Position numbers and translations under genes: made by a program. Below are positions 1 to 64,000 of a stretch of 64,000 nt of DNA, piece by piece. The stretch is from Candidatus Nomurabacteria bacterium. Its GTDB lineage: Bacteria > Patescibacteriota > Minisyncoccia > Phycocordibacterales > UBA9973. Below the pieces are notes generated by a model. It saw only the letters and a list, made by a program, of their open reading frames with translations, did no database searches and was not told the DNA's origin. The stretch covers positions 239,507-303,506 of the forward strand of contig JAHFNS010000001.1 in the NCBI GenBank assembly GCA_023267215.1, given 5' to 3'. Positions within the stretch are counted from its first letter, which is position 1. Every line of letters begins with the position of its first letter.

Positions 1-146
1 CAAAACCTAAAACACTCGACAATACAATTAATTTTTTCTTCATATTTCTCTTATAAACTAATAATTAATAATAAAAAGCGACCTTATTTATAATACTTAA
101 TAATACTCAAATTATATCATAAAAAGAACAATAATAATACAAGTAT

Positions 147-860
147 CTACTGCTTTAAATGTGGAATTGCATACTCAATACCAAAAGTAGATCCTAATAT
201 CTTTACCAATCCCCAAACCCCAACCATCACCACCAAACCAATAATTCCCCAAATCATAAACTCTTTTCCCTTCTGTTTTTTTGCTTCTTCATCACTGTTG
301 ATGACATATTGTACAACTCCCCAGATAAACATAGCCACAGCCAAAGAAGCAATAAGAGGAATGATAGAACTATTTATAAGACAAGTCGCATAATTTAGTA
401 AGTCTCCTAGTTTTGGACTATTTGAGAGTATGCAACTAGCCGTATTAGTCGCCACGATCGAAGTGTTATTTTGCACAAAATTAGAAATAAGTATAGAACT
501 GTTAGGATCAAAACCAAAAGTATTAATAACAATCATTACAATACCTTCTAAAGCAAAGATAACAACAAAACCGATAATACCATATATCATTCTCATTTTT
601 CCTGCTTGTTTAGCTTCTTCTTCACTTGCAATAACATAAGTGACAATTCCCCAGATAAAATATACAACTCCCAAAACAATCATCACAGGAATAATTGTTT
701 TTAAAATAGAACCTATCTTACACAAAACATCTCCAATGGTCATAACTGTTGCACCACAAACTTTAGAAGTAGTATCCGGTGTCTGAGCAAAAGAGAATAA
801 AGGTAAAGTTAAAACAGTTAGAATAAAGATTATAAAAACAAATTTTTTAAAATATTTCAT
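147..860 (-). CDS. TrbC/VirB2-like pilin-type membrane protein with internally duplicated domain
   Basis: Signal peptide, then two tandem copies of a hydrophobic module. Both copies share FIWG-V-YVI-S-EEAK-GK-MI-GIIG followed by a TM segment, the shape of TrbC/VirB2 conjugative pilins common in CPR. Confidence 0.5.
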   Translation of the reverse strand: MKYFKKFVFIIFILTVLTLPLFSFAQTPDTTSKVCGATVMTIGDVLCKIGSILKTIIPVMIVLGVVYFIWGIVTYVIASEEEAKQAGKMRMIYGIIGFVVIFALEGIVMIVINTFGFDPNSSILISNFVQNNTSIVATNTASCILSNSPKLGDLLNYATCLINSSIIPLIASLAVAMFIWGVVQYVINSDEEAKKQKGKEFMIWGIIGLVVMVGVWGLVKILGSTFGIEYAIPHLKQ

Positions 861-875
861 AAACTGATTTTTAAT

Positions 876-1232
876 TTATAATGCTTTGACTGTATCCACT
901 ATTAATTGCGCAATAGCCCAAGAACCTAAGAGTATCCCCGCCCCTATCAAGGTATAAAGTAAAGCCTTCTTAGCCTCTCCTAATTTTTCTGAATTACCTT
1001 GCGCTGAGACAAAAAGAAAACCAGAATAGATGATAGCTAAAGTGATTATGGGCAAGCCTATCTTTAGAGCTCCTTCTAAAATGTTTTTAATAAGCTGATT
1101 TATTGTCTGTGAACTAATTGGGTTTACAACTTTTGTTTGTCCTGTAGCATCTTGTGCTAAAGAAACAACTGGTAAAATTAACATAAAAGCTATCAATACA
1201 ATAACAAACAGATTTTTACTCAAATTTTTCAT
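876..1232 (-). CDS. TrbC/VirB2-like pilin-type membrane protein
   Basis: 118 aa. Signal peptide, central hydrophobic helix, charged EKLGEAKKAL loop, second TM helix. Single-copy version of the module in the neighbouring gene. Confidence 0.5.
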   Translation of the reverse strand: MKNLSKNLFVIVLIAFMLILPVVSLAQDATGQTKVVNPISSQTINQLIKNILEGALKIGLPIITLAIIYSGFLFVSAQGNSEKLGEAKKALLYTLIGAGILLGSWAIAQLIVDTVKAL

Positions 1233-1241
1233 ATATTTATA

Positions 1242-2297
1242 TTATAACCCTTTTTCAAGTCCAAACCAATTCCAACCGACAGTATTATATTGAGCTATTA
1301 CCAATATGGTATGCACTATAACGAAAGCCCCTGCGACCAAAGCCAATCCAATAGCCACATTAACGAATATGCTTTTTGCTTTAGATTTCTTCTCAGTTGA
1401 ACCACCAGAAGTAAGAAGCTCAAAGCCAGCATAAGCAAACATTATGGCTGAAAGTGGCACAGCAATATTAACTAAAATAAATGTCACAATGTTGTTAATC
1501 AACTTTATGAAATCATCAAAACCACAAGGGTTTTTTATTACACCTTCCATATCTTTGCCATTTTTATCATGCATTTCTCCTTTTGCATATCTTAATGTCC
1601 CACATTGTACCAAATTAGAAGAACCTGATGTATCTGTATTATTTGCTGCATCAAGTTTGTCTATACATTCACCATCCACTAATACTTGAGTTGGTGTACA
1701 AGTAACTGGAACAGTTGTCGTTCCGTTTCCAGTACTAGCTGAAGAAGGCTTTTGTATCTCACAAGCACCTCCACTAGATAATGAGCAAGCAGGTGGTATA
1801 AGTGAAACAATTCCTCCATTCATCCCTCCTATATATGTATATGGGGTTATAAAATTTGATGTCATATCAAAACTTAATGTTTCGCCATAAAATTTCTCAT
1901 CTACCTTGTCGTTAAAATAACCAACTGCTCTAAAATAATAAGTCGAGAAAGCTTTAATTTCTTGACTAGTATAAAAAATAGCAGCTTCGTCTACTGTCGT
2001 TTTGAGTGTGCTAGGACGCTTGATTTCAATTGTCTTCTCTTTGCCAGCATCAAAATTATTATCATCTTTTCTATATTCAAAATAGGTAGTAAAATCTTTC
2101 TTATCAAAATTGTTAAAATAATCTCCTGTAAAAATAATTGTATTCAAATTTACAACAGAATATCCAAGTGTTTCAACAGTAATTATATTATCACTTGGAG
2201 TCTGGGCTAAAGTTTTGCTATGAGAACTAAAAAATAAAGTAAAACCAACAACCACAGCAAGCAAAATTAATAAATATTTTAAATTGAATTTTTTCAT
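1242..2297 (-). CDS. Secreted Cys-rich protein with C-terminal TrbC-like two-TM domain
   Basis: N-terminal signal peptide, Cys-rich middle (CSLSSGGACE, CTPTQVLVDGECIDK). The C-terminal VPLSAIMFAYAGFELLTSGG...KAKSIFVNVAIGLALVAG segment resembles the adjacent pilin-like proteins. Confidence 0.4.
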   Translation of the reverse strand: MKKFNLKYLLILLAVVVGFTLFFSSHSKTLAQTPSDNIITVETLGYSVVNLNTIIFTGDYFNNFDKKDFTTYFEYRKDDNNFDAGKEKTIEIKRPSTLKTTVDEAAIFYTSQEIKAFSTYYFRAVGYFNDKVDEKFYGETLSFDMTSNFITPYTYIGGMNGGIVSLIPPACSLSSGGACEIQKPSSASTGNGTTTVPVTCTPTQVLVDGECIDKLDAANNTDTSGSSNLVQCGTLRYAKGEMHDKNGKDMEGVIKNPCGFDDFIKLINNIVTFILVNIAVPLSAIMFAYAGFELLTSGGSTEKKSKAKSIFVNVAIGLALVAGAFVIVHTILVIAQYNTVGWNWFGLEKGL

Positions 2298-2319
2298 ATT
2301 TTTATAATTTAATCCCGAC

Positions 2320-3621
2320 CTATTGTGTCGGAATTAATAATAATCCCATTTTTGCATTTCCGTCACTCATTGCTTCTGTTTGAGACAGACTACCAGAGAG
2401 AACTTTTTCAACCATTCCGCGAAAAATATCATCACTCTCTTTTGGAGACGGATCAAGCCAACTTCTGGCATAAAAAGCAGAAGTATAAAAAGCTGGAGAA
2501 TATGCATCAGTGGGCATGGTTTTAATTAAATCTCGACGAGCTGGGGCTATACCTAAAGAAGTAGAAAACTTAGAGGCAAAATCACCGTTGGCTAAAAGAC
2601 CTGCTGTGGTGAAAGCTGTATTAAAATTTTTAGAAAAAGAAGAAATAGCAATACCAATCACGTGGGCAAAAGTAAGCTTTAAATTACTATCTTTAATCTG
2701 AGGCATAGAAGTAACTAAGAAATTTTGATTTGGATTTTTGTTAACTAAAGATTGGAGTTCACTGGCAAAACCAAAGTAAAATGCTAAATTCTCTGCTGAG
2801 AAAGCATCGCGAGAGCTAGAAAAAGATTTATTCCAAGAGTAAACATTCTTTAATGGATCAGCAAAATCTGTAAAAAATTTTAAGACTGAACTTAGATCAT
2901 ATTTTCCATTAGTTTGATTTAAAGATGAAGTAAAAAAACCATTTTTCTCTGTAACGATAGGACTTCCCGCTTGCATAAAAAGAGTGCTCAAAATATCTTT
3001 AGCATAAAAAACATTAGAAAATTGACCCATAGCCACAGCACTTTTTATAATAGCACCCTTATCATCTTTCTTAGTTAAAAGTGGAACGAGGTTGGAAAAT
3101 TCATTCCAATCAGCTGGAGGATAAGCAATTCCATTTGCATCAAGCATACTTCTGTTGTAATACATCATCAATGGATCAACAGCAATAGGAAGGGCCACGA
3201 TTCCCTTCTCTGTTAAAAATACTTCTCCGGCTCCAATAAAACTATTTTTGAAAGTATTAACTGGAAGACTTGCATAAGGAATAGTAAAAATTTTATTACT
3301 ATATTTAAAAGCTAAACTATCTGTTATAAAAAACATATCTGGACCCGTGCCTGAAGCTAGAGCTTCTAATAAATCATTATCAAAAGTATTTATCGGTTTT
3401 TCAACATATTTCAGAATAAGAGTTGGATTAGCACGGTTAAAGTCATCGATTAAAGGACCAAGGATCGAAGCTTTTTCTGTGCCCCATAAAACTACAGTCC
3501 CTTGGGCTCCTGGGTTAGAATTACCCCCAATAGGAATAACTCCTGAAAAAACTAAAACACCCAAAATAGCAGCAGCAACAAATATAATTAAAACTATAAC
3601 TTGAAAATTTCCCTTTTTCAT
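2320..3621 (-). CDS. Extracellular solute-binding protein (ABC transporter family-1, sugar-type) with N-terminal membrane anchor
   Basis: 433 aa. N-terminal TM/signal segment, then a region with general resemblance to MalE/family-1 substrate-binding proteins (TVVLWGTEKA...DMFFITD...). Confidence 0.45.
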   Translation of the reverse strand: MKKGNFQVIVLIIFVAAAILGVLVFSGVIPIGGNSNPGAQGTVVLWGTEKASILGPLIDDFNRANPTLILKYVEKPINTFDNDLLEALASGTGPDMFFITDSLAFKYSNKIFTIPYASLPVNTFKNSFIGAGEVFLTEKGIVALPIAVDPLMMYYNRSMLDANGIAYPPADWNEFSNLVPLLTKKDDKGAIIKSAVAMGQFSNVFYAKDILSTLFMQAGSPIVTEKNGFFTSSLNQTNGKYDLSSVLKFFTDFADPLKNVYSWNKSFSSSRDAFSAENLAFYFGFASELQSLVNKNPNQNFLVTSMPQIKDSNLKLTFAHVIGIAISSFSKNFNTAFTTAGLLANGDFASKFSTSLGIAPARRDLIKTMPTDAYSPAFYTSAFYARSWLDPSPKESDDIFRGMVEKVLSGSLSQTEAMSDGNAKMGLLLIPTQ

Positions 3622-4141
3622 TTCTTTTTAAATATTATACCATAATGATGCTTTCCTGCATCTATTTCTTTTTGCCAAATAAAACCTTTTTCTTCAAACA
3701 TTTCTTTAGCTTTATCATTTGAAATTATTTTATGAAAACTAGAAGAAACGGCAACAGAATTATCCATCCAATCAATAAGCAAGAGCTTGCCACTTGGTTT
3801 AAGAATTCTTTTTATTTCTTCTATAAATTTATCTTTATTTTCAACTTGAAAAAGAATATTTGAAGCAATGGCTACATCTACAATATTATCTTTCAACTTA
3901 GTTCCACCTATTTTTTCAACATCTCCACAAATACATTCTATATTCTCTAAATGATTTTCTCTAGCTTTATTTCTGATGGTAGTAATAAAATCTTTTTGTA
4001 TTTCAATAGCATACACTTTGCCTTTGGCAACCATCTTAGCAGCTGGAATAGAATAAAAACCAGATCCTGCACCCAAATCCGCCACAATCATATTTTCCCC
4101 TAAACCAAAGAATTTTAAATTTTTTACTGGATCAGTAAACA
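3618..4141 (-). CDS. Class I SAM-dependent methyltransferase
   Basis: Motif I VADLGAGSGFYS. Start moved to MFTDPVKNLKF at 4141, because the longer ORF to 4316 would overlap the REP hairpin and the RAYT gene. Confidence 0.7.
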
Positions 4142-4185
4142 TGGATATATTATAGTATAAAAAAAACTTATCCACTACCCTTTCT

Positions 4186-4204
4186 GTCAAGGATGCCCCT
4201 TGAC
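4186..4204. repeat. REP-like hairpin copy 1 (GTCAAGGATGCCCCTTGAC)
   Basis: Perfect 7-bp inverted repeat GTCAAGG/CCTTGAC around loop ATGCC. The identical sequence recurs at 5806-5824, and in inverted orientation at 4847-4865. Confidence 0.8.
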
Positions 4205-4220
4205 ATGCTATAATATCCTT

Positions 4221-4847
4221 ATGAAAAATAGAGACTATAAAGAATTTGCTTCTGGTAATATTCTGCATATTTATAACAGAGGCAATAATAAAGAAAAAAT
4301 ATTTTTTGATGAACAAGATTATAGAGCTTTTCTTTTTAGATTAGGACTTTGTTTGGGATTTACAGAAGAAGAATTAAATAAAGAAAAATTAATTGCTATG
4401 CCCTATTCAAGAATTAGGATTACTGATACAGATAAAAAAGATTTTACACTCCATGCTTTTTGTTTACTGCCAAACCATTTCCATTTATTAATAGAACAAA
4501 ATAAAGATATCCAAGTTTCAAAAATAATTTCTAAATTATGTACAAGTTATGCCATGTATTTGAATAAAAAACATAAAAGAGTTGGGCATGTTTTTCAAGA
4601 TCAATTTAAAGCAGTACTCGTCGAAGATGATCCACAACTGATGTGGACTTCTGCTTATATTCATATGAATCCAGTAAAAGATAAATTGGTAAAGAAACCT
4701 GAAGATTATAAATGGAGCAGTTATAATGATTTTGCATCTGATAGAAATTTACCAATAGTTAGTAAAGAACTATTAATAGAAACTTTTGGTGATCAAAAAA
4801 GTTTAATAAAAGAAACGTTAAATTTTAAGGTTAAAACAGAAATCTAG
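4221..4847 (+). CDS. IS200/IS605-family Y1 (HUH) transposase, REP-associated tyrosine transposase (RAYT)-like
   Basis: HUH motif LLPNHFHLLIEQ and a downstream Tyr-containing AYIHMNPVK motif. Flanked on both sides by REP hairpins. Start taken at ATG 4221 (MKNRDYKEF), since the track ORF starts on TTG inside REP1. Confidence 0.75.
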   Translation: MKNRDYKEFASGNILHIYNRGNNKEKIFFDEQDYRAFLFRLGLCLGFTEEELNKEKLIAMPYSRIRITDTDKKDFTLHAFCLLPNHFHLLIEQNKDIQVSKIISKLCTSYAMYLNKKHKRVGHVFQDQFKAVLVEDDPQLMWTSAYIHMNPVKDKLVKKPEDYKWSSYNDFASDRNLPIVSKELLIETFGDQKSLIKETLNFKVKTEI

Positions 4848-4865
4848 TCAAGGGGCATCCTTGAC
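4847..4865. repeat. REP-like hairpin copy 2, inverted orientation (GTCAAGGGGCATCCTTGAC)
   Basis: Same stem as copy 1 with a reverse-complemented loop. Lies between the RAYT stop and the dehydrogenase gene. Confidence 0.8.
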
Positions 4866-4869
4866 ATCT

Positions 4870-5781
4870 TTATTTTATCAAATTTATTGGCTTGTCTTTT
4901 AAATAAGCCTCAATATTATCTATCATCATTTTACTTCCCTTTCTGTCTGTTGTATCTGTATTATAAGAAATATGAGGTGTTGCCAAAACTTTTGGATGCT
5001 TGGCAAATTTCATATAAGATAAATCTAAAACATCACCATTCTGAATTGATCCACAATCATTGGCAACCCCTGCTAAAATATTTTTATCTAATGCTTCTAA
5101 AATTGCATTAGTATCATGCATTTGTATGCTCGTAATGGTTATAAAATAAGCACCTTTTTTAAAAGAATTAAAAAATTGTTTGTCTAAAAGTCCTGTCGTT
5201 TCTTTGTTTAAAGATAGAGTATTAACTACTACATCTGCATTTTTTATAGACTCTACCAAATCGTCATTTCTAATAAAATATTTAACATTCATCCCAAAAT
5301 CTTCACAAATTTTACCAACCTGTAAACCAATATTGCCTTTACCTAAAATGGTGATATTTTTACCAACCAAACCTTTGGTTCTTTCAGGAGTAACTCCTAC
5401 GGGTAAACTTAGATTATTAACATAATTTAGTAAATCTCTAAATAAATTAAGAACCATTGCTATTACCCATTCACTCACAGCTTCACTATTACAACCAGGA
5501 GCTCTTGCTACCAAAATATTTTTTTCTTTTAACTTTTCTAGGTTTAAAAAACCAACTCCAACAATCGGACAAGAAAAAAATTTATTTTCTAGTTCATATA
5601 ATTTTTCAGAAGCAAAACCAAAACGTCCAGTACAAATAATATCTGCATCTTTACACCTACTAAACCATTCATCCAACGTGGTAGATAAATTTTCATAATA
5701 AATAACTTCTCCTAATTTATTTAATCTTTCTCTTTCTTCTTTATTTAACCCCAAATCTTGTGTAACTACTATTTTAGACAT
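4870..5781 (-). CDS. D-isomer-specific 2-hydroxyacid dehydrogenase (NAD-binding; glycerate/phosphoglycerate dehydrogenase-like)
   Basis: Rossmann GXGXXG (ITILGKGNIGLQVG) plus catalytic-domain pattern (RFGFASEK...LVARAPG, HISYNT). Confidence 0.8.
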   Translation of the reverse strand: MSKIVVTQDLGLNKEERERLNKLGEVIYYENLSTTLDEWFSRCKDADIICTGRFGFASEKLYELENKFFSCPIVGVGFLNLEKLKEKNILVARAPGCNSEAVSEWVIAMVLNLFRDLLNYVNNLSLPVGVTPERTKGLVGKNITILGKGNIGLQVGKICEDFGMNVKYFIRNDDLVESIKNADVVVNTLSLNKETTGLLDKQFFNSFKKGAYFITITSIQMHDTNAILEALDKNILAGVANDCGSIQNGDVLDLSYMKFAKHPKVLATPHISYNTDTTDRKGSKMMIDNIEAYLKDKPINLIK

Positions 5782-5805
5782 AAAAATATTTAAATCCTCT
5801 TAAAT

Positions 5806-5824
5806 GTCAAGGATGCCCCTTGAC
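5806..5824. repeat. REP-like hairpin copy 3 (GTCAAGGATGCCCCTTGAC)
   Basis: Identical to copy 1, between the dehydrogenase start and the gyrA stop. Confidence 0.8.
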
Positions 5825-5828
5825 ATAT

Positions 5829-8282
5829 TTACATACAAGTCAGAGAAGCTATGCCGTCGCCAGCACGAAGACGCATTATTGTCACACCTTGAGTTTGTCT
5901 ACCAAGAGAGGAAATGTCTTTCAAAGCTGTCCTTATAACTTGACCTTTTTTGGACATTGCAATCAATTCTTCTTCTTCTCCTGTCACTACTTTCGCAACA
6001 ATAAGCTTACCCGTTTTAGGTGTTACTTTTGCCGTTTTAATACCAGAACCTCCTCTCTTTTGAACTTTGTATTCTTTAAGAGAAGTTTTCTTACCGAAGC
6101 CGTTTGCACTCATCGTCAAAAATGCACCATCTTTATTTTCTTTTTTCACAACATCCACACCGATAACAGCGTCTCCCTTACCGAGCTTAATTCCACGGAC
6201 ACCTCCTGCTGTTCTGCCCATTTCTCTAATATCAGATTCTTTAAATCTGATAGATTGTCCACCTTCTGTCGCCACCATCACTTCATCACCTTTCTCTATA
6301 ATGAGTGCTGAAACGAGACTGTCACCTTTATCTAGCCGAATAGCGATAATGCCACTTCTTCTGACATCTTTAAATCCTTCCCCAGACATTTTTTTAGCTG
6401 TGCCATCTTTAGTAGTTAAAATAAGGGAAATAGGAGATTTTTTCAATTCTTTTGGCATTGGTAAAATTGAAGTCACTTTCTCATCATTGTTGAGAGATAA
6501 GAAATTCATAATTGATTTACCTTTTGTCGCACGACGACCTTCTGGTATGTCATACATTTTCATTTGATATGCTTTTCCTAAGTTGGTGAAGAAAAGAAGA
6601 TCGCTGTGCGTAGAACCAGAAGCAAGCATCGTGACGAAATCTTCTTCTTTAGTTTCGAGGTCAACGACACCGACCCCCCCTCTTTTCTGAGAATGATATT
6701 CTGAAGGGTCAGTACGTTTGACATATCCACCTGCGGTGAAGACAAGCATCGTTTCTTTATCTGGAATTAAATCTTCATCAGAAATTTCTTTATTACCACC
6801 TTTGACAATTTTCGTCCTACGTTCGTCTGCATATTTTTCACGAATTTCTTTCAACTCAGAAGAAATAACACCTAAAATTTTCTTTGGTGATGCCAGAAGC
6901 TCCTTTGTTTCCTTGATGAATTTTTGTTTTTCGGCAAGTTCATTTTCTACTGCTTTTCTCTCAAGTCCGGCAAGTTTCTGTAATCTCATTTCCAAAATTG
7001 CTATCGTCTGCAATTCTGAAAACTTAAATTCTTTCATCAAATTAAACTTTGCGACTTGTCCATCTTTAGACCCACGGATGACAGTGATGACACGATCAAT
7101 TTTATCCAGTGCTTTTTTCAAGCCAAGTAAAATGTGTTCGCGTTCTTCTGCTTTTTTCAAATCATAAATATTTCTTCTTTTTACGACATCCTTTCTGTGT
7201 GTAATAAATAAAGCAAGAATTGATTTTAATGAGAGAGTCTCTGGGACACCATCTACTAGTGCCACAACATTAAAATTAAAATTGGATTCAAGTTGTGTAT
7301 TTTTATAAATATAATTTAAAATCTTTTCTGGTACAGCCGTATTTTTTAAATCAATGACTATTCTAATATCTTTGGTGGATTCGTCTCGCAAACCTTTTAT
7401 ACCATCAAGTTTTTTTTCTTGAACTAATTCTGCAATAGCCATTATTAAATTTGCTTTATTTACTCGATAAGGAATCGAAGTGATTATTATTTGAAATCCA
7501 CCTTTTTGTTCTATTATTTCAGCTTCACCACGACAAACAACCCCGCCCCGTCCTGTGCCATAAGCATGTAGCATGTCTTTGTAATTGTAGGCTATACCAC
7601 CAGTCGGAAAGTCAGGTCCTTTAACAAATTGCATCAAATCTTCGGTAGTAGCATCTTCATTTTCAATTAAATAATTAGTAGCATCTAACACTTCAGCTAG
7701 ATTGTGTGGAGGAATATTTGTGGCCATACCAACAGCAATACCAAGAGTACCGTTTAAAAGAAGAGATGGAACAGCTGAAGGTAAAACAACTGGTTCTGTT
7801 CTAGTCTGATCATAGTTGGGACGAAAGTCTACAGTTTCCTTTTCTAAATCTTGTAAAAGTAAAGAAGAAATTTTTGACATTTTTGCCTCTGTGTAACGCA
7901 TAGCAGCCGCACTATCTCCGTCAATTGAACCGAAATTTCCTTGTCCTAAAATTAAAGGATAACGATAAGAGAATTCTTGCGCCATACCAACCATGGTGTC
8001 ATAAACTGCCACATCTCCATGTGGATGATATTTTCCAAGCACATCTCCTACTATCGCTGCAGATTTTCGAAAACGAGCTGTTGAAGAGAGCCCCATTTCA
8101 TTCATACCAAATAAAATTTTACGATGCACTGGTTTCAATCCATCTCTAATATCTGGTAAAGCGCGCGAAGTAATGACAGACATAGCGTATGCCAAATAAG
8201 ATTCTTTCATTTCGGATACTACATCGACTGAAATTACTCCTTCTTTTCTTATTTCTATTATTTCCTTTTCTTTTTTTGCCAT
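5829..8282 (-). CDS. gyrA: DNA gyrase subunit A
   Basis: 817 aa. N-terminal [30 protein letters not shown] and the active-site Tyr region ([10 protein letters not shown]). C-terminal beta-pinwheel repeats. Confidence 0.95.
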
Positions 8283-8488
8283 TATTTTGTGATACTATCT
8301 TTTAATACTGAAAATGGTTTTAAATCTTCTTTCATTTTTGTTTGTGTGTCGGAATCTGATAACTTTTTACTCAAACTAACAACCCATAAAATTATCATAA
8401 AAATAACCAGAATAAACATAACAATATACAAAACATGTCTTCTTGTTTCTTCAGGTTGTCTTCTTAAATTATGAATTATTTTCCTCAT
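8282..8488 (-). CDS. Small single-TM membrane protein (hypothetical)
   Basis: 68 aa with one hydrophobic helix. Abuts the gyrA start. No recognisable family. Confidence 0.3.
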
Positions 8489-8492
8489 CTTG

Positions 8493-9137
8493 TTATATCG
8501 TTTTTAATACAATAACTTCTCCTTCTTTGCCATCTAAATCTTTTAATTTAAGTGTTAACTTATCTACTTTTTCAGCCTTTTCTTCACCCATTTCTTTTAG
8601 GAATATTTGTAAAGATTTTTCATCATAACTCATAGGTATAATCAATTTTGATTCGAACAACAAGGCAAGCTTTGCAGCTTCTTTGGGATCAATTAAGCTT
8701 ACTTCTTTAGAATAATTTTTCCCACCAATTGGAACAAAAAGAATATCTGGACTATCTATCACCTCTTGGGCTTCTTTGGAAAGTTCAGGATTTGATAATG
8801 CACCCAAAAATGCAACTTTAATATTATCTAATGTAAACGAATAAATAGTATTAATATAATTTTCATTAGAAACTAAAGCATTTGACATCGCACCTTTAAT
8901 AAAAATTTCTTTCACTTCGTAATCTCCAGGACCAGAAATGACAAATGGCATGCGCTCACCATGAGAAAGCTGTTCTACTCCATTATACAAAGAATGATTG
9001 GTAGTCACCAATGCAATATCCGCACCAAAATGTGAAGAAACATCAGATTTTGCATTTTTACTAACAGGATTAAAAGCAAGGACCATGTCCCCTTGTGTCA
9101 TCTTAAAAAATTGTTCACCAAAATATGTGATTATCAT
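8493..9137 (-). CDS. MBL-fold metal-dependent hydrolase (UPF0173-like)
   Basis: MIITYFGEQFF start is typical of UPF0173/MBL-fold hydrolases. Start placed at 9137 because the track start (GTG at 9182) lies inside the GC-rich palindromic repeat. Confidence 0.5.
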   Translation of the reverse strand: MIITYFGEQFFKMTQGDMVLAFNPVSKNAKSDVSSHFGADIALVTTNHSLYNGVEQLSHGERMPFVISGPGDYEVKEIFIKGAMSNALVSNENYINTIYSFTLDNIKVAFLGALSNPELSKEAQEVIDSPDILFVPIGGKNYSKEVSLIDPKEAAKLALLFESKLIIPMSYDEKSLQIFLKEMGEEKAEKVDKLTLKLKDLDGKEGEVIVLKTI

Positions 9138-9177
9138 TGTATCTATTATACCAAATAAGGATAGAAAAACAAATATC

Positions 9178-9284
9178 CTCACCCCTTAATCCCCTCTCCA
9201 AGCAAGCTTAGAGAGGGGAAAAATACGTGAGCACCCCCTCTCTAAAATTTTAATTTTGGAGAGGGGGCAGGGGGGTGAGGAGGT
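9178..9284. repeat. GC-rich compound palindromic repeat, copy A (CCTCACCCC...CCCCTCTCC...GGAGAGGGG...GGGGTGAGG family)
   Basis: Nested inverted repeats cccctctc/gagagggg and ccccctctc/gagaggggg, bounded by cctcacccc/ggggtgagg. GC content is far above the flanks. Confidence 0.8.
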
Positions 9285-9420
9285 TGCATTTTTTAATTTT
9301 TTGTATTAATATAAACCCTAATATATTAAAAGCATGGATTTAGGGTAACCTTTCGATTTCGGTCGAAAAACCTAAGCCTTATATCCGCTTTAGGGCGGAT
9401 TTTTAATTTTAAGTAACATT

Positions 9421-10500
9421 ATGAAAAAAGAAGAAATTATAGATGAAAATTTAGTTTTAAAATCTATTGTTGATCGCAGTAAAGATAAACCAGAAGTAGA
9501 TTCACTCGTAGAAGGCCCAGTTATTTTGGTTGAAAAATCATCAGTCTTTGTTGATTTATCTCCCTTTGGAACAGGTATTATTTACGGACGTGAATTTATT
9601 AATGCTAAAGATATTATCAAAAAGATAAGCCTTGGTGATATCATCAAAGCAAAAGTTGTTGAGAAAGAAAATGAAAATGGTTATACAGAACTTTCTCTTA
9701 AAGAAGCCAAACAAGCGCTCACTTGGAGTGAAGCTGAAAAAGCTATCAAGGCAAAAACTGTCTTGGATTTGGAAATAAAAGATGCAAATAAAGGAGGACT
9801 TATCCTAGAATGGCAAGGAATACAAGGATTTTTACCAGCTTCTCAACTTAAAGCTGATCACTATCCTCGAGTACTTGATTCAGATAAAGATAAAATATTA
9901 AAAGAATTGAAAAAACTTGTAGGTGAAAAAATTTCTGTCATGATTATTTCTACTCTTCCTAAAGAAGGTAAATTAATCTTCTCAGAGAAAGATAATAATC
10001 CTGAAGAGAAAAAAGAAATATTAAGCAAATATACTGTCGGCGATGAATTGAATTGTACTGTCGCTGGACTAGTTGATTTTGGAGTATTCTTGAAATTAGA
10101 AGATGGATTGGAAGGTCTTGTGCATATTTCTGAACTTGATTGGGGTCTAGTAGATGATCCTAGAACCATGTTTAAAGTAGGAGATGCTATAAAAGCTAAA
10201 GTAATCGAAATAAAAGATGGTAAAATTTCTCTTTCAATCAAAGCTCTTAAAGAAAATCCCTGGACAGAATTCGAAGGCAAATTGAAAAAGGGTGACATTA
10301 TCAAAGGTGTTGTTATTAAATACAACAAACATGGCGCTCTTATTTCTATCAAGGAAGGAGTGGCTGGACTTGTACATAATTCAACTTTTGGTGGAGAATT
10401 AAAACTACGTGAAAAACTAGAACTTGGAAAAACTTATAATTTCCAGATTACTCTCTTTGAACCTAAAGAGCATAAGATGACTTTGATACATCTAGAATAA
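9421..10500 (+). CDS. rpsA: 30S ribosomal protein S1 (short form with several S1 domains)
   Basis: Repeated S1-domain signatures (GxV...FGxFV...GLEGLVHISEL). Confidence 0.8.
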   Translation: MKKEEIIDENLVLKSIVDRSKDKPEVDSLVEGPVILVEKSSVFVDLSPFGTGIIYGREFINAKDIIKKISLGDIIKAKVVEKENENGYTELSLKEAKQALTWSEAEKAIKAKTVLDLEIKDANKGGLILEWQGIQGFLPASQLKADHYPRVLDSDKDKILKELKKLVGEKISVMIISTLPKEGKLIFSEKDNNPEEKKEILSKYTVGDELNCTVAGLVDFGVFLKLEDGLEGLVHISELDWGLVDDPRTMFKVGDAIKAKVIEIKDGKISLSIKALKENPWTEFEGKLKKGDIIKGVVIKYNKHGALISIKEGVAGLVHNSTFGGELKLREKLELGKTYNFQITLFEPKEHKMTLIHLE

Positions 10501-10504
10501 AATA

Positions 10505-10590
10505 AAAAAGATACTTTTTTGGCATACGCAATATTAGTTTCGTGAACCATTGTCAGGTTCAAGTGCGAGCCGTGAAAAAGTATCTTTTTT
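10505..10590. terminator. Long bidirectional hairpin between convergent rpsA and the glucosaminidase gene
   Basis: AAAAAAGATACTTTTT...AAAAAGTATCTTTTTT 16-bp stem around a ~50-nt GC-richer loop, with A/T runs on both sides. Confidence 0.5.
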
Positions 10591-10594
10591 ATTT

Positions 10595-11221
10595 TTATGA
10601 AGTTATTGGTGCTGGAATAATTATATCTTCCGGACCAATGTCACTCATTATTTTCATCACTTGTTCAGCGTAACGAAGGACTATAGAAGGAGGATTGTAT
10701 GCGCGTAAAATTTGTTTGGTAGTTTTATCTGCATAATGTCTCTCAGTGTTAGGATTATTACCTCCTAAGTTTTTAGCTACTGTTTCAATAGCTTCTTCTA
10801 CAGTATCAAAACCTATCTTACAAGAACCCCATCCAAAAGGATTATTTTCTACTTTTATACAATCATTTCTACCTCCTGTAGATTCTCGAACAGCTATGGC
10901 GGGTATCAAACGCCAGTCAAGATCATTCTTTTCAGCTTCAATAACCATCTTTTCTCCTTGACCTGCTAAAGGCATACCATGATCTCTAAAATAAATATCA
11001 ATAGCATCAGCTTTTGCCTTCAGATCCTTAGCTTTTTGATCTAACTCCTGGTTAAAGGCTATTAAATCATGAGCTTCTATATTTTGTTTTTGTATAAATA
11101 CAGTTTGAACAGTATCTCTTGTAGTATTAGTTAAAATACTTCCCATTGGCACTGGAGTTCCAGCTACAAACGGTAAAAGAATAAGAGATTGAGCAAATCG
11201 TATTAAATTGTTTTTATTCAT
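10595..11221 (-). CDS. Secreted glucosaminidase-domain peptidoglycan hydrolase (FlgJ/mannosyl-glycoprotein endo-beta-N-acetylglucosaminidase-like)
   Basis: Signal peptide. AIAVRESTGGRNDCIKVENNPFGWG fits the glucosaminidase ESgwG...NN.FG motif. Confidence 0.45.
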   Translation of the reverse strand: MNKNNLIRFAQSLILLPFVAGTPVPMGSILTNTTRDTVQTVFIQKQNIEAHDLIAFNQELDQKAKDLKAKADAIDIYFRDHGMPLAGQGEKMVIEAEKNDLDWRLIPAIAVRESTGGRNDCIKVENNPFGWGSCKIGFDTVEEAIETVAKNLGGNNPNTERHYADKTTKQILRAYNPPSIVLRYAEQVMKIMSDIGPEDIIIPAPITS

Positions 11222-11474
11222 ATTTGAGCGGTATGTGCTCCGCCAACTTCATATAGCTTTTTAGCTTTTACTGAAAAATCCTTATTTAATAGTTGTTTAA
11301 CCTATTTAACAAAGACATACTTATATACTAGCATACTCCATATTAAAAGTCAATAGCAAGACATCATTTTAGTCATATGTCAAACTCAAAAAAGCTTGTA
11401 AAATAAGGATATTTTACAAGGTCACCATTGACAAATAAGGCTAAAATATGAATAATTTAGCCTCTGGGGATAAA

Positions 11475-11521
11475 AAGAAGGGCCGGCCTTCTCTGGATTT
11501 TAGAGAAAGTCGGCCCTTCTT
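11475..11521. terminator. Rho-independent terminator downstream of murC
   Basis: AAGAAGGGCCG...CGGCCCTTCTT 11-bp GC stem, followed on the minus strand by a T-run. Confidence 0.6.
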
Positions 11522-12853
11522 TTAGAATTTGAATAGTTTGTTGGCCACTTTATACGCCTCCCCGGCTCCCATTGTTACAAATACATCGTTTTCTCCAAGA
11601 TTTAGTTCCCTGATATAGGCTTCTGCTGATTCAAAGTCTGGGAAAGCCTTAGCTTTATCCCCCGCCAAGGTGATAGCAGAAGCCAGCTTCTCGCTTGAGA
11701 TACTCTCATCTTTAGCTTCTCTGGCAAAGAAAATAGGTAACAGGAAAATATTGTCTGCTCTCTTGAAACATTTAGCAAAGTCGTTAAATAGGGCTTTCGT
11801 CCTACTGTAGAGATGAGGCTGAAATAGAATTGTAATTTTTTTGGCTGGCTTGCCCTCCGAAGCTTTAGCGGAGGAGGGATAGATCTCTCGTAATGCTTCT
11901 AGGCTCGCCTTTATCTCTGTCGGATGATGAGCATAGTCATCATATACAATGGTACCTTCTTTGGTTTCCCCTCTTTTTTCCAATCTACGCCAAGTGCCAG
12001 AAAATTCGCTTAAAGCTTTCTTTGTAATTTCTTCATCAATATTTAAAAACTCTGCCACGGCCATAGCGGATGCCGCATTCATTCTGTTGTGTTCCCCTGG
12101 CACAGAAAGTTTCGGAACTTTATCTAAATATTTTGTGTAATCAATAACCTTTGCTTTATGTTCCTTTTTTAGAACATTAGAAACAGAAATACTGTTCGGG
12201 TCGCAAACTATAAAACTATCAGTTTGGTTTACCATTTCAGAAAAAGCAGATTCAATATCTTTTATATCTTTATAATAGTCCAAATGGTCTGCTTCAATAT
12301 TTGTGATAACCAAAATTTTAGGTTTTATATTTAAAAAAGATCTTTTGTATTCACAAGCTTCCACTACAAAAATATCACTTTCCCCTATTACTAAATTTGA
12401 ATTTGTTTCTTTTAGTAAAGACCCAACTATTACTGAAGGGTCTTTATCTGTATCAATTAAAATTTTTGAAATCATTGCAGTTGTTGTGGTTTTACCGTGA
12501 GTGCCAGAAACTGCTATTGTATTTTTATTTTCAGTTAAAATTCCAAGCATTTCTGGATAAGATTTTGATAATATTTTAGAATCTTTTATTTGTTTAAAAA
12601 TTTTAGAATCGTATTCTTCTATAGACCTAGTATAAACAATAAGCTCCGTATCAGCAGGTATATTTTCATAAGATTGACCTATCATAATTTTTGCTCCCAA
12701 TTTACTTAATTCATCAACCATTTTCCCCTCTTGCATATCCTGTCCAGTTACATCTTTACCCTCTGAAAGCATTAATCTGGCAACAGCTGAAATACCTATT
12801 CCCCCGATTCCAACGAAGTGTATATTTTTAATTTTTTGTAAATCTAGATTCAT
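11522..12853 (-). CDS. murC: UDP-N-acetylmuramate--L-alanine ligase
   Basis: N-terminal HFVGIGGIGISAVARLM signature and Mur-ligase central domain GTHGKTTTTAM. Confidence 0.9.
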   Translation of the reverse strand: MNLDLQKIKNIHFVGIGGIGISAVARLMLSEGKDVTGQDMQEGKMVDELSKLGAKIMIGQSYENIPADTELIVYTRSIEEYDSKIFKQIKDSKILSKSYPEMLGILTENKNTIAVSGTHGKTTTTAMISKILIDTDKDPSVIVGSLLKETNSNLVIGESDIFVVEACEYKRSFLNIKPKILVITNIEADHLDYYKDIKDIESAFSEMVNQTDSFIVCDPNSISVSNVLKKEHKAKVIDYTKYLDKVPKLSVPGEHNRMNAASAMAVAEFLNIDEEITKKALSEFSGTWRRLEKRGETKEGTIVYDDYAHHPTEIKASLEALREIYPSSAKASEGKPAKKITILFQPHLYSRTKALFNDFAKCFKRADNIFLLPIFFAREAKDESISSEKLASAITLAGDKAKAFPDFESAEAYIRELNLGENDVFVTMGAGEAYKVANKLFKF

Positions 12854-14217
12854 TTTAATTTTTTAACTATTTTCATAAACAAATCATTTCTTTCATATTC
12901 ATTATTAAATTGCCCGAAGGAGGCAAAAGCGGGAGAGAAAAGAATGACATCTCCTCGTGAGGCAAGACCTAACGCAGTTTTTACAGCTTCATTTAGATTT
13001 TTTACTTTTTTGTTTGGTATTTTTATTTTGTAATTTTTAAGTATCTTTTCTGTGCCACTGCCAGGAATAAAAACTACTGCCTTACAAAAAGTATTTACTA
13101 TATTTACAAAAAGATTCAAATCCAGATTTTTATCCGCACCGCCACAAATCAAAACTATTTTCCCTTCTTTGCCCGCTTGATAAAGAGCCTTAATGCCAGC
13201 AATAGTGGCTTCTAGCGTCGTCGCATTATTATCGTTATAAATTTTTACCCCTTTAACCATCTTTATGTATTGCAATCTTCCTTCTAACCCTTTAAATTTT
13301 TGAACCGTATTTTTTACTCTTGCTGTAGGAATATTGAAAAGTTTAGCTACTTCCACGGCGCAAGCGAGATTTTCTCTTTGATGCTCTCCAGGAACAATGA
13401 ATTTGTACCCTTCTGTTGTTTTTATATCAGCCACAATTAATTTTGATTTTATATTCTTATTTATGAGTTTTTTAACATGTGGTCGCACAATCAGATAATC
13501 TCCCTTTTTTTGATATTTAAAAATATTCGCTTTGTCGTCAAAATATTTTTCCATATTATCTTTATAATAATTCATATGGTCAGGCATGAAACTCGTAAAC
13601 ACAGCTATGTGTGGCGAAAAACCAGTATCACCAACTTGTCTGCCGAATTTTTGATGGCGGAAACCTTGCAGTTGCCAAGAATCAAGCTCGCAAATTAAAA
13701 TATCATTCTCTTTTACTTTTTTAAGAAGTGGAAGAGTTGCCACTCCTCTAACATTCCCTCCAATATATACTTTTCTTTTTAAGAATTTCTCATTTTTTTT
13801 CAGAATTTCATAGATAAGAGTCGTCACCATAGATTTACCTCTCGTCCCCGTCACACCCACTATCATCACTTCCGGTGCACATTTTGCGAAAAGCGACACA
13901 TCCATCTCTACAGGTATTTTGTTTTTTCTCGCTTCTTTTATATAAATAGAATCAAGTGGAACACCAGCAGCTTTTATAACCATGTCTCTGTTTCGAAAGT
14001 CTTCTAACCTGTGTTCTCCCAAAACAAACTTAATATCTTTATGTTTAGCCAGAGCTTTTACAGAAGTTGCCAATTGCTTTCTTGTTTTCAAATCCGTCAC
14101 GATCAAATTCGCCCCGCATTCCGCGAAAAATTTAGTGTACCCAAGCCCACGTCCCAAAAGCCCTAGCCCCATGACTGTGATTTTCTTTCCCTTAAATTGT
14201 TTTTTATAATCTTGCAT
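12850..14217 (-). CDS. murD: UDP-N-acetylmuramoylalanine--D-glutamate ligase
   Basis: N-terminal Rossmann-like KITVMGLGLLGRGLG, then GVTGTRGKS P-loop. Overlaps the murC start by 4 bp. Confidence 0.85.
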   Translation of the reverse strand: MQDYKKQFKGKKITVMGLGLLGRGLGYTKFFAECGANLIVTDLKTRKQLATSVKALAKHKDIKFVLGEHRLEDFRNRDMVIKAAGVPLDSIYIKEARKNKIPVEMDVSLFAKCAPEVMIVGVTGTRGKSMVTTLIYEILKKNEKFLKRKVYIGGNVRGVATLPLLKKVKENDILICELDSWQLQGFRHQKFGRQVGDTGFSPHIAVFTSFMPDHMNYYKDNMEKYFDDKANIFKYQKKGDYLIVRPHVKKLINKNIKSKLIVADIKTTEGYKFIVPGEHQRENLACAVEVAKLFNIPTARVKNTVQKFKGLEGRLQYIKMVKGVKIYNDNNATTLEATIAGIKALYQAGKEGKIVLICGGADKNLDLNLFVNIVNTFCKAVVFIPGSGTEKILKNYKIKIPNKKVKNLNEAVKTALGLASRGDVILFSPAFASFGQFNNEYERNDLFMKIVKKLK

Positions 14218-14264
14218 AATTTTATACTTAACACTTTCTGACGATCGTTTAAAACTGTTAACAA

Positions 14265-15551
14265 TTATTTAAATATTTTCTTAAACTCTTCTATATCATC
14301 AAAATGCGACTTCACTCCTTTTATTTCTTGATAATCTTCATGCCCTTTACCAGCACAAAGAATCACATCTCCTTTGTTTGCTAATTCCACAGATTGCTCT
14401 ATGGCCAAGCGACGATCCACAATAGTTATCACTTTCTTATTTTCTTCGTGAGTCAAATCCCCTTTCATGTCATCAATTATTTTATCAGGGTTTTCACTCC
14501 TCGGATTGTCGGAAGTAAAAATGGCAATGTCTGACAAATCTGCTCCTATCTTCCCCATTTTAGAACGTTTTGATTTATCACGATCACCACCACAACCAAA
14601 AACAGAGATAATCCTTCCCGCCTCGGGCTTAATTTCTTTCACAGCTAAAAGAATTTTTTCCAACGCATCTGGCGAGTGAGCATAATCTACAACAACTAAG
14701 ACGCCTTCTCTAGAAGTGAAATGTTCAAATCTTCCTCTTGGAGGCTGTATTCTCTCTAAAACCTTATTAACCTTCCCCATATCAAAAAAAAGAAGTTTGG
14801 AAGCGCCCCAAACAGCAAGCAAATTGTAAGCATTAAATTTTCCTAAAAGTTTTGAATTTACTTTTTCTCCATTGAAATCAAGTTCTAGTCCATTAAAATC
14901 TGATTTTAAAATTTTGCCATAAAAGTTTTCTTCCCCAAAGACGGTCTTCGGGGAGTTTCCCCGAAGACCGTCTTTGGGGAATTCTATAAAACCATAAAAG
15001 AACTTTTCTGCCTTAATGTCATCAAGCATTCCATTACCATAATCATCATCCATATTTGAGAGAGCAAAAGCAGTCCTAGGCAACATTTCAAAAAATTTCT
15101 TTTTAGCCTTGAAATAATTTTCAAAATCTCTGTGGTAATCCAAATGGTCGTGCGTTAGATTAGTGAAAATTCCACCAGTGAAATTTATCCCCGTTACCCT
15201 ATTTTGATCGAGTGCATGAGAAGAAACCTCCATAAATACATATTCACAGCCTTTTTCTACCATTTCCTTAAAAATCTTCGTCAAAGAAACAGAATCTGGG
15301 GTGGTAGCCGGGATTGGTTTATTAGAGTTTAATTGTAACTTTTCTTTCCCTACCAATATTTCTACAGTACTAATAAGTCCAGCCTTGTAGCCCAATTCTA
15401 TTGCTACTTCATATAAAAGAGTCGCTGTCGTCGTCTTGCCATTTGTCCCCGTCACGCCAATTATCTTTAATTTTCTAGATGGGTTTCCATAACGAATTCT
15501 CGCTACAAAAAGTTTCCCCGCCCACCATATATTTTTTAATTTCTTTAACAT
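14265..15551 (-). CDS. murE: UDP-N-acetylmuramoyl-L-alanyl-D-glutamate--2,6-diaminopimelate (or L-Lys) ligase
   Basis: IIGVTGTNGKTTT P-loop and the MurE-specific DNPR motif (FTSDNPRSENP). Confidence 0.85.
   Translation of the reverse strand: MLKKLKNIWWAGKLFVARIRYGNPSRKLKIIGVTGTNGKTTTATLLYEVAIELGYKAGLISTVEILVGKEKLQLNSNKPIPATTPDSVSLTKIFKEMVEKGCEYVFMEVSSHALDQNRVTGINFTGGIFTNLTHDHLDYHRDFENYFKAKKKFFEMLPRTAFALSNMDDDYGNGMLDDIKAEKFFYGFIEFPKDGLRGNSPKTVFGEENFYGKILKSDFNGLELDFNGEKVNSKLLGKFNAYNLLAVWGASKLLFFDMGKVNKVLERIQPPRGRFEHFTSREGVLVVVDYAHSPDALEKILLAVKEIKPEAGRIISVFGCGGDRDKSKRSKMGKIGADLSDIAIFTSDNPRSENPDKIIDDMKGDLTHEENKKVITIVDRRLAIEQSVELANKGDVILCAGKGHEDYQEIKGVKSHFDDIEEFKKIFK
14931..14981. repeat. 51-bp perfect GC-rich hairpin embedded in-frame in murE
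   Basis: TTCCCCAAAGACGGTCTTCGGGGA-GTT-TCCCCGAAGACCGTCTTTGGGGAA: 24-bp perfect stem with a 3-nt loop. Total length 51 nt, i.e. 17 codons. Confidence 0.85.
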
Positions 15552-15552
15552 A

Positions 15553-15765
15553 TTATTTCATTTTTTTAAATCTATCAACTTTCTTCCCATCCACAACAGT
15601 TTTTTCTAAAAATATCTTGAGTGGTCTTATCCACAATCCTTTTTCTCCATAAAGTGCTTTATAAACAACAAAATCTTCCAGGGTTTCGCTATGCTTAGCT
15701 ACTCCAATCACCTTATATTTTCCTCCCTTGAAATGTTTATATTTCCCAAGTTCTACCTTTTTCAT
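15553..15765 (-). CDS. DUF1653-domain protein
   Basis: YKHFKGGKYKVIGVAKHSETLEDFVVYKALYGEKGLWIRPLKIF matches the conserved DUF1653 core. Confidence 0.6.
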   Translation of the reverse strand: MKKVELGKYKHFKGGKYKVIGVAKHSETLEDFVVYKALYGEKGLWIRPLKIFLEKTVVDGKKVDRFKKMK

Positions 15766-15813
15766 AAATTTTATAAACTTCTTAACCTAACATATATATT
15801 AGACTAATAATTT

Positions 15814-18378
15814 TTAATTTATTAAAGACTTACGATGCTGAGGGGCATTTATGAGTCCGCATTTTTTATATTTATAGACTTCCCCTGTGGCTGGATTGAT
15901 AGCCCCGCAAGGACAAGGATCATTCCTACCTACATTCATGTTATCTTCAATTGTTTTTTTGGTGTCTGAAAATTCGGGAGATTCGGTATGGCTTGTGATG
16001 AAGGCTTGCCCCGCCTGAGATAGGCGGGGTGAACTTTCGGCCTCACTTACTTCTGCTTCTACGTTTATCCTACTTTCAGTATTAATAGTCTCAACAAGCG
16101 AAAAAACCTGTTCCTTAAAGGCTTCTTCCATGCCTCGAAACATCATTAACCCTTCTTTTTTGTATTCTACTATCGGTTCCCTTTGTCCATAAGCACGTAA
16201 ATTTACAGAAGAACGTAAATAATCCATAGCTTCCAAATGTTCCATCCAGAGAGTGTCTGTGGTATAGAGAGCAATCCTACGAACAGTTTCAAAAAATGCC
16301 TCCTCGCCAAGTTTTTCTTTCTTTTCTTTTACTATTTTTCCAAATTTTTCTTTGTCTTCGTAATTTTCTTCAATCTGAATTAATAACTTTTCTATCTCCT
16401 CTTTATTAGAGCGCATCATTTTCTGTCGTCTTTCGTAAATAATTTTACGTTGATGGTTCATAACATCATCATATTCAAGGGTATTTTTACGAGCATCAAA
16501 ATGAAAACCTTCTATTTTAGCTTGAGCATTTTCAAGTGATCGACTGATAAAACCATTTTCTATCGGTACATCTTCTGGAATACCAAAACGACCCATCATG
16601 GTTTTTATCCGTTCTGATCCAAAGACTCTCATCAAATCATCTTCAAGTGAAACATAAAATTGAGTTTCTCCTGGATCTCCTTGTCTGCCTGCGCGACCTC
16701 GAAGTTGATTGTCTATTCTCCTCGCTTCATGACGTTCAGTGCCAAGCACAAATAAACCGCCAATATTTTTTACAAATTCATATTCTTCTTTTTTTATAGG
16801 ATTCCCTCCAAGTTTGATATCTATGCCACGACCAGCCATGTTTGTGGCAATAGTCACAGCACCTCTACGGCCCGCTTGTGCAATTATTTCTCCTTCTTTT
16901 TCGTGGTTCTTAGCATTCAAAATAACATGTGGAACACCTTCTTGTTTTAAATAAACAGATAAAAGTTCATTCTTCTCAATAGAAATAGTACCGATCAAAA
17001 CTGGCTGACCGTGTTCATTTAATTCTTTAACTTTTTTAGCGATAGCTTTGAACTTACCCTTTTCATTTTGAAAAATTAAGTCTGAATGATCTCCGCGAAT
17101 TACTGGTCGATTGGTTGGAATCACTATCACATCTAAGCCATAAACTTTTAAAAATTCTTCAGCAGAAGTAAGAGCTGTTCCTGTCATTCCTCCTAACTTT
17201 TTATAAAATCTAAAATAATTCTGGAAAGTAATAGAGCCACTGGACCTCGTCTCTTTTTCTATTTTTACACCTTCTTTGGCTTCAATCGCTTGGTGAATCC
17301 CTTCAGACCATCTTCGGCCAGGCTGAAGTCTACCAGTAAATGGATCAACAATAATAACTTCCCCTTCTTTTACTACGTAGTCTCGATCACGTTCGAAAAT
17401 TGCTTGAGCTTTCACAGCGGTTTCTAAATGATGCACATATTTTATACCTTTTTCAGTATAAATATTTTGTATTCCTAGTAAATTTTCAGCTTTTGTTATA
17501 CCTTCATCTGTTAAAGTAATCGCTTTTAATTTTTCATCTACTTTATAATCAGTATCTTTTTTTAATTGTTTGGCAATTTGGTAAAATTTAACATAAAAAT
17601 CTTCTGAATCACCAGAAGAAGAAGAAATAATAAGTGGAGTTCGAGCTTCATCTATTAAAATAGAGTCCACTTCGTCGACTATCGCAAAATAATGTCCTCT
17701 TTGCACAAGATCATTTATATTTGTTGCTAAATTGTCGCGCAAATAATCAAAACCATATTCATGATTTGTACCATAAGTGATATCTGCATTATAAGCTTCT
17801 TTGCGAGAACAAGGTTTTAAAAATTCATAAAGTATTTTAAATTCTGAAATTTTTTCTTCCTCTGTGTTTTCTTTGTGTGCTGGATCATAACGATAAGAAA
17901 CATTTTGAGAATTAATTACTCCTGTCAAAAGTCCTAAAAAATTATAGACTTGCCCCATAAGCACCGCGTCTCGACGAGCCAAATAATCATTCACAGTGAT
18001 CAAATGTACCCCTTCTCCAGTTAGAGCATTTAAATAAATCGGCAATGGAGCAACGTTGGTTTTTCCTTCACCAGTTTTCATTTCAGCGATCTTGCCCTTA
18101 TGAAGAGCAATACCTCCGACAAGCTGAACATCATAAAGCCTGATTCCTAGGGTTCTCTTTTGTGCTTCTCGAACAAGAGCAAAAGCTTCTGGTAAAATAT
18201 CATCTAGGCTTTCTTTTTTGGCTAATCTTTCTTTAAATTCTAAGGTCTTTTTTGGGAAATCCTCATCTAATAACTTTGAAATATCAGCTTCAAAAGCATT
18301 AATTTTGGCCACTATTTCTTTAGTGTCTTTTATGAACTTAGAACTTGTATCACCGAATATTTTGCTATATAAACTCAT
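15814..18378 (-). CDS. secA: Preprotein translocase ATPase SecA
   Basis: 854 aa. Walker A MKTGEGKT, DEVD Walker B, and a C-terminal zinc-binding tail (CPCGAINPATGEVYKYKKCG). Confidence 0.95.
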   Translation of the reverse strand: MSLYSKIFGDTSSKFIKDTKEIVAKINAFEADISKLLDEDFPKKTLEFKERLAKKESLDDILPEAFALVREAQKRTLGIRLYDVQLVGGIALHKGKIAEMKTGEGKTNVAPLPIYLNALTGEGVHLITVNDYLARRDAVLMGQVYNFLGLLTGVINSQNVSYRYDPAHKENTEEEKISEFKILYEFLKPCSRKEAYNADITYGTNHEYGFDYLRDNLATNINDLVQRGHYFAIVDEVDSILIDEARTPLIISSSSGDSEDFYVKFYQIAKQLKKDTDYKVDEKLKAITLTDEGITKAENLLGIQNIYTEKGIKYVHHLETAVKAQAIFERDRDYVVKEGEVIIVDPFTGRLQPGRRWSEGIHQAIEAKEGVKIEKETRSSGSITFQNYFRFYKKLGGMTGTALTSAEEFLKVYGLDVIVIPTNRPVIRGDHSDLIFQNEKGKFKAIAKKVKELNEHGQPVLIGTISIEKNELLSVYLKQEGVPHVILNAKNHEKEGEIIAQAGRRGAVTIATNMAGRGIDIKLGGNPIKKEEYEFVKNIGGLFVLGTERHEARRIDNQLRGRAGRQGDPGETQFYVSLEDDLMRVFGSERIKTMMGRFGIPEDVPIENGFISRSLENAQAKIEGFHFDARKNTLEYDDVMNHQRKIIYERRQKMMRSNKEEIEKLLIQIEENYEDKEKFGKIVKEKKEKLGEEAFFETVRRIALYTTDTLWMEHLEAMDYLRSSVNLRAYGQREPIVEYKKEGLMMFRGMEEAFKEQVFSLVETINTESRINVEAEVSEAESSPRLSQAGQAFITSHTESPEFSDTKKTIEDNMNVGRNDPCPCGAINPATGEVYKYKKCGLINAPQHRKSLIN

Positions 18379-18730
18379 ATATATATCTTAACATATATAG
18401 GCACAACTAAAAAATCCTCCTAACCTAAGTCGGAGAATTTTTTAGAAGTAGGAAAAGACTATGCTCGCTTCTTTGTTGTCTTTTTTGCTTTTGCCTTCTT
18501 TGCAACTTTCTTTTTTGCTGCCATATTATTTTTTGTGCTAGCTTCACTAGAAGTGAAATTCGCAAAATTATTTTTTAATTTAGTTTGCAATAATACGACC
18601 TCAAAATATTTTTCAATTAAAAAGAAAAATATTTTTAATTAATTACTGCTGAACAATTTAATTATCTCGCATATTAAAAAAGAACACAATACTTTTTTCA
18701 CAAAACTGTGGATAACTTTTTAAAAATAAA

Positions 18731-18765
18731 AAATCTGCAAAAATATTTTTGCAGATTTTTTATTT
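18731..18765. terminator. Bidirectional rho-independent terminator downstream of ddl
   Basis: AAAAAATCTGCAAAAATATTTTTGCAGATTTTTT: perfect hairpin flanked by A and T runs. Confidence 0.6.
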
Positions 18766-18868
18766 TATTATTTTCATTTGAAGCGGGTGATGGCGAAACT
18801 CCAACATATGTGCCTATGTGAGTGCGATCACCCGCTACAGATAAAAATAATTTGATAGTTAAATTATA

Positions 18869-19741
18869 TCATAATAATACGTTATCAAAAATATGCTCAA
18901 TGACTTGATGCATATTCGTACCCACTAAACCACAAACTTGTGAAAGATGTGACTCTGGTTTCAGATCTGGAATCATCTCAAAATTTAACAAATATACCTT
19001 ATTTCTTTTATCTAAAATAAAATCTAATTTTAGATAATGCCGAACTCCCATATTCATATGTAATTTTTGGGCAATATTAATTAACTTTTCTTTCTCAGAA
19101 GAAGTAAAAGTACCAAAAGTATTTCCAAATGGAAAAGTGTATAAATTTTCCCCTCTAAAAAATGGCACCAAATGAAGAGAGGCTACTTTCCCTTCTATAA
19201 ATTCTTCAACTAAAATGTTTTTTTGATCTCTTGTTGTATTATCAAACACTTCCACTAATTCAGGAAAAGTCTTTATTAATTTAATTTCATTATTAATTTT
19301 TACAACCCAAGGTGAAGAAAATCTTTTAAAAACTTCTTGTGCATTTTTGGGAGAGACTATACATCTAGGCATTTTTATTCCCATCTTTTTAATTTTTTCC
19401 TGAAATTTTTCTTTGCTAATTTCAAAAAAAGGAGAAAAAGCCGGAATCCCAATATTTTTTATAGAATGACTTTCAAGAATATTAGAAAATCTTTGATGGG
19501 ACAAATTCCAAACCATATCTACCTTATATAATAATTTCATTGGTTCTATGGGCAAACCATTTAAATGCCAATTCCCTTCTTTATCTATCAAAATATCAAA
19601 AGGTTTATATTTATGAGATAAGTTTTCCAAAATATAAGAAATTATCTCCCCTCCTTTACGTAAAGAAGATTCGTAATGTTCATAATCACCTCCCCGCAAG
19701 ATACCTATACGTATTTTATCTTTTTCTTTTTTTTCTGGCAT
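18869..19741 (-). CDS. ddl: D-alanine--D-alanine ligase-like ATP-grasp enzyme
   Basis: N-terminal KIRIGILRGGDYEHYESSL resembles Ddl's KIRVGVLFGGRSAEHEVSL. Central VVKINNE and EEFIEGKVASLHLV are ATP-grasp patterns. Confidence 0.65.
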   Translation of the reverse strand: MPEKKEKDKIRIGILRGGDYEHYESSLRKGGEIISYILENLSHKYKPFDILIDKEGNWHLNGLPIEPMKLLYKVDMVWNLSHQRFSNILESHSIKNIGIPAFSPFFEISKEKFQEKIKKMGIKMPRCIVSPKNAQEVFKRFSSPWVVKINNEIKLIKTFPELVEVFDNTTRDQKNILVEEFIEGKVASLHLVPFFRGENLYTFPFGNTFGTFTSSEKEKLINIAQKLHMNMGVRHYLKLDFILDKRNKVYLLNFEMIPDLKPESHLSQVCGLVGTNMHQVIEHIFDNVLL

Positions 19742-19800
19742 CTAAATATTATAACACAGCTCAGCATTCTCCAGATTACATTTCATAATTAATCTTTTAG

Positions 19801-19850
19801 GCACCTCACCCCCTTACCCCCTCTCCAGATTACTGGCGAGGGGGTTTCGT
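19801..19850. repeat. GC-rich palindromic repeat, partial copy B
   Basis: GCACCTCACCCCCTTACCCCCTCTCC...GAGGGGG, immediately upstream of the DUF559 gene. Confidence 0.7.
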
Positions 19851-19864
19851 TATATAATTATTTA

Positions 19865-20218
19865 GTGACTCAATTTAAAACAATAATTAAAACTATATAT
19901 CTAAGAAAAAAAGAAACAAAAGCAGAAAAAATACTCTGGCAGGAATTAAGAAATAGCAATCTTGGTATAAAGTTTAGAAGACAATATCCTATTGATATGT
20001 ATATTCTTGATTTTTATGCACCTAAAATAAGACTTTCTATAGAACTTGATGGTTCTATCCATAAGCTAAAAGAAACTAAAGAATATGACGTAGAAAGAAG
20101 AATGTATTTAGAATCTAAATATATTTATGAATTAAGGTTTTGGAATTCTGAAATAGAGAATAATTTAAATTCAGTTTTAAACAAAATTAAAACAAAAATT
20201 AAAGAATTACATCACTAA
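19865..20218 (+). CDS. DUF559 (Vsr-like / PD-(D/E)xK endonuclease-like) domain protein
   Basis: TKAEKILWQELRN...GIKFRRQYPI..YILDFY...LSIELDGSIH...D.ERR..L...G..ELRFWNSEI matches the DUF559 consensus almost position by position. Confidence 0.75.
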   Translation: MTQFKTIIKTIYLRKKETKAEKILWQELRNSNLGIKFRRQYPIDMYILDFYAPKIRLSIELDGSIHKLKETKEYDVERRMYLESKYIYELRFWNSEIENNLNSVLNKIKTKIKELHH

Positions 20219-20220
20219 AA

Positions 20221-20347
20221 TGCACCTCACCCCTTCCCCGCTCCATTTTAATAAAATGGAGCGGGGTTGATGCGAAGCAGACGGGGTGAGGTGCATTTTT
20301 CTCCCCTCTCTGGTACTCCGGAGAGGGGGCAGGGGGTGAGGTGTATT
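20221..20347. repeat. GC-rich palindromic repeat, double copy C
   Basis: First, the 75-nt near-perfect palindrome TGCACCTCACCCC-TTCCCCGCTCC...GGAGCGGGG...GGGGTGAGGTGCA. Then CTCCCCTCTC...GGAGAGGGGGCAGGGGGTGAGGTG. Confidence 0.8.
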
Positions 20348-20349
20348 AA

Positions 20350-20658
20350 CTATTTTTTCCTAAATTTGGAATCAATTAATTTATAAACAGTTATAATAAA
20401 ATAAGGAATTATAAGTGCAAATAAATATTCCTCAAGTGGCATTAAACCTATATGTACCCCAAGTATACCCCCCCCTGGAAAAGACCAATGGCCACGCCAA
20501 ATTGCAAATGAATCCCAAATAACACCAAAAAGAAAGAAGAACCCAACAATCTCAAATCTTTCTTTTCTAGATTTGTAAAGATGAATGTGTTTCTTGTTCT
20601 CTAAAAATAAAGCAATAAAAAGTAAAATAATAAGAATTGTTAAATATTCAAAAGACAT
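20350..20658 (-). CDS. Small polytopic membrane protein, possibly lycopene-cyclase-domain (CrtYcd-like) family
   Basis: About 102 aa with three hydrophobic helices. GVHIGLMPLEEYLFALIIPY resembles the G..iPiEE..fF motif. Start set at the internal Met (MSFEYL), because the track start at 20694 lies inside a terminator hairpin. Confidence 0.35.
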   Translation of the reverse strand: MSFEYLTILIILLFIALFLENKKHIHLYKSRKERFEIVGFFFLFGVIWDSFAIWRGHWSFPGGGILGVHIGLMPLEEYLFALIIPYFIITVYKLIDSKFRKK

Positions 20659-20677
20659 ACTTTTATTATAACAAAAA

Positions 20678-20708
20678 ACACCTCGTGTTTCCACGAGGTG
20701 TTTTTTTT
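20678..20708. terminator. Bidirectional rho-independent terminator 3' of the 16S rRNA gene
   Basis: AAAAAACACCTCGTG-TTTC-CACGAGGTG-TTTTTTTT: 9-bp GC-rich stem with an A-run upstream and a T-run downstream. Confidence 0.7.
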
Positions 20709-20979
20709 GCTGTTCTATGTTTTGTTTCGTTCTATAAATCCACTAAAATTTTAAAAAATTTAGGCGGATAAACTTTTTTATTTATTTGTCTTTCCAAATT
20801 GTCTTAGATTTTTAAGTTGTCTTAAACTTCACTTTTCTAGATTGTTGTGATCAAACATTGTGTCGTCAATTGAGCGACACAATACCGACTCAATTAGTTC
20901 AACCTCTCCGAGGTCAGGATACTCCAGTGGAGCATCTCTCAGCTTTGTAAAATAAATTTTACAAAGCTGGAACGGTTTT

Positions 20980-22600
<1,621 letters not shown>

Positions 22601-22827
22601 GTTTACCCAACACACTTAAATTAAGTGTATGGGTTTATATTAGAACGAAACAAAACAAAAAACAGCAATGTTTTTGTCTTACTTAATCCTAGCTCTAAAA
22701 ATTATTTATACTTACTCAAAAAAACTATTGAGACTTGCTCCCGACTATTCATCGGGGTTCTCAAGTTATTAACTTGTCAAAGATTGAAACAAAAACGCCC
22801 TATCAAATTGGTAGAGACGCTGAGGAG

Positions 22828-22856
22828 AGTATATATCAAGCGATACGCGCTGTCAA
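22828..22856 (-). promoter_or_regulatory. Putative sigma70-type rRNA promoter (-35 TTGACA, 17-bp spacer, -10 TATACT)
   Basis: Minus strand reads cTTGACAgcgcgtatcgcttgataTATACTctcc, about 230 nt upstream of the 16S 5' end. Confidence 0.45.
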
Positions 22857-22997
22857 GCACAAAAAATACCCTTATTTGAGGGCATTTTTTGTGCTAATCT
22901 ATCTAGTACTATTTTTTAGCCTTTTTGGGTTTCTTTTTTTCTTTTCTATGTCCATCACCTTTTGCCATAAAATTTTTTTGTTAATTGATAATATTTT

Positions 22998-25718
22998 TTA
23001 TTTTAATAAAGCTTTGCTAGTTGCAGGACCTAGCAATCCATCTACTGTAAGTCCATTTCCAGCCTGAAATTTTTTAAGAGCCATTTGAGTGGCATAACCA
23101 AAATATTCTGTCTCTTGGCCTACCTCCACTCCTTCGATTTTAAAACCTTTTTCATTTAATAATTTCTGAAGACATTTAACTTCAGAATCGTTTATCCCTT
23201 TACTTAAAATTTTAGTAAACTCAGAGCAACTTGATGCTTCTACATTTGTATTTATATTTGTTTGTGAATTTTTTTCATCATTATTTGTTGCACTACCGAA
23301 AGCATCTAACGCATTTGCTGTTAACGAACTAAAAATTGAATTTTTGCTTGCAGTTGTTCCGGATGTTGAATTTATTTTTACCGTCAAATTTATTTTTGGA
23401 CTTCCACTGTTGTTAGAACCTACTGCCATAAACGTCAGATTATATGTCCCAGCGGCAAAATATGAGTGAGTAAATATTGCTGTAGATTGAGTAGTACTCG
23501 ATGGCAAAATTAGACAAGAAGTATCTGTTGGACATTGAGCCCCAGCGTCTCCCCAATCGACTATATATGTAAGAGTTGCACCACTTGAACTAGAAGCATT
23601 TATTGTCCAAGTGCCTGTTTGATTTACATTTAAGGTTTGCGGACCAGAAATATTATAAATCGTTACGGTTCCACTAGAAACGACAGGAAGATTAATTGGA
23701 TTAGAAGGAGTTGTGATTGGAGTTGGAGTTGGAGAAGTAACAGTAAAGTAATTATCACTTGAATCTAAGATATCATAATTATATTTAAGAAGAATTTTTA
23801 CTTTATATTGACCAGGTGCTAAATTTTTCGATAAAGTAAAAGATTCTACTCCATCATTTGGTGTCCCGTCCGGACCAGTTAATTCATATCCATCAAAATA
23901 AATAGTATTCCCTGTATTGTTTAAAACGATTACAACTTTTTGATTGTCAGTTGAAATATTTGGTGAATTCCATTTCACAGTTATCATGTCTCCTGCTTTA
24001 TAAGTCTCTCCACCATTTGGCGAAAGAACATTTATAGAAGGAGTTGTTGTGGTCGTTGGAGTTGTGATAGGAGGAACAGTTCCACAAGACAATCCGTTTC
24101 TCTGCATCAAAAGTGAAGCATCGTAGGAAGAGACACTCCCGTTGCCATCTATATCTGCTCGTGATTTTTGATCAGTTGTGAGATTACCATTTACAGCTGC
24201 ATTTAAAATCATATTCACATCAGTGCAAGTGATAGAACCATCACCGTTTACGTCACCAAGCAAAGTTGAGACTGGTTTAACACATCTAAATGTATTACAT
24301 CCATCTGCTCCTGTGTAAGATTCTGGTGCTGTTCCAGCAGAACAACTGACAAAAATTTGTGGACAAGCTGGAGTTGAAGGAGTTGTTGCTCCACAAGTTA
24401 AACCATATCTTTGCATCAAGAGTGAAGAATCATATGCTTGTACACTCCCATTGCCATCTACATCTGCTCTTGATTTTTGGTCAACAGTTAAAGTTTTGTT
24501 CCCAACCACTGCATCTAAAATCATTTGATTATCTGTACAGGTAATAGAACCATCACCGTTTACATCACCAATTGATAAACTTGGAATTGGGGTCGTCCCA
24601 CCCACAGTCACAGTAAAATTACTTGAATTGATTCCACCTTTACAATCCGAAACTGTAACTTTTGCATTATATGTCCCTGCTTTATTCCAAACATGATTTG
24701 CATTATATGTCCAATTCTTTTTTTCTTGTAAATTTATATTTCCCATCGGACAAATCATACTGACGGCAGTTCCTTCACCCCAATCCGTTGACCAAATTAG
24801 ATTATCATTATCTGCGTCAGTAGCATTAAAAACAAAACTGACCGACTGACCAGTGTTTACATTTGAAGGGACTACAAAAGAACCAATAACAGGATTGTTA
24901 TTTGTTGGCACCGCTACACCAACTACATTTACCGTCAAACTCGTCTGTGCACTTCCTCCATTGCCAGGACATGGAGTTGTAATACATCTTATTGTATTTT
25001 CACTTGTCACTGTAAATACTGGCGTATATGTTCCTATTTGGGAATAAGTATGAGTGAAAGTTGCTGTTTGAGATTGCGGTTGTATTAAGGAATTTCCTTT
25101 TAAAATATCTGTAGAATAAACATCTCCCCAATTTACAGAATATGTAAGATTCCCGCCATTCGAGCTAGAAGCATTTATTGTCCACGTACCCATTTGATTT
25201 ACATTTAATGTTTGCGAACCAGAGACACTAGAAATAACTGGACCAGTTGAAGAAGTAGTACATTTATATGAAGTCGTACAATTATTTACACCTATGACTG
25301 GCTCTATTTTCCCATTAGGACAAAAATTTGGAGCTGGTTGTGTAATAGCTGGACAAATAATTGGAGTCACCCCACTACATCCACTCACACTTGATATTTT
25401 CGCTCTCGTTATTGGACCCACATATCCACTATTTAAAATACCAACTTTTGTTTGAAATGATTTCACAGCTATTTGAGTTAACAAACCAAAATAACCAGTT
25501 GGTTCTGAATTAAGATATCCTTGTGATTGTAAAAAATCTTGCAGAGTAGAAACATCTCCGCTGGTATTTATATCGCGGGAACGATATTGAAGATTGTGAG
25601 TAATAGAAGCACAAGATGAAGTTTGGTCTGGATTAACATCTCCAGTAATTTGTGCAAACGAAAAACCTGGAACTAATAGAACTCCAGCAAGAAACAAAAC
25701 GATAATATATTTCTTCAT
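22998..25718 (-). CDS. Large secreted cell-surface protein with peptidoglycan-binding, PKD-like and dockerin-like domains
   Basis: Signal peptide (MKKYIIVLFLAGVLLVPGFSFAQ). PG_binding_1-like modules at both ends (LQDFLQSQGYL..GYFG; LQKLLNEKGF..GYATQMALKKFQ). Two PKD-like modules (WGD...FTHTY...GTYT). Two dockerin-like repeats (GDVNGDGSITCTD...ADVDGNGSV). Thr/Pro-rich linkers. Confidence 0.6.
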   Translation of the reverse strand: MKKYIIVLFLAGVLLVPGFSFAQITGDVNPDQTSSCASITHNLQYRSRDINTSGDVSTLQDFLQSQGYLNSEPTGYFGLLTQIAVKSFQTKVGILNSGYVGPITRAKISSVSGCSGVTPIICPAITQPAPNFCPNGKIEPVIGVNNCTTSYKCTTSSTGPVISSVSGSQTLNVNQMGTWTINASSSNGGNLTYSVNWGDVYSTDILKGNSLIQPQSQTATFTHTYSQIGTYTPVFTVTSENTIRCITTPCPGNGGSAQTSLTVNVVGVAVPTNNNPVIGSFVVPSNVNTGQSVSFVFNATDADNDNLIWSTDWGEGTAVSMICPMGNINLQEKKNWTYNANHVWNKAGTYNAKVTVSDCKGGINSSNFTVTVGGTTPIPSLSIGDVNGDGSITCTDNQMILDAVVGNKTLTVDQKSRADVDGNGSVQAYDSSLLMQRYGLTCGATTPSTPACPQIFVSCSAGTAPESYTGADGCNTFRCVKPVSTLLGDVNGDGSITCTDVNMILNAAVNGNLTTDQKSRADIDGNGSVSSYDASLLMQRNGLSCGTVPPITTPTTTTTPSINVLSPNGGETYKAGDMITVKWNSPNISTDNQKVVIVLNNTGNTIYFDGYELTGPDGTPNDGVESFTLSKNLAPGQYKVKILLKYNYDILDSSDNYFTVTSPTPTPITTPSNPINLPVVSSGTVTIYNISGPQTLNVNQTGTWTINASSSSGATLTYIVDWGDAGAQCPTDTSCLILPSSTTQSTAIFTHSYFAAGTYNLTFMAVGSNNSGSPKINLTVKINSTSGTTASKNSIFSSLTANALDAFGSATNNDEKNSQTNINTNVEASSCSEFTKILSKGINDSEVKCLQKLLNEKGFKIEGVEVGQETEYFGYATQMALKKFQAGNGLTVDGLLGPATSKALLK

Positions 25719-25823
25719 ATTTTTATTCCCTAGTTTTTCTCTAGAGAAATTATTTAATAAACTTAATAATAAAAATTTAATAAAATTATACTTCTGTTGA
25801 TATATATCTGTCAAGAATAGTTT

Positions 25824-26936
25824 TTATTTCCCCAATATAATAGCTACGATATCTGGAAAATGTTCTGTATAGTCGCCAAATATTTGTTCTCCAAAAGCAT
25901 CTACTTCAAATTTCTCCCAAGTTATCTTTTCTTTAAACCCAGCTCCAGAATATGAACCGAAGCTCATTGGTGATGAATGTATTTCGATGAATCCTGCCCA
26001 TGAACGCACGACTTTCTCTTGCACTTCTTCTGTTTCTTCAAAAAGAAAATCTTTCTTAATGTGAGGAACGACACAAATAGGAAAATCTGCAGCGATACCT
26101 CCACCTAATTGCAAGAAGGCTAAACCTTTTTCTTTTGTATTGTCCATATACCATTCAGCAAGTCTATGCATGTAACGGAATGAATGATGAACGACATCAG
26201 GACTTATTGGTTTTTCTAATTTATATTTGGCCAGTAATGGATGATCACCATCGTAGCAAGCATGAGTGAAAATATTTCCCATGGTTGAATCTTCTGCTCC
26301 TGGAACAAAAACTGGAATTTTATTTAAGTACGCTTGATAGAGCCAGCATTCATCTGGATTGGCTGTCGGGTCAAACTTTATAAGTTTTCTTTCGAAAAGT
26401 TGGAAGAAATATTCATGCCACAAAAGAGGCTTGTTGTTTTCTTCTGCCTCACGCCACAATTTTTCTAATTCTGGTAGGACGACTCGGACTGATTCATCTT
26501 CTGGTAAAAATGTATCTGTGATTCTGCGAAGTCCTGCCCGAGCCAATTCTTTTTCTTCTTGTCTAGTGAGCTCGACATAGTCTGGAATGTAAGCATAATG
26601 ACTATTCGCCACGAGTCTATATAAACTTTCTTCCATATTTGCTCCTGTGACAGAAATGGCTGCTATCTTTCCAGCTCTGATGAGTTCAGATATCATGATA
26701 CCTTGTTGAAAAGAAGAACCTGCTCCAGACATAGTCAAAAATATTTTACCTCCGTTGTCTGTATGCTTCTTTAACCATAGTCCTGCATTGATGGTCTTTC
26801 CACCATTGCAATGTCTTTTCGTATCGACAAGCCAGTTTGTAATAGGTGTCTTAGGATCAGGCTTATAATCTCTCTCCCCCATAAAAATTTTAGCTTGTAA
26901 TTCCTTACTTAATGTAGATATTTTTTGTTGTGACAT
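25824..26936 (-). CDS. Deoxyhypusine synthase-family protein (DHS-like NAD-binding)
   Basis: TMSGAGSS...VTGANMEESL...AGLRRITDTFLP resemble the DHS conserved blocks (TaGgiEED; GlnRIGn). Confidence 0.5.
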   Translation of the reverse strand: MSQQKISTLSKELQAKIFMGERDYKPDPKTPITNWLVDTKRHCNGGKTINAGLWLKKHTDNGGKIFLTMSGAGSSFQQGIMISELIRAGKIAAISVTGANMEESLYRLVANSHYAYIPDYVELTRQEEKELARAGLRRITDTFLPEDESVRVVLPELEKLWREAEENNKPLLWHEYFFQLFERKLIKFDPTANPDECWLYQAYLNKIPVFVPGAEDSTMGNIFTHACYDGDHPLLAKYKLEKPISPDVVHHSFRYMHRLAEWYMDNTKEKGLAFLQLGGGIAADFPICVVPHIKKDFLFEETEEVQEKVVRSWAGFIEIHSSPMSFGSYSGAGFKEKITWEKFEVDAFGEQIFGDYTEHFPDIVAIILGK

Positions 26937-27033
26937 AATTTAGTATTATACAAAATTAAAGATAATAAATACAACCCCCGATATCCCCCTTGTCAGGGGG
27001 CTTTTTGTTAAAGTTTGTTCTGTATTGCATTTT

Positions 27034-27079
27034 CCACCTCTCCTTGTAAAGGAGAGGGGGCTAGGGGGTGAGGTGAATT
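27034..27079. repeat. GC-rich palindromic repeat, partial copy E
   Basis: CCACCTCTCCTTGTAAAGGAGAGGGGGCTAGGGGGTGAGGTG. Preceded at 26974-27010 by the hairpin CCCCCTTGTCAGGGGG plus a T-run. Confidence 0.7.
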
Positions 27080-27112
27080 GCTTTTTCTTCTATTTTATGT
27101 AATACTATCCCC

Positions 27113-27352
27113 ATGCAATTAGTAGCTAAAATATTGCCATATGCGCAAATAATACTTTCTGTAGTTTTAGTGACTGCTATATTACTTCAACAATCCGGCT
27201 CTGATACAGGAGGTGCCCTAGGAGGAAGTGGTGAATCTTTTCATCATACCCGTCGAGGCTTTGAAAGATTTCTTTTTTATCTATCTATAGTTTGTGGAAT
27301 TCTTTTTACTTTGTCCGCTTTCTTAGCTATAATAATAAAAGCAAAGAGCTAG
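27113..27352 (+). CDS. secG: Preprotein translocase subunit SecG
   Basis: 79 aa, two TM helices. ILLQQSGSDTGGALGGSG fits the SecG ILLQ.GKG..G..FG.G signature. Confidence 0.65.
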   Translation: MQLVAKILPYAQIILSVVLVTAILLQQSGSDTGGALGGSGESFHHTRRGFERFLFYLSIVCGILFTLSAFLAIIIKAKS

Positions 27353-27379
27353 ACCTACCTTCCTTTAAATTTAAGTTTT

Positions 27380-29131
27380 ATGGAAAATTTTTACAATCGT
27401 ATACGTAATTTATTGCCGTCAAAAAGCGAAATAAAGAAAGCCATCTCTCATTTTTCAAAAAGAGAGTATTTTGTTTTTCTCGGTCTAGTGATCATCTTTT
27501 GTATAAGCATATTGTTGATACTTGAAAGTGTAAACAAATCTTTTATGGTCTCCGTGCCTTTAAAAGGAGGTTCGATAACTGAAGGTATTGTGGGCACTCC
27601 TCGTTTTATTAATCCAATACTCGCCTATTCTGATGTAGATCAAGATTTGGTATCACTCATTTATTCTGGATTAATGAGAAAAAATACTGATGATACTCTT
27701 GCTCCTGATTTAGCTTTAAAATATGAAGTATCGAAAGATGGGCTTACTTATACTTTTACATTAAGAAATAATATATATTTTCACGACGGAAAAGAGATTA
27801 CAGCTGATGATGTAATTTTTACTATAAACAAAACAAAAGATGGAACTACTAAAAGTCCTAAAAAGGGAAATTGGGATGGGGTGAGTGTAGAAAAAATTGA
27901 TCAAAAAACAATTAAATTTATATTAAAACAACCCTATGCTTCATTTTTAGAAAACACAACTTTAGGCATAATGCCAGCTTATCTTTGGAATAGTTTACCA
28001 ATTGAATTGAATGATGCCAATACGCAACCAATCGGTTCCGGACCCTTTAAAGTTTCTAAGGTAAGCAAACAATCTGGAGGATTAATAGATTATTATGATT
28101 TAATACCTTTTGATAAATTTAATTTAGGTGAACCATATATTAAAACATTTACTTTACGTTTTTATTCAAATGAAGAAAATTTAATGTCAGCGCTTTTGAA
28201 AGGTGAAGTAGATCAAATAAGTTCTATCACCCCTCTTAATGCTGAAATTTTGAAAAATAAAAATTATCGAATAGAATCTCTCACCCTTCCTCGAGTTTTT
28301 GGACTCTTTTTTAACCAAAATCAAAATCAAATTTTTACCGATAAAAAAGTAATTGAAGCCATAAATTTAACTATCAATAAAGAACAAATCGTGAAAAATG
28401 TACTTTTAGGATACGGTGTCGTTATAAATGATCCGATACCCCCCAACATGATTAATTACCAAAAATTAAATAAAGAAAATAATACTTCTTATGAAGAAAA
28501 TATAAAAAAAGCTGAAGATATTTTAGACAAAGATGGATGGAAAAAAGGAGAAGATGGAATTTTGCAAAAAACTATCATTGACAAAAAAAAGAAAAAGACG
28601 ACAACTTACTTAGAATTTTCTATTTCTACGGGTAATGCCCCAGAACTCGCCAATACTGCTCTATTAATTAAAAAAGATTTAGAGAATATTGGAATGAGGA
28701 TAAATGTAAAAACTTTTGAGATCGGCAATCTAAATCAAGGAGTCATCCGTCCACGCAAATATGATGCTCTTCTTTTCGGACAAATAATAAATCATGAATC
28801 AGACTTGTTTGCCTTCTGGCATTCTTCTCAAAGAAAAGACCCAGGCCTTAATGTAGCTATGTATACTAACGCTAAAGTAGATAAAATATTAGAAGATGCT
28901 TTTATTACTATCGATGAACAATCTAGAGTTAAAAAATATGCAGAATTTGAAAATGAGATAAGGAAAGATATGCCTGCTATATTTTTATATAGTCCAGACT
29001 TTATTTATGTAATTTCTAAAAATATTCAAGGATTTTCAATCAATCATATAATCACCCCAGGAGACAGATTTTTAAATTCATACCTATGGTATACTAAAAT
29101 CGACAATGTTTGGAAAATATTTTCTAAATAA
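27380..29131 (+). CDS. Extracellular solute-binding protein family 5 (oligopeptide/dipeptide ABC transporter substrate-binding-like)
   Basis: 583 aa, N-terminal TM anchor, OppA/DppA-like architecture. Confidence 0.6.
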   Translation: MENFYNRIRNLLPSKSEIKKAISHFSKREYFVFLGLVIIFCISILLILESVNKSFMVSVPLKGGSITEGIVGTPRFINPILAYSDVDQDLVSLIYSGLMRKNTDDTLAPDLALKYEVSKDGLTYTFTLRNNIYFHDGKEITADDVIFTINKTKDGTTKSPKKGNWDGVSVEKIDQKTIKFILKQPYASFLENTTLGIMPAYLWNSLPIELNDANTQPIGSGPFKVSKVSKQSGGLIDYYDLIPFDKFNLGEPYIKTFTLRFYSNEENLMSALLKGEVDQISSITPLNAEILKNKNYRIESLTLPRVFGLFFNQNQNQIFTDKKVIEAINLTINKEQIVKNVLLGYGVVINDPIPPNMINYQKLNKENNTSYEENIKKAEDILDKDGWKKGEDGILQKTIIDKKKKKTTTYLEFSISTGNAPELANTALLIKKDLENIGMRINVKTFEIGNLNQGVIRPRKYDALLFGQIINHESDLFAFWHSSQRKDPGLNVAMYTNAKVDKILEDAFITIDEQSRVKKYAEFENEIRKDMPAIFLYSPDFIYVISKNIQGFSINHIITPGDRFLNSYLWYTKIDNVWKIFSK

Positions 29132-29160
29132 TTAAACTAATTAAAAATAACCAAAAAACA

Positions 29161-31098
29161 ATGAGAAAAAACAGACTACCTTTCAGTGCTTTAAGCATAG
29201 AACCTGCACATAATAATGTGCATAACAATAATACAGGTTTGGTGAAAAAAGAATTACCAAATCAAAATTCTAGACATCACTCTACAAAAAAACCTATAAA
29301 AAGTTCTACTTATCAATATTCCAAAAAAAATTACGGACAATCTCGAAACAAAAATCATTCATTAAATGACAAAAATAAATACAAAGATATTAATGAAAAT
29401 AAAATTCCTAAAATAGAAGAAGGAGTCGTTCGTATTATTCCGCTCGGTGGCGTAGAAGAAATTGGAAAAAATATGACTGCCATTGAAATCGGTGATGATA
29501 TTATCGTCATTGATGCTGGTATGCATTTTTCCAACGAAGATACGCCAGGAGTAGATTACGTCATTCCAAATACAACATATCTCGAAGAACATAAAGATAA
29601 AATACGTGGACTTTTTATCACTCATGGACACTTGGACCACATAGGAGGAGTACCTTTGGTGCTTTCTCGTATTGGTAATCCACCTGTTTATTCTCGCCAG
29701 CTTTCAATGCTCTTGATGCGAAAACGTCAAGCAGAATTTCCTCAATTACCTCCCATGAAAGAAAATATTGTAGAAAAAGACGAAGTTATTACTTGTGGAA
29801 AAATAAAAATAAGATTTTTTGGTGTTATGCATACAATTCCTGATTCTATGGGAATAATTGTTGAGACAAAAAATGGTTGGATAGTAAATCCAGGAGACTA
29901 TAAATTGGACCAAATAGATGGAATCGTAACACAAATAGAAGAAAAAGAATATTCTATCTTCGATCGTGCAAAAGTTTTGCTCTTGATGACTGATTCCACA
30001 AATATAGAAAATGAGGGTTTTGCTTTGCCTGAAATAAAAGTACATCAAGGATTAGAAAACTTAATAAAAAAAATAAACGGTAGAATAATCATCGCCGCTT
30101 TCGCTTCTCATATCACTCGACTAGCTCATATAATAAAAGTTGCAGAGTCTCTCGGTAAAAAAGTAGCATTTGACGGTCGTTCAATGAAAACGAACATAGA
30201 TGTTGCAATAGAAACTGGATTTTTAACACTTAAAAAAGGTACTTTAATACCAATAGAAGAAGCTAAAGATTATCCACCAAATAAAATTGTTGCCCTTATG
30301 ACGGGCGCGCAAGGTGAAGAATTTGCCGCGTTAAATCGTGCTGCTAATAAATCTAATGCAAAATTTTCACTTCAAAAAGGAGACACGATAATACTTTCAG
30401 CTTCTGTTATTCCGGGCAATGAAAGAGCAGTAGTGAGAATGAAAGATGGTTTATCACGACAAGGTGTGAAAATTATTAGTTATCGTACAGCTGGAGAAGA
30501 TTTCGTACATGCTACAGGTCATGGCAACAAAGAAGATATAAAATGGCTTCATAAGAAAACTCATCCTAAATTTTTCATTGCTATTCACGGCAATCATTAT
30601 ATGTTAGAACTTCACAAAGAACTAGCTGTTGATCTTGGGATGTCAGAAAAAAATGTTATTGTACCAGACAATGGTTCAGTTATTGAAATTTCAGCTGATG
30701 GAGAAAAAATAAATATAAGAAAGGAAAAAGCACCAAGTGCTCCAATGATGGTAGATGGACTCTCAATTTCAGATCTACAAGACGTTGTAATTAGAGACAG
30801 ACAAATGCTCGCCCAAGATGGAATGTTTGTCATCATTGCACTCATTGATCAAAAAACAGGAAAATTAAAAAAATCCCCCGACCTTATATCTCGTGGTTTC
30901 GTTTATTTGAAAGAAAACCAAGAACTTTTACGCCAAGTACGAATCATTATTAAAAAAGGAGTGGAAGATGTAGCTGTAAAAAATAACGTAGTTGATCTTG
31001 ACCATATCAAAGCAAATCTAGGAGAGACTGTTTCAAAATTCTTATATCAAAAAACAGCCAAAAGACCATTAGTTATACCAGTAGTATTGAGTATATGA
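29161..31098 (+). CDS. rnj: Ribonuclease J (beta-CASP metallo-beta-lactamase RNase) with ~95-aa basic N/K/S-rich N-terminal extension
   Basis: RIIPLGGVEEIGKNMTAIEIGDDIIVIDAG and the HxHxDH motif (ITHGHLDHIGG), plus beta-CASP and C-terminal domain. Confidence 0.85.
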   Translation: MRKNRLPFSALSIEPAHNNVHNNNTGLVKKELPNQNSRHHSTKKPIKSSTYQYSKKNYGQSRNKNHSLNDKNKYKDINENKIPKIEEGVVRIIPLGGVEEIGKNMTAIEIGDDIIVIDAGMHFSNEDTPGVDYVIPNTTYLEEHKDKIRGLFITHGHLDHIGGVPLVLSRIGNPPVYSRQLSMLLMRKRQAEFPQLPPMKENIVEKDEVITCGKIKIRFFGVMHTIPDSMGIIVETKNGWIVNPGDYKLDQIDGIVTQIEEKEYSIFDRAKVLLLMTDSTNIENEGFALPEIKVHQGLENLIKKINGRIIIAAFASHITRLAHIIKVAESLGKKVAFDGRSMKTNIDVAIETGFLTLKKGTLIPIEEAKDYPPNKIVALMTGAQGEEFAALNRAANKSNAKFSLQKGDTIILSASVIPGNERAVVRMKDGLSRQGVKIISYRTAGEDFVHATGHGNKEDIKWLHKKTHPKFFIAIHGNHYMLELHKELAVDLGMSEKNVIVPDNGSVIEISADGEKINIRKEKAPSAPMMVDGLSISDLQDVVIRDRQMLAQDGMFVIIALIDQKTGKLKKSPDLISRGFVYLKENQELLRQVRIIIKKGVEDVAVKNNVVDLDHIKANLGETVSKFLYQKTAKRPLVIPVVLSI

Positions 31099-32243
31099 AG
31101 CATAACAGAAAAATAATATATTTAGCAGGATTTTTATTTTCCATTCCCATAGCTCTCACCTCTTATATAAATTCTAGTTTTTTGGAAAATTACATTGATA
31201 AAAATTATATCGGTGTTATCTACATAATTGCATCAATTTTGACCATCTTGGGCTTACTAAAAATGCCCAAACTTTTAACCTACCTTGGAAATCGTTCAAC
31301 AATTATTTTGTTTTCTTTTTTAATCTTTCTTTCGCTTATTTTATTAGCATTTGGAAATACAGTTTTTACTATTCTCTCAGCTTTTATTGTCTATTTTATT
31401 TCTATCAATTTTGTTATTGCTTCTCTTGATATTTTTATTGAAGATTTCTCTAAAAATTCCCCCATCGGCTCACTTCGAGGATTTTATTTGACAGTTATAA
31501 ACCTTGCCTGGGTTATTGCTCAATTTATTTCTGGTTCAATTATTGATAAAAGTTCTTTTCTAGGTCTTTATCTATTTAGTTCATTGTTTATGGTTTTAGT
31601 TTTGTTTATTTTCATAGTATTTTTACATGATTTTAAAGATCCAGAATACAAAAAGATATCTACCTTGAAAACAATAAAAACTTTTATTCAGAGCAAACAT
31701 CTCTCAAAAATATATTTTATAAATTTTATTATAAAATTTTTTTACTCTTGGATGGTCGTTTATACACCTATTTATTTACATGAATATATGGGTTTTAATT
31801 GGGATAAAATTGGTATAATTTTTGGAATTATGCTTTTACCTTTTGTTATTTTAGATTTTCCTTTGGGTAAACTCTCAGATAAAATCGGTGAGAAAAAAAT
31901 GCTTTTTATTGGTTTTTTAATTATAATTTTTTCTGTTTTGATAATTCCTTTTATTAAAGAATCCATACTTTGGATTTGGGCTTCAATTCTTTTTGCGACA
32001 CGTATGGGTGCAGCCACGATTGAGGTAATGAGTGAAAGTTATTTTTTCAAAATAGTAAAAGAAGAAAACGCTGATGAAATCAGTTTCTTCAGAAACACTT
32101 ATCCCCTTTCTTATATCATCGCCCCACTTTTCGCTATCCCTATTTTGCTATTAGTACCTTCTTTTAAATATCTCTTCTTCGTTTTAGGTGCAGTATTACT
32201 CGTAGGATTCTTCATCACCCTACGAGTAAAAGATGTAAAATAA
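31095..32243 (+). CDS. MFS-type transporter (12 predicted TM helices)
   Basis: 382 aa, uniformly hydrophobic, helices in a 6+6 arrangement. Confidence 0.55.
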   Translation: MKHNRKIIYLAGFLFSIPIALTSYINSSFLENYIDKNYIGVIYIIASILTILGLLKMPKLLTYLGNRSTIILFSFLIFLSLILLAFGNTVFTILSAFIVYFISINFVIASLDIFIEDFSKNSPIGSLRGFYLTVINLAWVIAQFISGSIIDKSSFLGLYLFSSLFMVLVLFIFIVFLHDFKDPEYKKISTLKTIKTFIQSKHLSKIYFINFIIKFFYSWMVVYTPIYLHEYMGFNWDKIGIIFGIMLLPFVILDFPLGKLSDKIGEKKMLFIGFLIIIFSVLIIPFIKESILWIWASILFATRMGAATIEVMSESYFFKIVKEENADEISFFRNTYPLSYIIAPLFAIPILLLVPSFKYLFFVLGAVLLVGFFITLRVKDVK

Positions 32244-32246
32244 AAT

Positions 32247-33575
32247 TTAATTATCTTTGGCAGCTTCGAGGGTTACTGGTACTGTTTTTTCTACACCTTT
32301 ATGTAATATTTTTAGATTAATCACAGAGCCTATACTTTTTTGTCTAATGATAGAAGCGAGAGTATTGTTTTCATCCAATTTCACACCATCAACTTCTAAA
32401 ACTATATCATTTTCTACTATCCCCGCTTTGTCGGCAGGACTTCCTGGAACAACTGCTAATTCATTTTGATTAGCTCCAGCTTTAACAAGTACTCCGTAAT
32501 CAACTGTTAAATTATTTTTATCTTTCATTTCCGTATTAATAGCAACATAACGAATACCTAAATATGGTCTTACAATTTTACCAGTGGCCTTAACTGATTC
32601 TATGGCGCTTTTTATATTATTTATCGGTAAAGCAAAACCTATATTTTGAGATCCTTGTGCTATGGCCACGTTTACTCCGATTACTTCTCCAGATAAATCA
32701 AGCAATGGCCCACCAGAATTCCCAGGATTAATAGCTGCATCCGTTTGAATGACATGGTCGAGCGTTTCTGTATTTCCAGAAGAGTCCCCCGCTGTCACAG
32801 ATCTAGCGAGCCCTGACACAACACCTACAGAAACTGTATTTCTAAATTCTCCAAGTGCATTGCCAATAGCAATAACGCTCTGCCCTATTTGTAATGAATC
32901 AGAATTACCTAGTGAAAGAAATGGAAAATCAGATCCAACAATTTTTATAAGTGCAATATCAAGCACGGGATCTCGAGCAATGACTTTGGCTTCATGTTTT
33001 TTACCATCATTCGTAAAGACAGTGTACATCGCATCTTTCTCGGAAACAACATGCTTATTTGTAACAATCAATCCATCACTCGAGACAAAAAATCCTGAAC
33101 CTCCACCAATGTCTTTTTTCTCTGTGCCATTCTGACGATACTGGGGAACATTAAAAAAGAAACCAGGAAACAATCCACCAAATGGATCTTGTTGTTGGTT
33201 TGGATCAGTATAAAGCTCATATTTGGGAACATTTTTACTAATGATAATAGAAACGACAGCTGGATTAGTTTTCTTTACTGCATTAATTACAAAATGCTCT
33301 TCTGAAAAAATAGATTGTTTTTCTGTTTTATCAGTGATTAATTTCTGGTCATTTCCTAACTTACTATTTGGGTTTTGAACTTCTTGTAAATATTCTTTGG
33401 CAAAATAATCAAAAACATTTGCTCTATAATACCAAACAAGACCCACCCCAATAGCCAAAAGGATGACCAAAGAAACTAAACTTACCAAGAATGAATGTAG
33501 GAAGTTTTTATTTAAAAAAAATCTTTTTATTTGTTTTATTGTATCTAAGTTTTCCATATAATTTTGTAAAATCAT
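32247..33575 (-). CDS. htrA: HtrA/DegP-family trypsin-like serine protease with PDZ domain
   Basis: Catalytic triad context GGGSGFFVSSDGLIVTNKHVV ... DAAINPGNSGGPLLD. C-terminal PDZ. N-terminal TM anchor. Confidence 0.85.
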   Translation of the reverse strand: MILQNYMENLDTIKQIKRFFLNKNFLHSFLVSLVSLVILLAIGVGLVWYYRANVFDYFAKEYLQEVQNPNSKLGNDQKLITDKTEKQSIFSEEHFVINAVKKTNPAVVSIIISKNVPKYELYTDPNQQQDPFGGLFPGFFFNVPQYRQNGTEKKDIGGGSGFFVSSDGLIVTNKHVVSEKDAMYTVFTNDGKKHEAKVIARDPVLDIALIKIVGSDFPFLSLGNSDSLQIGQSVIAIGNALGEFRNTVSVGVVSGLARSVTAGDSSGNTETLDHVIQTDAAINPGNSGGPLLDLSGEVIGVNVAIAQGSQNIGFALPINNIKSAIESVKATGKIVRPYLGIRYVAINTEMKDKNNLTVDYGVLVKAGANQNELAVVPGSPADKAGIVENDIVLEVDGVKLDENNTLASIIRQKSIGSVINLKILHKGVEKTVPVTLEAAKDN

Positions 33576-33618
33576 ATTGGGTATGATTTTAAATAAAAAA
33601 ATTATTGATAATATAAAA

Positions 33619-34059
33619 TTATATATGTCTTTTCTTATTTAGCAAGTGGCTTTTATATATATTTTGTTTATATGGCTTCAAACGTTTAATTTTTATTAAA
33701 AAGTTATTATTTTTTAAGTCTTTTCTTAGCTCCTTTACATATGCCTTCTGATCATAACCTAAAGCAATTATATTTGGTTTTTCTTTTTTAATATGAAAAA
33801 AATAATTTTTCAAACTACCTAAAACCACCTTATCAACCAACTTACTTTTTTTTACTAAATTCGTTCTTTTCTTTTCATTTAAAAATGGCTTTACGCCTTT
33901 TATTCTTTTAACATTCTTGTCTCTAGCTATAGATACGATTAAAAATGAATTTTGGTGCAATTTTTTTGCTTGTTTAAAAAAATTTAAGTGACCTTCGTGT
34001 AATCCATCAAAAGTACCAAAAATCATTATTTTCGTTTGTTCGTTATTTCTATTTAACAT
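33619..34059 (-). CDS. Cytidylyltransferase-like nucleotidyltransferase (HIGH-motif family; FMN adenylyltransferase/TagD-like)
   Basis: MIFGTFDGLHEGH is a (H/T)xGH nucleotidyltransferase motif. Confidence 0.5.
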   Translation of the reverse strand: MLNRNNEQTKIMIFGTFDGLHEGHLNFFKQAKKLHQNSFLIVSIARDKNVKRIKGVKPFLNEKKRTNLVKKSKLVDKVVLGSLKNYFFHIKKEKPNIIALGYDQKAYVKELRKDLKNNNFLIKIKRLKPYKQNIYKSHLLNKKRHI

Positions 34060-34149
34060 TGTTTTATTATAACAATTTTGTTATCCACAGTAAAAATTGA
34101 CAGATACTAGAGAAAGCATAAAATGAAAGAGTTCATTAAAAAGTTATAG

Positions 34150-34288
34150 TAAGTGATTGGGGAAACTGGTTAGATTCCAGTACAGTGCCGCTACGGTAAG
34201 TCCTGAACACCAATAGGTGGAAGGAACAAGTCCGATTACCAATCATTTTTATGAATCCCGAGCAGGACTAAGCCATTTTGAAGGCCCA
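34150..34288 (+). promoter_or_regulatory. Cobalamin (B12) riboswitch aptamer
   Basis: GGGAAACTGGTTAGATTCCAGTACAGTGCCGCTACGGTAAGTCC...GGAAGGAAC parallels the cobalamin-riboswitch core GGGAAnCCGGTGAAAATCCGGnnCnGnCCCGCCACTGTAA...GGAAGG, including a variant B12 box (GCCGCTACGG). Confidence 0.7.
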
Positions 34289-34316
34289 AAATTCTGCTCA
34301 AGCAGAATTTTTTCGT
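34289..34316 (+). terminator. Riboswitch expression-platform terminator
   Basis: AAAATTCTGCTCAAGCAGAATTTTTTCG: 8-bp stem plus T-run, immediately before the ATG at 34320. Confidence 0.65.
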
Positions 34317-34319
34317 TTT

Positions 34320-34763
34320 ATGCAAGATAAAAACAACAAAAAAGTAATATGGTTCGGTCTTATTGTTTCTATTTTTTTCTTTCTAATTTTTATTTTCACA
34401 AAAGATCTTGGACAAAATACCACAAACAGGCAAGGCCTGTTAGAACAAGTCTTGCCTGGTGCTATTGAAACAGATCAAGCATTTCTAGAAATCAATGAGA
34501 AAAAAATTGGGACAAAAATAATAAAAAATGAAAATATTTATGATTTCATGCAAGAATTACAAAAAGAAAGAAAAATAAACTTCAAAGATACAACTTATAT
34601 CGGAATGGGAAAATTAATTGAAGAGATAAACGGAATTAAAAACAGTGGAGAAAGAAATTGGATTTATTATGTGAATGATGTTGAAGCACAAGTCGGTGTT
34701 TCAAATTATAAATTAAAAGTTGGAGACGTGGTGTCTTGGAAATATGAGCAAACAAATCATTAA
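34320..34763 (+). CDS. Membrane-anchored DUF4430-like protein (transcobalamin/intrinsic-factor beta-domain-like)
   Basis: N-terminal TM. C-terminal NWIYYVNDVEAQVGVSNYKLKVGDVVSWKYE resembles the DUF4430 W.y.vNg...G...y.lk.GD.i.w.y motif. Confidence 0.45.
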   Translation: MQDKNNKKVIWFGLIVSIFFFLIFIFTKDLGQNTTNRQGLLEQVLPGAIETDQAFLEINEKKIGTKIIKNENIYDFMQELQKERKINFKDTTYIGMGKLIEEINGIKNSGERNWIYYVNDVEAQVGVSNYKLKVGDVVSWKYEQTNH

Positions 34764-36309
34764 AATAATATTATTAAGTTTTATATCTCTTGGTTTTTTC
34801 AGTACTGTTTATGCAGATACTCCAATACATTTAAAGATAGCTACTCCAACAAATATAATTTATGATAAAGATATAACCGTCACCCCTTGTGATAGTGATA
34901 ATAATCCTCTAACCCCAGATATCATCACAGCCTACTGTGCAATCCTACAATCTGAAATATCAAATATCTGGGACTGGAGTTGGGCTCCTGGTGCATTCGT
35001 CACTTCTATAAATAATATTTCTGGTTTTACAAGCAAAGACAGAAACAATAATGATGTTTATCATTATTGGAGTTGGACTTTAAATGGAACAGAGGGGGCC
35101 ACTGGATTAAATCAATATACTTTACAGCCAAATGATTTAATTTCTCTTAATTTTATAGATCCAATAGATCTAACTCCTATCGTTTCAGCTGGTTCTCCAC
35201 AAATTGTCTCCCCAGAAATTAGTGCTACCCCCACCGCACTAGAACCAACAAGGGTACCAGTATCTACGCCTATAAAAATAAAACCTATATTTGATACAAA
35301 AAAGGCTTCTGATTTTATAGTATCACAACAAAAGGAGGATGGAACTTGGGGAAATGATCTTTACACAGACTGGATAGCTATCTCTCTGGCTTCTTTGAAA
35401 AAAGAAGATCAAAAAATAAATCCAATTATAGAATTAATAAAATATTTATCTTTAAATAAAATTTCTAGCACACTTTTAACCGATCATGAAAGACATACTA
35501 TGGCTCTATCAGCTCTCGGACTTAATCCATACAACATCAATGGAGAAAATTATATAAAAAAAATAACAGATAGTTTCGATGGGAAACAATTTGGTGATAT
35601 TGATAAAGATAATGATGATATTTTTGCTTTGATTGTTTTACAAAATGCTGGTTTTACTAAAGATGAAGATATTATTAAAAATGATATCTCTTACATATTA
35701 TCAAAACAAAAAGAAAATGGTTCTTGGGATAATAGTGTAGATATGACAGGAGCTGCTATGGAGTCTCTTTCTATATTTAGTAAACAAGACCCCTTCCTAA
35801 CCTCCCCCTTAGCAGAGGGAGGAACAATTCCAAATGCTATTAGTAAAGCAAAAGAGTATTTAAAACAAAACCAAAAAGATGATGGCGGTTTTGGCAATGT
35901 TTCTTCCACCTCTTGGGCTATAGAAGGTATCTTATCTCTCGGAGAAAAAGCAGAAGATTGGATAAAAAATGAACAATCCCCTATTGATTATTTAGCGACT
36001 ATGCAAAATGAAGATGGGAGTGTAAAAGAAGATAATTTAGACAACAAAATCTGGCAAACATCTTATGCTCTTTCAGCATTATCAGGGAAAACTTGGAATG
36101 AATTAATGCAAAAATTTGAAAAACCAAAAGAAATATTAGAAGAAAAAATAATTAAAAAATATACTCCAAAAATAAAAAACTCAAAAATTCAAAATAATGC
36201 AAACACCATAAATTCCATAATTAATTCTCCAATAAACACAGAAAAAGAAACAGCTCCTATAAAAAAGAGCTGGTTCAAAAACTTTTTAAATAAATTATTT
36301 GGAATTTAA
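34720..36309 (+). CDS. Secreted protein: DUF4430-like beta domain plus alpha/alpha-toroid domain (terpene-cyclase/prenyltransferase-like QxxDGxW repeats)
   Basis: Signal/TM segment. N-terminal domain with WSWTLNGTEGATGLNQYTLQPNDLISLNF (DUF4430-like). Then four repeats of the type QKEDGTWGND / QKENGSWDNS / QKDDGGFGNV / QNEDGSVKED. Confidence 0.5.
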   Translation: METWCLGNMSKQIIKIILLSFISLGFFSTVYADTPIHLKIATPTNIIYDKDITVTPCDSDNNPLTPDIITAYCAILQSEISNIWDWSWAPGAFVTSINNISGFTSKDRNNNDVYHYWSWTLNGTEGATGLNQYTLQPNDLISLNFIDPIDLTPIVSAGSPQIVSPEISATPTALEPTRVPVSTPIKIKPIFDTKKASDFIVSQQKEDGTWGNDLYTDWIAISLASLKKEDQKINPIIELIKYLSLNKISSTLLTDHERHTMALSALGLNPYNINGENYIKKITDSFDGKQFGDIDKDNDDIFALIVLQNAGFTKDEDIIKNDISYILSKQKENGSWDNSVDMTGAAMESLSIFSKQDPFLTSPLAEGGTIPNAISKAKEYLKQNQKDDGGFGNVSSTSWAIEGILSLGEKAEDWIKNEQSPIDYLATMQNEDGSVKEDNLDNKIWQTSYALSALSGKTWNELMQKFEKPKEILEEKIIKKYTPKIKNSKIQNNANTINSIINSPINTEKETAPIKKSWFKNFLNKLFGI

Positions 36310-36692
36310 AACAAAGACAAAATCCAAGGTGATGGGATAGCTAATAACATAAGGACTGCTCCTAAAAGAGCCATATTCTTTTTGAAATTTATTTCTTCCC
36401 CCATTCTTGTCATTTGATCAGAAACTTTCCAATATTGATGCATTTGTATAGATGTCACAAACAAGAAAACTGCAAGCAAGAGAACAGAAAGCTCAATATA
36501 AACTCCTAAAAGTATCCCCAAACCACCAATAATCATCATAAGACCCGTTAAAGACACAGCCAAACTTGGCATTGGTACTTTTTTAGATTGAGCATAGCCA
36601 GTCAACATTTTTAGATTTTTGAGATGACTAAAACCACTCAATATAAAATATCCCCCTAATAATATCCTTCCTAAAATAAATAAATATTCCAT
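36306..36692 (-). CDS. DoxX-family membrane protein
   Basis: 128 aa, four TM helices. LGRILLGGYFILSGFSHL matches the DoxX N-terminal signature. Confidence 0.65.
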   Translation of the reverse strand: MEYLFILGRILLGGYFILSGFSHLKNLKMLTGYAQSKKVPMPSLAVSLTGLMMIIGGLGILLGVYIELSVLLLAVFLFVTSIQMHQYWKVSDQMTRMGEEINFKKNMALLGAVLMLLAIPSPWILSLF

Positions 36693-36758
36693 ATACTTTT
36701 AAATCTCAGCCTGCGGCTGATCCGCCCTAGGCGGCAAATTAGATTAATAAGATTTATA

Positions 36759-37385
36759 TTATACTATTTTTCTTCTAGGAGACGCAAATTCCTCAATTTT
36801 ACCTATTTTTATTTCTATTTTGTCTACTTTTCTTAAATTTTTGATAGTTGTTTTTGATAAAATATCATAATGCTTTATATTATCTAATTCTTGATCTATT
36901 CCCCAAAGATCACCATCTTCCACCTCCCATCCCTTTTTGAATACATTTAAATTAAGAGGTTTAGAATAACTTCTTAATGTTTTTAATCCATTATCTAAAA
37001 AATATTCGTGAAAATAAGACATTACAAGTTCATGTATACTTTTATATACTGGTTCACGATATCTAAGCACTGCATGATTAGTTTTTGATAATGCACCCCA
37101 ATATCCTTTTATCTTAAATGGAGCCACTACGTGGTCATAATCCCCTTTGGTCGTCTTTAAATGAAGCACAAGAGGCGGAAAACCATGTAAAGAAAGAATA
37201 TAAGCACCCAAAATAGCTCCTTCAATACAATGGGCATTTTTTGCTCTTAAGGTTGAAATAGGAGATTTCAATGTTTCACCTTTTTCCTCAAAATTAAACT
37301 TTAAACTATTCAAAAAGTCCTGCACCTTCGGTGGTGTATTTAATTTATGCAATAATTCTTTTTCTTTTTCAGTAAAACAAAGCAT
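36759..37385 (-). CDS. Hypothetical protein (conserved Cys/His pair, possibly papain-like fold)
   Basis: 208 aa. NAHCIEGAILGAY ... DHVVAPF. No family assigned. Confidence 0.3.
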   Translation of the reverse strand: MLCFTEKEKELLHKLNTPPKVQDFLNSLKFNFEEKGETLKSPISTLRAKNAHCIEGAILGAYILSLHGFPPLVLHLKTTKGDYDHVVAPFKIKGYWGALSKTNHAVLRYREPVYKSIHELVMSYFHEYFLDNGLKTLRSYSKPLNLNVFKKGWEVEDGDLWGIDQELDNIKHYDILSKTTIKNLRKVDKIEIKIGKIEEFASPRRKIV

Positions 37386-37598
37386 TTATATACCGAGCTC
37401 ACTACCACTTAAGGCACTTGTATAATTACTTAAAAATGATGGCAAAACAAACATTAATCCTATAAGGGGTATAACTACAGCAATTACTGTAATCCAAATT
37501 GTCATTAAAAAATATTTTCTGGTTTTTTCTACCGACTTATAAATAGCATCTATCTTTACTCCTTGCTCTTCTATTTTTTGTTTTAATTCTTGATCCAT
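37386..37598 (-). CDS. Small two-TM membrane protein (hypothetical)
   Basis: 70 aa. Plausible from hydrophobicity only. Confidence 0.3.
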   Translation of the reverse strand: MDQELKQKIEEQGVKIDAIYKSVEKTRKYFLMTIWITVIAVVIPLIGLMFVLPSFLSNYTSALSGSELGI

Positions 37599-37630
37599 GA
37601 TTTAATCATATCACAAACTAATTAAAAAAT

Positions 37631-38185
37631 TTATAAATTTTCTTTCTTGTAAAAGTAAGCAACCAACAAAAGAGTAATGAGAGCAAAAAATACTGTTAAA
37701 GAAAACATCGGAATAGAAATATATCCTCCGACTTCATCCACAAATTTTTGAACACAAGAAATACCAGAAGCATCACAAGCACCTACGCTTTCTGTAAAAT
37801 AATAAATAAAATTATGATAAAGTGAGATCAACAAACCTGAGAGGAGAAGTGGAAAAATATAACCTGTCACGTTCCTATCCTTTTTTAAATAGGCCATACC
37901 AAAAAGCACTGTCTGGGGAAATAAAAATATTCTTTGTAGCCAACACAAAAAGCATACAGCATAACCCGCCACTTCAGAATAGAAAAGTGACAAAACAGCG
38001 GTAAAAAATGAAATAATAAATCCGATTAACAAAAAATGTTCTGAAACAAAAGAAAGAAATTCATTTTTAAAACTGTTTTTATTAGGAACTGCAAAAAGAA
38101 GGATCAAAGTAAAAACACACAAGAATTGTAACGTAATTGCAAAGACACCGAGAATTAAATTAAGATAATGTATATATGTCATCAA
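37631..38185 (-). CDS. dsbB: Disulfide bond formation protein B (DsbB/BdbC family)
   Basis: Four TM helices. CFLCWLQR (the Cx2C-W-QR motif of BdbC/DsbB) and a second Cys pair (GACDASGISC). Confidence 0.6.
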   Translation of the reverse strand: MMTYIHYLNLILGVFAITLQFLCVFTLILLFAVPNKNSFKNEFLSFVSEHFLLIGFIISFFTAVLSLFYSEVAGYAVCFLCWLQRIFLFPQTVLFGMAYLKKDRNVTGYIFPLLLSGLLISLYHNFIYYFTESVGACDASGISCVQKFVDEVGGYISIPMFSLTVFFALITLLLVAYFYKKENL

Positions 38186-38565
38186 AAGATTTTAGGTAAA
38201 AAAATAATAAATCCGATAATCACAGCTGTAAAGGCAGCTACCAAAACAGCAGCTGCAGCGACATCTTTGGTGTCTCGAGCAAAAGGATGATACTCTGGAG
38301 AGGTTAAATCTATATCTATCTCAATGGCTGTATTTATTGTCTCAGTTATTATAACTAATCCAATAGAAAAAATTAAAGCAATCCATTCAAGACTTGAAAT
38401 TTTTAAATAAAATCCTAAAATTATCACAACTAGTGCCACAAATATATGAAAATATAAATTTTTGGTCGTTCTACCAAAAACGTATAAACCACGAAAGGCA
38501 TTCAAAAATTTCTCACTTTTTTTAACTTCTCTCCAAGCTCTTATTTCTCTTTTAGAATCTGACAT
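38182..38565 (-). CDS. dgkA: Diacylglycerol/undecaprenol kinase (DgkA family)
   Basis: 127 aa, three TM helices. ETINTAIEIDID matches the DgkA E.lNTAiE motif. Confidence 0.7.
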   Translation of the reverse strand: MSDSKREIRAWREVKKSEKFLNAFRGLYVFGRTTKNLYFHIFVALVVIILGFYLKISSLEWIALIFSIGLVIITETINTAIEIDIDLTSPEYHPFARDTKDVAAAAVLVAAFTAVIIGFIIFLPKIF

Positions 38566-38582
38566 TTTATTTTTTATGATTT

Positions 38583-39212
38583 TTAATTTTTACTACGCCA
38601 CAAATCAATAAACCAAAAAATATGTTTAGTACTTTTTTCTAATAAATTAAATAAAATAGCGAGTGTGAATAGCAAGATAGCGAGACTAATACTGAAAAAC
38701 GATACAAAGATAGCAATAGCGGCAGCTACTACAGGAAATAAAATATGCATGTTGGCATGTTCATTCTCTTTCTTGGTAAATGATGTATTTTCAATAGTTT
38801 TAGAATTGATGATATACTGACGCATTTTAAATAAAGTGAAACCAATGAAGATAATATTCAAAGCAAAAAATATGATGGCTATCTGTGAATAACTGTATCT
38901 ACCGAGAAGATGTGAAGAAAATGGAACCAACCCTACGAAAAAGAAAAAGATGGCATTCAAGTTAGAAAATTTGGTATCAATATTTTTTGCTAAAATTGAT
39001 TCAATAAAATGATGCGAGCGCCAATAAGTAAAAAGCAGAGAAAAACTTAAAAGATAACTCAAAAATACTGGCAAAAGATTTATTAATGAATTTAAAAGTG
39101 TTTGTTCGTTTATTATCCCAACATAGTCTGGTATCCTTATTTCAAAAACCAAAATAGTCATTACTATGGCAAATATACTATCTGCTAATTGATCCAATCG
39201 TATTTGTTTCAT
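38583..39212 (-). CDS. DUF1211 (TMEM175-like) membrane protein
   Basis: N-terminal RLDQLADSIFAIVMTILVFEI matches the RxxxFSDgVFAIaiTLLvlei signature. Confidence 0.6.
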   Translation of the reverse strand: MKQIRLDQLADSIFAIVMTILVFEIRIPDYVGIINEQTLLNSLINLLPVFLSYLLSFSLLFTYWRSHHFIESILAKNIDTKFSNLNAIFFFFVGLVPFSSHLLGRYSYSQIAIIFFALNIIFIGFTLFKMRQYIINSKTIENTSFTKKENEHANMHILFPVVAAAIAIFVSFFSISLAILLFTLAILFNLLEKSTKHIFWFIDLWRSKN

Positions 39213-39242
39213 GGGTTTTATTATACTATAAAAATAAAAGCG

Positions 39243-39617
39243 TTAATTAGCTGGTAATACACAACCACTTATTTTTGCTAAATTATCCAATTCTTGTTCT
39301 CCAACATATTTTTGCCCTTTTTCATCTATCCAAGTTGGATAACTCTCTACTCCTTTGGCGATACATTCATCTGATTTTTCTGTACATTCAACGTAAGGCA
39401 CATATTTAAAAGAATCTCCGAAACGTTCTTTTTGTGCTTTACAGTGAGAACACCAAGAAGCACCATACATCGTCAAATTTTTTGAAGCGAGACATTGCGC
39501 AAAAGTATCATATTTACCAAGTGGAACATTTCCTCCTCCACCTTGTAATAAAACAGTCGCGACTGTGCCTAAAACCAAGAGAACAATTACTAAAAAGAAA
39601 ATATTTTTTTGTTTCAT
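39243..39617 (-). CDS. Secreted thioredoxin-fold thiol-disulfide oxidoreductase
   Basis: Signal peptide plus thioredoxin-type CxxC active site (MYGASWCSHCKAQK). Confidence 0.65.
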   Translation of the reverse strand: MKQKNIFFLVIVLLVLGTVATVLLQGGGGNVPLGKYDTFAQCLASKNLTMYGASWCSHCKAQKERFGDSFKYVPYVECTEKSDECIAKGVESYPTWIDEKGQKYVGEQELDNLAKISGCVLPAN

Positions 39618-39623
39618 ATAATT

Positions 39624-40130
39624 TTATTCTTTACAACAATCTACTAATTTAGCCATAATATCATCATAAGTCATTGGTTTTTCATTCTCCAAAACATTTT
39701 TGATATGAGGCGCGCTGATAATTTTTAACCTAAGTCCAAAAAACAAATTAAAAATTTTGTAAGCAAAAGTAAACATTTGCTTTGCATCTTCTGTTTTGCC
39801 ATCACCTTGTAATTTTGTACCAACTTCCATGAGTCTCATCGTGGTGCCTAATAAATGCTTGGAAATACACCAACTTTCCGCTTCTGTTTTGTCTATCATT
39901 CGAGCCAAAAGTACTTTTCTCATTTCACGCACTTCATGCAACATATCATAATATTCATCTTTACCAGTTTTCGCACCAGAAAAAAAGAAATGCTCTTCCA
40001 AGCTTATCAAATTCATCACTGCTATACTTAAATCTTCTTCAGTTGATAAATCTACTCCCCTATTTTCTTTGAGAGTTGCTATCTTTTTTTGGAGTTCTTC
40101 AAAACTCATTAATTTTGGATCAGTTGTCAT
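39624..40130 (-). CDS. Hypothetical protein
   Basis: 168 aa, no recognisable motif. Sits between the thioredoxin-like and CcdA genes. Confidence 0.3.
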   Translation of the reverse strand: MTTDPKLMSFEELQKKIATLKENRGVDLSTEEDLSIAVMNLISLEEHFFFSGAKTGKDEYYDMLHEVREMRKVLLARMIDKTEAESWCISKHLLGTTMRLMEVGTKLQGDGKTEDAKQMFTFAYKIFNLFFGLRLKIISAPHIKNVLENEKPMTYDDIMAKLVDCCKE

Positions 40131-40245
40131 AATGTTTTGTTCCCAAGTTTGCTAAGATTTGCTTTTTATAAGGTCCTCGGTTCTCTGGGTCCCCTACCCC
40201 AGCCAGACCATTCTAAAAAGTAAATCTTAGCAAACTTTTATAAAT

Positions 40246-40956
40246 TTATAATGTAAATATAATAATACCAAAAGCAAGCAAAATAAGCGACAAGACTACT
40301 CTTGCTCTCTTGGTTTCCAGTCTTCGTAACCTATCAATTTTTTCTGCCATAGCTTTATTAGTAGCAAAAATAAGTATAAGAATAAGAGGTAAAACAAAGA
40401 AAAGATTGTAAGCAATCAAATACCAAAACCCTGTCCAATAAGTGGCGTAATCATGAAGCAATGTCAAAACAAAAAGATATGGACCTCCGGTGCATGGAAA
40501 TTCAAACATCGCAACAAGAGCACCTAATAAAAAAAAAGCTGGAATAGAGCCCTTGCTGATTATCTTTGCAAGCGTTTTATGAGAGCTTTCTGGCATTTTC
40601 AATTTGATTGGGAAGCTTGGAAAGAATTCATTTATTAAATTAATTACAGCATAAATTATCAATATGGATGCTCCTATCTTCCCCATCACATTAGGTACAC
40701 TAAAAGCACCGAGGACTCGAAGAGCTCCCAACCCCACTAAAGTATAAATGAAGACAATTGCAAAGATATAAACACCTCCAGAAATTAAAACAAATTTCCT
40801 GTTTTTACCGAGGCTGAATAAAAAAGTGATAGTTAAAAAAAGGACGGATATAGCACAAGGATTTAAACTATCTATAATTGCCGAAGTCATAATGACTGGC
40901 AAAAAACTATGAATGCTAGTGGCTAAAGCGGGAGACATGTGGCTATAATAGCACAA
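40246..40956 (-). CDS. ccdA: Cytochrome c-type biogenesis / thiol-disulfide electron-transport membrane protein CcdA (DsbD family)
   Basis: Six TM helices with two conserved Cys motifs: SLNPCAISV, and the second conserved Cys in FEFPCTGGPY. Confidence 0.8.
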   Translation of the reverse strand: MCYYSHMSPALATSIHSFLPVIMTSAIIDSLNPCAISVLFLTITFLFSLGKNRKFVLISGGVYIFAIVFIYTLVGLGALRVLGAFSVPNVMGKIGASILIIYAVINLINEFFPSFPIKLKMPESSHKTLAKIISKGSIPAFFLLGALVAMFEFPCTGGPYLFVLTLLHDYATYWTGFWYLIAYNLFFVLPLILILIFATNKAMAEKIDRLRRLETKRARVVLSLILLAFGIIIFTL

Positions 40957-41009
40957 AAAAATTTCAAAAACAAAAACTTCAAAAATGTTAAAAGCCGAGC
41001 TTTTAACAT

Positions 41010-41078
41010 TACCTCACCCCAGCTTGCTAGCTTTCCCCTCTCCTTATTAAGGAGAGGGGTCAGGGGTGAGGTGAATTT
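41010..41078. repeat. GC-rich palindromic repeat, copy F
   Basis: ACCTCACCCC-AGCTTGCTAGCTT-TCCCCTCTCCTTATTAAGGAGAGGGGTCAGGGGTGAGGTG. Confidence 0.8.
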
Positions 41079-42264
41079 ATTGGTATTGAATATAAATAGG
41101 TTTAGGATTTAGTTTCAATAGTTGGGCGGGAGTCATCATGACAGTGCCTTTTTCTAAAATATCATTTTTATAAAATAATTTAAAACCAGCAAATTGCACA
41201 GGTTCTGGATAAATAAAATTTTTATATGTGCCTATTTTTTTAGCTACTCCTCCCCAACCATCCATATCCATCACAATTTGTACATCTCTCAATGGTTTAA
41301 TTTCTTTATAATTTGTTACCATTTTTTGTGTATAACGATGTACAATCAATATTTTCGGTTGAAGATTATTCTCTTTCACAATTTTGGCTAAATAGTTTGC
41401 AGCAAAATTTATATCACTCGCATCGAGTGTGCCAACTATTTTACCCGGACGAATTCCACTCTTCATAGAAAATTCTGGATCAACACCGAGATGTACATTT
41501 GGCATTTTTAAATACTTTTCAAGAAGTGGCACTTCTGTTTGTAAATTACTAAAACCAACTTGAATATCTAAAAAAACAATTGCATTTATTTTCTGTGCTA
41601 TTTTCAAAACTTTATCTATTTCTGTATTCGGCATTCTGGCTCTATACTTCCCATCTGCCCCTGCACTTCCTTGGGCTACCACTGCAATATAGTGTAGAGC
41701 CGGGATCGCAGGTGTTTTTGGATCTGCTAGATTCCATTTTTCAACTTCATTTTGTAATTTAGCAATCATTTCTGCTTCAGGATATTGTCCGAGTACTCCC
41801 ATGTTTTTTGAATATAAGTTTCCATAATAAGCGATAATGCGATTAAATGGTAAAAGAGCTCCAGTATTAGGATAAGCTGTCTTCACTGGCCAAAGATGAG
41901 TCCGTACTGGTTGTGGGTCAAGTGGCACTTTTTCTGTCTTAATAATGTCCTTACCTTTTTTATCTTTGCCGATCACTGTTTTAACGGTTTTATAAACTAT
42001 CGGATCTGGAGGATTATTGGCCAACTCTTTCATCTTTTTATCATAAGTTATAGTATCAATCGGCAAAATATTAGAAACGGCAGGCGTTTCAACTGTTTTT
42101 TCTGTTTCATTCAATTCCACTTTTTCTCCATTAATTATTTGATCACTAAAAAATTCAGGGACCACAAAAAACAAAACCACACATAAAATCACCAAACCAA
42201 CAAAAAACCCCAAATGGGTCTCCGTAAACATTTTTTTAATTTTTGAAACTATAGCCTTGTTCAT
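41077..42264 (-). CDS. Membrane-anchored hypothetical protein (possible TIM-barrel hydrolase-like extracellular domain)
   Basis: N-terminal TM, then a 350-aa soluble domain with no confident family. Confidence 0.3.
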   Translation of the reverse strand: MNKAIVSKIKKMFTETHLGFFVGLVILCVVLFFVVPEFFSDQIINGEKVELNETEKTVETPAVSNILPIDTITYDKKMKELANNPPDPIVYKTVKTVIGKDKKGKDIIKTEKVPLDPQPVRTHLWPVKTAYPNTGALLPFNRIIAYYGNLYSKNMGVLGQYPEAEMIAKLQNEVEKWNLADPKTPAIPALHYIAVVAQGSAGADGKYRARMPNTEIDKVLKIAQKINAIVFLDIQVGFSNLQTEVPLLEKYLKMPNVHLGVDPEFSMKSGIRPGKIVGTLDASDINFAANYLAKIVKENNLQPKILIVHRYTQKMVTNYKEIKPLRDVQIVMDMDGWGGVAKKIGTYKNFIYPEPVQFAGFKLFYKNDILEKGTVMMTPAQLLKLNPKPIYIQYQ

Positions 42265-43307
42265 TTAGGATTTTCAGACTTATTAATCACTTCCTCTATA
42301 GTACTACCTTTTTCGTAAATTATTAAATCGCCTTCGGAATTTTGCCAAGATTTTTGTAAATTATCTAAAATTCTCCAAGTTTCGAGTATCTCACCACTTG
42401 AGATAAATAAATCACGTCTTCCTTCTATGACGGCTTTAATGACCCTTTCATAAGCATCCGCTTCATGTTCAATATTAAAAACTTTTTTATTACCATCTTT
42501 ATATTTAATGACTATTTGCGTTAATTTTTCCGAAAGAGATTTGCCGGTAGATAAAATTATTGAAACACCCTTCCAAGTTTTATCATTTGAAACCATATTA
42601 ATGGAGACAAATGTTTCCGTCATACTTTTAGGATTATTCACTTCCTCTCGGTATCCTTTGTACTGTCCTCTCTTCACACATTTATGATCCCCGACATCAC
42701 AAACAATTTCTAAATTCTTTAGCGCCTCATATCGGTCATCCATTTTAAAAGATTGAGAAAGCACCACTGCCGCCATTTCCAAAAGATGACTTTGCACAAA
42801 ATCTTTCAGTGCTCCTGTTTGTTCATAGAAATTAACCCTGCCTTCTATATCTATTTTTTCACTAGCAAAAATTTCTATTTCCGCAATATTTTCTTTCTGC
42901 CACTTTTCATTTACAACATTCTGCATGGACTGTTTGGCTAAATAATGATCCACTCTATAAATTTGATGCTCGGAAAAATATTGGTCAACATGCTCTACTA
43001 GACTTTGTGCAGACTCCAAATCTTTACCGAAAGGTTTTTCCAACATTATTTTTATATTCTCTCTGTCAAAATCATCATTAATTATTTTCACGACATCTGA
43101 CACAGCTTCGGGTGGAATAGCCAAATGAAAAATTTTCTCTCCGTCACTTGTGATTAAATCTTTTAAATTTCCATAATCTTTACGAGAAATAGGAATAACA
43201 GCACCGACATAATTCATATCTTGCATGTTTTTTAATGCAGGCAACAAATAACGCCTTGAAAGGTCGCCAGAAGCTCCGAAAATTATAAATGTTGGTTTAT
43301 TATTCAT
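42261..43307 (-). CDS. zwf: Glucose-6-phosphate dehydrogenase (compact 348-aa form)
   Basis: N-terminal FIIFGASGDLSRRYLLPAL, the EKPFGKDLESA motif and the active-site region YRVDHYLAKQ. Confidence 0.75.
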   Translation of the reverse strand: MNNKPTFIIFGASGDLSRRYLLPALKNMQDMNYVGAVIPISRKDYGNLKDLITSDGEKIFHLAIPPEAVSDVVKIINDDFDRENIKIMLEKPFGKDLESAQSLVEHVDQYFSEHQIYRVDHYLAKQSMQNVVNEKWQKENIAEIEIFASEKIDIEGRVNFYEQTGALKDFVQSHLLEMAAVVLSQSFKMDDRYEALKNLEIVCDVGDHKCVKRGQYKGYREEVNNPKSMTETFVSINMVSNDKTWKGVSIILSTGKSLSEKLTQIVIKYKDGNKKVFNIEHEADAYERVIKAVIEGRRDLFISSGEILETWRILDNLQKSWQNSEGDLIIYEKGSTIEEVINKSENPK

Positions 43308-44214
43308 TGTTTATTTTATGTCCACCGAAAGCATTACGCATGAGGGCAAGCAATTTGGTGGCAAAATTTACTTTCCCTTTTTGTGATTCTATTCTGACAT
43401 CAAAAGCAGATTGGATTGAAGGCATTTCTATTTGAAATTCTTTCCCGACTTCTAAGGCAAACCTCGCCTCGCCTGATTCTACGACAACTCCTTCCACTCC
43501 TTTCAATTCTGGATTTTCTTTCTGTATTTTTAGGGCATCCACAGTGAGCTCATTCAACCATGAAGTTATGACGCTTCTTTTTTGCCAAACTTCTCCAGCG
43601 GAAACTAAATCAAGATTTTTATAAGGCCCTTCTTTGAGTAGTCTATATCCTTCAGCAAGGCTCTCCATCATACCATACTCAATAGCGTTGTGGACCATTT
43701 TGACATAGTGCCCAGAACCCGGTTCTCCAAAATGGTGATACGCGCCAGTTGGTTTTTCTAGCGTTTGCAAAATCGGTTCAATAATTTTGAAAGTTCTTGC
43801 GTCCCCTCCCACCATCATAGAAAATCCGTTTTTATATCCCCAAACTCCCCCACTCGTCCCGACATCCATTAAAATAGAGCCCGCATTTGAAACTTTTTCT
43901 GCATGCTTTTTCGTCTGACGAAAATCAGAATTACCTCCATCAATTATGACGCTCCCTTTAGGAATTATTTTCAGCCATGCATCAATTTCTTGATCAACAA
44001 CATCTGCTGGCACCATCATCCAGACGATCATTTGCTCTTCATTAAATAAATTTACCACTTCTTCTTTAGTATAAGCAGGAATCATCCCCAGACTTTTCAT
44101 CTCATCTATTGAAACACTACTCCTATTATGAGCAACAACAATATGCCCACCTTCGTGAAGTTTCTTTGCTATCTGCGCCCCCATTTTTCCTAAACCTGAT
44201 ATTGCTATTTTCAT
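43300..44214 (-). CDS. gnd: 6-phosphogluconate dehydrogenase, decarboxylating (short ~300-aa form)
   Basis: MKIAISGLGKMGAQIAKKL NAD-binding start, 6PGDH C-terminal domain. Confidence 0.75.
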   Translation of the reverse strand: MKIAISGLGKMGAQIAKKLHEGGHIVVAHNRSSVSIDEMKSLGMIPAYTKEEVVNLFNEEQMIVWMMVPADVVDQEIDAWLKIIPKGSVIIDGGNSDFRQTKKHAEKVSNAGSILMDVGTSGGVWGYKNGFSMMVGGDARTFKIIEPILQTLEKPTGAYHHFGEPGSGHYVKMVHNAIEYGMMESLAEGYRLLKEGPYKNLDLVSAGEVWQKRSVITSWLNELTVDALKIQKENPELKGVEGVVVESGEARFALEVGKEFQIEMPSIQSAFDVRIESQKGKVNFATKLLALMRNAFGGHKINNE

Positions 44215-44255
44215 ATAATTTTTTATAAAACTTTAGAAACAAAAATTTTTGATTT

Positions 44256-44923
44256 TCAAGATTTTAAGTCGCTAAATATTGTTAATAATGGGACTTTTTT
44301 CAAAACTTGCGCCGGTTGCTTTAAAATATTTATATCTTCATTCAACAAATCTTTTATAACTGGCCATTTTTCTTCTCCCTGCATAAAAACCACCGCTTCA
44401 TTGAACTTTTCTATCGTTTTAGGAGTTATAGTAATTCGAGAAAATAAAGGAGTATTATAATTGGAAGCAAAATCCTGACAATCTACGGCCACACTCTCTG
44501 GTAAGATACCAGCAGTATGTCCATCAGCACCAACACCAAATAAACCGATTTTATAATTAGCTAAATTTAATTCTTTTGTAAGATTTTCATTAAATTTTTG
44601 AGTAGTAACATTTATATTTTCATTAATTAAAATTGGAATAATCTTTGCCTGTGATAGATTAAAACCTTTTTCTGAAAGTTGAAAAAAATTTGAATTGGAG
44701 TGATTGATCTCACCATACCTCTCATCTGTCAACATTATAGTTAGATTTTGAACTGAATTTCCTTTTAAAAGTTCTGATACTTTCACTCCTACAGCAATAG
44801 AAGAACCCCCAGTTACAAAAAATAAAACGCGTTTACCTTGATTTAGCTGACTTAAAATAGAGGCAACAATAAAATCCGCAACTTCTTCTATTTTAGTCGT
44901 TGTTTTTAAAGTAATACTCATAA
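44256..44923 (-). CDS. pgl: 6-phosphogluconolactonase
   Basis: LFGVGADGHTAGILP matches the 6PGL L.GMGEDGHTAS.FP motif. Start moved to MSITLK (about 44923) to avoid overlapping the upstream gene. Confidence 0.65.
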
Positions 44924-44961
44924 AGCCATTATACCAAAATTCCAACCATTTCGGCAGCTCA

Positions 44962-46230
44962 TTAAAACTGTGAAATATCTCTAGAAGAAAATAAATTAAT
45001 CGTCCAATCGACAGCAACTTTTACCTTTTTATGCCAAGAAATAAGTTTTGATAAATAAATGGTGCGCCAAACCCACCAAGCAAAATGTCCTGATAAATTA
45101 AAATTAAATATTTGCCCTACAGCCATCCATTTACCGAGCGAAACAAGTACACCATTACTATGATAAGTAAAAGATTTTAATGCCTGTTCATCAATTTGAT
45201 TTTTAATATTTCCTGCGACCGTCTCTGCTTCCCCTATAGCCACTTGTGCCAACATTGGAATAAAAGTACCATCTTTATTTTTTGCTCCAGCGATATCACC
45301 TATCGCATAGACAAAAGGATATTTTTCAAGCTGTAAATATTCATTTACTTTCATTTTACCATTTGGTTCTAAAGCAACCATTTCTTCAAACAAAATTTCG
45401 CTTGGTTTCACCCCAGCCACCCATACCACCGTTTTCGTTTCTAAAATTCTTCCATCTTCGAGCTCTACTGTATCTGCTGTTACTTTTTTTACAACAGAAT
45501 TAAGTAAAACTTTTACTCCTTTTTTCTCTATTATTTTTAAACTTTTTTCTTGTAATGGTTTCGGAAATTGAGAAAGAATTTCTTTACTTCTTTGAACAAT
45601 CACTATTGAAATATCGTTGATTATTTTTTTAGGATAATAATGTGAAAAAGTTTCTTTCAAAAACTCCTCTAGTTCGGAAGCAAGCTCCACACCAGTCGGA
45701 CCTCCACCTATTACAACAAACTGCAACATTTTTTTTCTTTCTGTTTCATCGATAATAAAAGAAGCTTGATCAATAATATTGATACAATGATTCTTTAATT
45801 TTATGGCATCTTCAAGTGATTTGAGAGTAAAAGAATTCTCTTTGGACCCCAAAATATCATAAAAATTGGTCTCTGCCCCGGGGGCTAAAATGAGATAATC
45901 ATAAGTCCAAGATCCAGCTGTCGTATCTAAAGTATGTCTATCTAAATTAACTTTAGTCACTTTGCCAACATGAAAAGTATGAAGACAACATCCCAAAATT
46001 TTCCTAATTGGTTCTATTATATTTATCGGATTTATACTTCCAGTCGCCACTTCGTGTAATAAAGGCGTAAAAAGAAAATAGTTTTTCTCGCTGATCAAGG
46101 TGATTTCTACTCTTCTATCTTGGTGAAAAATTTTATGTAATTTTTTTAAAACATACACTCCACCAAAGCCACCTCCAACAATTGTAATTCGGATAGATTT
46201 CATAAGTGAATTATAGCAAATTAAAAACAA
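44962..46230 (-). CDS. ndh: Type II NADH dehydrogenase (NDH-2)-like FAD-dependent pyridine nucleotide-disulfide oxidoreductase
   Basis: IRITIVGGGFGG FAD-binding start and a second Rossmann VVIGGGPTGVELA. Confidence 0.75.
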   Translation of the reverse strand: MFLICYNSLMKSIRITIVGGGFGGVYVLKKLHKIFHQDRRVEITLISEKNYFLFTPLLHEVATGSINPINIIEPIRKILGCCLHTFHVGKVTKVNLDRHTLDTTAGSWTYDYLILAPGAETNFYDILGSKENSFTLKSLEDAIKLKNHCINIIDQASFIIDETERKKMLQFVVIGGGPTGVELASELEEFLKETFSHYYPKKIINDISIVIVQRSKEILSQFPKPLQEKSLKIIEKKGVKVLLNSVVKKVTADTVELEDGRILETKTVVWVAGVKPSEILFEEMVALEPNGKMKVNEYLQLEKYPFVYAIGDIAGAKNKDGTFIPMLAQVAIGEAETVAGNIKNQIDEQALKSFTYHSNGVLVSLGKWMAVGQIFNFNLSGHFAWWVWRTIYLSKLISWHKKVKVAVDWTINLFSSRDISQF

Positions 46231-46299
46231 TTTCTATATTGTTGTTCTCTTAACCTTCAAAGGTGACACTGTGGATAACTCAAAATATCCTTGGTGAAG

Positions 46300-46370
46300 T
46301 TGGCGGAGGCAATGCCTCCGCCAATAAAAAACATTTACGCCATGGCGTAGATGTTTTTTATTTATTTACT
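46300..46370. terminator. Pair of hairpins / bidirectional terminator at the core-island junction
   Basis: TTGGCGGAGGCAATGCCTCCGCCAA, then AAAAAACATTTACGCCATGGCGTAGATGTTTTTT. Confidence 0.55.
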
Positions 46371-46930
46371 AATTTCTTTCTCGCCTTTTTCCAATCCTCT
46401 TTTAAAAGGCCATACATATTTTGATCATGAATTATCCCTGTAGCCAAACATTTCTTTCTTTTCCTTAAAACACCCTCTAATACATACCCCATTTTCTTTT
46501 GAGTTGCATTTGAGGCTTTATTGTCTTTATAAACATAAGAATCTAATCTTCTTAATTTAAGTTTATCAAAAGCAAAATCATTTACAGCTATTTTTGCTTC
46601 TGTAATATATCCGTTTCTCCAATATTTTTTATTTATCCAAGAACCAGTTTAAGCAGTTCCAGAAAATTTACTTATATCACCAAATCCAATACCACCAATT
46701 ACTTTCTTTTCAGCTTTTAATTCAATAGAAAACTGCATACTTGTTATTATTTTTTGTTTACTCTCTTTGTCCGTTTTTTTAATGAAATCATACGCTTCTT
46801 TTTTTCTGTAAGGATGAGGCATGTATGACATCATTTTAGCAACATTAAAATCACCAAGCCCTTCCACAATATCTTTCCAATCGCTCTTTTTTGGTTTTCT
46901 TAATATTAGTCTTTTGGTTTCTAATTGCAT
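46358..46930 (-). pseudogene. GNAT-family (RimJ/RimL-like) N-acetyltransferase interrupted by an in-frame TAA
   Basis: N-terminal part (KRLILRKPKKSDWKDIVEGL...IGGIGFGDISKFSGTA) stops at TAA 46649-46651. The same frame continues TGSWINKKYWRNGYITEAKIAVNDFAFDKLKLRRLDSYV...GYVLEGVLRKRKK...DWKKARKKLVNK*, which is the rest of a GNAT fold. Confidence 0.6.
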
Positions 46931-46937
46931 AGATTTA

Positions 46938-47312
46938 TTATATTCTTATATAATTTAATGTTTCTTCAAATAGTTTTTCCTCTACACCTTCTTCAATAAA
47001 TACATGACTAGCACCTTCAACTATCGCAAATTCATTAGCCACCTTTATTTTACCTAAAAATGGTTTCCAAGTTTCGAACTTATTATAGTTTCCAGCAAAA
47101 ATAAACTTACAAGGAACATTTATTTTCTCAGCTAATTTACCTATATCTATAGTTTTCCACTCATTAACTAATTCTTTATCAAAATAACCTTCTGCCCATT
47201 TTTTTCTTTTCTCAATTGATATTTCTCTCGTTTTTAAATAGTGTAAATAATCCTTTTTATTCCTAAAAGTCATTCCCCCGTGAATCATAAGTATTTGTGT
47301 TTTCTTTTTCAT
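46938..47312 (-). CDS. Alpha/beta-hydrolase-fold remnant (lacks nucleophile elbow)
   Basis: N-terminal ILMIHGG and C-terminal VEGASHVFIEE resemble the ends of a small alpha/beta hydrolase. No GxSxG motif between them, and only 124 aa. Confidence 0.35.
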   Translation of the reverse strand: MKKKTQILMIHGGMTFRNKKDYLHYLKTREISIEKRKKWAEGYFDKELVNEWKTIDIGKLAEKINVPCKFIFAGNYNKFETWKPFLGKIKVANEFAIVEGASHVFIEEGVEEKLFEETLNYIRI

Positions 47313-47335
47313 GTTTTTATTATAACAAATTTTAT

Positions 47336-47605
47336 TTATTTTTTGGGATAAATAATTAAAAATCTATCTTTATAAGATAAACCTTGAATCATAGAACCTA
47401 TCAATAGTCCAATGATTAATTCATTTCTAAAATTAAGAACTAGTATAACTATAAGTAACATCGAACACCAAATCCAATGGTGAATATGAATATAATTATT
47501 TTTTACAGAAAAACGTAGAGATTTTTCAATCTTATCTCCTTCATGTTTTCCAGAAAGTAATTTAGAAAACAAAAAACCAAGAATTATTCCAATTATTAAT
47601 ATCAT
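47336..47605 (-). CDS. Small membrane protein (hypothetical)
   Basis: 89 aa with two or three hydrophobic segments. Confidence 0.3.
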   Translation of the reverse strand: MILIIGIILGFLFSKLLSGKHEGDKIEKSLRFSVKNNYIHIHHWIWCSMLLIVILVLNFRNELIIGLLIGSMIQGLSYKDRFLIIYPKK

Positions 47606-47727
47606 TATAAAAGTATACTATATATTGCTGGGACGCTCGGGCTGGAACCATTTGCCTCCTTACCCCATAATGTTATTTTTAACTTTTTTATTATACCAAA
47701 ACGACGCATCTCGAGCACTGTTTATTT

Positions 47728-49005
47728 TTAATCTTTTAGATTTAATACCAATGAACTCGAAAATAGCTCAAGGCTTTTTACATATCTTTCTAGTATCTCC
47801 CTATGTAATAATTGCCATTGTTCGCTTATATATAAATCTATTAACTTCTCTTTTTTTAGTGTTGGAATTAAATTTTCGTCTTCTTGGTGAGCCCCCAAAA
47901 GACTTACTATTCTTAATAAGTTTCTTATTCCAAATAAATCATTACTTACTGTAATTTTTTTTGAAAATAAATATAATTGTAATGAATTGACGCTCTTATT
48001 AATGCTTTGCGAATCAATTCCAGGTATTAATTTACTTGCTTCTTCAAATGTCATATTGTGATTTTTTGCCGATGATTCAATGTTTTGCATTATATCTCTA
48101 AGATTTGAACAGCATATTACCATTGAATTTTTATCTTTGGCTGTTTCTATTTGAGATATGAGCGTTTCATCATCAGGGAAAATTTTATGGTCAAATAGAG
48201 ATAAAGATTTTTCGTTTATTTTTTGTCTAAGTGTACTTATATTAGCAACCTGCTTACCATTAGAAAATTGTTCGGAGTCTTTTGTTTCTTTTTTTGTTAA
48301 TATTTCTTCCTCATTCTTATTCTTCTTTTCTATAAGTAGTTTTGAAGCGCTTGAACCTTCTTTTTTAATTTTTTCTATCAAAATATCAACCTTTCCTCCT
48401 TTCCATCCAAGGATTTCTCTTGTTAGTATTATTTCAGAATCTTTATTTTTTATGGTATCAAAATTATCAATAAAATATTGATAATTTGTTTTAGAATCAA
48501 TAATTAAAAAGAAATATAGAGCTACTTTTCTATCTTCTTTATCGAAGGAATTATTAAAAAATATATCTTTAAGTATTTCACTAAACTCTGCTAAAGCATT
48601 TGCTTTCTTTAAATAATCTAGTAGATTATAGAGCATTATATATTTTTCTGACTGTACATAATAGTTCGTAAAAATTATTTTTGCTCTTTCAACGACCTCT
48701 TCATCAAAGTCTGAAACTTTTATTAGATCATCCAGACAAGATATAAAATCATTTGATCCTGTGTTTTTTGATTTTGCTATCTCTTTAATTATCTCGTGCG
48801 CCTCTTTTGAGTCAATTTTTGATATTGAATCTAGAAATGCGTAGGACCAATAATGATCATTGTATTTTTTATATGAATCATAAATAGGATATAAAAAACA
48901 TACATTCGTAATTTCATTTATATCTTGCAAAATAGAATGTGCTTCTTCGGCATCTTTAGCTCTATATAAATCTGAAATTAATTTTGAATGATATGCTGTT
49001 GTCAT
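47728..49005 (-). CDS. Hypothetical protein (425 aa, helical-repeat-like)
   Basis: Long ORF with no recognisable motif. At the edge of the accessory island, next to a GC-rich noncoding block. Confidence 0.4.
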   Translation of the reverse strand: MTTAYHSKLISDLYRAKDAEEAHSILQDINEITNVCFLYPIYDSYKKYNDHYWSYAFLDSISKIDSKEAHEIIKEIAKSKNTGSNDFISCLDDLIKVSDFDEEVVERAKIIFTNYYVQSEKYIMLYNLLDYLKKANALAEFSEILKDIFFNNSFDKEDRKVALYFFLIIDSKTNYQYFIDNFDTIKNKDSEIILTREILGWKGGKVDILIEKIKKEGSSASKLLIEKKNKNEEEILTKKETKDSEQFSNGKQVANISTLRQKINEKSLSLFDHKIFPDDETLISQIETAKDKNSMVICCSNLRDIMQNIESSAKNHNMTFEEASKLIPGIDSQSINKSVNSLQLYLFSKKITVSNDLFGIRNLLRIVSLLGAHQEDENLIPTLKKEKLIDLYISEQWQLLHREILERYVKSLELFSSSLVLNLKD

Positions 49006-49205
49006 TTGTTTATTATTAACGCGTCTCGAGCGCGCGAACCTAGCTCAAACTGGCTGACAGTCATGGTCTCAAATATGTGAGACCAAACAACATAAGGATA
49101 TCTTACCACCCCTTCTACTCCTTGTACTAGGTGTCTCGGTCTATAGGGTCTTTTTGTGAATGCTACAGATGAGACACAAAACACCTGTCTCGGTCTCTGT
49201 CTCAA
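49005..49205. other. GC-rich ~200-bp noncoding block, candidate structured RNA
   Basis: GC is far above the flanks. Hairpins GGTCTCAAATATGTGAGACC, AGGTGTCTC...GAGACAC..ACACCT, and a repeated TGTCTCGGTCT motif. The two small track ORFs here have odd composition and are likely spurious. Confidence 0.3.
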
Positions 49206-49652
49206 TTACAAAGGTTCGCCGTTCTTGTACCATTCTAGCGTTATAATTTCTCCTGCTTTTTCGGATACTCCAAAAACAATAAAGAGTCCAAGCTGATAAC
49301 CATACCCACCAAGCTCTTGAGTAAGACCTTCTAGTTTCCAAAGGTCATCACGTTTTGGGTTGTTGTTTGTTTCAAGTTCAATAGCAACAAGATTATTATT
49401 ATCAATACTGCGTTCATGGATAGCTATATCAATTTCTATCAAATCACCATTAAGTCTTTTTGATGCGTCTCCATGTTTATTATAGAAAGGATCAACAGTA
49501 ATATTTCCTGTTTCAAAAATCAACTTCAATTTATTAGCAAGGTCAGTTGTAAATGTACGTTCAACCCGACCTCTTTTTAGATGACTTATTTGTTCGTGAG
49601 CTGACTCACTGATTGCATGTTCTATTTTTTTAATAAGAGTTGTGTCGTCCAT
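49206..49652 (-). CDS. Hypothetical protein (148 aa), last gene of the Hachiman-containing operon
   Basis: Only 4 nt from the upstream gene. Acidic patches (DLIEIDIAIHER, VAIELETNNNPK) are faintly nuclease-like. No family assigned. Confidence 0.4.
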   Translation of the reverse strand: MDDTTLIKKIEHAISESAHEQISHLKRGRVERTFTTDLANKLKLIFETGNITVDPFYNKHGDASKRLNGDLIEIDIAIHERSIDNNNLVAIELETNNNPKRDDLWKLEGLTQELGGYGYQLGLFIVFGVSEKAGEIITLEWYKNGEPL

Positions 49653-49656
49653 ATTA

Positions 49657-50757
49657 TTAATCCTTAGATTCTTTTTTGAGTCTTCGCTTTGCTAATTCTA
49701 ACAAATCCTCCTCTCTTTCGTAAGCTCTTAAACGACCAGTCAGTATGCCCATACGATAAAAGATACCGTCACTCATTAAACGCCAGTTAGTATCATCAAT
49801 AGCTTTCTTTATTATCTTTTGTAAATCATGAGTACTAGCTAAATCAATCCTTTCAGGATTAGCATCATGTGCGGTAAATGGAAGTATTAAATCCTTACCC
49901 ATGTCAGGCGTTCCAAATTGGAACTTTACATATTTTGCTTTTTCACAAAGAGGTATTAATAATTCTTCTAAAGAAACAATCGTTAATTTTTTTAGTTTTT
50001 CAACTTCATCGTATTCATCTTTGTGTTTTTCCTTTTCTTCCCATTTCTCCATGAATTTAGCCACTGATTCAAGCTGAGATTTTTCAAGAAGATTTTTACT
50101 CAGAGCTTCTCCTGATAAACAAAATCGTTCTCTATCTTTTTCGTAATCAGGATCTGGTGGTTCTTCTTCTTTTAAAGTTAAATCAAACTCGTCGGTTTCC
50201 ATATGACCACAACTAGGGCAGGTTTCAGTAGTAATAACTTTCTTATTTTCAATCCTCTCGCTATTTCTCTCCAAGATTGATTTACATTTAGGGCATAAAT
50301 GAGGTTTTATTTTATACTCTTCACCATCATTAAAAAATGCTCTGTGTGGAACGCATTCATTTGGACAATCGTAGGTAAATAAAATTCTATCGCCTTTGTC
50401 TTCGTGGCTATCGTATAAAATTTTGCTAGTTTGAGTAGTGAGACTCTGACATTTAAGGCATCTTATACCCCTAGGTGCTTCAGCATTTTCATAAAGTTCA
50501 TCTTTCTGGGTATCTCTGCTGATCCATTCACTTATTTTGCTTTCTTTTCCTTCATGCCATTTAATAGTTGCATGGAGAAGATCATAATGAAGTGCCATTT
50601 CCGTAACACCTTCATAAAATTTCTCACTAACTTGCTTAGCTAATTCTTCACTTGGTTTTGAGTTCTTATGAAAGTTCTCTCGCCATCGACAATCCTTTAC
50701 TGTCAGTCGATCATAGAGGTCTATATATTCTTGCCTTGTTTTAAGATATTTACTCAT
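49657..50757 (-). CDS. Hypothetical double zinc-ribbon protein (366 aa)
   Basis: Four CxxC pairs (CLKC, CPNEC, CPKCK, CPSCGH) spaced as two zinc ribbons, with unknown N- and C-terminal domains. Confidence 0.45.
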   Translation of the reverse strand: MSKYLKTRQEYIDLYDRLTVKDCRWRENFHKNSKPSEELAKQVSEKFYEGVTEMALHYDLLHATIKWHEGKESKISEWISRDTQKDELYENAEAPRGIRCLKCQSLTTQTSKILYDSHEDKGDRILFTYDCPNECVPHRAFFNDGEEYKIKPHLCPKCKSILERNSERIENKKVITTETCPSCGHMETDEFDLTLKEEEPPDPDYEKDRERFCLSGEALSKNLLEKSQLESVAKFMEKWEEKEKHKDEYDEVEKLKKLTIVSLEELLIPLCEKAKYVKFQFGTPDMGKDLILPFTAHDANPERIDLASTHDLQKIIKKAIDDTNWRLMSDGIFYRMGILTGRLRAYEREEDLLELAKRRLKKESKD

Positions 50758-50772
50758 GCAATAGTACTAAAA

Positions 50773-51498
50773 TTATTTATTTTTTATTGCTTGTCCGATA
50801 TGCCACACCAATCGTTCGTATGACCAGCGATCTAACGCTCTCTGTCCACTTAGCATTGATGAGAAAAAGATGGGTATCTTTTTACTTCCTCTTGTAAACC
50901 AATGGAAGCCTCTACTCTCATCCCATAATAAATCATTCTTAATATGTTCCCGTAGTAGTTCAGAAGCAAATGCATTTCCAACTATTATGCATCGTGGGTC
51001 AACCTCAACAAGAATTTCTTCAAAAAGAACAATTTGGTCTAAAGCAAACTGATTTAATTTTTTACCATCTCTTATGCGTTCCATAAAATCTTTCTGGGAA
51101 GTTTCTTTGTATAAAAATAAATCTATGTGTTGCCAATCGACTCCGAGTTTCTTTGATATCTCAATTGGACGACCAAAATAGAGTGGATATTTTGCTTGTG
51201 CATAATTCTCTATTTTAATACAGTCATCAACTAGATTTAGGTTTAAAGATATATTACTCCACTTGAAGAAAACAGTAGGATCAAGATAAGTATATTCTGT
51301 ATCCTTCAAAATTGACTTGAACCCACGTGCACTAAAAGATGGGTTCATTCCGACAAAAAGAAGCGAGTCTTTCTTAAAATCCTCGTAAAAAAGTGGTGAA
51401 TACACGTCAGGATTATTTTTGAAATATTTATTCCACAGTTCTATTATTTTTTGATTGATTTTCTGATTTTTCATAAACTTGTTTATGCTATTAACCAA
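50773..51498 (-). CDS. Hypothetical protein with possible uracil-DNA-glycosylase-superfamily (MUG/TDG-like) fold
   Basis: LLFVGMNPSFSARGF resembles the MUG/TDG motif VFCGINPGLSSAG. C-terminal FFSSMLSGQRAL could be the second UDG motif. Overlaps the hamB-like stop by 8 bp. Confidence 0.3.
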   Translation of the reverse strand: MVNSINKFMKNQKINQKIIELWNKYFKNNPDVYSPLFYEDFKKDSLLFVGMNPSFSARGFKSILKDTEYTYLDPTVFFKWSNISLNLNLVDDCIKIENYAQAKYPLYFGRPIEISKKLGVDWQHIDLFLYKETSQKDFMERIRDGKKLNQFALDQIVLFEEILVEVDPRCIIVGNAFASELLREHIKNDLLWDESRGFHWFTRGSKKIPIFFSSMLSGQRALDRWSYERLVWHIGQAIKNK

Positions 51499-54079
51499 AG
51501 ATTTCTAATACTTCTTCGTAGTGTTCATTTTTCTTATCAATCACTTTCAGTAATTCTGTCTCTTTAACATCAAGCAATTCTCCAGTATCACTAAATGTAA
51601 GGAGATCACTATGTTCACTGATAAGGTATCTGGAAGCCCCACGAGAAAAACCAATATTTTGAAGTTCAATTACACGTTTGTCAGTCGTTCCATACTCAAT
51701 AAATTCTGACCAATCTTGGCCTGCATTTTCTTCACCCAAAACATATCTAGAAAGCAGGTAATAATTTAAGAAATATTTTTCAATTTTAAATCTCAAGCCA
51801 TTTTCAATATCACTCATTATTTGCTCAATAATAATATTAATTTGTTTCTGGTCACCAGTAAACTTTTCATTTATTGGGCGTCCATCTTCGTAGAACCAAA
51901 TATCTCCTTTTTCTTGATGATACTTCAAAGAAAAAGTTATTAACCTACTGATGGGTTCAGCTTTCGTCCAGTTTCTTATAAGCATAGCCCAATATCTTAA
52001 ACGAGACATACCATGACCTACTCCCACTAATCCTTTTGGAATTAATGGATCTCTTCCCCCTGATTCTTCAACGCCCCAGTTGTACATTTCATACAAAGTC
52101 TCAAGTGCGTGAACAATCACATCAATATTTTCATTATTTATAGTTAGCACTGCTTGCTGTTGATTTTTCTGAATGTATACAAGAACTTTATTTTGATAGA
52201 TAGGTTTTATTGTTGAAGAAGATCTAAGAATATCACTTGGGACATTATTATTTTTCTTAGTTTTTTCTAAGAGTTCAAAGGCTTGAGTATTCTTTTCAAA
52301 AAAGCCAGCTTTGAGAACCGAACCATCATTCTCAATATGGTGCAATAACATGATGGTAGAGTAATGGGTTAAATTTTCTTTTTCACCAACACGCAAACTA
52401 GTAGATAAATCTTCATTCAGTAAAGCCTTACCAATATTGATAAATTCTTTTTTCCTTCGTTTTTCTTTGTTTATCAAAAAACTATCAACTTTTTCTAAGT
52501 CTGTTTTCTTAAGCAGATCAGCACCTTCCTTCCATCGTCTGTCTTCGTCTCGAACACAAATAACATTACCAGAAACTTCTTTCATAAGACGACCAGCACG
52601 ACCAATTAAATTTTCAAAATCGATTTTTTCAAATGTATGTGACCCATGACCATCATTAAAGACAAATATGTTCTTCGCTGGAAGATTTATGCCTTCCAAT
52701 AATGTTGAGGTGCAAAAAACATACCTAAGTGACGAATCCTTGTCAGCAAAGAAATCTTCAATTTTACGTCTAACTGGTTGGGGCATTTTCCCATGGTGAA
52801 ATGCCACACCTTTTCTGAGACATTCAATAAGGTAATAATCTTTGTGGACATAATCAGCAATAAAAACAATTAGGTCACGAAGTTCTTGGGTATCTGGAAC
52901 TTTCTGTAGGGTTAAGGCAAATTCTTTCGCCCTTCGTACCGTCTCAGAAATTCCATTACAATAGATAATGTTATTAACATCCTTGCCTAGATTTTCAATT
53001 AACTTGTTTGAGCTAAGATTAAACTGAAAATTATCCAATTCATGTTTATCACCAAGATCAGAAAATAATGTGGCATGTTTTTCTTTAAAATCAACAAAGT
53101 ATCTATTCTGAGCAACTGTCTGTTCTGTAATAGCAAGCGAACCCTTTTCGTCCTTCTCAAACAATTTCAAGAAAATATCTGGGTTGGGTATATTAGGTGA
53201 TGCAAAAACTAATTTTGTGGCAAACCTTCGTGTAGTTTCATATATCGCATGATAGTAAAGAGAGCTACGAGAATCATTTTCGGCAATTACTTTCTGAGCC
53301 TCATCCACAAACAAATATTTTATAGTAAGACTATTGGTACTTACATAACTTAGTAATCTTTCAGGTGTAAAAACAAATACGTGGTGCTTGTATCGTTTCT
53401 GGGCATATGAGGACAACACTGGATGAGAAGCAATGTTAACTTCGCTGTCATCAATTTCATTTCTTAATTCAGCAACAACCTGACCAATCAACGCTCTAGT
53501 TGGAACAAGAATTACAACAGCCCCATTAGATATTTGATTTTGTTGCAATAGGTGCCTGATATAATCTTTCATAATAAAAGATTTTCCAATTGATGTTGGA
53601 CCAGAAAAACTAAAGTAATCGAACAAATCTAATTCTTTTCTAATTTGATATTGGGCATCCGTAAAAACATATTTACCATTAGATGTTTTCTGATTTTCAG
53701 ACTTCACTTGTTTTTCTATATCCCTTTCTAGTGGAAGCGTACTAATATATTCGTGGTTATCTCGGAGAAACTGCAATGCAGGAAAATTTCCTAATTTTGA
53801 AAGAATCGCACTTGCAAACAAATTGAAGCCCTCGGTGTGTCCGAAAACTTTAACCAAAAGAGCAATAATCTTGTATGCCAAATTTCTTGCATTTGAATCA
53901 GTTGAATGAGATAGTATGTCTGCAAATCTCATTAAATCCTTAAACTCTTTTTCGGATATTGATTCTTTCGTTGCAAGACTGAAACAATCACAAGCTGAAA
54001 TCACTTCTGCTTTCTGAAAAAGACTCAGAAAATAATCATCCTTCAATATGTCGTTTTTCAGAGTTTCAGCAATGGTCAT
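51491..54079 (-). CDS. hamB: Superfamily-2 helicase, Hachiman HamB-like
   Basis: 862 aa. Walker A GPTSIGKS, motif II FVDEAQKV, motif VI GRAGR. Start overlaps the upstream DUF1837-like gene by 4 bp. Confidence 0.55.
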   Translation of the reverse strand: MTIAETLKNDILKDDYFLSLFQKAEVISACDCFSLATKESISEKEFKDLMRFADILSHSTDSNARNLAYKIIALLVKVFGHTEGFNLFASAILSKLGNFPALQFLRDNHEYISTLPLERDIEKQVKSENQKTSNGKYVFTDAQYQIRKELDLFDYFSFSGPTSIGKSFIMKDYIRHLLQQNQISNGAVVILVPTRALIGQVVAELRNEIDDSEVNIASHPVLSSYAQKRYKHHVFVFTPERLLSYVSTNSLTIKYLFVDEAQKVIAENDSRSSLYYHAIYETTRRFATKLVFASPNIPNPDIFLKLFEKDEKGSLAITEQTVAQNRYFVDFKEKHATLFSDLGDKHELDNFQFNLSSNKLIENLGKDVNNIIYCNGISETVRRAKEFALTLQKVPDTQELRDLIVFIADYVHKDYYLIECLRKGVAFHHGKMPQPVRRKIEDFFADKDSSLRYVFCTSTLLEGINLPAKNIFVFNDGHGSHTFEKIDFENLIGRAGRLMKEVSGNVICVRDEDRRWKEGADLLKKTDLEKVDSFLINKEKRRKKEFINIGKALLNEDLSTSLRVGEKENLTHYSTIMLLHHIENDGSVLKAGFFEKNTQAFELLEKTKKNNNVPSDILRSSSTIKPIYQNKVLVYIQKNQQQAVLTINNENIDVIVHALETLYEMYNWGVEESGGRDPLIPKGLVGVGHGMSRLRYWAMLIRNWTKAEPISRLITFSLKYHQEKGDIWFYEDGRPINEKFTGDQKQINIIIEQIMSDIENGLRFKIEKYFLNYYLLSRYVLGEENAGQDWSEFIEYGTTDKRVIELQNIGFSRGASRYLISEHSDLLTFSDTGELLDVKETELLKVIDKKNEHYEEVLEIFG

Positions 54080-55005
54080 TGTATGTATTCAATTATTTTC
54101 TTTCTAGTAGAGTCTATACAAACATCGCCTTTCTTTATAAACGGTACGGCGTAGATATAAAAATGATAGCCAGATAAATTATAGGCTGTAATTTGTTCTT
54201 TTATATAGTCATATTTTTCCTCTACAGCTTTTTTAACTTCTTCTTTTATTTTCTTTTCAAAATCAGAGTCTGTTATATTTTGAAGATCCCAATCATTTAT
54301 ATCGATTTCAAATCCAACGAAAATACCAAAGGCATTCATTTTCGTAATTGTGGTATCGCGGGCAGATGGTTTAATAATCTTTTTCAAAAACTCAACTGTA
54401 GCTTCTGAATAAGATTCTTTCATGAGATTAGAATCAACGAGATTTAATTCACCACCGATACCCTCAGTTTCAACTTTCTTAATTGATTTAAAAGCATCAG
54501 CGATTGCCTTGCGGAAACTTGAACCTTTTTCAGTTGAATCACTGATCATTTTTGATTCTCCAAAAATTAGATGAAAATTTCCATCTCCTAAATCAAGTAA
54601 ATGAATTCCATCAGCTCCTTTTATATAATCATTACCAGCTGTTTTCAATTCCATTTTGGATAATATTTTTGGAGCATTCAAGTGTGTCTCTAAAAAACAA
54701 TACAGAAAAAGTTCTCCTCCTTCTCCGTCATTAACCTTAGAATTTCTAAAGGATTCCTGAACTCGCTTTATGTGTTCATGCATTTTACCTTCTTCAATTC
54801 CTTCAAATTTAGTACGAGAAAATACATAAGTAATCGCAGCGTTACCCAATTCTCGATTCATACTTTCATAATCGAAATGCCCACCGTCTATACGCAACAC
54901 ATACAAACTAACTTTAGTCTTCTGAGTTAATTCATGAGCATCAATCTCTGGTTTATAGAAGAGATCCAAAAATTGTTTTCCATTTTTTATACTTTGTTGC
55001 AACAT
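54076..55005 (-). CDS. hamA: DUF1837-like protein, Hachiman HamA-like
   Basis: 309 aa. GELFLYCFLE...APKILSKMELKT...DGIHLLD core recalls DUF1837. Placed 5' of, and overlapping, a large SF2 helicase gene, as in Hachiman. Confidence 0.5.
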   Translation of the reverse strand: MLQQSIKNGKQFLDLFYKPEIDAHELTQKTKVSLYVLRIDGGHFDYESMNRELGNAAITYVFSRTKFEGIEEGKMHEHIKRVQESFRNSKVNDGEGGELFLYCFLETHLNAPKILSKMELKTAGNDYIKGADGIHLLDLGDGNFHLIFGESKMISDSTEKGSSFRKAIADAFKSIKKVETEGIGGELNLVDSNLMKESYSEATVEFLKKIIKPSARDTTITKMNAFGIFVGFEIDINDWDLQNITDSDFEKKIKEEVKKAVEEKYDYIKEQITAYNLSGYHFYIYAVPFIKKGDVCIDSTRKKIIEYIQ

Positions 55006-55011
55006 ATAATT

Positions 55012-55353
55012 TTATTCTTTCCAACGTGTGACCACTTGTGGCACGTGCTGTAATTCTTTCCTGTAATGTGCTGGTTTAGCGTGAATATCTATTGGAAGTT
55101 TCCATAGCGGATCACGATCAGCAGAAACCTTTTCTAAAATGTTGTTTTTTGACAAGGCTCCTAAAATACCACCAATTGTTTTTCGGTATTCTGCCTCATC
55201 TTCAATAATCAAAAATTTCCTCATTGCTTTCGCAAAATCAGATGAGAAAAAAGGCTTATTTTTCTCATCATAAAGCTTGGTTAATACTACATAGAGCCCA
55301 ACCTGTTGTTTGGCGGAAAGCTCTTTTAAGTTCCTCTTTTGTCCTTTTTTCAT
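55012..55353 (-). CDS. Small hypothetical protein, possible winged-helix regulator
   Basis: Start set at MKKGQKRNLKEL. Divergent from the next gene across a 40-bp AT-rich region containing TATAGCATAGTACTCTATAGTATAAT. Confidence 0.3.
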   Translation of the reverse strand: MKKGQKRNLKELSAKQQVGLYVVLTKLYDEKNKPFFSSDFAKAMRKFLIIEDEAEYRKTIGGILGALSKNNILEKVSADRDPLWKLPIDIHAKPAHYRKELQHVPQVVTRWKE

Positions 55354-55393
55354 CGTCCTAGTATAGCATAGTACTCTATAGTATAATAACGAC

Positions 55394-55978
55394 ATGAAAG
55401 AAATGAAGAGCAAGTTTGTAAAAAGACTAAATGATCAAGAAATTATACTTCAATTTGGGCCTTTTCCTGTTACATCTCCAAATCCAAATGTTGAGTCATT
55501 CGAAGAATATCATTACCTTAGATCTCAAAAGCGGATTGTATATGAAAAGTATGAAACAGGTATACTTCCAAAAGATGTAACTCTTAGCACTCCAAATTTC
55601 AGACGGTTCATACAATCTCCCGACAAAGAAATAGCACTAAGAGATATTTCTTTTATTAAAGTAATTTTTGATTGCGATAAAAAGAAGAAAAAGTACAGTT
55701 TGACCATCATTGAATTTTTTGATTATAAAAAAATCAATTTGTCGTCAACTCCTATGAGAAAGATGATTGAAATTTTATGTAGCAAAGACGATTATGTAAA
55801 CACCAAAGAACTAGTGAGAAAAACCGGATTCAAAAATATAGATACTCTTAGAGCATCAAAACGGAGAATAAATGCTCAAATCAGAAAAAAATTTGGCACA
55901 AACAAGGACTTCTTAGAGGGAGATCAAGGAAACGGCTATCATATCTCGAAGTCTTTTCTTGTTTTAAAGAAATCATAG
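55394..55978 (+). CDS. Hypothetical protein, possible C-terminal HTH DNA-binding domain
   Basis: 194 aa. The C-terminal segment (KELVRKTGFKNIDTLRASKRRINAQIRKKFG) looks like an HTH. Confidence 0.3.
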   Translation: MKEMKSKFVKRLNDQEIILQFGPFPVTSPNPNVESFEEYHYLRSQKRIVYEKYETGILPKDVTLSTPNFRRFIQSPDKEIALRDISFIKVIFDCDKKKKKYSLTIIEFFDYKKINLSSTPMRKMIEILCSKDDYVNTKELVRKTGFKNIDTLRASKRRINAQIRKKFGTNKDFLEGDQGNGYHISKSFLVLKKS

Positions 55979-56004
55979 GTAGAACACTCAGTTATCCACA
56001 GCGT

Positions 56005-56030
56005 CTCAAAAGACGCTGTTTTTTGTTGCC
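56005..56030 (+). terminator. Rho-independent terminator
   Basis: ACAGCGTCTCAAAAGACGCTGTTTTTTG. Confidence 0.6.
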
Positions 56031-56147
56031 TTATACGCCAAATCAAATTTTTTATCAATAAAATATTCGTCCTGCTTTTTCTTGTAGTTTTGGGAAAATT
56101 AAGGTGGGTCGATACTAAAAAGTATTAGTAATTTAATAAAAAATATT

Positions 56148-57434
56148 ATGAAAAAACAAAAATTAGTGTGGCGTACGGAAAAGCGAAAAGTAAATTCGCT
56201 AATTCCTTATGACAAAAATCCGAGGAGTATAACTAAAACACAAGAAGACCAATTAGATTCAAGTGTCGTTACTTACGGTTATGTGGAGTTGGTTGCAATA
56301 AATACAGATGGAGTGATTATTGCCGGACACAAAAGAGTCGAATCTCTTAAACGTCTAGGTTGTGGCGAAGAAGAAATAGAAGTGAGAATTCCGTGTCGTA
56401 AATTATCGGAAAAAGAATTCAGAGCATATTTGCTCATTAGCAATCGCTCTGGAGGAACATTCGATTTTGATAAGTTGGCGGCTGATTTTGACATCGATGA
56501 ACTTCTAACAGCAGGATTTGATTCACTGGATTTAAGCAATATCTTTGATGACAACTTGGATGTTGTTGACGATGAATTTGACGAAGAAAAAGAAATTGAA
56601 AAAGCAAAAAATACTGATATTAAGATTGGGGATTATTTTGCCCTGGGTCGGCATAGACTACTTTGTGCAGATAGCACAGATCCAGAGAATGTTAGGAAGT
56701 TAATGAATGGAGTAAAAGCAGACATGGTCAATACAGATTTACCATATAATATTTCTTACTCATACGACAGCGGGTTGTCTAACAAAAAAGGAAAATATGG
56801 TGGACGAACCAACGACAGTAAGACTGATGAAGAGTACGATAAATTTGTAAAATCAGTTATGCGAAATGCATTGTCTGTCACTAAGCCCGATGCACATATA
56901 ATGTTCTGGTGCGATGAACGGTTTGTCTGGCTTTTTCAGAACGCATATAGAGAACTTGGCATTGATTCCAAACGACTACTCATCTGGATCAAGGACAATG
57001 CGACACCGACAGATAAAATAGCGTGGAATAAAGTAACAGAATATTGTGTTTATGGAACGATAGGTCATCCTTGGCTAAATAGCAAGATAAAAAATCTAAA
57101 TGAAATACAGAATAAAGAGGTTTCTACAGGGAATAGACTTACTGATGACATCCTAGATTTATTTAATATCTGGCTCGTAAAGAGATTGCCTGCATCTGAA
57201 TATTTACATCCCACTCAAAAAAATCCTACTCTTCACGAAAAAGCATTAAGAAGATGCACTCGCCCCGGAGATGTAGTTCTAGATCTTGCCTCGGGGTCAG
57301 GAAGTATTCTTTCATCATGTGAGCAAATGAAACGCACCGCATACATGTGTGATTGTGAAAATGTCTTTTGCCAAGTAATTATTAACCGCTTTAAACAACT
57401 TAATCCCAATGAAAAAATTATCAAACTCAATTAA
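56148..57434 (+). CDS. ParB-like nuclease domain fused to beta-class DNA N6-adenine/N4-cytosine methyltransferase
   Basis: N-terminal ParB/Srx block (IPYDKNPRS...VIIAGHKRVESLKRLG). Methyltransferase motif IV DLPYN, then motif I VLDLASGSGS. Confidence 0.8.
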   Translation: MKKQKLVWRTEKRKVNSLIPYDKNPRSITKTQEDQLDSSVVTYGYVELVAINTDGVIIAGHKRVESLKRLGCGEEEIEVRIPCRKLSEKEFRAYLLISNRSGGTFDFDKLAADFDIDELLTAGFDSLDLSNIFDDNLDVVDDEFDEEKEIEKAKNTDIKIGDYFALGRHRLLCADSTDPENVRKLMNGVKADMVNTDLPYNISYSYDSGLSNKKGKYGGRTNDSKTDEEYDKFVKSVMRNALSVTKPDAHIMFWCDERFVWLFQNAYRELGIDSKRLLIWIKDNATPTDKIAWNKVTEYCVYGTIGHPWLNSKIKNLNEIQNKEVSTGNRLTDDILDLFNIWLVKRLPASEYLHPTQKNPTLHEKALRRCTRPGDVVLDLASGSGSILSSCEQMKRTAYMCDCENVFCQVIINRFKQLNPNEKIIKLN

Positions 57435-58167
57435 ATACGGAGATGTTTTTCGCCTCGGAGATAATTTGCTTTTGTGTGCCGATTGCCGAGACAAAGAGCT
57501 GATTAAAAAATTAATCGGCGAGCATAAAATAAAAGCGGTAATAAGTGATCCTCCATACGGAGTAGCTGTGACTGAAAGTAAAGAAAACTTTCAAACACTC
57601 TCAAAGAACAAAGTAATAGCCAATGATCACCTCCAAACAGATGAGGAGTATAAGAAGTTCACAATGGACTGGATTGAGCCTATTAAGCCCCACCTAGAGC
57701 GTAAAAACGTCTTCTATATCTTCAATGCAGATAAGATGATATTTGCTCTACGTGAAGGAATGCTTGAGGCAGGACTCAAATTTGCCCAGCTCTTAATATG
57801 GGTCAAAACTCACGCTGTTATAGGACGTATGGACTATGCTCCCCAACACGAGTTAATCGCTTACGGTTGGTATGGGGTGCATGAATTAGTAAAGGCAAAA
57901 GACAAAAGTGTGTTGGTGTGTCCCAAGCCGAACAAAAGTAAAATGCATCCGACCACCAAGCCAATGGAACTAATTCGTAGATTGGTTTTGAACAGCACTC
58001 GAATTGGAGATGTAGTATACGATCCCTATCTCGGTTCAGGGACAACACTTTTAACATGTCAGCAAACAAAACGAATTTGTATTGGAGTTGAAATAGATCC
58101 GGAATATTGTGCAACAACAATTTTTAGGTTCGAAAAATTAGCAGGTCTAACCGCTAAAAAATTATGA
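57409..58167 (+). CDS. Beta-class DNA methyltransferase (N6-adenine or N4-cytosine)
   Basis: Motif IV SDPPYG, then motif I VYDPYLGSGTT. Confidence 0.8.
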   Translation: MKKLSNSIKYGDVFRLGDNLLLCADCRDKELIKKLIGEHKIKAVISDPPYGVAVTESKENFQTLSKNKVIANDHLQTDEEYKKFTMDWIEPIKPHLERKNVFYIFNADKMIFALREGMLEAGLKFAQLLIWVKTHAVIGRMDYAPQHELIAYGWYGVHELVKAKDKSVLVCPKPNKSKMHPTTKPMELIRRLVLNSTRIGDVVYDPYLGSGTTLLTCQQTKRICIGVEIDPEYCATTIFRFEKLAGLTAKKL

Positions 58168-58598
58168 GCAGAAAAGACACAATTAAAATTAGGCAGAATA
58201 AATTAAAAGAAGCTTTTCTTGATCAGCTTAAAAGGACGCCGACGATAGAAACAGCGTGTCAGAAAGTTGGAGTATCTCGGGCAACTGTATATCGATGGAT
58301 CAAAGAAAGTAAAAAGTTTGAACAACAGGTCGATGAATCACTAATTGAAGGCAGAACCTTTATGTCCGACATTGCTGAAAACCAACTCTTCTCCCTAATT
58401 GGCGACAAAAAAATTGAAGCAATTAGATTGTATCTCTCAACGCATAATGCTCGCTACGGCAATAAGCTTGAATTATCTGGAAATCTATCAACAAAAAATA
58501 AACCAATACCGAAAGAAGACAGAAAAGATATTTTTAGAGCATTAAAAATGTCATCACTTAAAAATTATGAAAAAAAAGAAAAAGAAAAAAGAAAGTGA
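58164..58598 (+). CDS. Phage terminase small subunit-like HTH protein
   Basis: 144 aa. HTH (IETACQKVGVSRATVYRWIKE). Overlaps the methyltransferase stop, and overlaps the next (large terminase) gene. Confidence 0.5.
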   Translation: MSRKDTIKIRQNKLKEAFLDQLKRTPTIETACQKVGVSRATVYRWIKESKKFEQQVDESLIEGRTFMSDIAENQLFSLIGDKKIEAIRLYLSTHNARYGNKLELSGNLSTKNKPIPKEDRKDIFRALKMSSLKNYEKKEKEKRK

Positions 58599-60021
58599 AA
58601 AAGTATTTAAACGTATATTAAAGGATCAAAAATTTCGTCAGGAACTCGTTAAAAGAAGTTTAGAATTTTTCTTTCCAATATATCTCCACCAGTACATTAA
58701 ATACGATACGGCTCCTTTTCATAAGGAAATATTTAGTATTCTTCAAAATGAAAAGTATAAACTTGCTGTTATCGCCGCCTTCCGAGGTTCAGCCAAATCA
58801 ACCATAGTAACCACTGCCTATGTTCTGTGGTCAATCCTTGGTACACCACAGTGTAAATTTATCATCATCTGTTCGCAGACTGAAGTAAAATCTAGACAAC
58901 ACTTAAACAACATTAAAGATCAGCTTCTACAAAACGAATTACTCAAGAAAGATTTAGGGCCATTCGAAGAAGAGAGAAATAATCTAGGTAATGCTACAGC
59001 CCTCATTATCAAACGAATGAATGTGAAAATAATGATCTGTTCAGTTGAGCAGAGTATTCGCGGTATGCGTCATAACCAGTATCGCCCTGACCTCATTATT
59101 CTGGATGACATTGATGACTTGGACTCAGTTAAAACAAAAGAGGGTCGCAATAAAACCTTTGATTGGCTAACTGGCGATATCATTCCCGCAGGTACCAGCA
59201 AAACCCGTATTATCGCTATCGGTAACTTACTGCACGAAGATTGCGTATTGAAACGCTTAGAGAAAAAGATAGAGAATGGTGAACTGAAAAGAATGAATGG
59301 CATATACCGAGAATACCCAATTGTTGATAGTAAGGGTAACCCATTATGGCCCAGTAAATATCCAACCCTTGAGTCGATAGAAGAAGAGCATGAAAAAACT
59401 CTTGATGAAATTTCATGGCAACGAGAATTCATGCTGAAAATCATATCCAGCGATGAACAGATAGTAAAACCAGAATGGATTAAACTTTATGATGCTTTGC
59501 CTACAGGTAAACCACGTAATATATCTATTGGTATTGATTTGGCGATTAGTGAAAAAGATTCTGCAGATTATACCGCAATGGTTGTTGGGTATGTTTATGG
59601 ACTTGGAAAGAATATGAAAATATTCATAAAAAGAAATCCCATAAATACCAGAATTCCATTTCCCGTACAGGCAGAGTATGTAAAACAATTGGTTGCTACA
59701 GAAAAACTAGTATTCGAAAAAGTGAAGTTGTATATTGAAAATAACGGCTACCAAAAAGCACTGGTTCAAGTTCTGGATGCTCGGTTGTATGAGGTTGAAG
59801 GCGTACCGACAGGAAGAAACGATAAGGCTATGCGATTACGTATGACTACGTCCTTAATTAAAGAAGGGCGGGTATTGTTTGACAAAGAAGGATGCGAAGA
59901 ACTTCTTGATCAACTACTAGGATTCGGAAAAGAAAAACACGATGATTTAGTAGACGCTTTTTCTTTGATGGTAATTAAGGTGATTGAAAATAATCCCAAA
60001 AACGGATTTTTATTTGGATAA
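58567..60021 (+). CDS. Phage terminase large subunit
   Basis: 484 aa. ATPase Walker A-like AAFRGSAKST and Walker B LIILDDIDD. C-terminal RNase-H-like nuclease region (IGIDLAISEKDSADYTAMVVG). Confidence 0.7.
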   Translation: MKKKKKKKESEKVFKRILKDQKFRQELVKRSLEFFFPIYLHQYIKYDTAPFHKEIFSILQNEKYKLAVIAAFRGSAKSTIVTTAYVLWSILGTPQCKFIIICSQTEVKSRQHLNNIKDQLLQNELLKKDLGPFEEERNNLGNATALIIKRMNVKIMICSVEQSIRGMRHNQYRPDLIILDDIDDLDSVKTKEGRNKTFDWLTGDIIPAGTSKTRIIAIGNLLHEDCVLKRLEKKIENGELKRMNGIYREYPIVDSKGNPLWPSKYPTLESIEEEHEKTLDEISWQREFMLKIISSDEQIVKPEWIKLYDALPTGKPRNISIGIDLAISEKDSADYTAMVVGYVYGLGKNMKIFIKRNPINTRIPFPVQAEYVKQLVATEKLVFEKVKLYIENNGYQKALVQVLDARLYEVEGVPTGRNDKAMRLRMTTSLIKEGRVLFDKEGCEELLDQLLGFGKEKHDDLVDAFSLMVIKVIENNPKNGFLFG

Positions 60022-60024
60022 TAT

Positions 60025-60399
60025 CTATAGTAAGGCAATAAGATTAATCAAGATAAAAAATCCTATAGAAACTCCTACCGCAATGTATATTTTTTTCTTG
60101 AAATTACCACTTTTTTCCTCTTCCTTTTTACTTTTTGAAACAACTTCTTCTATTTCTTCTTTGGACATACTCTCATTCATGATCTTTTGAGCTCTTGGAG
60201 AATCTGCAGGGATAAGGTTTGGATTTTTACACTTAGGACAAACTGTATGCCTTGAGGAAGAACGCCAAGCTGAATAAATTAGACCCGGGATGATAAGTAA
60301 ACACCAAAGAAATATTTCAACCAACATACTTCCTTTAATAGCACCTTCTGCTTTTCCTACGTAACCACACTGAGTACAAACTAATATTTTTGACGACAT
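60025..60399 (-). CDS. Hypothetical zinc-ribbon membrane protein
   Basis: CTQCGY...CPKCKN zinc ribbon around one TM helix, plus a C-terminal TM. Confidence 0.35.
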   Translation of the reverse strand: MSSKILVCTQCGYVGKAEGAIKGSMLVEIFLWCLLIIPGLIYSAWRSSSRHTVCPKCKNPNLIPADSPRAQKIMNESMSKEEIEEVVSKSKKEEEKSGNFKKKIYIAVGVSIGFFILINLIALL

Positions 60400-60505
60400 A
60401 AATTATTTTGTTAATTATTAATAATGGTCGTGCCATCCTAGCTTAAACAAAAGGGTTTGTGTAGCTAGGTTACCAACAGTCTAAAATATCAAGCCCTTCA
60501 AGCCT

Positions 60506-61105
60506 TTATTCCTCATTTTCCAGCCTTTTCCTACGTTCATCTAATGTCTCGTCCTCATACATCCAATACAAAGTACCAGCCACGCTTTGCTTATATCCGA
60601 GCAGTTCCCGAGCAGATTCAGACAAGCTAGTTACTTTTCCTTTGAATTCTATTTTATTATTTTCCAAAACTTTGGCACTAATGGAATTATCTCTGGAATA
60701 TACAATCGTTGAACCAATAGGTACTTCGTATTTAACAAAATCAAATTTTGCTCTTTTTTCTTTTACTTCTTCTATCTCGTTTTGCTCCTCTTTTGTAACA
60801 TTTAAAAATTCTTTTGGAGTAATATCTTTTTTCTGAACTCGGCGAATAGCCGCAACAACACGCTCAGGATCAATTTTGAAAAATTCTCTTTCATCACGAA
60901 CTCGTCTATCAGAAAAAATAGAGTGAAGCCAAGTCTCTTCTGCTCGGGCATTATCTACTTCGCAAGCATAATAGCATTCAAAAGGTAGTGGAATATTTGT
61001 TCTGTCTAATTGCCTCATTCTTTCAAGAAGAGAATTATTCGTCATGCCGATTTTTACATATCCAGGCATCGCTTCGTTTGTTAAAATATAGACAATTTCA
61101 CTCAT
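60506..61105 (-). CDS. T5orf172 / GIY-YIG-like domain protein
   Basis: N-terminal IVYILTNEAMPGYVKIGMTNNSLLERMRQLDRT matches the T5orf172 / GIY-YIG-like signature. Confidence 0.5.
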   Translation of the reverse strand: MSEIVYILTNEAMPGYVKIGMTNNSLLERMRQLDRTNIPLPFECYYACEVDNARAEETWLHSIFSDRRVRDEREFFKIDPERVVAAIRRVQKKDITPKEFLNVTKEEQNEIEEVKEKRAKFDFVKYEVPIGSTIVYSRDNSISAKVLENNKIEFKGKVTSLSESARELLGYKQSVAGTLYWMYEDETLDERRKRLENEE

Positions 61106-61140
61106 AATATTTTATTAAATTAATAATTAGGCAAACAAAA

Positions 61141-61252
61141 AGCCCACCACTTAGGTGAAGGCTTTCGCCTTCCATACCGGTTTCCCGATACGGTCTGTCA
61201 GACAACCCCAAATGATGGGTTTTTTATGTCTGACAGAACTTCATTCACCATG
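61141..61252 (+). other. GC-rich structured intergenic element with embedded intrinsic terminator (candidate small RNA)
   Basis: Hairpins GGTGAAGGCTTTCGCCTTCCA and ACCGGTTTCCCGATACGGT. A 10-bp stem TCTGTCAGAC/GTCTGACAGA encloses AACCCCAAATGATGGGGTTTTTT. Confidence 0.3.
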
Positions 61253-61359
61253 CCTTTATTTCTAAAGGTTTAGGCTACTTTTAATATATTTAATTGTGTT
61301 TACATCATAACGCATAAAAGCCCTTTTGTTAAGGGGAGCATGATCAAATCAACCAGTAT

Positions 61360-62115
61360 TTATTTATGAGTTTTAAAATAATTAACAAAACCACTTTTAA
61401 AAATACTTTCAATAAATTCAAAATTTATAGGTGAGTTAAAAATATAATTTTTTGATATTCTACTTAACATTGAGGATGCTATTGATTTTGAATCTAAAAA
61501 TACGTCAATAACTTTTGCTTTATGTATAAAAGAATTTCTAATTATTATTAAGCATTCAGAAAACTCATCTACATTTTTTATTTCTCTGAACTTTTCATCT
61601 CCACTTTTTTTAATCTTGAAGTGATTAAAGAGTGTTTGTCTTTGTCTCTCGCTCAAGTTTTCCCTCAAAAAAATTCTCATTTTTTCACTGCTTCCGTATT
61701 TATTTTTCCATTCTGTTTGAAGTTCTTTTAATATTTTTTCACTATCTCCATTAAATTCTTTTGTTTTTTCTTTAAGTCGTTTTGTATTAAGCCATGTAAA
61801 AAAATCTTGATATTCATCTTCCTCATATAAAGATTCTATGACGGAAAAGGAAACAATAATTTTTTGAGTTTGTTTATATGCCATTTTGGGTTTATTTCCC
61901 ATGATGTACCAAAATGCACTAAGCCAGATAAACTTATTTTTATTGTCTGGATTTAACGATGCAACAAATTCATTGAATTCCTTTCTGTCTTTAAAGTTTT
62001 CAGCTAAGAGTTTCCAAGAAAACTTTATCCAAATTCTATGTTGCTTATCTCTTAGTTCTTGCCTAATTTTATCTGCACTCTTAATCATTGATTTTTTATT
62101 ATTTTGTTTGGTCAT
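61360..62115 (-). CDS. Hypothetical protein (251 aa)
   Basis: No recognisable motif. Overlaps the stop of the upstream 517-aa gene by 4 bp. Confidence 0.35.
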   Translation of the reverse strand: MTKQNNKKSMIKSADKIRQELRDKQHRIWIKFSWKLLAENFKDRKEFNEFVASLNPDNKNKFIWLSAFWYIMGNKPKMAYKQTQKIIVSFSVIESLYEEDEYQDFFTWLNTKRLKEKTKEFNGDSEKILKELQTEWKNKYGSSEKMRIFLRENLSERQRQTLFNHFKIKKSGDEKFREIKNVDEFSECLIIIRNSFIHKAKVIDVFLDSKSIASSMLSRISKNYIFNSPINFEFIESIFKSGFVNYFKTHK

Positions 62116-63665
62116 TTTTGTCTACGTTCTTTTGCCATCATCGCCCGACGCTGGTGACGATTCATATTAGAAAATTCCTCTTTTTTGTGTTCTGAAACTG
62201 CAGGGTATTCCTCAACATGCCTATGTTCGAGGTTTATATTTTCTTCTTTCAATATATCAAGATCTTTTAAATCAGCTGCCAAATCAGCTTCTAGCTCGGG
62301 TGTCCATTCTGGAGGTTGTTCCGCAAAAACCATATCTTCAGATGACCCATTTAGTGCTCTTGGGTTTTCCATTGGTTCGGTTGCAACTCCGACAATTGTT
62401 TTTATATTTGGATATTTTTTTAACAATCCCAAACAATAAACTAAAAGCATGTCTGAACGCACCTTGCGATATTTTTCGTAACCTCCTTTCATTTCTCTGC
62501 TTGGGTGCTCCAATGTCATAAAGACGTAGCCAATTTTATCTTCTGGTCTTTCGGGCAATGGCAACATCGATCGAAATCTTCTATTTATTTTACGCTCCAC
62601 AGATGGAGTTTTTTCTTCGAGTACTTCAATAATTCCTTTGCCGAGCATACGGCGATGGAGTCTTGGTTCATTAGCCATAATACTAACACCAATTTCGTAT
62701 TTAGATACATCAAGTGGTTTTCCGTCTGGAACTATCGTAGTTCCTGCTAATAAATGATTAGTGAAAGCTTCAATCAAGCGATCCCAAATATAAGAGTTTT
62801 CATCTGCTTCCTTTTTTCTTTTATATTGAGAACTCTTTAACATTTCAGTATATCCTCCGTCTATGGCCAAATGATCTCGAGCTTCCCAAGGGCGACCATC
62901 TGGATGTGGAAATCCATGTATGTTTTCAGTTCCAGTCAAATGCTCTAGGTAATAAGCTAGTAAATCTTCTTCTCCACTAGCAAGACCTAGATATCCTGAT
63001 CTGATGAATTTCTCTTTTTTTTCTAGATAGTCTGTAAAATCGGTGATGGTATCTAGTTCCCGCATAACAACATCAAAAGCAAGATCATCCATAACATGAA
63101 TAAATGATCCATCAGGATCTACGTCACCAACTCGAAAAGGAAAAAAATCAGGAGAAGATGAATCGAAATGTTTGCCACCTTTTATATTCGGTTGAATCAT
63201 AAAACTACCACTATCGCCATTAAAAAATTCACTACTTGCTTTATAGGCACCTCGTGCAATAGCTATCGCTTTTATTTTTCTTTTTTCAATTGTTGGAAGT
63301 TCAATGGGAAGTCTTTGAGTACAAGCAGGGTCAATAAAAATACGATCTGGATGTTCATTTATCCATCTTTCAGCACCTCTTATTTGTTTAACCGATTTTT
63401 GTACTGCTCTTTTGTACCAACGAACCCAAGCGACATTAGTATCTTTATCTTCCGACCATCCATTTTCCTTATCACTAAAAATTATAATGTGTTTTCCACA
63501 CACAACAAGTAAATCACACAGTTCTTTTCCTGTTCTGTGTCCATTAACAATTTCATCTCTATAAACATTAGGATATGCCCATAGATTAAGAAAGGTGCGA
63601 TCGGCTAGTTTGGCTAGATATCTTTCAGACTTAGTTGTTCCTGAACTTCGAGTAATTTTAGTCAT
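62112..63665 (-). CDS. Hypothetical protein (517 aa), possible N-terminal nuclease-related (NERD/PD-(D/E)xK-like) region
   Basis: N-terminal SERYLAKLADRTFLNLWAYPNVY...GKELCDLLVVCGKHIIIFSDKENGW is loosely NERD-like. Confidence 0.35.
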   Translation of the reverse strand: MTKITRSSGTTKSERYLAKLADRTFLNLWAYPNVYRDEIVNGHRTGKELCDLLVVCGKHIIIFSDKENGWSEDKDTNVAWVRWYKRAVQKSVKQIRGAERWINEHPDRIFIDPACTQRLPIELPTIEKRKIKAIAIARGAYKASSEFFNGDSGSFMIQPNIKGGKHFDSSSPDFFPFRVGDVDPDGSFIHVMDDLAFDVVMRELDTITDFTDYLEKKEKFIRSGYLGLASGEEDLLAYYLEHLTGTENIHGFPHPDGRPWEARDHLAIDGGYTEMLKSSQYKRKKEADENSYIWDRLIEAFTNHLLAGTTIVPDGKPLDVSKYEIGVSIMANEPRLHRRMLGKGIIEVLEEKTPSVERKINRRFRSMLPLPERPEDKIGYVFMTLEHPSREMKGGYEKYRKVRSDMLLVYCLGLLKKYPNIKTIVGVATEPMENPRALNGSSEDMVFAEQPPEWTPELEADLAADLKDLDILKEENINLEHRHVEEYPAVSEHKKEEFSNMNRHQRRAMMAKERRQK

Positions 63666-63695
63666 GTAGCCTTAGTTATCATTTCATACAAATAA

Positions 63696-64000
63696 CTATA
63701 GATCTTTAACCTTAGTAAGAATTTCTTCAATGTTTTTATTGTGTACCAAGAAAAAGTGCAATTTGCCTTTACCTAGTTTCTCCCAAATTTTTGCGATAAT
63801 TTCTTTATATTTAGTATCTTCATTGCTTACTCTATCTTCTCCCTTCCATTCCAACGCAACTAGATTTCCTTTTTTAGTAACAGCAACAAAGTCAGGATAA
63901 AACTTTCCTTTTTTCCAACCTTGTATATAGAACGGATCGACTTTCTCACGATTACGTACCCAGAATTCTATATTCTCTAAAGTACCGAGATCTATACGAT
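63696..64000 (-). CDS. C-terminal fragment of a PD-(D/E)xK restriction-endonuclease-like protein (runs off the window)
   Basis: The minus-strand frame ends ...QGWKKGKFYPDFVAVTKKGNLVALEWKGEDRVSNED...*. YPDF(x12)LEWK matches the PD...(D/E)xK nuclease core. Confidence 0.45.
   Translation of the reverse strand, partial: RIDLGTLENIEFWVRNREKVDPFYIQGWKKGKFYPDFVAVTKKGNLVALEWKGEDRVSNEDTKYKEIIAKIWEKLGKGKLHFFLVHNKNIEEILTKVKDL

Follow-up and report, generated by a model that had tools for sequence, protein, structure and literature searches.

The window, that is, the whole 64,000-nucleotide (64-kb) stretch analysed here, comes from an ultra-small bacterium of the Patescibacteria (CPR) and contains on its + strand a two-gene unit, genes A and B, preceded by a leader with a promoter-like site, a cobalamin riboswitch aptamer, a candidate antiterminator strand and an intrinsic terminator. 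The elements that an earlier sequence-only reading had pointed out are all present, at most a few bases from where it had placed them. The riboswitch-terminator-A-B unit recurs in every related Patescibacteria locus with upstream sequence (73 aptamers).

The aptamer (34125-34261, + strand) belongs to clan CL00101 and is compact, with a short P6 region. It matches RF00174 over the full length of the model (positions 1-189) and scores 34.0 bits where 31.5 is the gathering score (E 6.3e-5; Rfam), in line with the cobalamin riboswitch proposed earlier upstream of the two genes. The B12 box had been mis-assigned to GCCGCTACGG: the Rfam alignment puts CAAGUCCGAUUACCAAUC (approximately 34228-34245) opposite the consensus stretch CgAGCCAGGAGACCuGCC, which we take to be the B12 box. 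The window score lies just 2.5 bits over the gathering score, and this small excess, like the E value, would suit a chance match in AT-rich DNA, with both genes unconnected with B12. The marginal score is rescued by comparison with the related loci. The RF00174 gathering score is exceeded in 10 of 12 homologous loci, and a custom covariance model (R1), built from the RF00174 matches in homologous loci, gives 143.7 bits at the window aptamer and finds one aptamer per locus, on the + strand and upstream of gene A, in 72 related loci and the window (73 aptamers at the same position). The nine loci without an R1 match all end just upstream of the genes. Across 72 distinct aptamer sequences, base pairing is found in 97.2% of cells, against 21-48% in slid controls of the alignment, and 17 of the 27 aptamer pairs show double changes; the observed values are reached by none of 500 shuffles. 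These compensatory changes support a conserved multi-helix junction. Aptamer copies of the sister clade pass the cutoffs of RF01482 or RF01689, and the fold z-score is -4.5. A chance match is refuted by the RF00174 passes, the 73 aptamers, the covariation and the RF01482/RF01689 matches, and is barely conceivable. The best-matching family varies among the relatives (RF00174, RF01482 and RF01689) and P6 is compact, features by which selectivity for AdoCbl versus MeCbl/HOCbl is not settled.

The promoter-like site (34097-34124, + strand) consists of TTGACA, a 16-nt spacer and TAAAAT, with 11 of 12 matches in a consensus scan, and presumably acts as the promoter; its -10-like block is also conserved when related leaders are aligned. 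From this site, transcripts would start around 34131, where the 5' strand of the outer helix lies. The expression platform is the intrinsic terminator identified by a terminator scan (34288-34319, + strand), which shows a 10-bp stem (34288-34311), a TCAA loop and the tract TTCGTTTT. This tract runs into the gene A ATG at 34320, and the terminator abuts the first ATG as had been described. A comparable hairpin and T-tract are located 3' of the aptamer in 69 of the 73 loci, with compensatory variants in the stem. The invariant motif UCCCGAGCAGGA (34256-34267, + strand) is complementary to the 5' arm of the terminator (34292-34299), which makes it a candidate antiterminator strand, and it is unchanged even where the sequence of the terminator stem varies. 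In the window, the antiterminator duplex has an energy of -12.4 kcal/mol versus -9.7 kcal/mol for the terminator hairpin, and the duplex beats shuffled arms in 69 of 69 loci (mean of -11.7 versus -4.35).

Gene A (34320-34763, + strand) encodes a protein of 147 aa that matches PF14478 (DUF4430) with 48 bits against a cutoff of 23.8, which bears out the DUF4430-like beta domain suggested for it; its 161 homologs show DUF4430 throughout. The protein contains an N-terminal transmembrane anchor (residues 6-31; 34335-34412, + strand), a disordered linker of about 20 residues and an SLBB/DUF4430 transcobalamin-beta-like domain (residues ~52-145; 34473-34754, + strand). From the positive N-terminus, MQDKNNKK, we infer that this domain faces the outside. 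The AF2 model (pLDDT 82) shows strands at 53-58 and 61-66, a helix at 73-82, a hairpin at 88-93/97-103 and strands at 112-118 and 137-144; the beta-hairpin insert after the helix is the signature of the transcobalamin-like SLBB clade (Burroughs et al., 2007, PMC1796856). The globular part superposes on the beta domain of human transcobalamin (5no0) with a TM of 0.81 and an rmsd of 1.7 A over 99 columns, and its best Foldseek matches are all transcobalamin, at an identity to transcobalamin beta of only 9-14%. Gene A is an additional, membrane-anchored beta domain, paralogous to that of gene B, and may contact a corrinoid.

Gene B (34744-36309, + strand) overlaps gene A by 20 nt and encodes a protein of 521 aa. 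All on the same strand, it shows a Sec-type signal peptide (residues 1-24), a second SLBB/DUF4430-like domain with a conserved Cys49/Cys65 pair (residues 26-138; 34819-35157), a disordered linker (residues 139-184), a single alpha/alpha toroid delimited in the AF2 model (residues 185-455; 35296-36108), a Lys/Asn-rich tail after the toroid, and a C-terminal motif, KKSWFKNFLNKLFGI (36262-36306). This motif is conserved in gene B homologs, as are DNDD at residues 289-292 and SVDxTGA at 331-337. The N-domain of the window protein reaches 22.9 bits with PF14478, just under the cutoff of 23.8; the family is matched by 28 of 60 gene B homologs (best E 3.2e-12), Foldseek matches the modelled N-domain to 5no0, 5np4 and 3u7z, among them the beta domain of transcobalamin, and the HMMs of gene A and of the gene B N-domain cross-match. 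Gene A and the gene B N-domain are homologous, and the second DUF4430-like domain predicted from the sequence is thus present. The genes had been described as a split pair, which is right insofar as gene A is a separate beta-domain protein, but gene B alone carries both the beta and the alpha domain types and therefore the pair is not simply split. Some gene B homologs add Ig-like surface domains.

The QxxDGxW-type repeats and the toroid expected for gene B are confirmed by PF13243 (41.9 bits against a cutoff of 26.1; 59 of 60 homologs match) and by the AF2 model (pLDDT 85). The toroid has 12 helices, and its Foldseek matches include haptocorrin, transcobalamin and intrinsic factor (4kki at 6.4e-5, 3kq4_A at 7.4e-5 and 2bb5_A at 1.4e-4, with a target TM of 0.42-0.50; carriers overall 6e-5 to 1e-3) as well as cyclases, which are slightly ahead of the carriers and give the best match (8pak_B, 1.9e-6). 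The proposed transcobalamin-like alpha domain therefore holds for the fold, but its sequence resembles squalene-cyclase repeats more than transcobalamin: PF01122 gives 23.5 bits on residues 331-454, below its cutoff of 25, and is matched by 14 of 60 homologs (E<=0.001, best E 7.8e-8). The family profile retrieved no transcobalamin chain from the PDB, only squalene-hopene/terpene cyclases.

These matches raise the alternative that gene B encodes an enzyme, secreted and belonging to the squalene-cyclase/prenyltransferase toroid superfamily, which might for instance use a host-derived isoprenoid as substrate or remodel a corrinoid, with the SLBB domains as binding or targeting modules only. PF13243 and the cyclase-only PDB matches fit such an enzyme, and so does the near-invariant DNDD (D289 in 48, N290 in 59, D291 in 59 and D292 in all of 60 homologs), which HMMER aligns to the DVDD of squalene-hopene cyclase (1gsz) and which may be catalytic, structural or ligand-binding; relatives are also named 'terpene cyclase/mutase family protein' by NCBI. 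In class II cyclases, two toroid domains enclose the active site. The NCBIfam cyclase models are about 620-640 residues long, whereas gene B has only one toroid of about 270 residues, and both models fail widely on it (TIGR01787, 45.7 versus 322.7; TIGR01507, 28.7 versus 431.1). The signal peptide places the protein outside the cell, which also counts against an enzyme, and the fold matches non-enzymatic B12 carriers about equally well. Moreover, the riboswitch control and the nrdJ/PduO context of the sister clade indicate B12, and in five loci an SLBB-only protein, free of the toroid, is under the control of the same riboswitch. On this evidence an enzyme is quite unlikely and a carrier-like gene B is preferred; the names 'terpene cyclase/mutase family protein' and 'prenyltransferase/squalene oxidase repeat-containing protein' are probably misleading for several hundred proteins in the databases.

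Genes A and B lie side by side in about 70 of 81 genome loci and in all 62 metagenome loci long enough for both. Twelve sister-clade loci show the order AdoCbl-type ribonucleotide reductase (TIGR02505, 290.7 bits; PF21995), highly conserved ECF S-component-like membrane protein (PF07155, 28.0 versus 26.7), PduO adenosyltransferase (in four loci; TIGR00636, 152.5 versus 108.45), riboswitch, A and B. The best PDB sequence match of the S-like family is 6FNP, which at an E of 0.25 is not significant. Within the 64-kb window, no importer, ABC or ECF ATPase or B12-dependent enzyme was found, and no ORF with both Walker A and LSGGQ; only two such ORFs, unrelated, are present among 202 records. Across about 200 loci there is no transporter in the operon or within 5 kb, and the neighbour clusters contain no ECF energising genes (CbiO-like ATPase or CbiQ-like T component). 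The window also contains two conserved neighbours on the - strand, a gene encoding a DsbB-like membrane protein (37631-38185; PF02600, 29.8 bits) and its partner, encoding a thioredoxin-like protein (39243-39617; PF00085, 25.7 bits). The DsbB-like gene is near A/B in both synteny types and, in the sister clade, immediately follows the pair on the same strand, and the order B, thioredoxin-like, DsbB on one strand is found in L050, L066, L072, L078, L203 and L204. This arrangement suggests a functional link of both genes to A/B, in which the DsbB-like protein may oxidise the Cys pair of the secreted gene B domain.

The lack of a transporter in the operon and its 5-kb surroundings would also fit A and B binding B12 for a purpose other than import, such as withholding it from competitors or the host, surface storage, or attachment through B12-decorated host molecules, and so would the Ig-like domains of some homologs and the long flexible tail and conserved C-terminal motif of gene B, to which no role is assigned. 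Against this, repression by B12 is the usual logic of uptake genes, and the cassette of the relatives adjoins genes for an enzyme that uses B12, one that activates it and an S-component-like membrane protein, which makes a non-import role very unlikely and uptake the preferred purpose.

Such a capture mechanism had been called under-described, which is overstated. Burroughs, Balaji, Iyer and Aravind (2007, Biol Direct 2:4, PMC1796856) predicted B12 scavenging for bacterial SLBB-toroid proteins with a second, paralogous SLBB protein in the operon, so the window locus belongs to an already known, predicted kind, and a beta/alpha pair of Lactobacillus sakei has also been discussed (bioRxiv 10.1101/864751). 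The organisms with bacterial transcobalamin-like SLBB proteins lack B12 synthesis (PMC1796856). As in the Burroughs proteins, a secreted or surface SLBB domain (beta-grasp with beta-hairpin insert) is fused to a toroid, which may be C-terminal (PMC1796856). The Burroughs operons usually contain CbiO-like ATPase and CbiQ-like genes, whereas the window locus has neither; likewise, ECF genes are co-operonic in the Firmicute-type SLBB/ECF operon (Burroughs et al., 2007; CbrTUV of Rodionov) and none is adjacent here. Anchoring also differs: the Burroughs proteins use LPXTG or polysaccharide-binding domains, whereas in the window gene A has its N-terminal helix and gene B presumably a novel C-terminal motif for this. 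Burroughs et al. (2007, PMC1796856) mention neither riboswitch control ('riboswitch' has 0 occurrences) nor Patescibacteria.

The Lactobacillus sakei pair, Lsa1839/Lsa1840 of the lsa1836-1840 ECF operon (bioRxiv 10.1101/864751), is homologous to A/B. There, beta and alpha are truly split over two proteins, whereas here gene B is beta plus alpha and gene A an extra beta; the pair is co-operonic with S, T and duplicated ATPase genes, in contrast to the window, without adjacent ECF genes; and its proposed ligand is heme, while the window unit is under a cobalamin riboswitch. A and B might accordingly capture another tetrapyrrole or a corrinoid precursor (heme, cobinamide or a cobyrinate-type compound), the riboswitch reporting the end product only. 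Experiments tie the Lsa1839/Lsa1840 operon to heme uptake, and docking of heme has been reported (bioRxiv 10.1101/864751), cobinamide is accepted by haptocorrin (PMC5599065) and CbrT (PMC5997447), and Burroughs et al. (PMC1796856) allow for 'B12 or its precursors'. However, the AdoCbl-dependent reductase and the PduO of the sister clade both require complete cobalamin. To our knowledge, the reduced genomes of CPR are unlikely to complete corrinoid synthesis, which also speaks against a precursor. In addition, hemin did not inhibit ECF-CbrT (PMC5997447), and the heme claim for Lsa1839/Lsa1840 rests on docking (bioRxiv 10.1101/864751). Another ligand is therefore unlikely, and cobalamin is preferred.

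The animal carriers transcobalamin, intrinsic factor and haptocorrin (PF01122 plus PF14478; 2bb5, 2pmv and 4kki) show the same 12-helix toroid and SLBB domain joined by a flexible linker, but with the toroid before the beta domain, the reverse of the beta-linker-alpha order of gene B, and with a sequence identity of 9-18%. Compared with them, the window unit has an extra membrane-anchored beta protein, cyclase-like QW-type repeats and the DNDD motif. On its own, the beta domain of transcobalamin can bind cobalamin, and alpha and beta domains that were expressed separately come together on cobalamin (PMC5599065). The gene order of the sister clade corresponds to that of the nrdJ-cbrS-cbrT-pduO cluster in Lactobacillus delbrueckii (Santos et al., 2018, PMC5997447), where CbrT is a proven B12 S-component that needs an ECF module (PMC5997447). 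In contrast to ECF-CbrT, the window contains none of the nrdJ, S-like and PduO genes, and no ECF module is seen near the CPR genes. BtuG and BtuH are functional analogues: they bind B12 with high affinity at the cell surface, are encoded in B12 transport loci and feed a membrane transporter. Their folds are unrelated to those of A/B and their setting is the Gram-negative outer membrane with BtuB, and the likeness is taken as an analogy, with no claim of homology. BtuG and BtuH are B12-capture lipoproteins of the Bacteroides surface (PMC6143338, PMC8941943).

The locus is quite probably a B12-repressed operon for corrinoid capture at the cell surface. The central reading, a cobalamin riboswitch gating two extracytoplasmic, transcobalamin-like scavenging proteins, survives all the tests run; as proposed from the sequence, riboswitch-gated B12 scavenging at the surface is supported by the conservation of the RNA, the folds and the sister-clade neighbours. 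In the proposed mechanism, transcription would start near 34131. When intracellular cobalamin is low, the motif CCCGAGCAGGA would pair with the 5' arm of the terminator, allowing readthrough into A and B; with cobalamin on the aptamer the motif would be withheld, and the hairpin 34288-34311 with its U-tract would form and stop transcription at the gene A start codon. Gene A would be tethered to the outward side of the membrane by its N-terminal helix, displaying one transcobalamin-beta-type (SLBB) domain, and gene B, exported via its signal peptide, would present the second SLBB domain, the flexible linker and the alpha/alpha toroid. The corrinoid would be sandwiched between the toroid face and the SLBB domain, as in transcobalamin, and the membrane-proximal SLBB domain of gene A would take over the ligand and pass it to a membrane importer. 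The foremost candidate for this importer is the ECF S-component-like protein, highly conserved, that adjoins the cassette in sister lineages.

A broader reading in three parts (surface relay, reductase supply and control of an AAA+ unit) is possible, although its joint truth is doubtful. First, CPR of the Paceibacteria type would have a two-tier relay, from a secreted beta-alpha binder to a membrane-tethered beta domain, which would feed a solitary, lineage-specific, extremely conserved S-component-like protein without a dedicated ECF ATPase module. Second, this would be a minimal B12 import route for the AdoCbl-dependent ribonucleotide reductase, and therefore for DNA synthesis, in cells unable to make the cofactor. 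Third, the same riboswitch subtype would control an unrelated unit, a very acidic cytoplasmic protein and a Clp/Hsp100-like double AAA+ ATPase; if true, B12 status would regulate a process not earlier linked to cobalamin.

Patescibacteria have tiny genomes and take most cofactors from other cells. The searched literature contains no description of B12 acquisition by Patescibacteria, nor of a B12-scavenging SLBB-toroid system in this lineage, and no report of corrinoid binding by any bacterial SLBB-toroid member. The locus offers a concrete, conserved and directly testable answer to how Patescibacteria are supplied with B12: one B12-sensing RNA governs two surface proteins assembled from the parts of human B12 carriers, and in sister lineages the cassette adjoins a B12-dependent enzyme making DNA precursors. 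It would also permit the first biochemical test of the 2007 prediction that animal transcobalamin descended from bacterial surface B12 scavengers.

The stretch comes from a Patescibacteria (CPR) lineage of Paceibacteria/Nomurabacteria type, and the close relatives of both proteins encoded by its two-gene unit are all so named; each of the two also has a database entry of 100% identity. The leader of this unit, 260 nt from a divergent cytidylyltransferase-like gene bordering it upstream (33619-34059, minus strand) to the first ATG, contains a near-consensus promoter, TTGACA-16-TAAAAT (34097-34124), an aptamer and a terminator. It is followed by gene A (34320-34763) and gene B (34744-36309), which overlap by 20 nt. 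Positions 34125-34261 show a full-length match to the Rfam cobalamin riboswitch family RF00174, with 34.0 bits versus a gathering score of 31.5 (E 6.3e-5). The list of cobalamin riboswitch motifs in the sequence-only reading is essentially borne out, apart from the B12 box: this had been placed at GCCGCTACGG, and Rfam instead aligns CAAGUCCGAUUACCAAUC to the consensus stretch CgAGCCAGGAGACCuGCC, which we take to be the B12 box. Since the score of the window is marginal taken alone, the riboswitch was also tested comparatively. Of 12 homologous loci, 10 have an RF00174 match that reaches the gathering score, and in each of them it precedes the gene B homolog by around 0.5-0.9 kb. A custom covariance model, built from the RF00174 matches of homologous loci and run on the window and 81 loci, gives 73 matches, one in each locus, all on the coding strand and upstream of gene A; in the nine loci lacking a match, the sequence ends just upstream of the genes. 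In the aptamer alignment, pairing holds in 97.2% of cells, and both sides change in 17 of 27 pairs; none of 500 shuffles equals the observed values, and slid controls are 21-48% paired. In a sister clade of more divergent loci, the element scores best with RF01482 or RF01689, which belong to the same clan as RF00174.

The expression platform shows a terminator hairpin of 10 bp (34288-34311), whose T-tract, TTCGTTTT, reaches the ATG of gene A at 34320. A hairpin and T-tract are located at most 220 nt from the aptamer in 69 of the 73 loci, with stem sequences that vary in distant members. Between aptamer and terminator lies an invariant motif, UCCCGAGCAGGA (34256-34267; the leader stretch 34260-34267 is GAGCAGGA), unchanged even where the terminator stem differs. 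This motif is complementary to the terminator 5' arm and loop in all 69 loci (69/69), and the duplex between motif and arm has a mean energy of -11.7 kcal/mol in these loci, versus -4.35 when the arms are shuffled; the window duplex has -12.4 kcal/mol, the less stable terminator hairpin -9.7 kcal/mol. The simplest reading of this platform is an OFF switch with read-through by default, in which bound ligand would withhold the invariant motif from the terminator arm and the terminator would then form. Inspection of the aptamer by eye showed no convincing complement with which the invariant CCCGAGCAGGA motif could form a kissing loop, and covariation is of no help here because both elements are invariant. 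The leader RNA is almost certainly a cobalamin riboswitch acting by termination.

The same riboswitch subtype and terminator also precede a different unit in six metagenome loci (L099, L124, L132, L172, oriented 2080+142..+3455, L195 and L201). This unit shows a gene encoding a very acidic cytoplasmic protein of 490-910 aa, with no Pfam match and the sequence MDTFDT.EEVMSEID..., and then a gene encoding a Clp/Hsp100-like double AAA+ ATPase (PF07724 AAA_2, 117 bits). Such a B12-regulated pair of an acidic and a chaperone-like protein is unexpected, and it is absent from the window.

Gene A encodes a protein of 147 aa, in which a positive N-terminus is followed by a single transmembrane helix (residues 6-31), then by a disordered stretch and finally by the DUF4430 domain. 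The DUF4430-like beta domain ascribed to this protein from sequence holds: PF14478 gives 48 bits (cutoff 23.8), and the top PDB matches of the AlphaFold model (pLDDT 82) are all transcobalamin, with a TM-score of 0.81 and an rmsd of 1.7 A over 99 columns against the human beta domain 5no0. By sequence, gene A has no match among PDB chains. The model contains the beta-hairpin insert downstream of the helix, which defines the transcobalamin-like clade of SLBB (beta-grasp) domains (Burroughs et al., 2007, PMC1796856).

Gene B encodes a protein of 521 aa with a Sec-type signal peptide, and its AlphaFold model (pLDDT 85) shows five parts: a beta domain (residues 26-138), a disordered linker, one alpha/alpha toroid (185-455), a low-complexity tail and a short C-terminal helix. 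The beta domain has a near-invariant cysteine pair, Cys49/Cys65; Foldseek gives 5no0, 5np4 and 3u7z, a structure of DUF4430, as its matches, and the gene A and gene B HMMs match each other. The second DUF4430-like domain and toroid proposed for this protein are upheld by the folds; the Pfam thresholds, passed by gene A for PF14478, are narrowly missed by gene B in both families: PF14478 gives 22.9 bits (cutoff 23.8; 28 of 60 homologs match) and PF01122 gives 23.5 bits (cutoff 25; 14 of 60). At the C-terminus, downstream of the disordered Lys/Asn-rich tail, there is a family-wide motif, KK(N/S)WFxxLLxxIFxx (residues 507-521, 36262-36306), with W510 in 51 and F519 in 55 of 60 homologs. This motif has too few residues to span a membrane and matches no sorting signal that we recognised; an amphipathic anchor or a docking peptide is a possible role.

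The databases name gene B products terpene cyclase/mutase or prenyltransferase repeat protein, and the toroid could be a cyclase-like enzyme rather than a ligand carrier. Its best Foldseek matches are type II terpene cyclases (8pak_B, 1.9e-6), with haptocorrin, transcobalamin and intrinsic factor slightly weaker (6e-5 to 1e-3). The sequence places it nearer to cyclases, with 41.9 bits for PF13243, which matches 59 of 60 homologs, and with cyclases as the only PDB chains that the gene B family profile retrieves. Two motifs are near-invariant and located at the starts of toroid helices, DNDD (residues 289-292, 35608-35619) and SVDxTGA (residues 331-337, 35734-35754), the former aligning with DVDD, the catalytic motif of squalene-hopene cyclase. 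W391, Q421, W437 and Y441 are conserved as well. However, gene B has a single toroid, it fails whole-protein cyclase models by a wide margin, its product is exported, and five loci have, under control of the same riboswitch, a protein that keeps the SLBB domain and the C-terminal motif yet lacks any toroid. For these reasons the toroid is treated as a putative ligand-binding module, in which DNDD and SVDxTGA may serve in ligand contact, structure or catalysis. The database names are likely misleading. Searches of PDB chains with the gene B and toroid fragment sequences gave weak cyclase matches only and were discarded as uninformative for placing the toroid relative to transcobalamin. In the toroid-less loci (L097, L107, L111, L167 and L198), riboswitch and terminator precede one gene, whose secreted product of about 270 aa has a gene-B-type SLBB domain (PF14478, 24.6 bits) with the Cys pair, a Pro-rich linker and the C-terminal motif in the form KKNWFxRLLDNIFxxF.

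In about 70 of 81 genome loci, genes A and B stand next to each other. Metagenome contigs scanned with the aptamer core yielded 120 loci; gene A is located downstream of the aptamer in 92 of these, and gene B comes next in all 62 that are long enough to show it. Window-type loci keep genes encoding MFS, HtrA, cytidylyltransferase and DoxX proteins as neighbours, which are conserved only as general synteny. The MFS transporter gene (31095-32243, plus strand), which 49 loci have upstream of the riboswitch at a distance of two to three genes, was rejected as a member of the system because it is absent from the sister-clade arrangement. The sister clade (L021, L050, L064, L066, L072, L074, L078, L079, L081 and the independently reached L202-L204) shows on one strand the order: ribonucleotide reductase, S-like gene, in four loci a PduO adenosyltransferase gene (152.5 versus 108.45), riboswitch, A, B, thioredoxin-like and DsbB-like genes. 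Only A and B of the riboswitch-flanking genes stand downstream of it as its unit. The reductase is an ATP-cone enzyme of adenosylcobalamin-dependent type (TIGR02505, 290.7 bits, below the equivalog cutoff of 340) with the PF21995 insertion domain. The S-like gene encodes an ECF S-component-like membrane protein of 173 aa (PF07155, 28.0 versus 26.7). Its family has more than 800 members, the best 120 sharing more than 70% identity, and its best match among solved structures, not significant (E 0.25), is 6FNP, the B12 transporter ECF-CbrT (PMC5997447). This order parallels the nrdJ-cbrS-cbrT-pduO cluster of Lactobacillus delbrueckii (PMC5997447). CbrU and CbrV, being ECF ATPase and T components, are excluded as counterparts of A and B. 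L202-L204 also show a fused ABC_membrane/ABC_tran gene two to three genes upstream. Of the sister-clade neighbours, the window retains near A and B a DsbB-like (37631-38185) and a thioredoxin-like gene (39243-39617). Searches of the 64 kb by tblastn found none of the sister-clade nrdJ, S-like and PduO proteins, Pfam on about 40 window ORFs found no B12-dependent enzyme and no BtuCDF, ECF or BtuM-type importer, and an ABC-motif scan found no ABC-type ATPase in the 64 kb or near A/B in about 200 loci.

Other regions of the window show features apart from this system. A HamA gene (PF08878, 172 bits) adjoins one encoding an 862-aa DEAD/Helicase_C protein (51491-55005, minus strand), which looks like a Hachiman-type defence pair; beside it, an N6/N4 DNA methylase gene (56148-57434) and a weak terminase-large-subunit-like ORF (58567-60021), together at 56148-60021 on the plus strand, may be a prophage or mobile remnant. 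A LOOT RNA (RF03000), a structured RNA of unknown function, is found at 61157-61276 (minus strand; 85.1 bits, gathering score 46.4). The 16S rRNA gene (20982-22599, minus strand) is 1618 nt long, compared with 1533 positions in the model, and carries at least one insertion, of 35 nt and close to the 5' end in the alignment. Also on the minus strand are genes encoding a 938-aa surface protein with PKD, dockerin-type I and two peptidoglycan-binding domains (22998-25814), two proteins bearing type IV secretion pilin domains at the C-terminus (PF18895 / TrbC-VirB2; 147-860 and 1242-2297), and a deoxyhypusine synthase-like protein (PF01916, 95.8 bits; 25824-26936), here in a bacterial genome.

The earlier observation is confirmed and, with the corrections given, its interpretation as riboswitch-gated B12 scavenging is supported; A and B probably capture corrinoids for uptake. 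The analysis shows RNA, platform, folds, linkage and the B12-related neighbours in relatives. The operon would be repressed by B12, and a derepressed cell would export the beta-alpha binder together with a beta domain tethered to the membrane. In human transcobalamin, the beta domain alone binds cobalamin, and alpha and beta domains expressed apart come together on this ligand (PMC5599065), so either SLBB domain could hold a corrinoid against the toroid. The corrinoid would then pass to the membrane-proximal SLBB domain and onward to an importer. Binding, topology, hand-off and importer are steps that we infer.

The mechanism had been called under-described, but its concept was already predicted. 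Burroughs, Balaji, Iyer and Aravind (2007, PMC1796856) described bacterial transcobalamin-like SLBB proteins, secreted or surface-anchored, with a toroid fused on either side and often a second paralogous SLBB protein, in organisms without B12 synthesis and usually with CbiO/CbiQ-like genes alongside; they proposed that these proteins scavenge B12 and that the animal carriers are of bacterial origin. The window locus is a member of this kind; it differs in lineage, explicit riboswitch control and anchoring devices, and it has no ECF energising genes nearby. In Lactobacillus sakei a beta/alpha pair lies in an ECF operon, with heme as proposed ligand (bioRxiv 10.1101/864751). The literature retrieved (searched for DUF4430, transcobalamin-like proteins with riboswitches, and Patescibacteria with cobalamin riboswitches) contains no description of this system in CPR bacteria, and reports no biochemical proof for any bacterial member. 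The riboswitch-A-B system is unusually clean, universally conserved in its clade and directly testable, and it bears on how ultra-small symbionts are supplied with a cofactor for deoxyribonucleotide synthesis.
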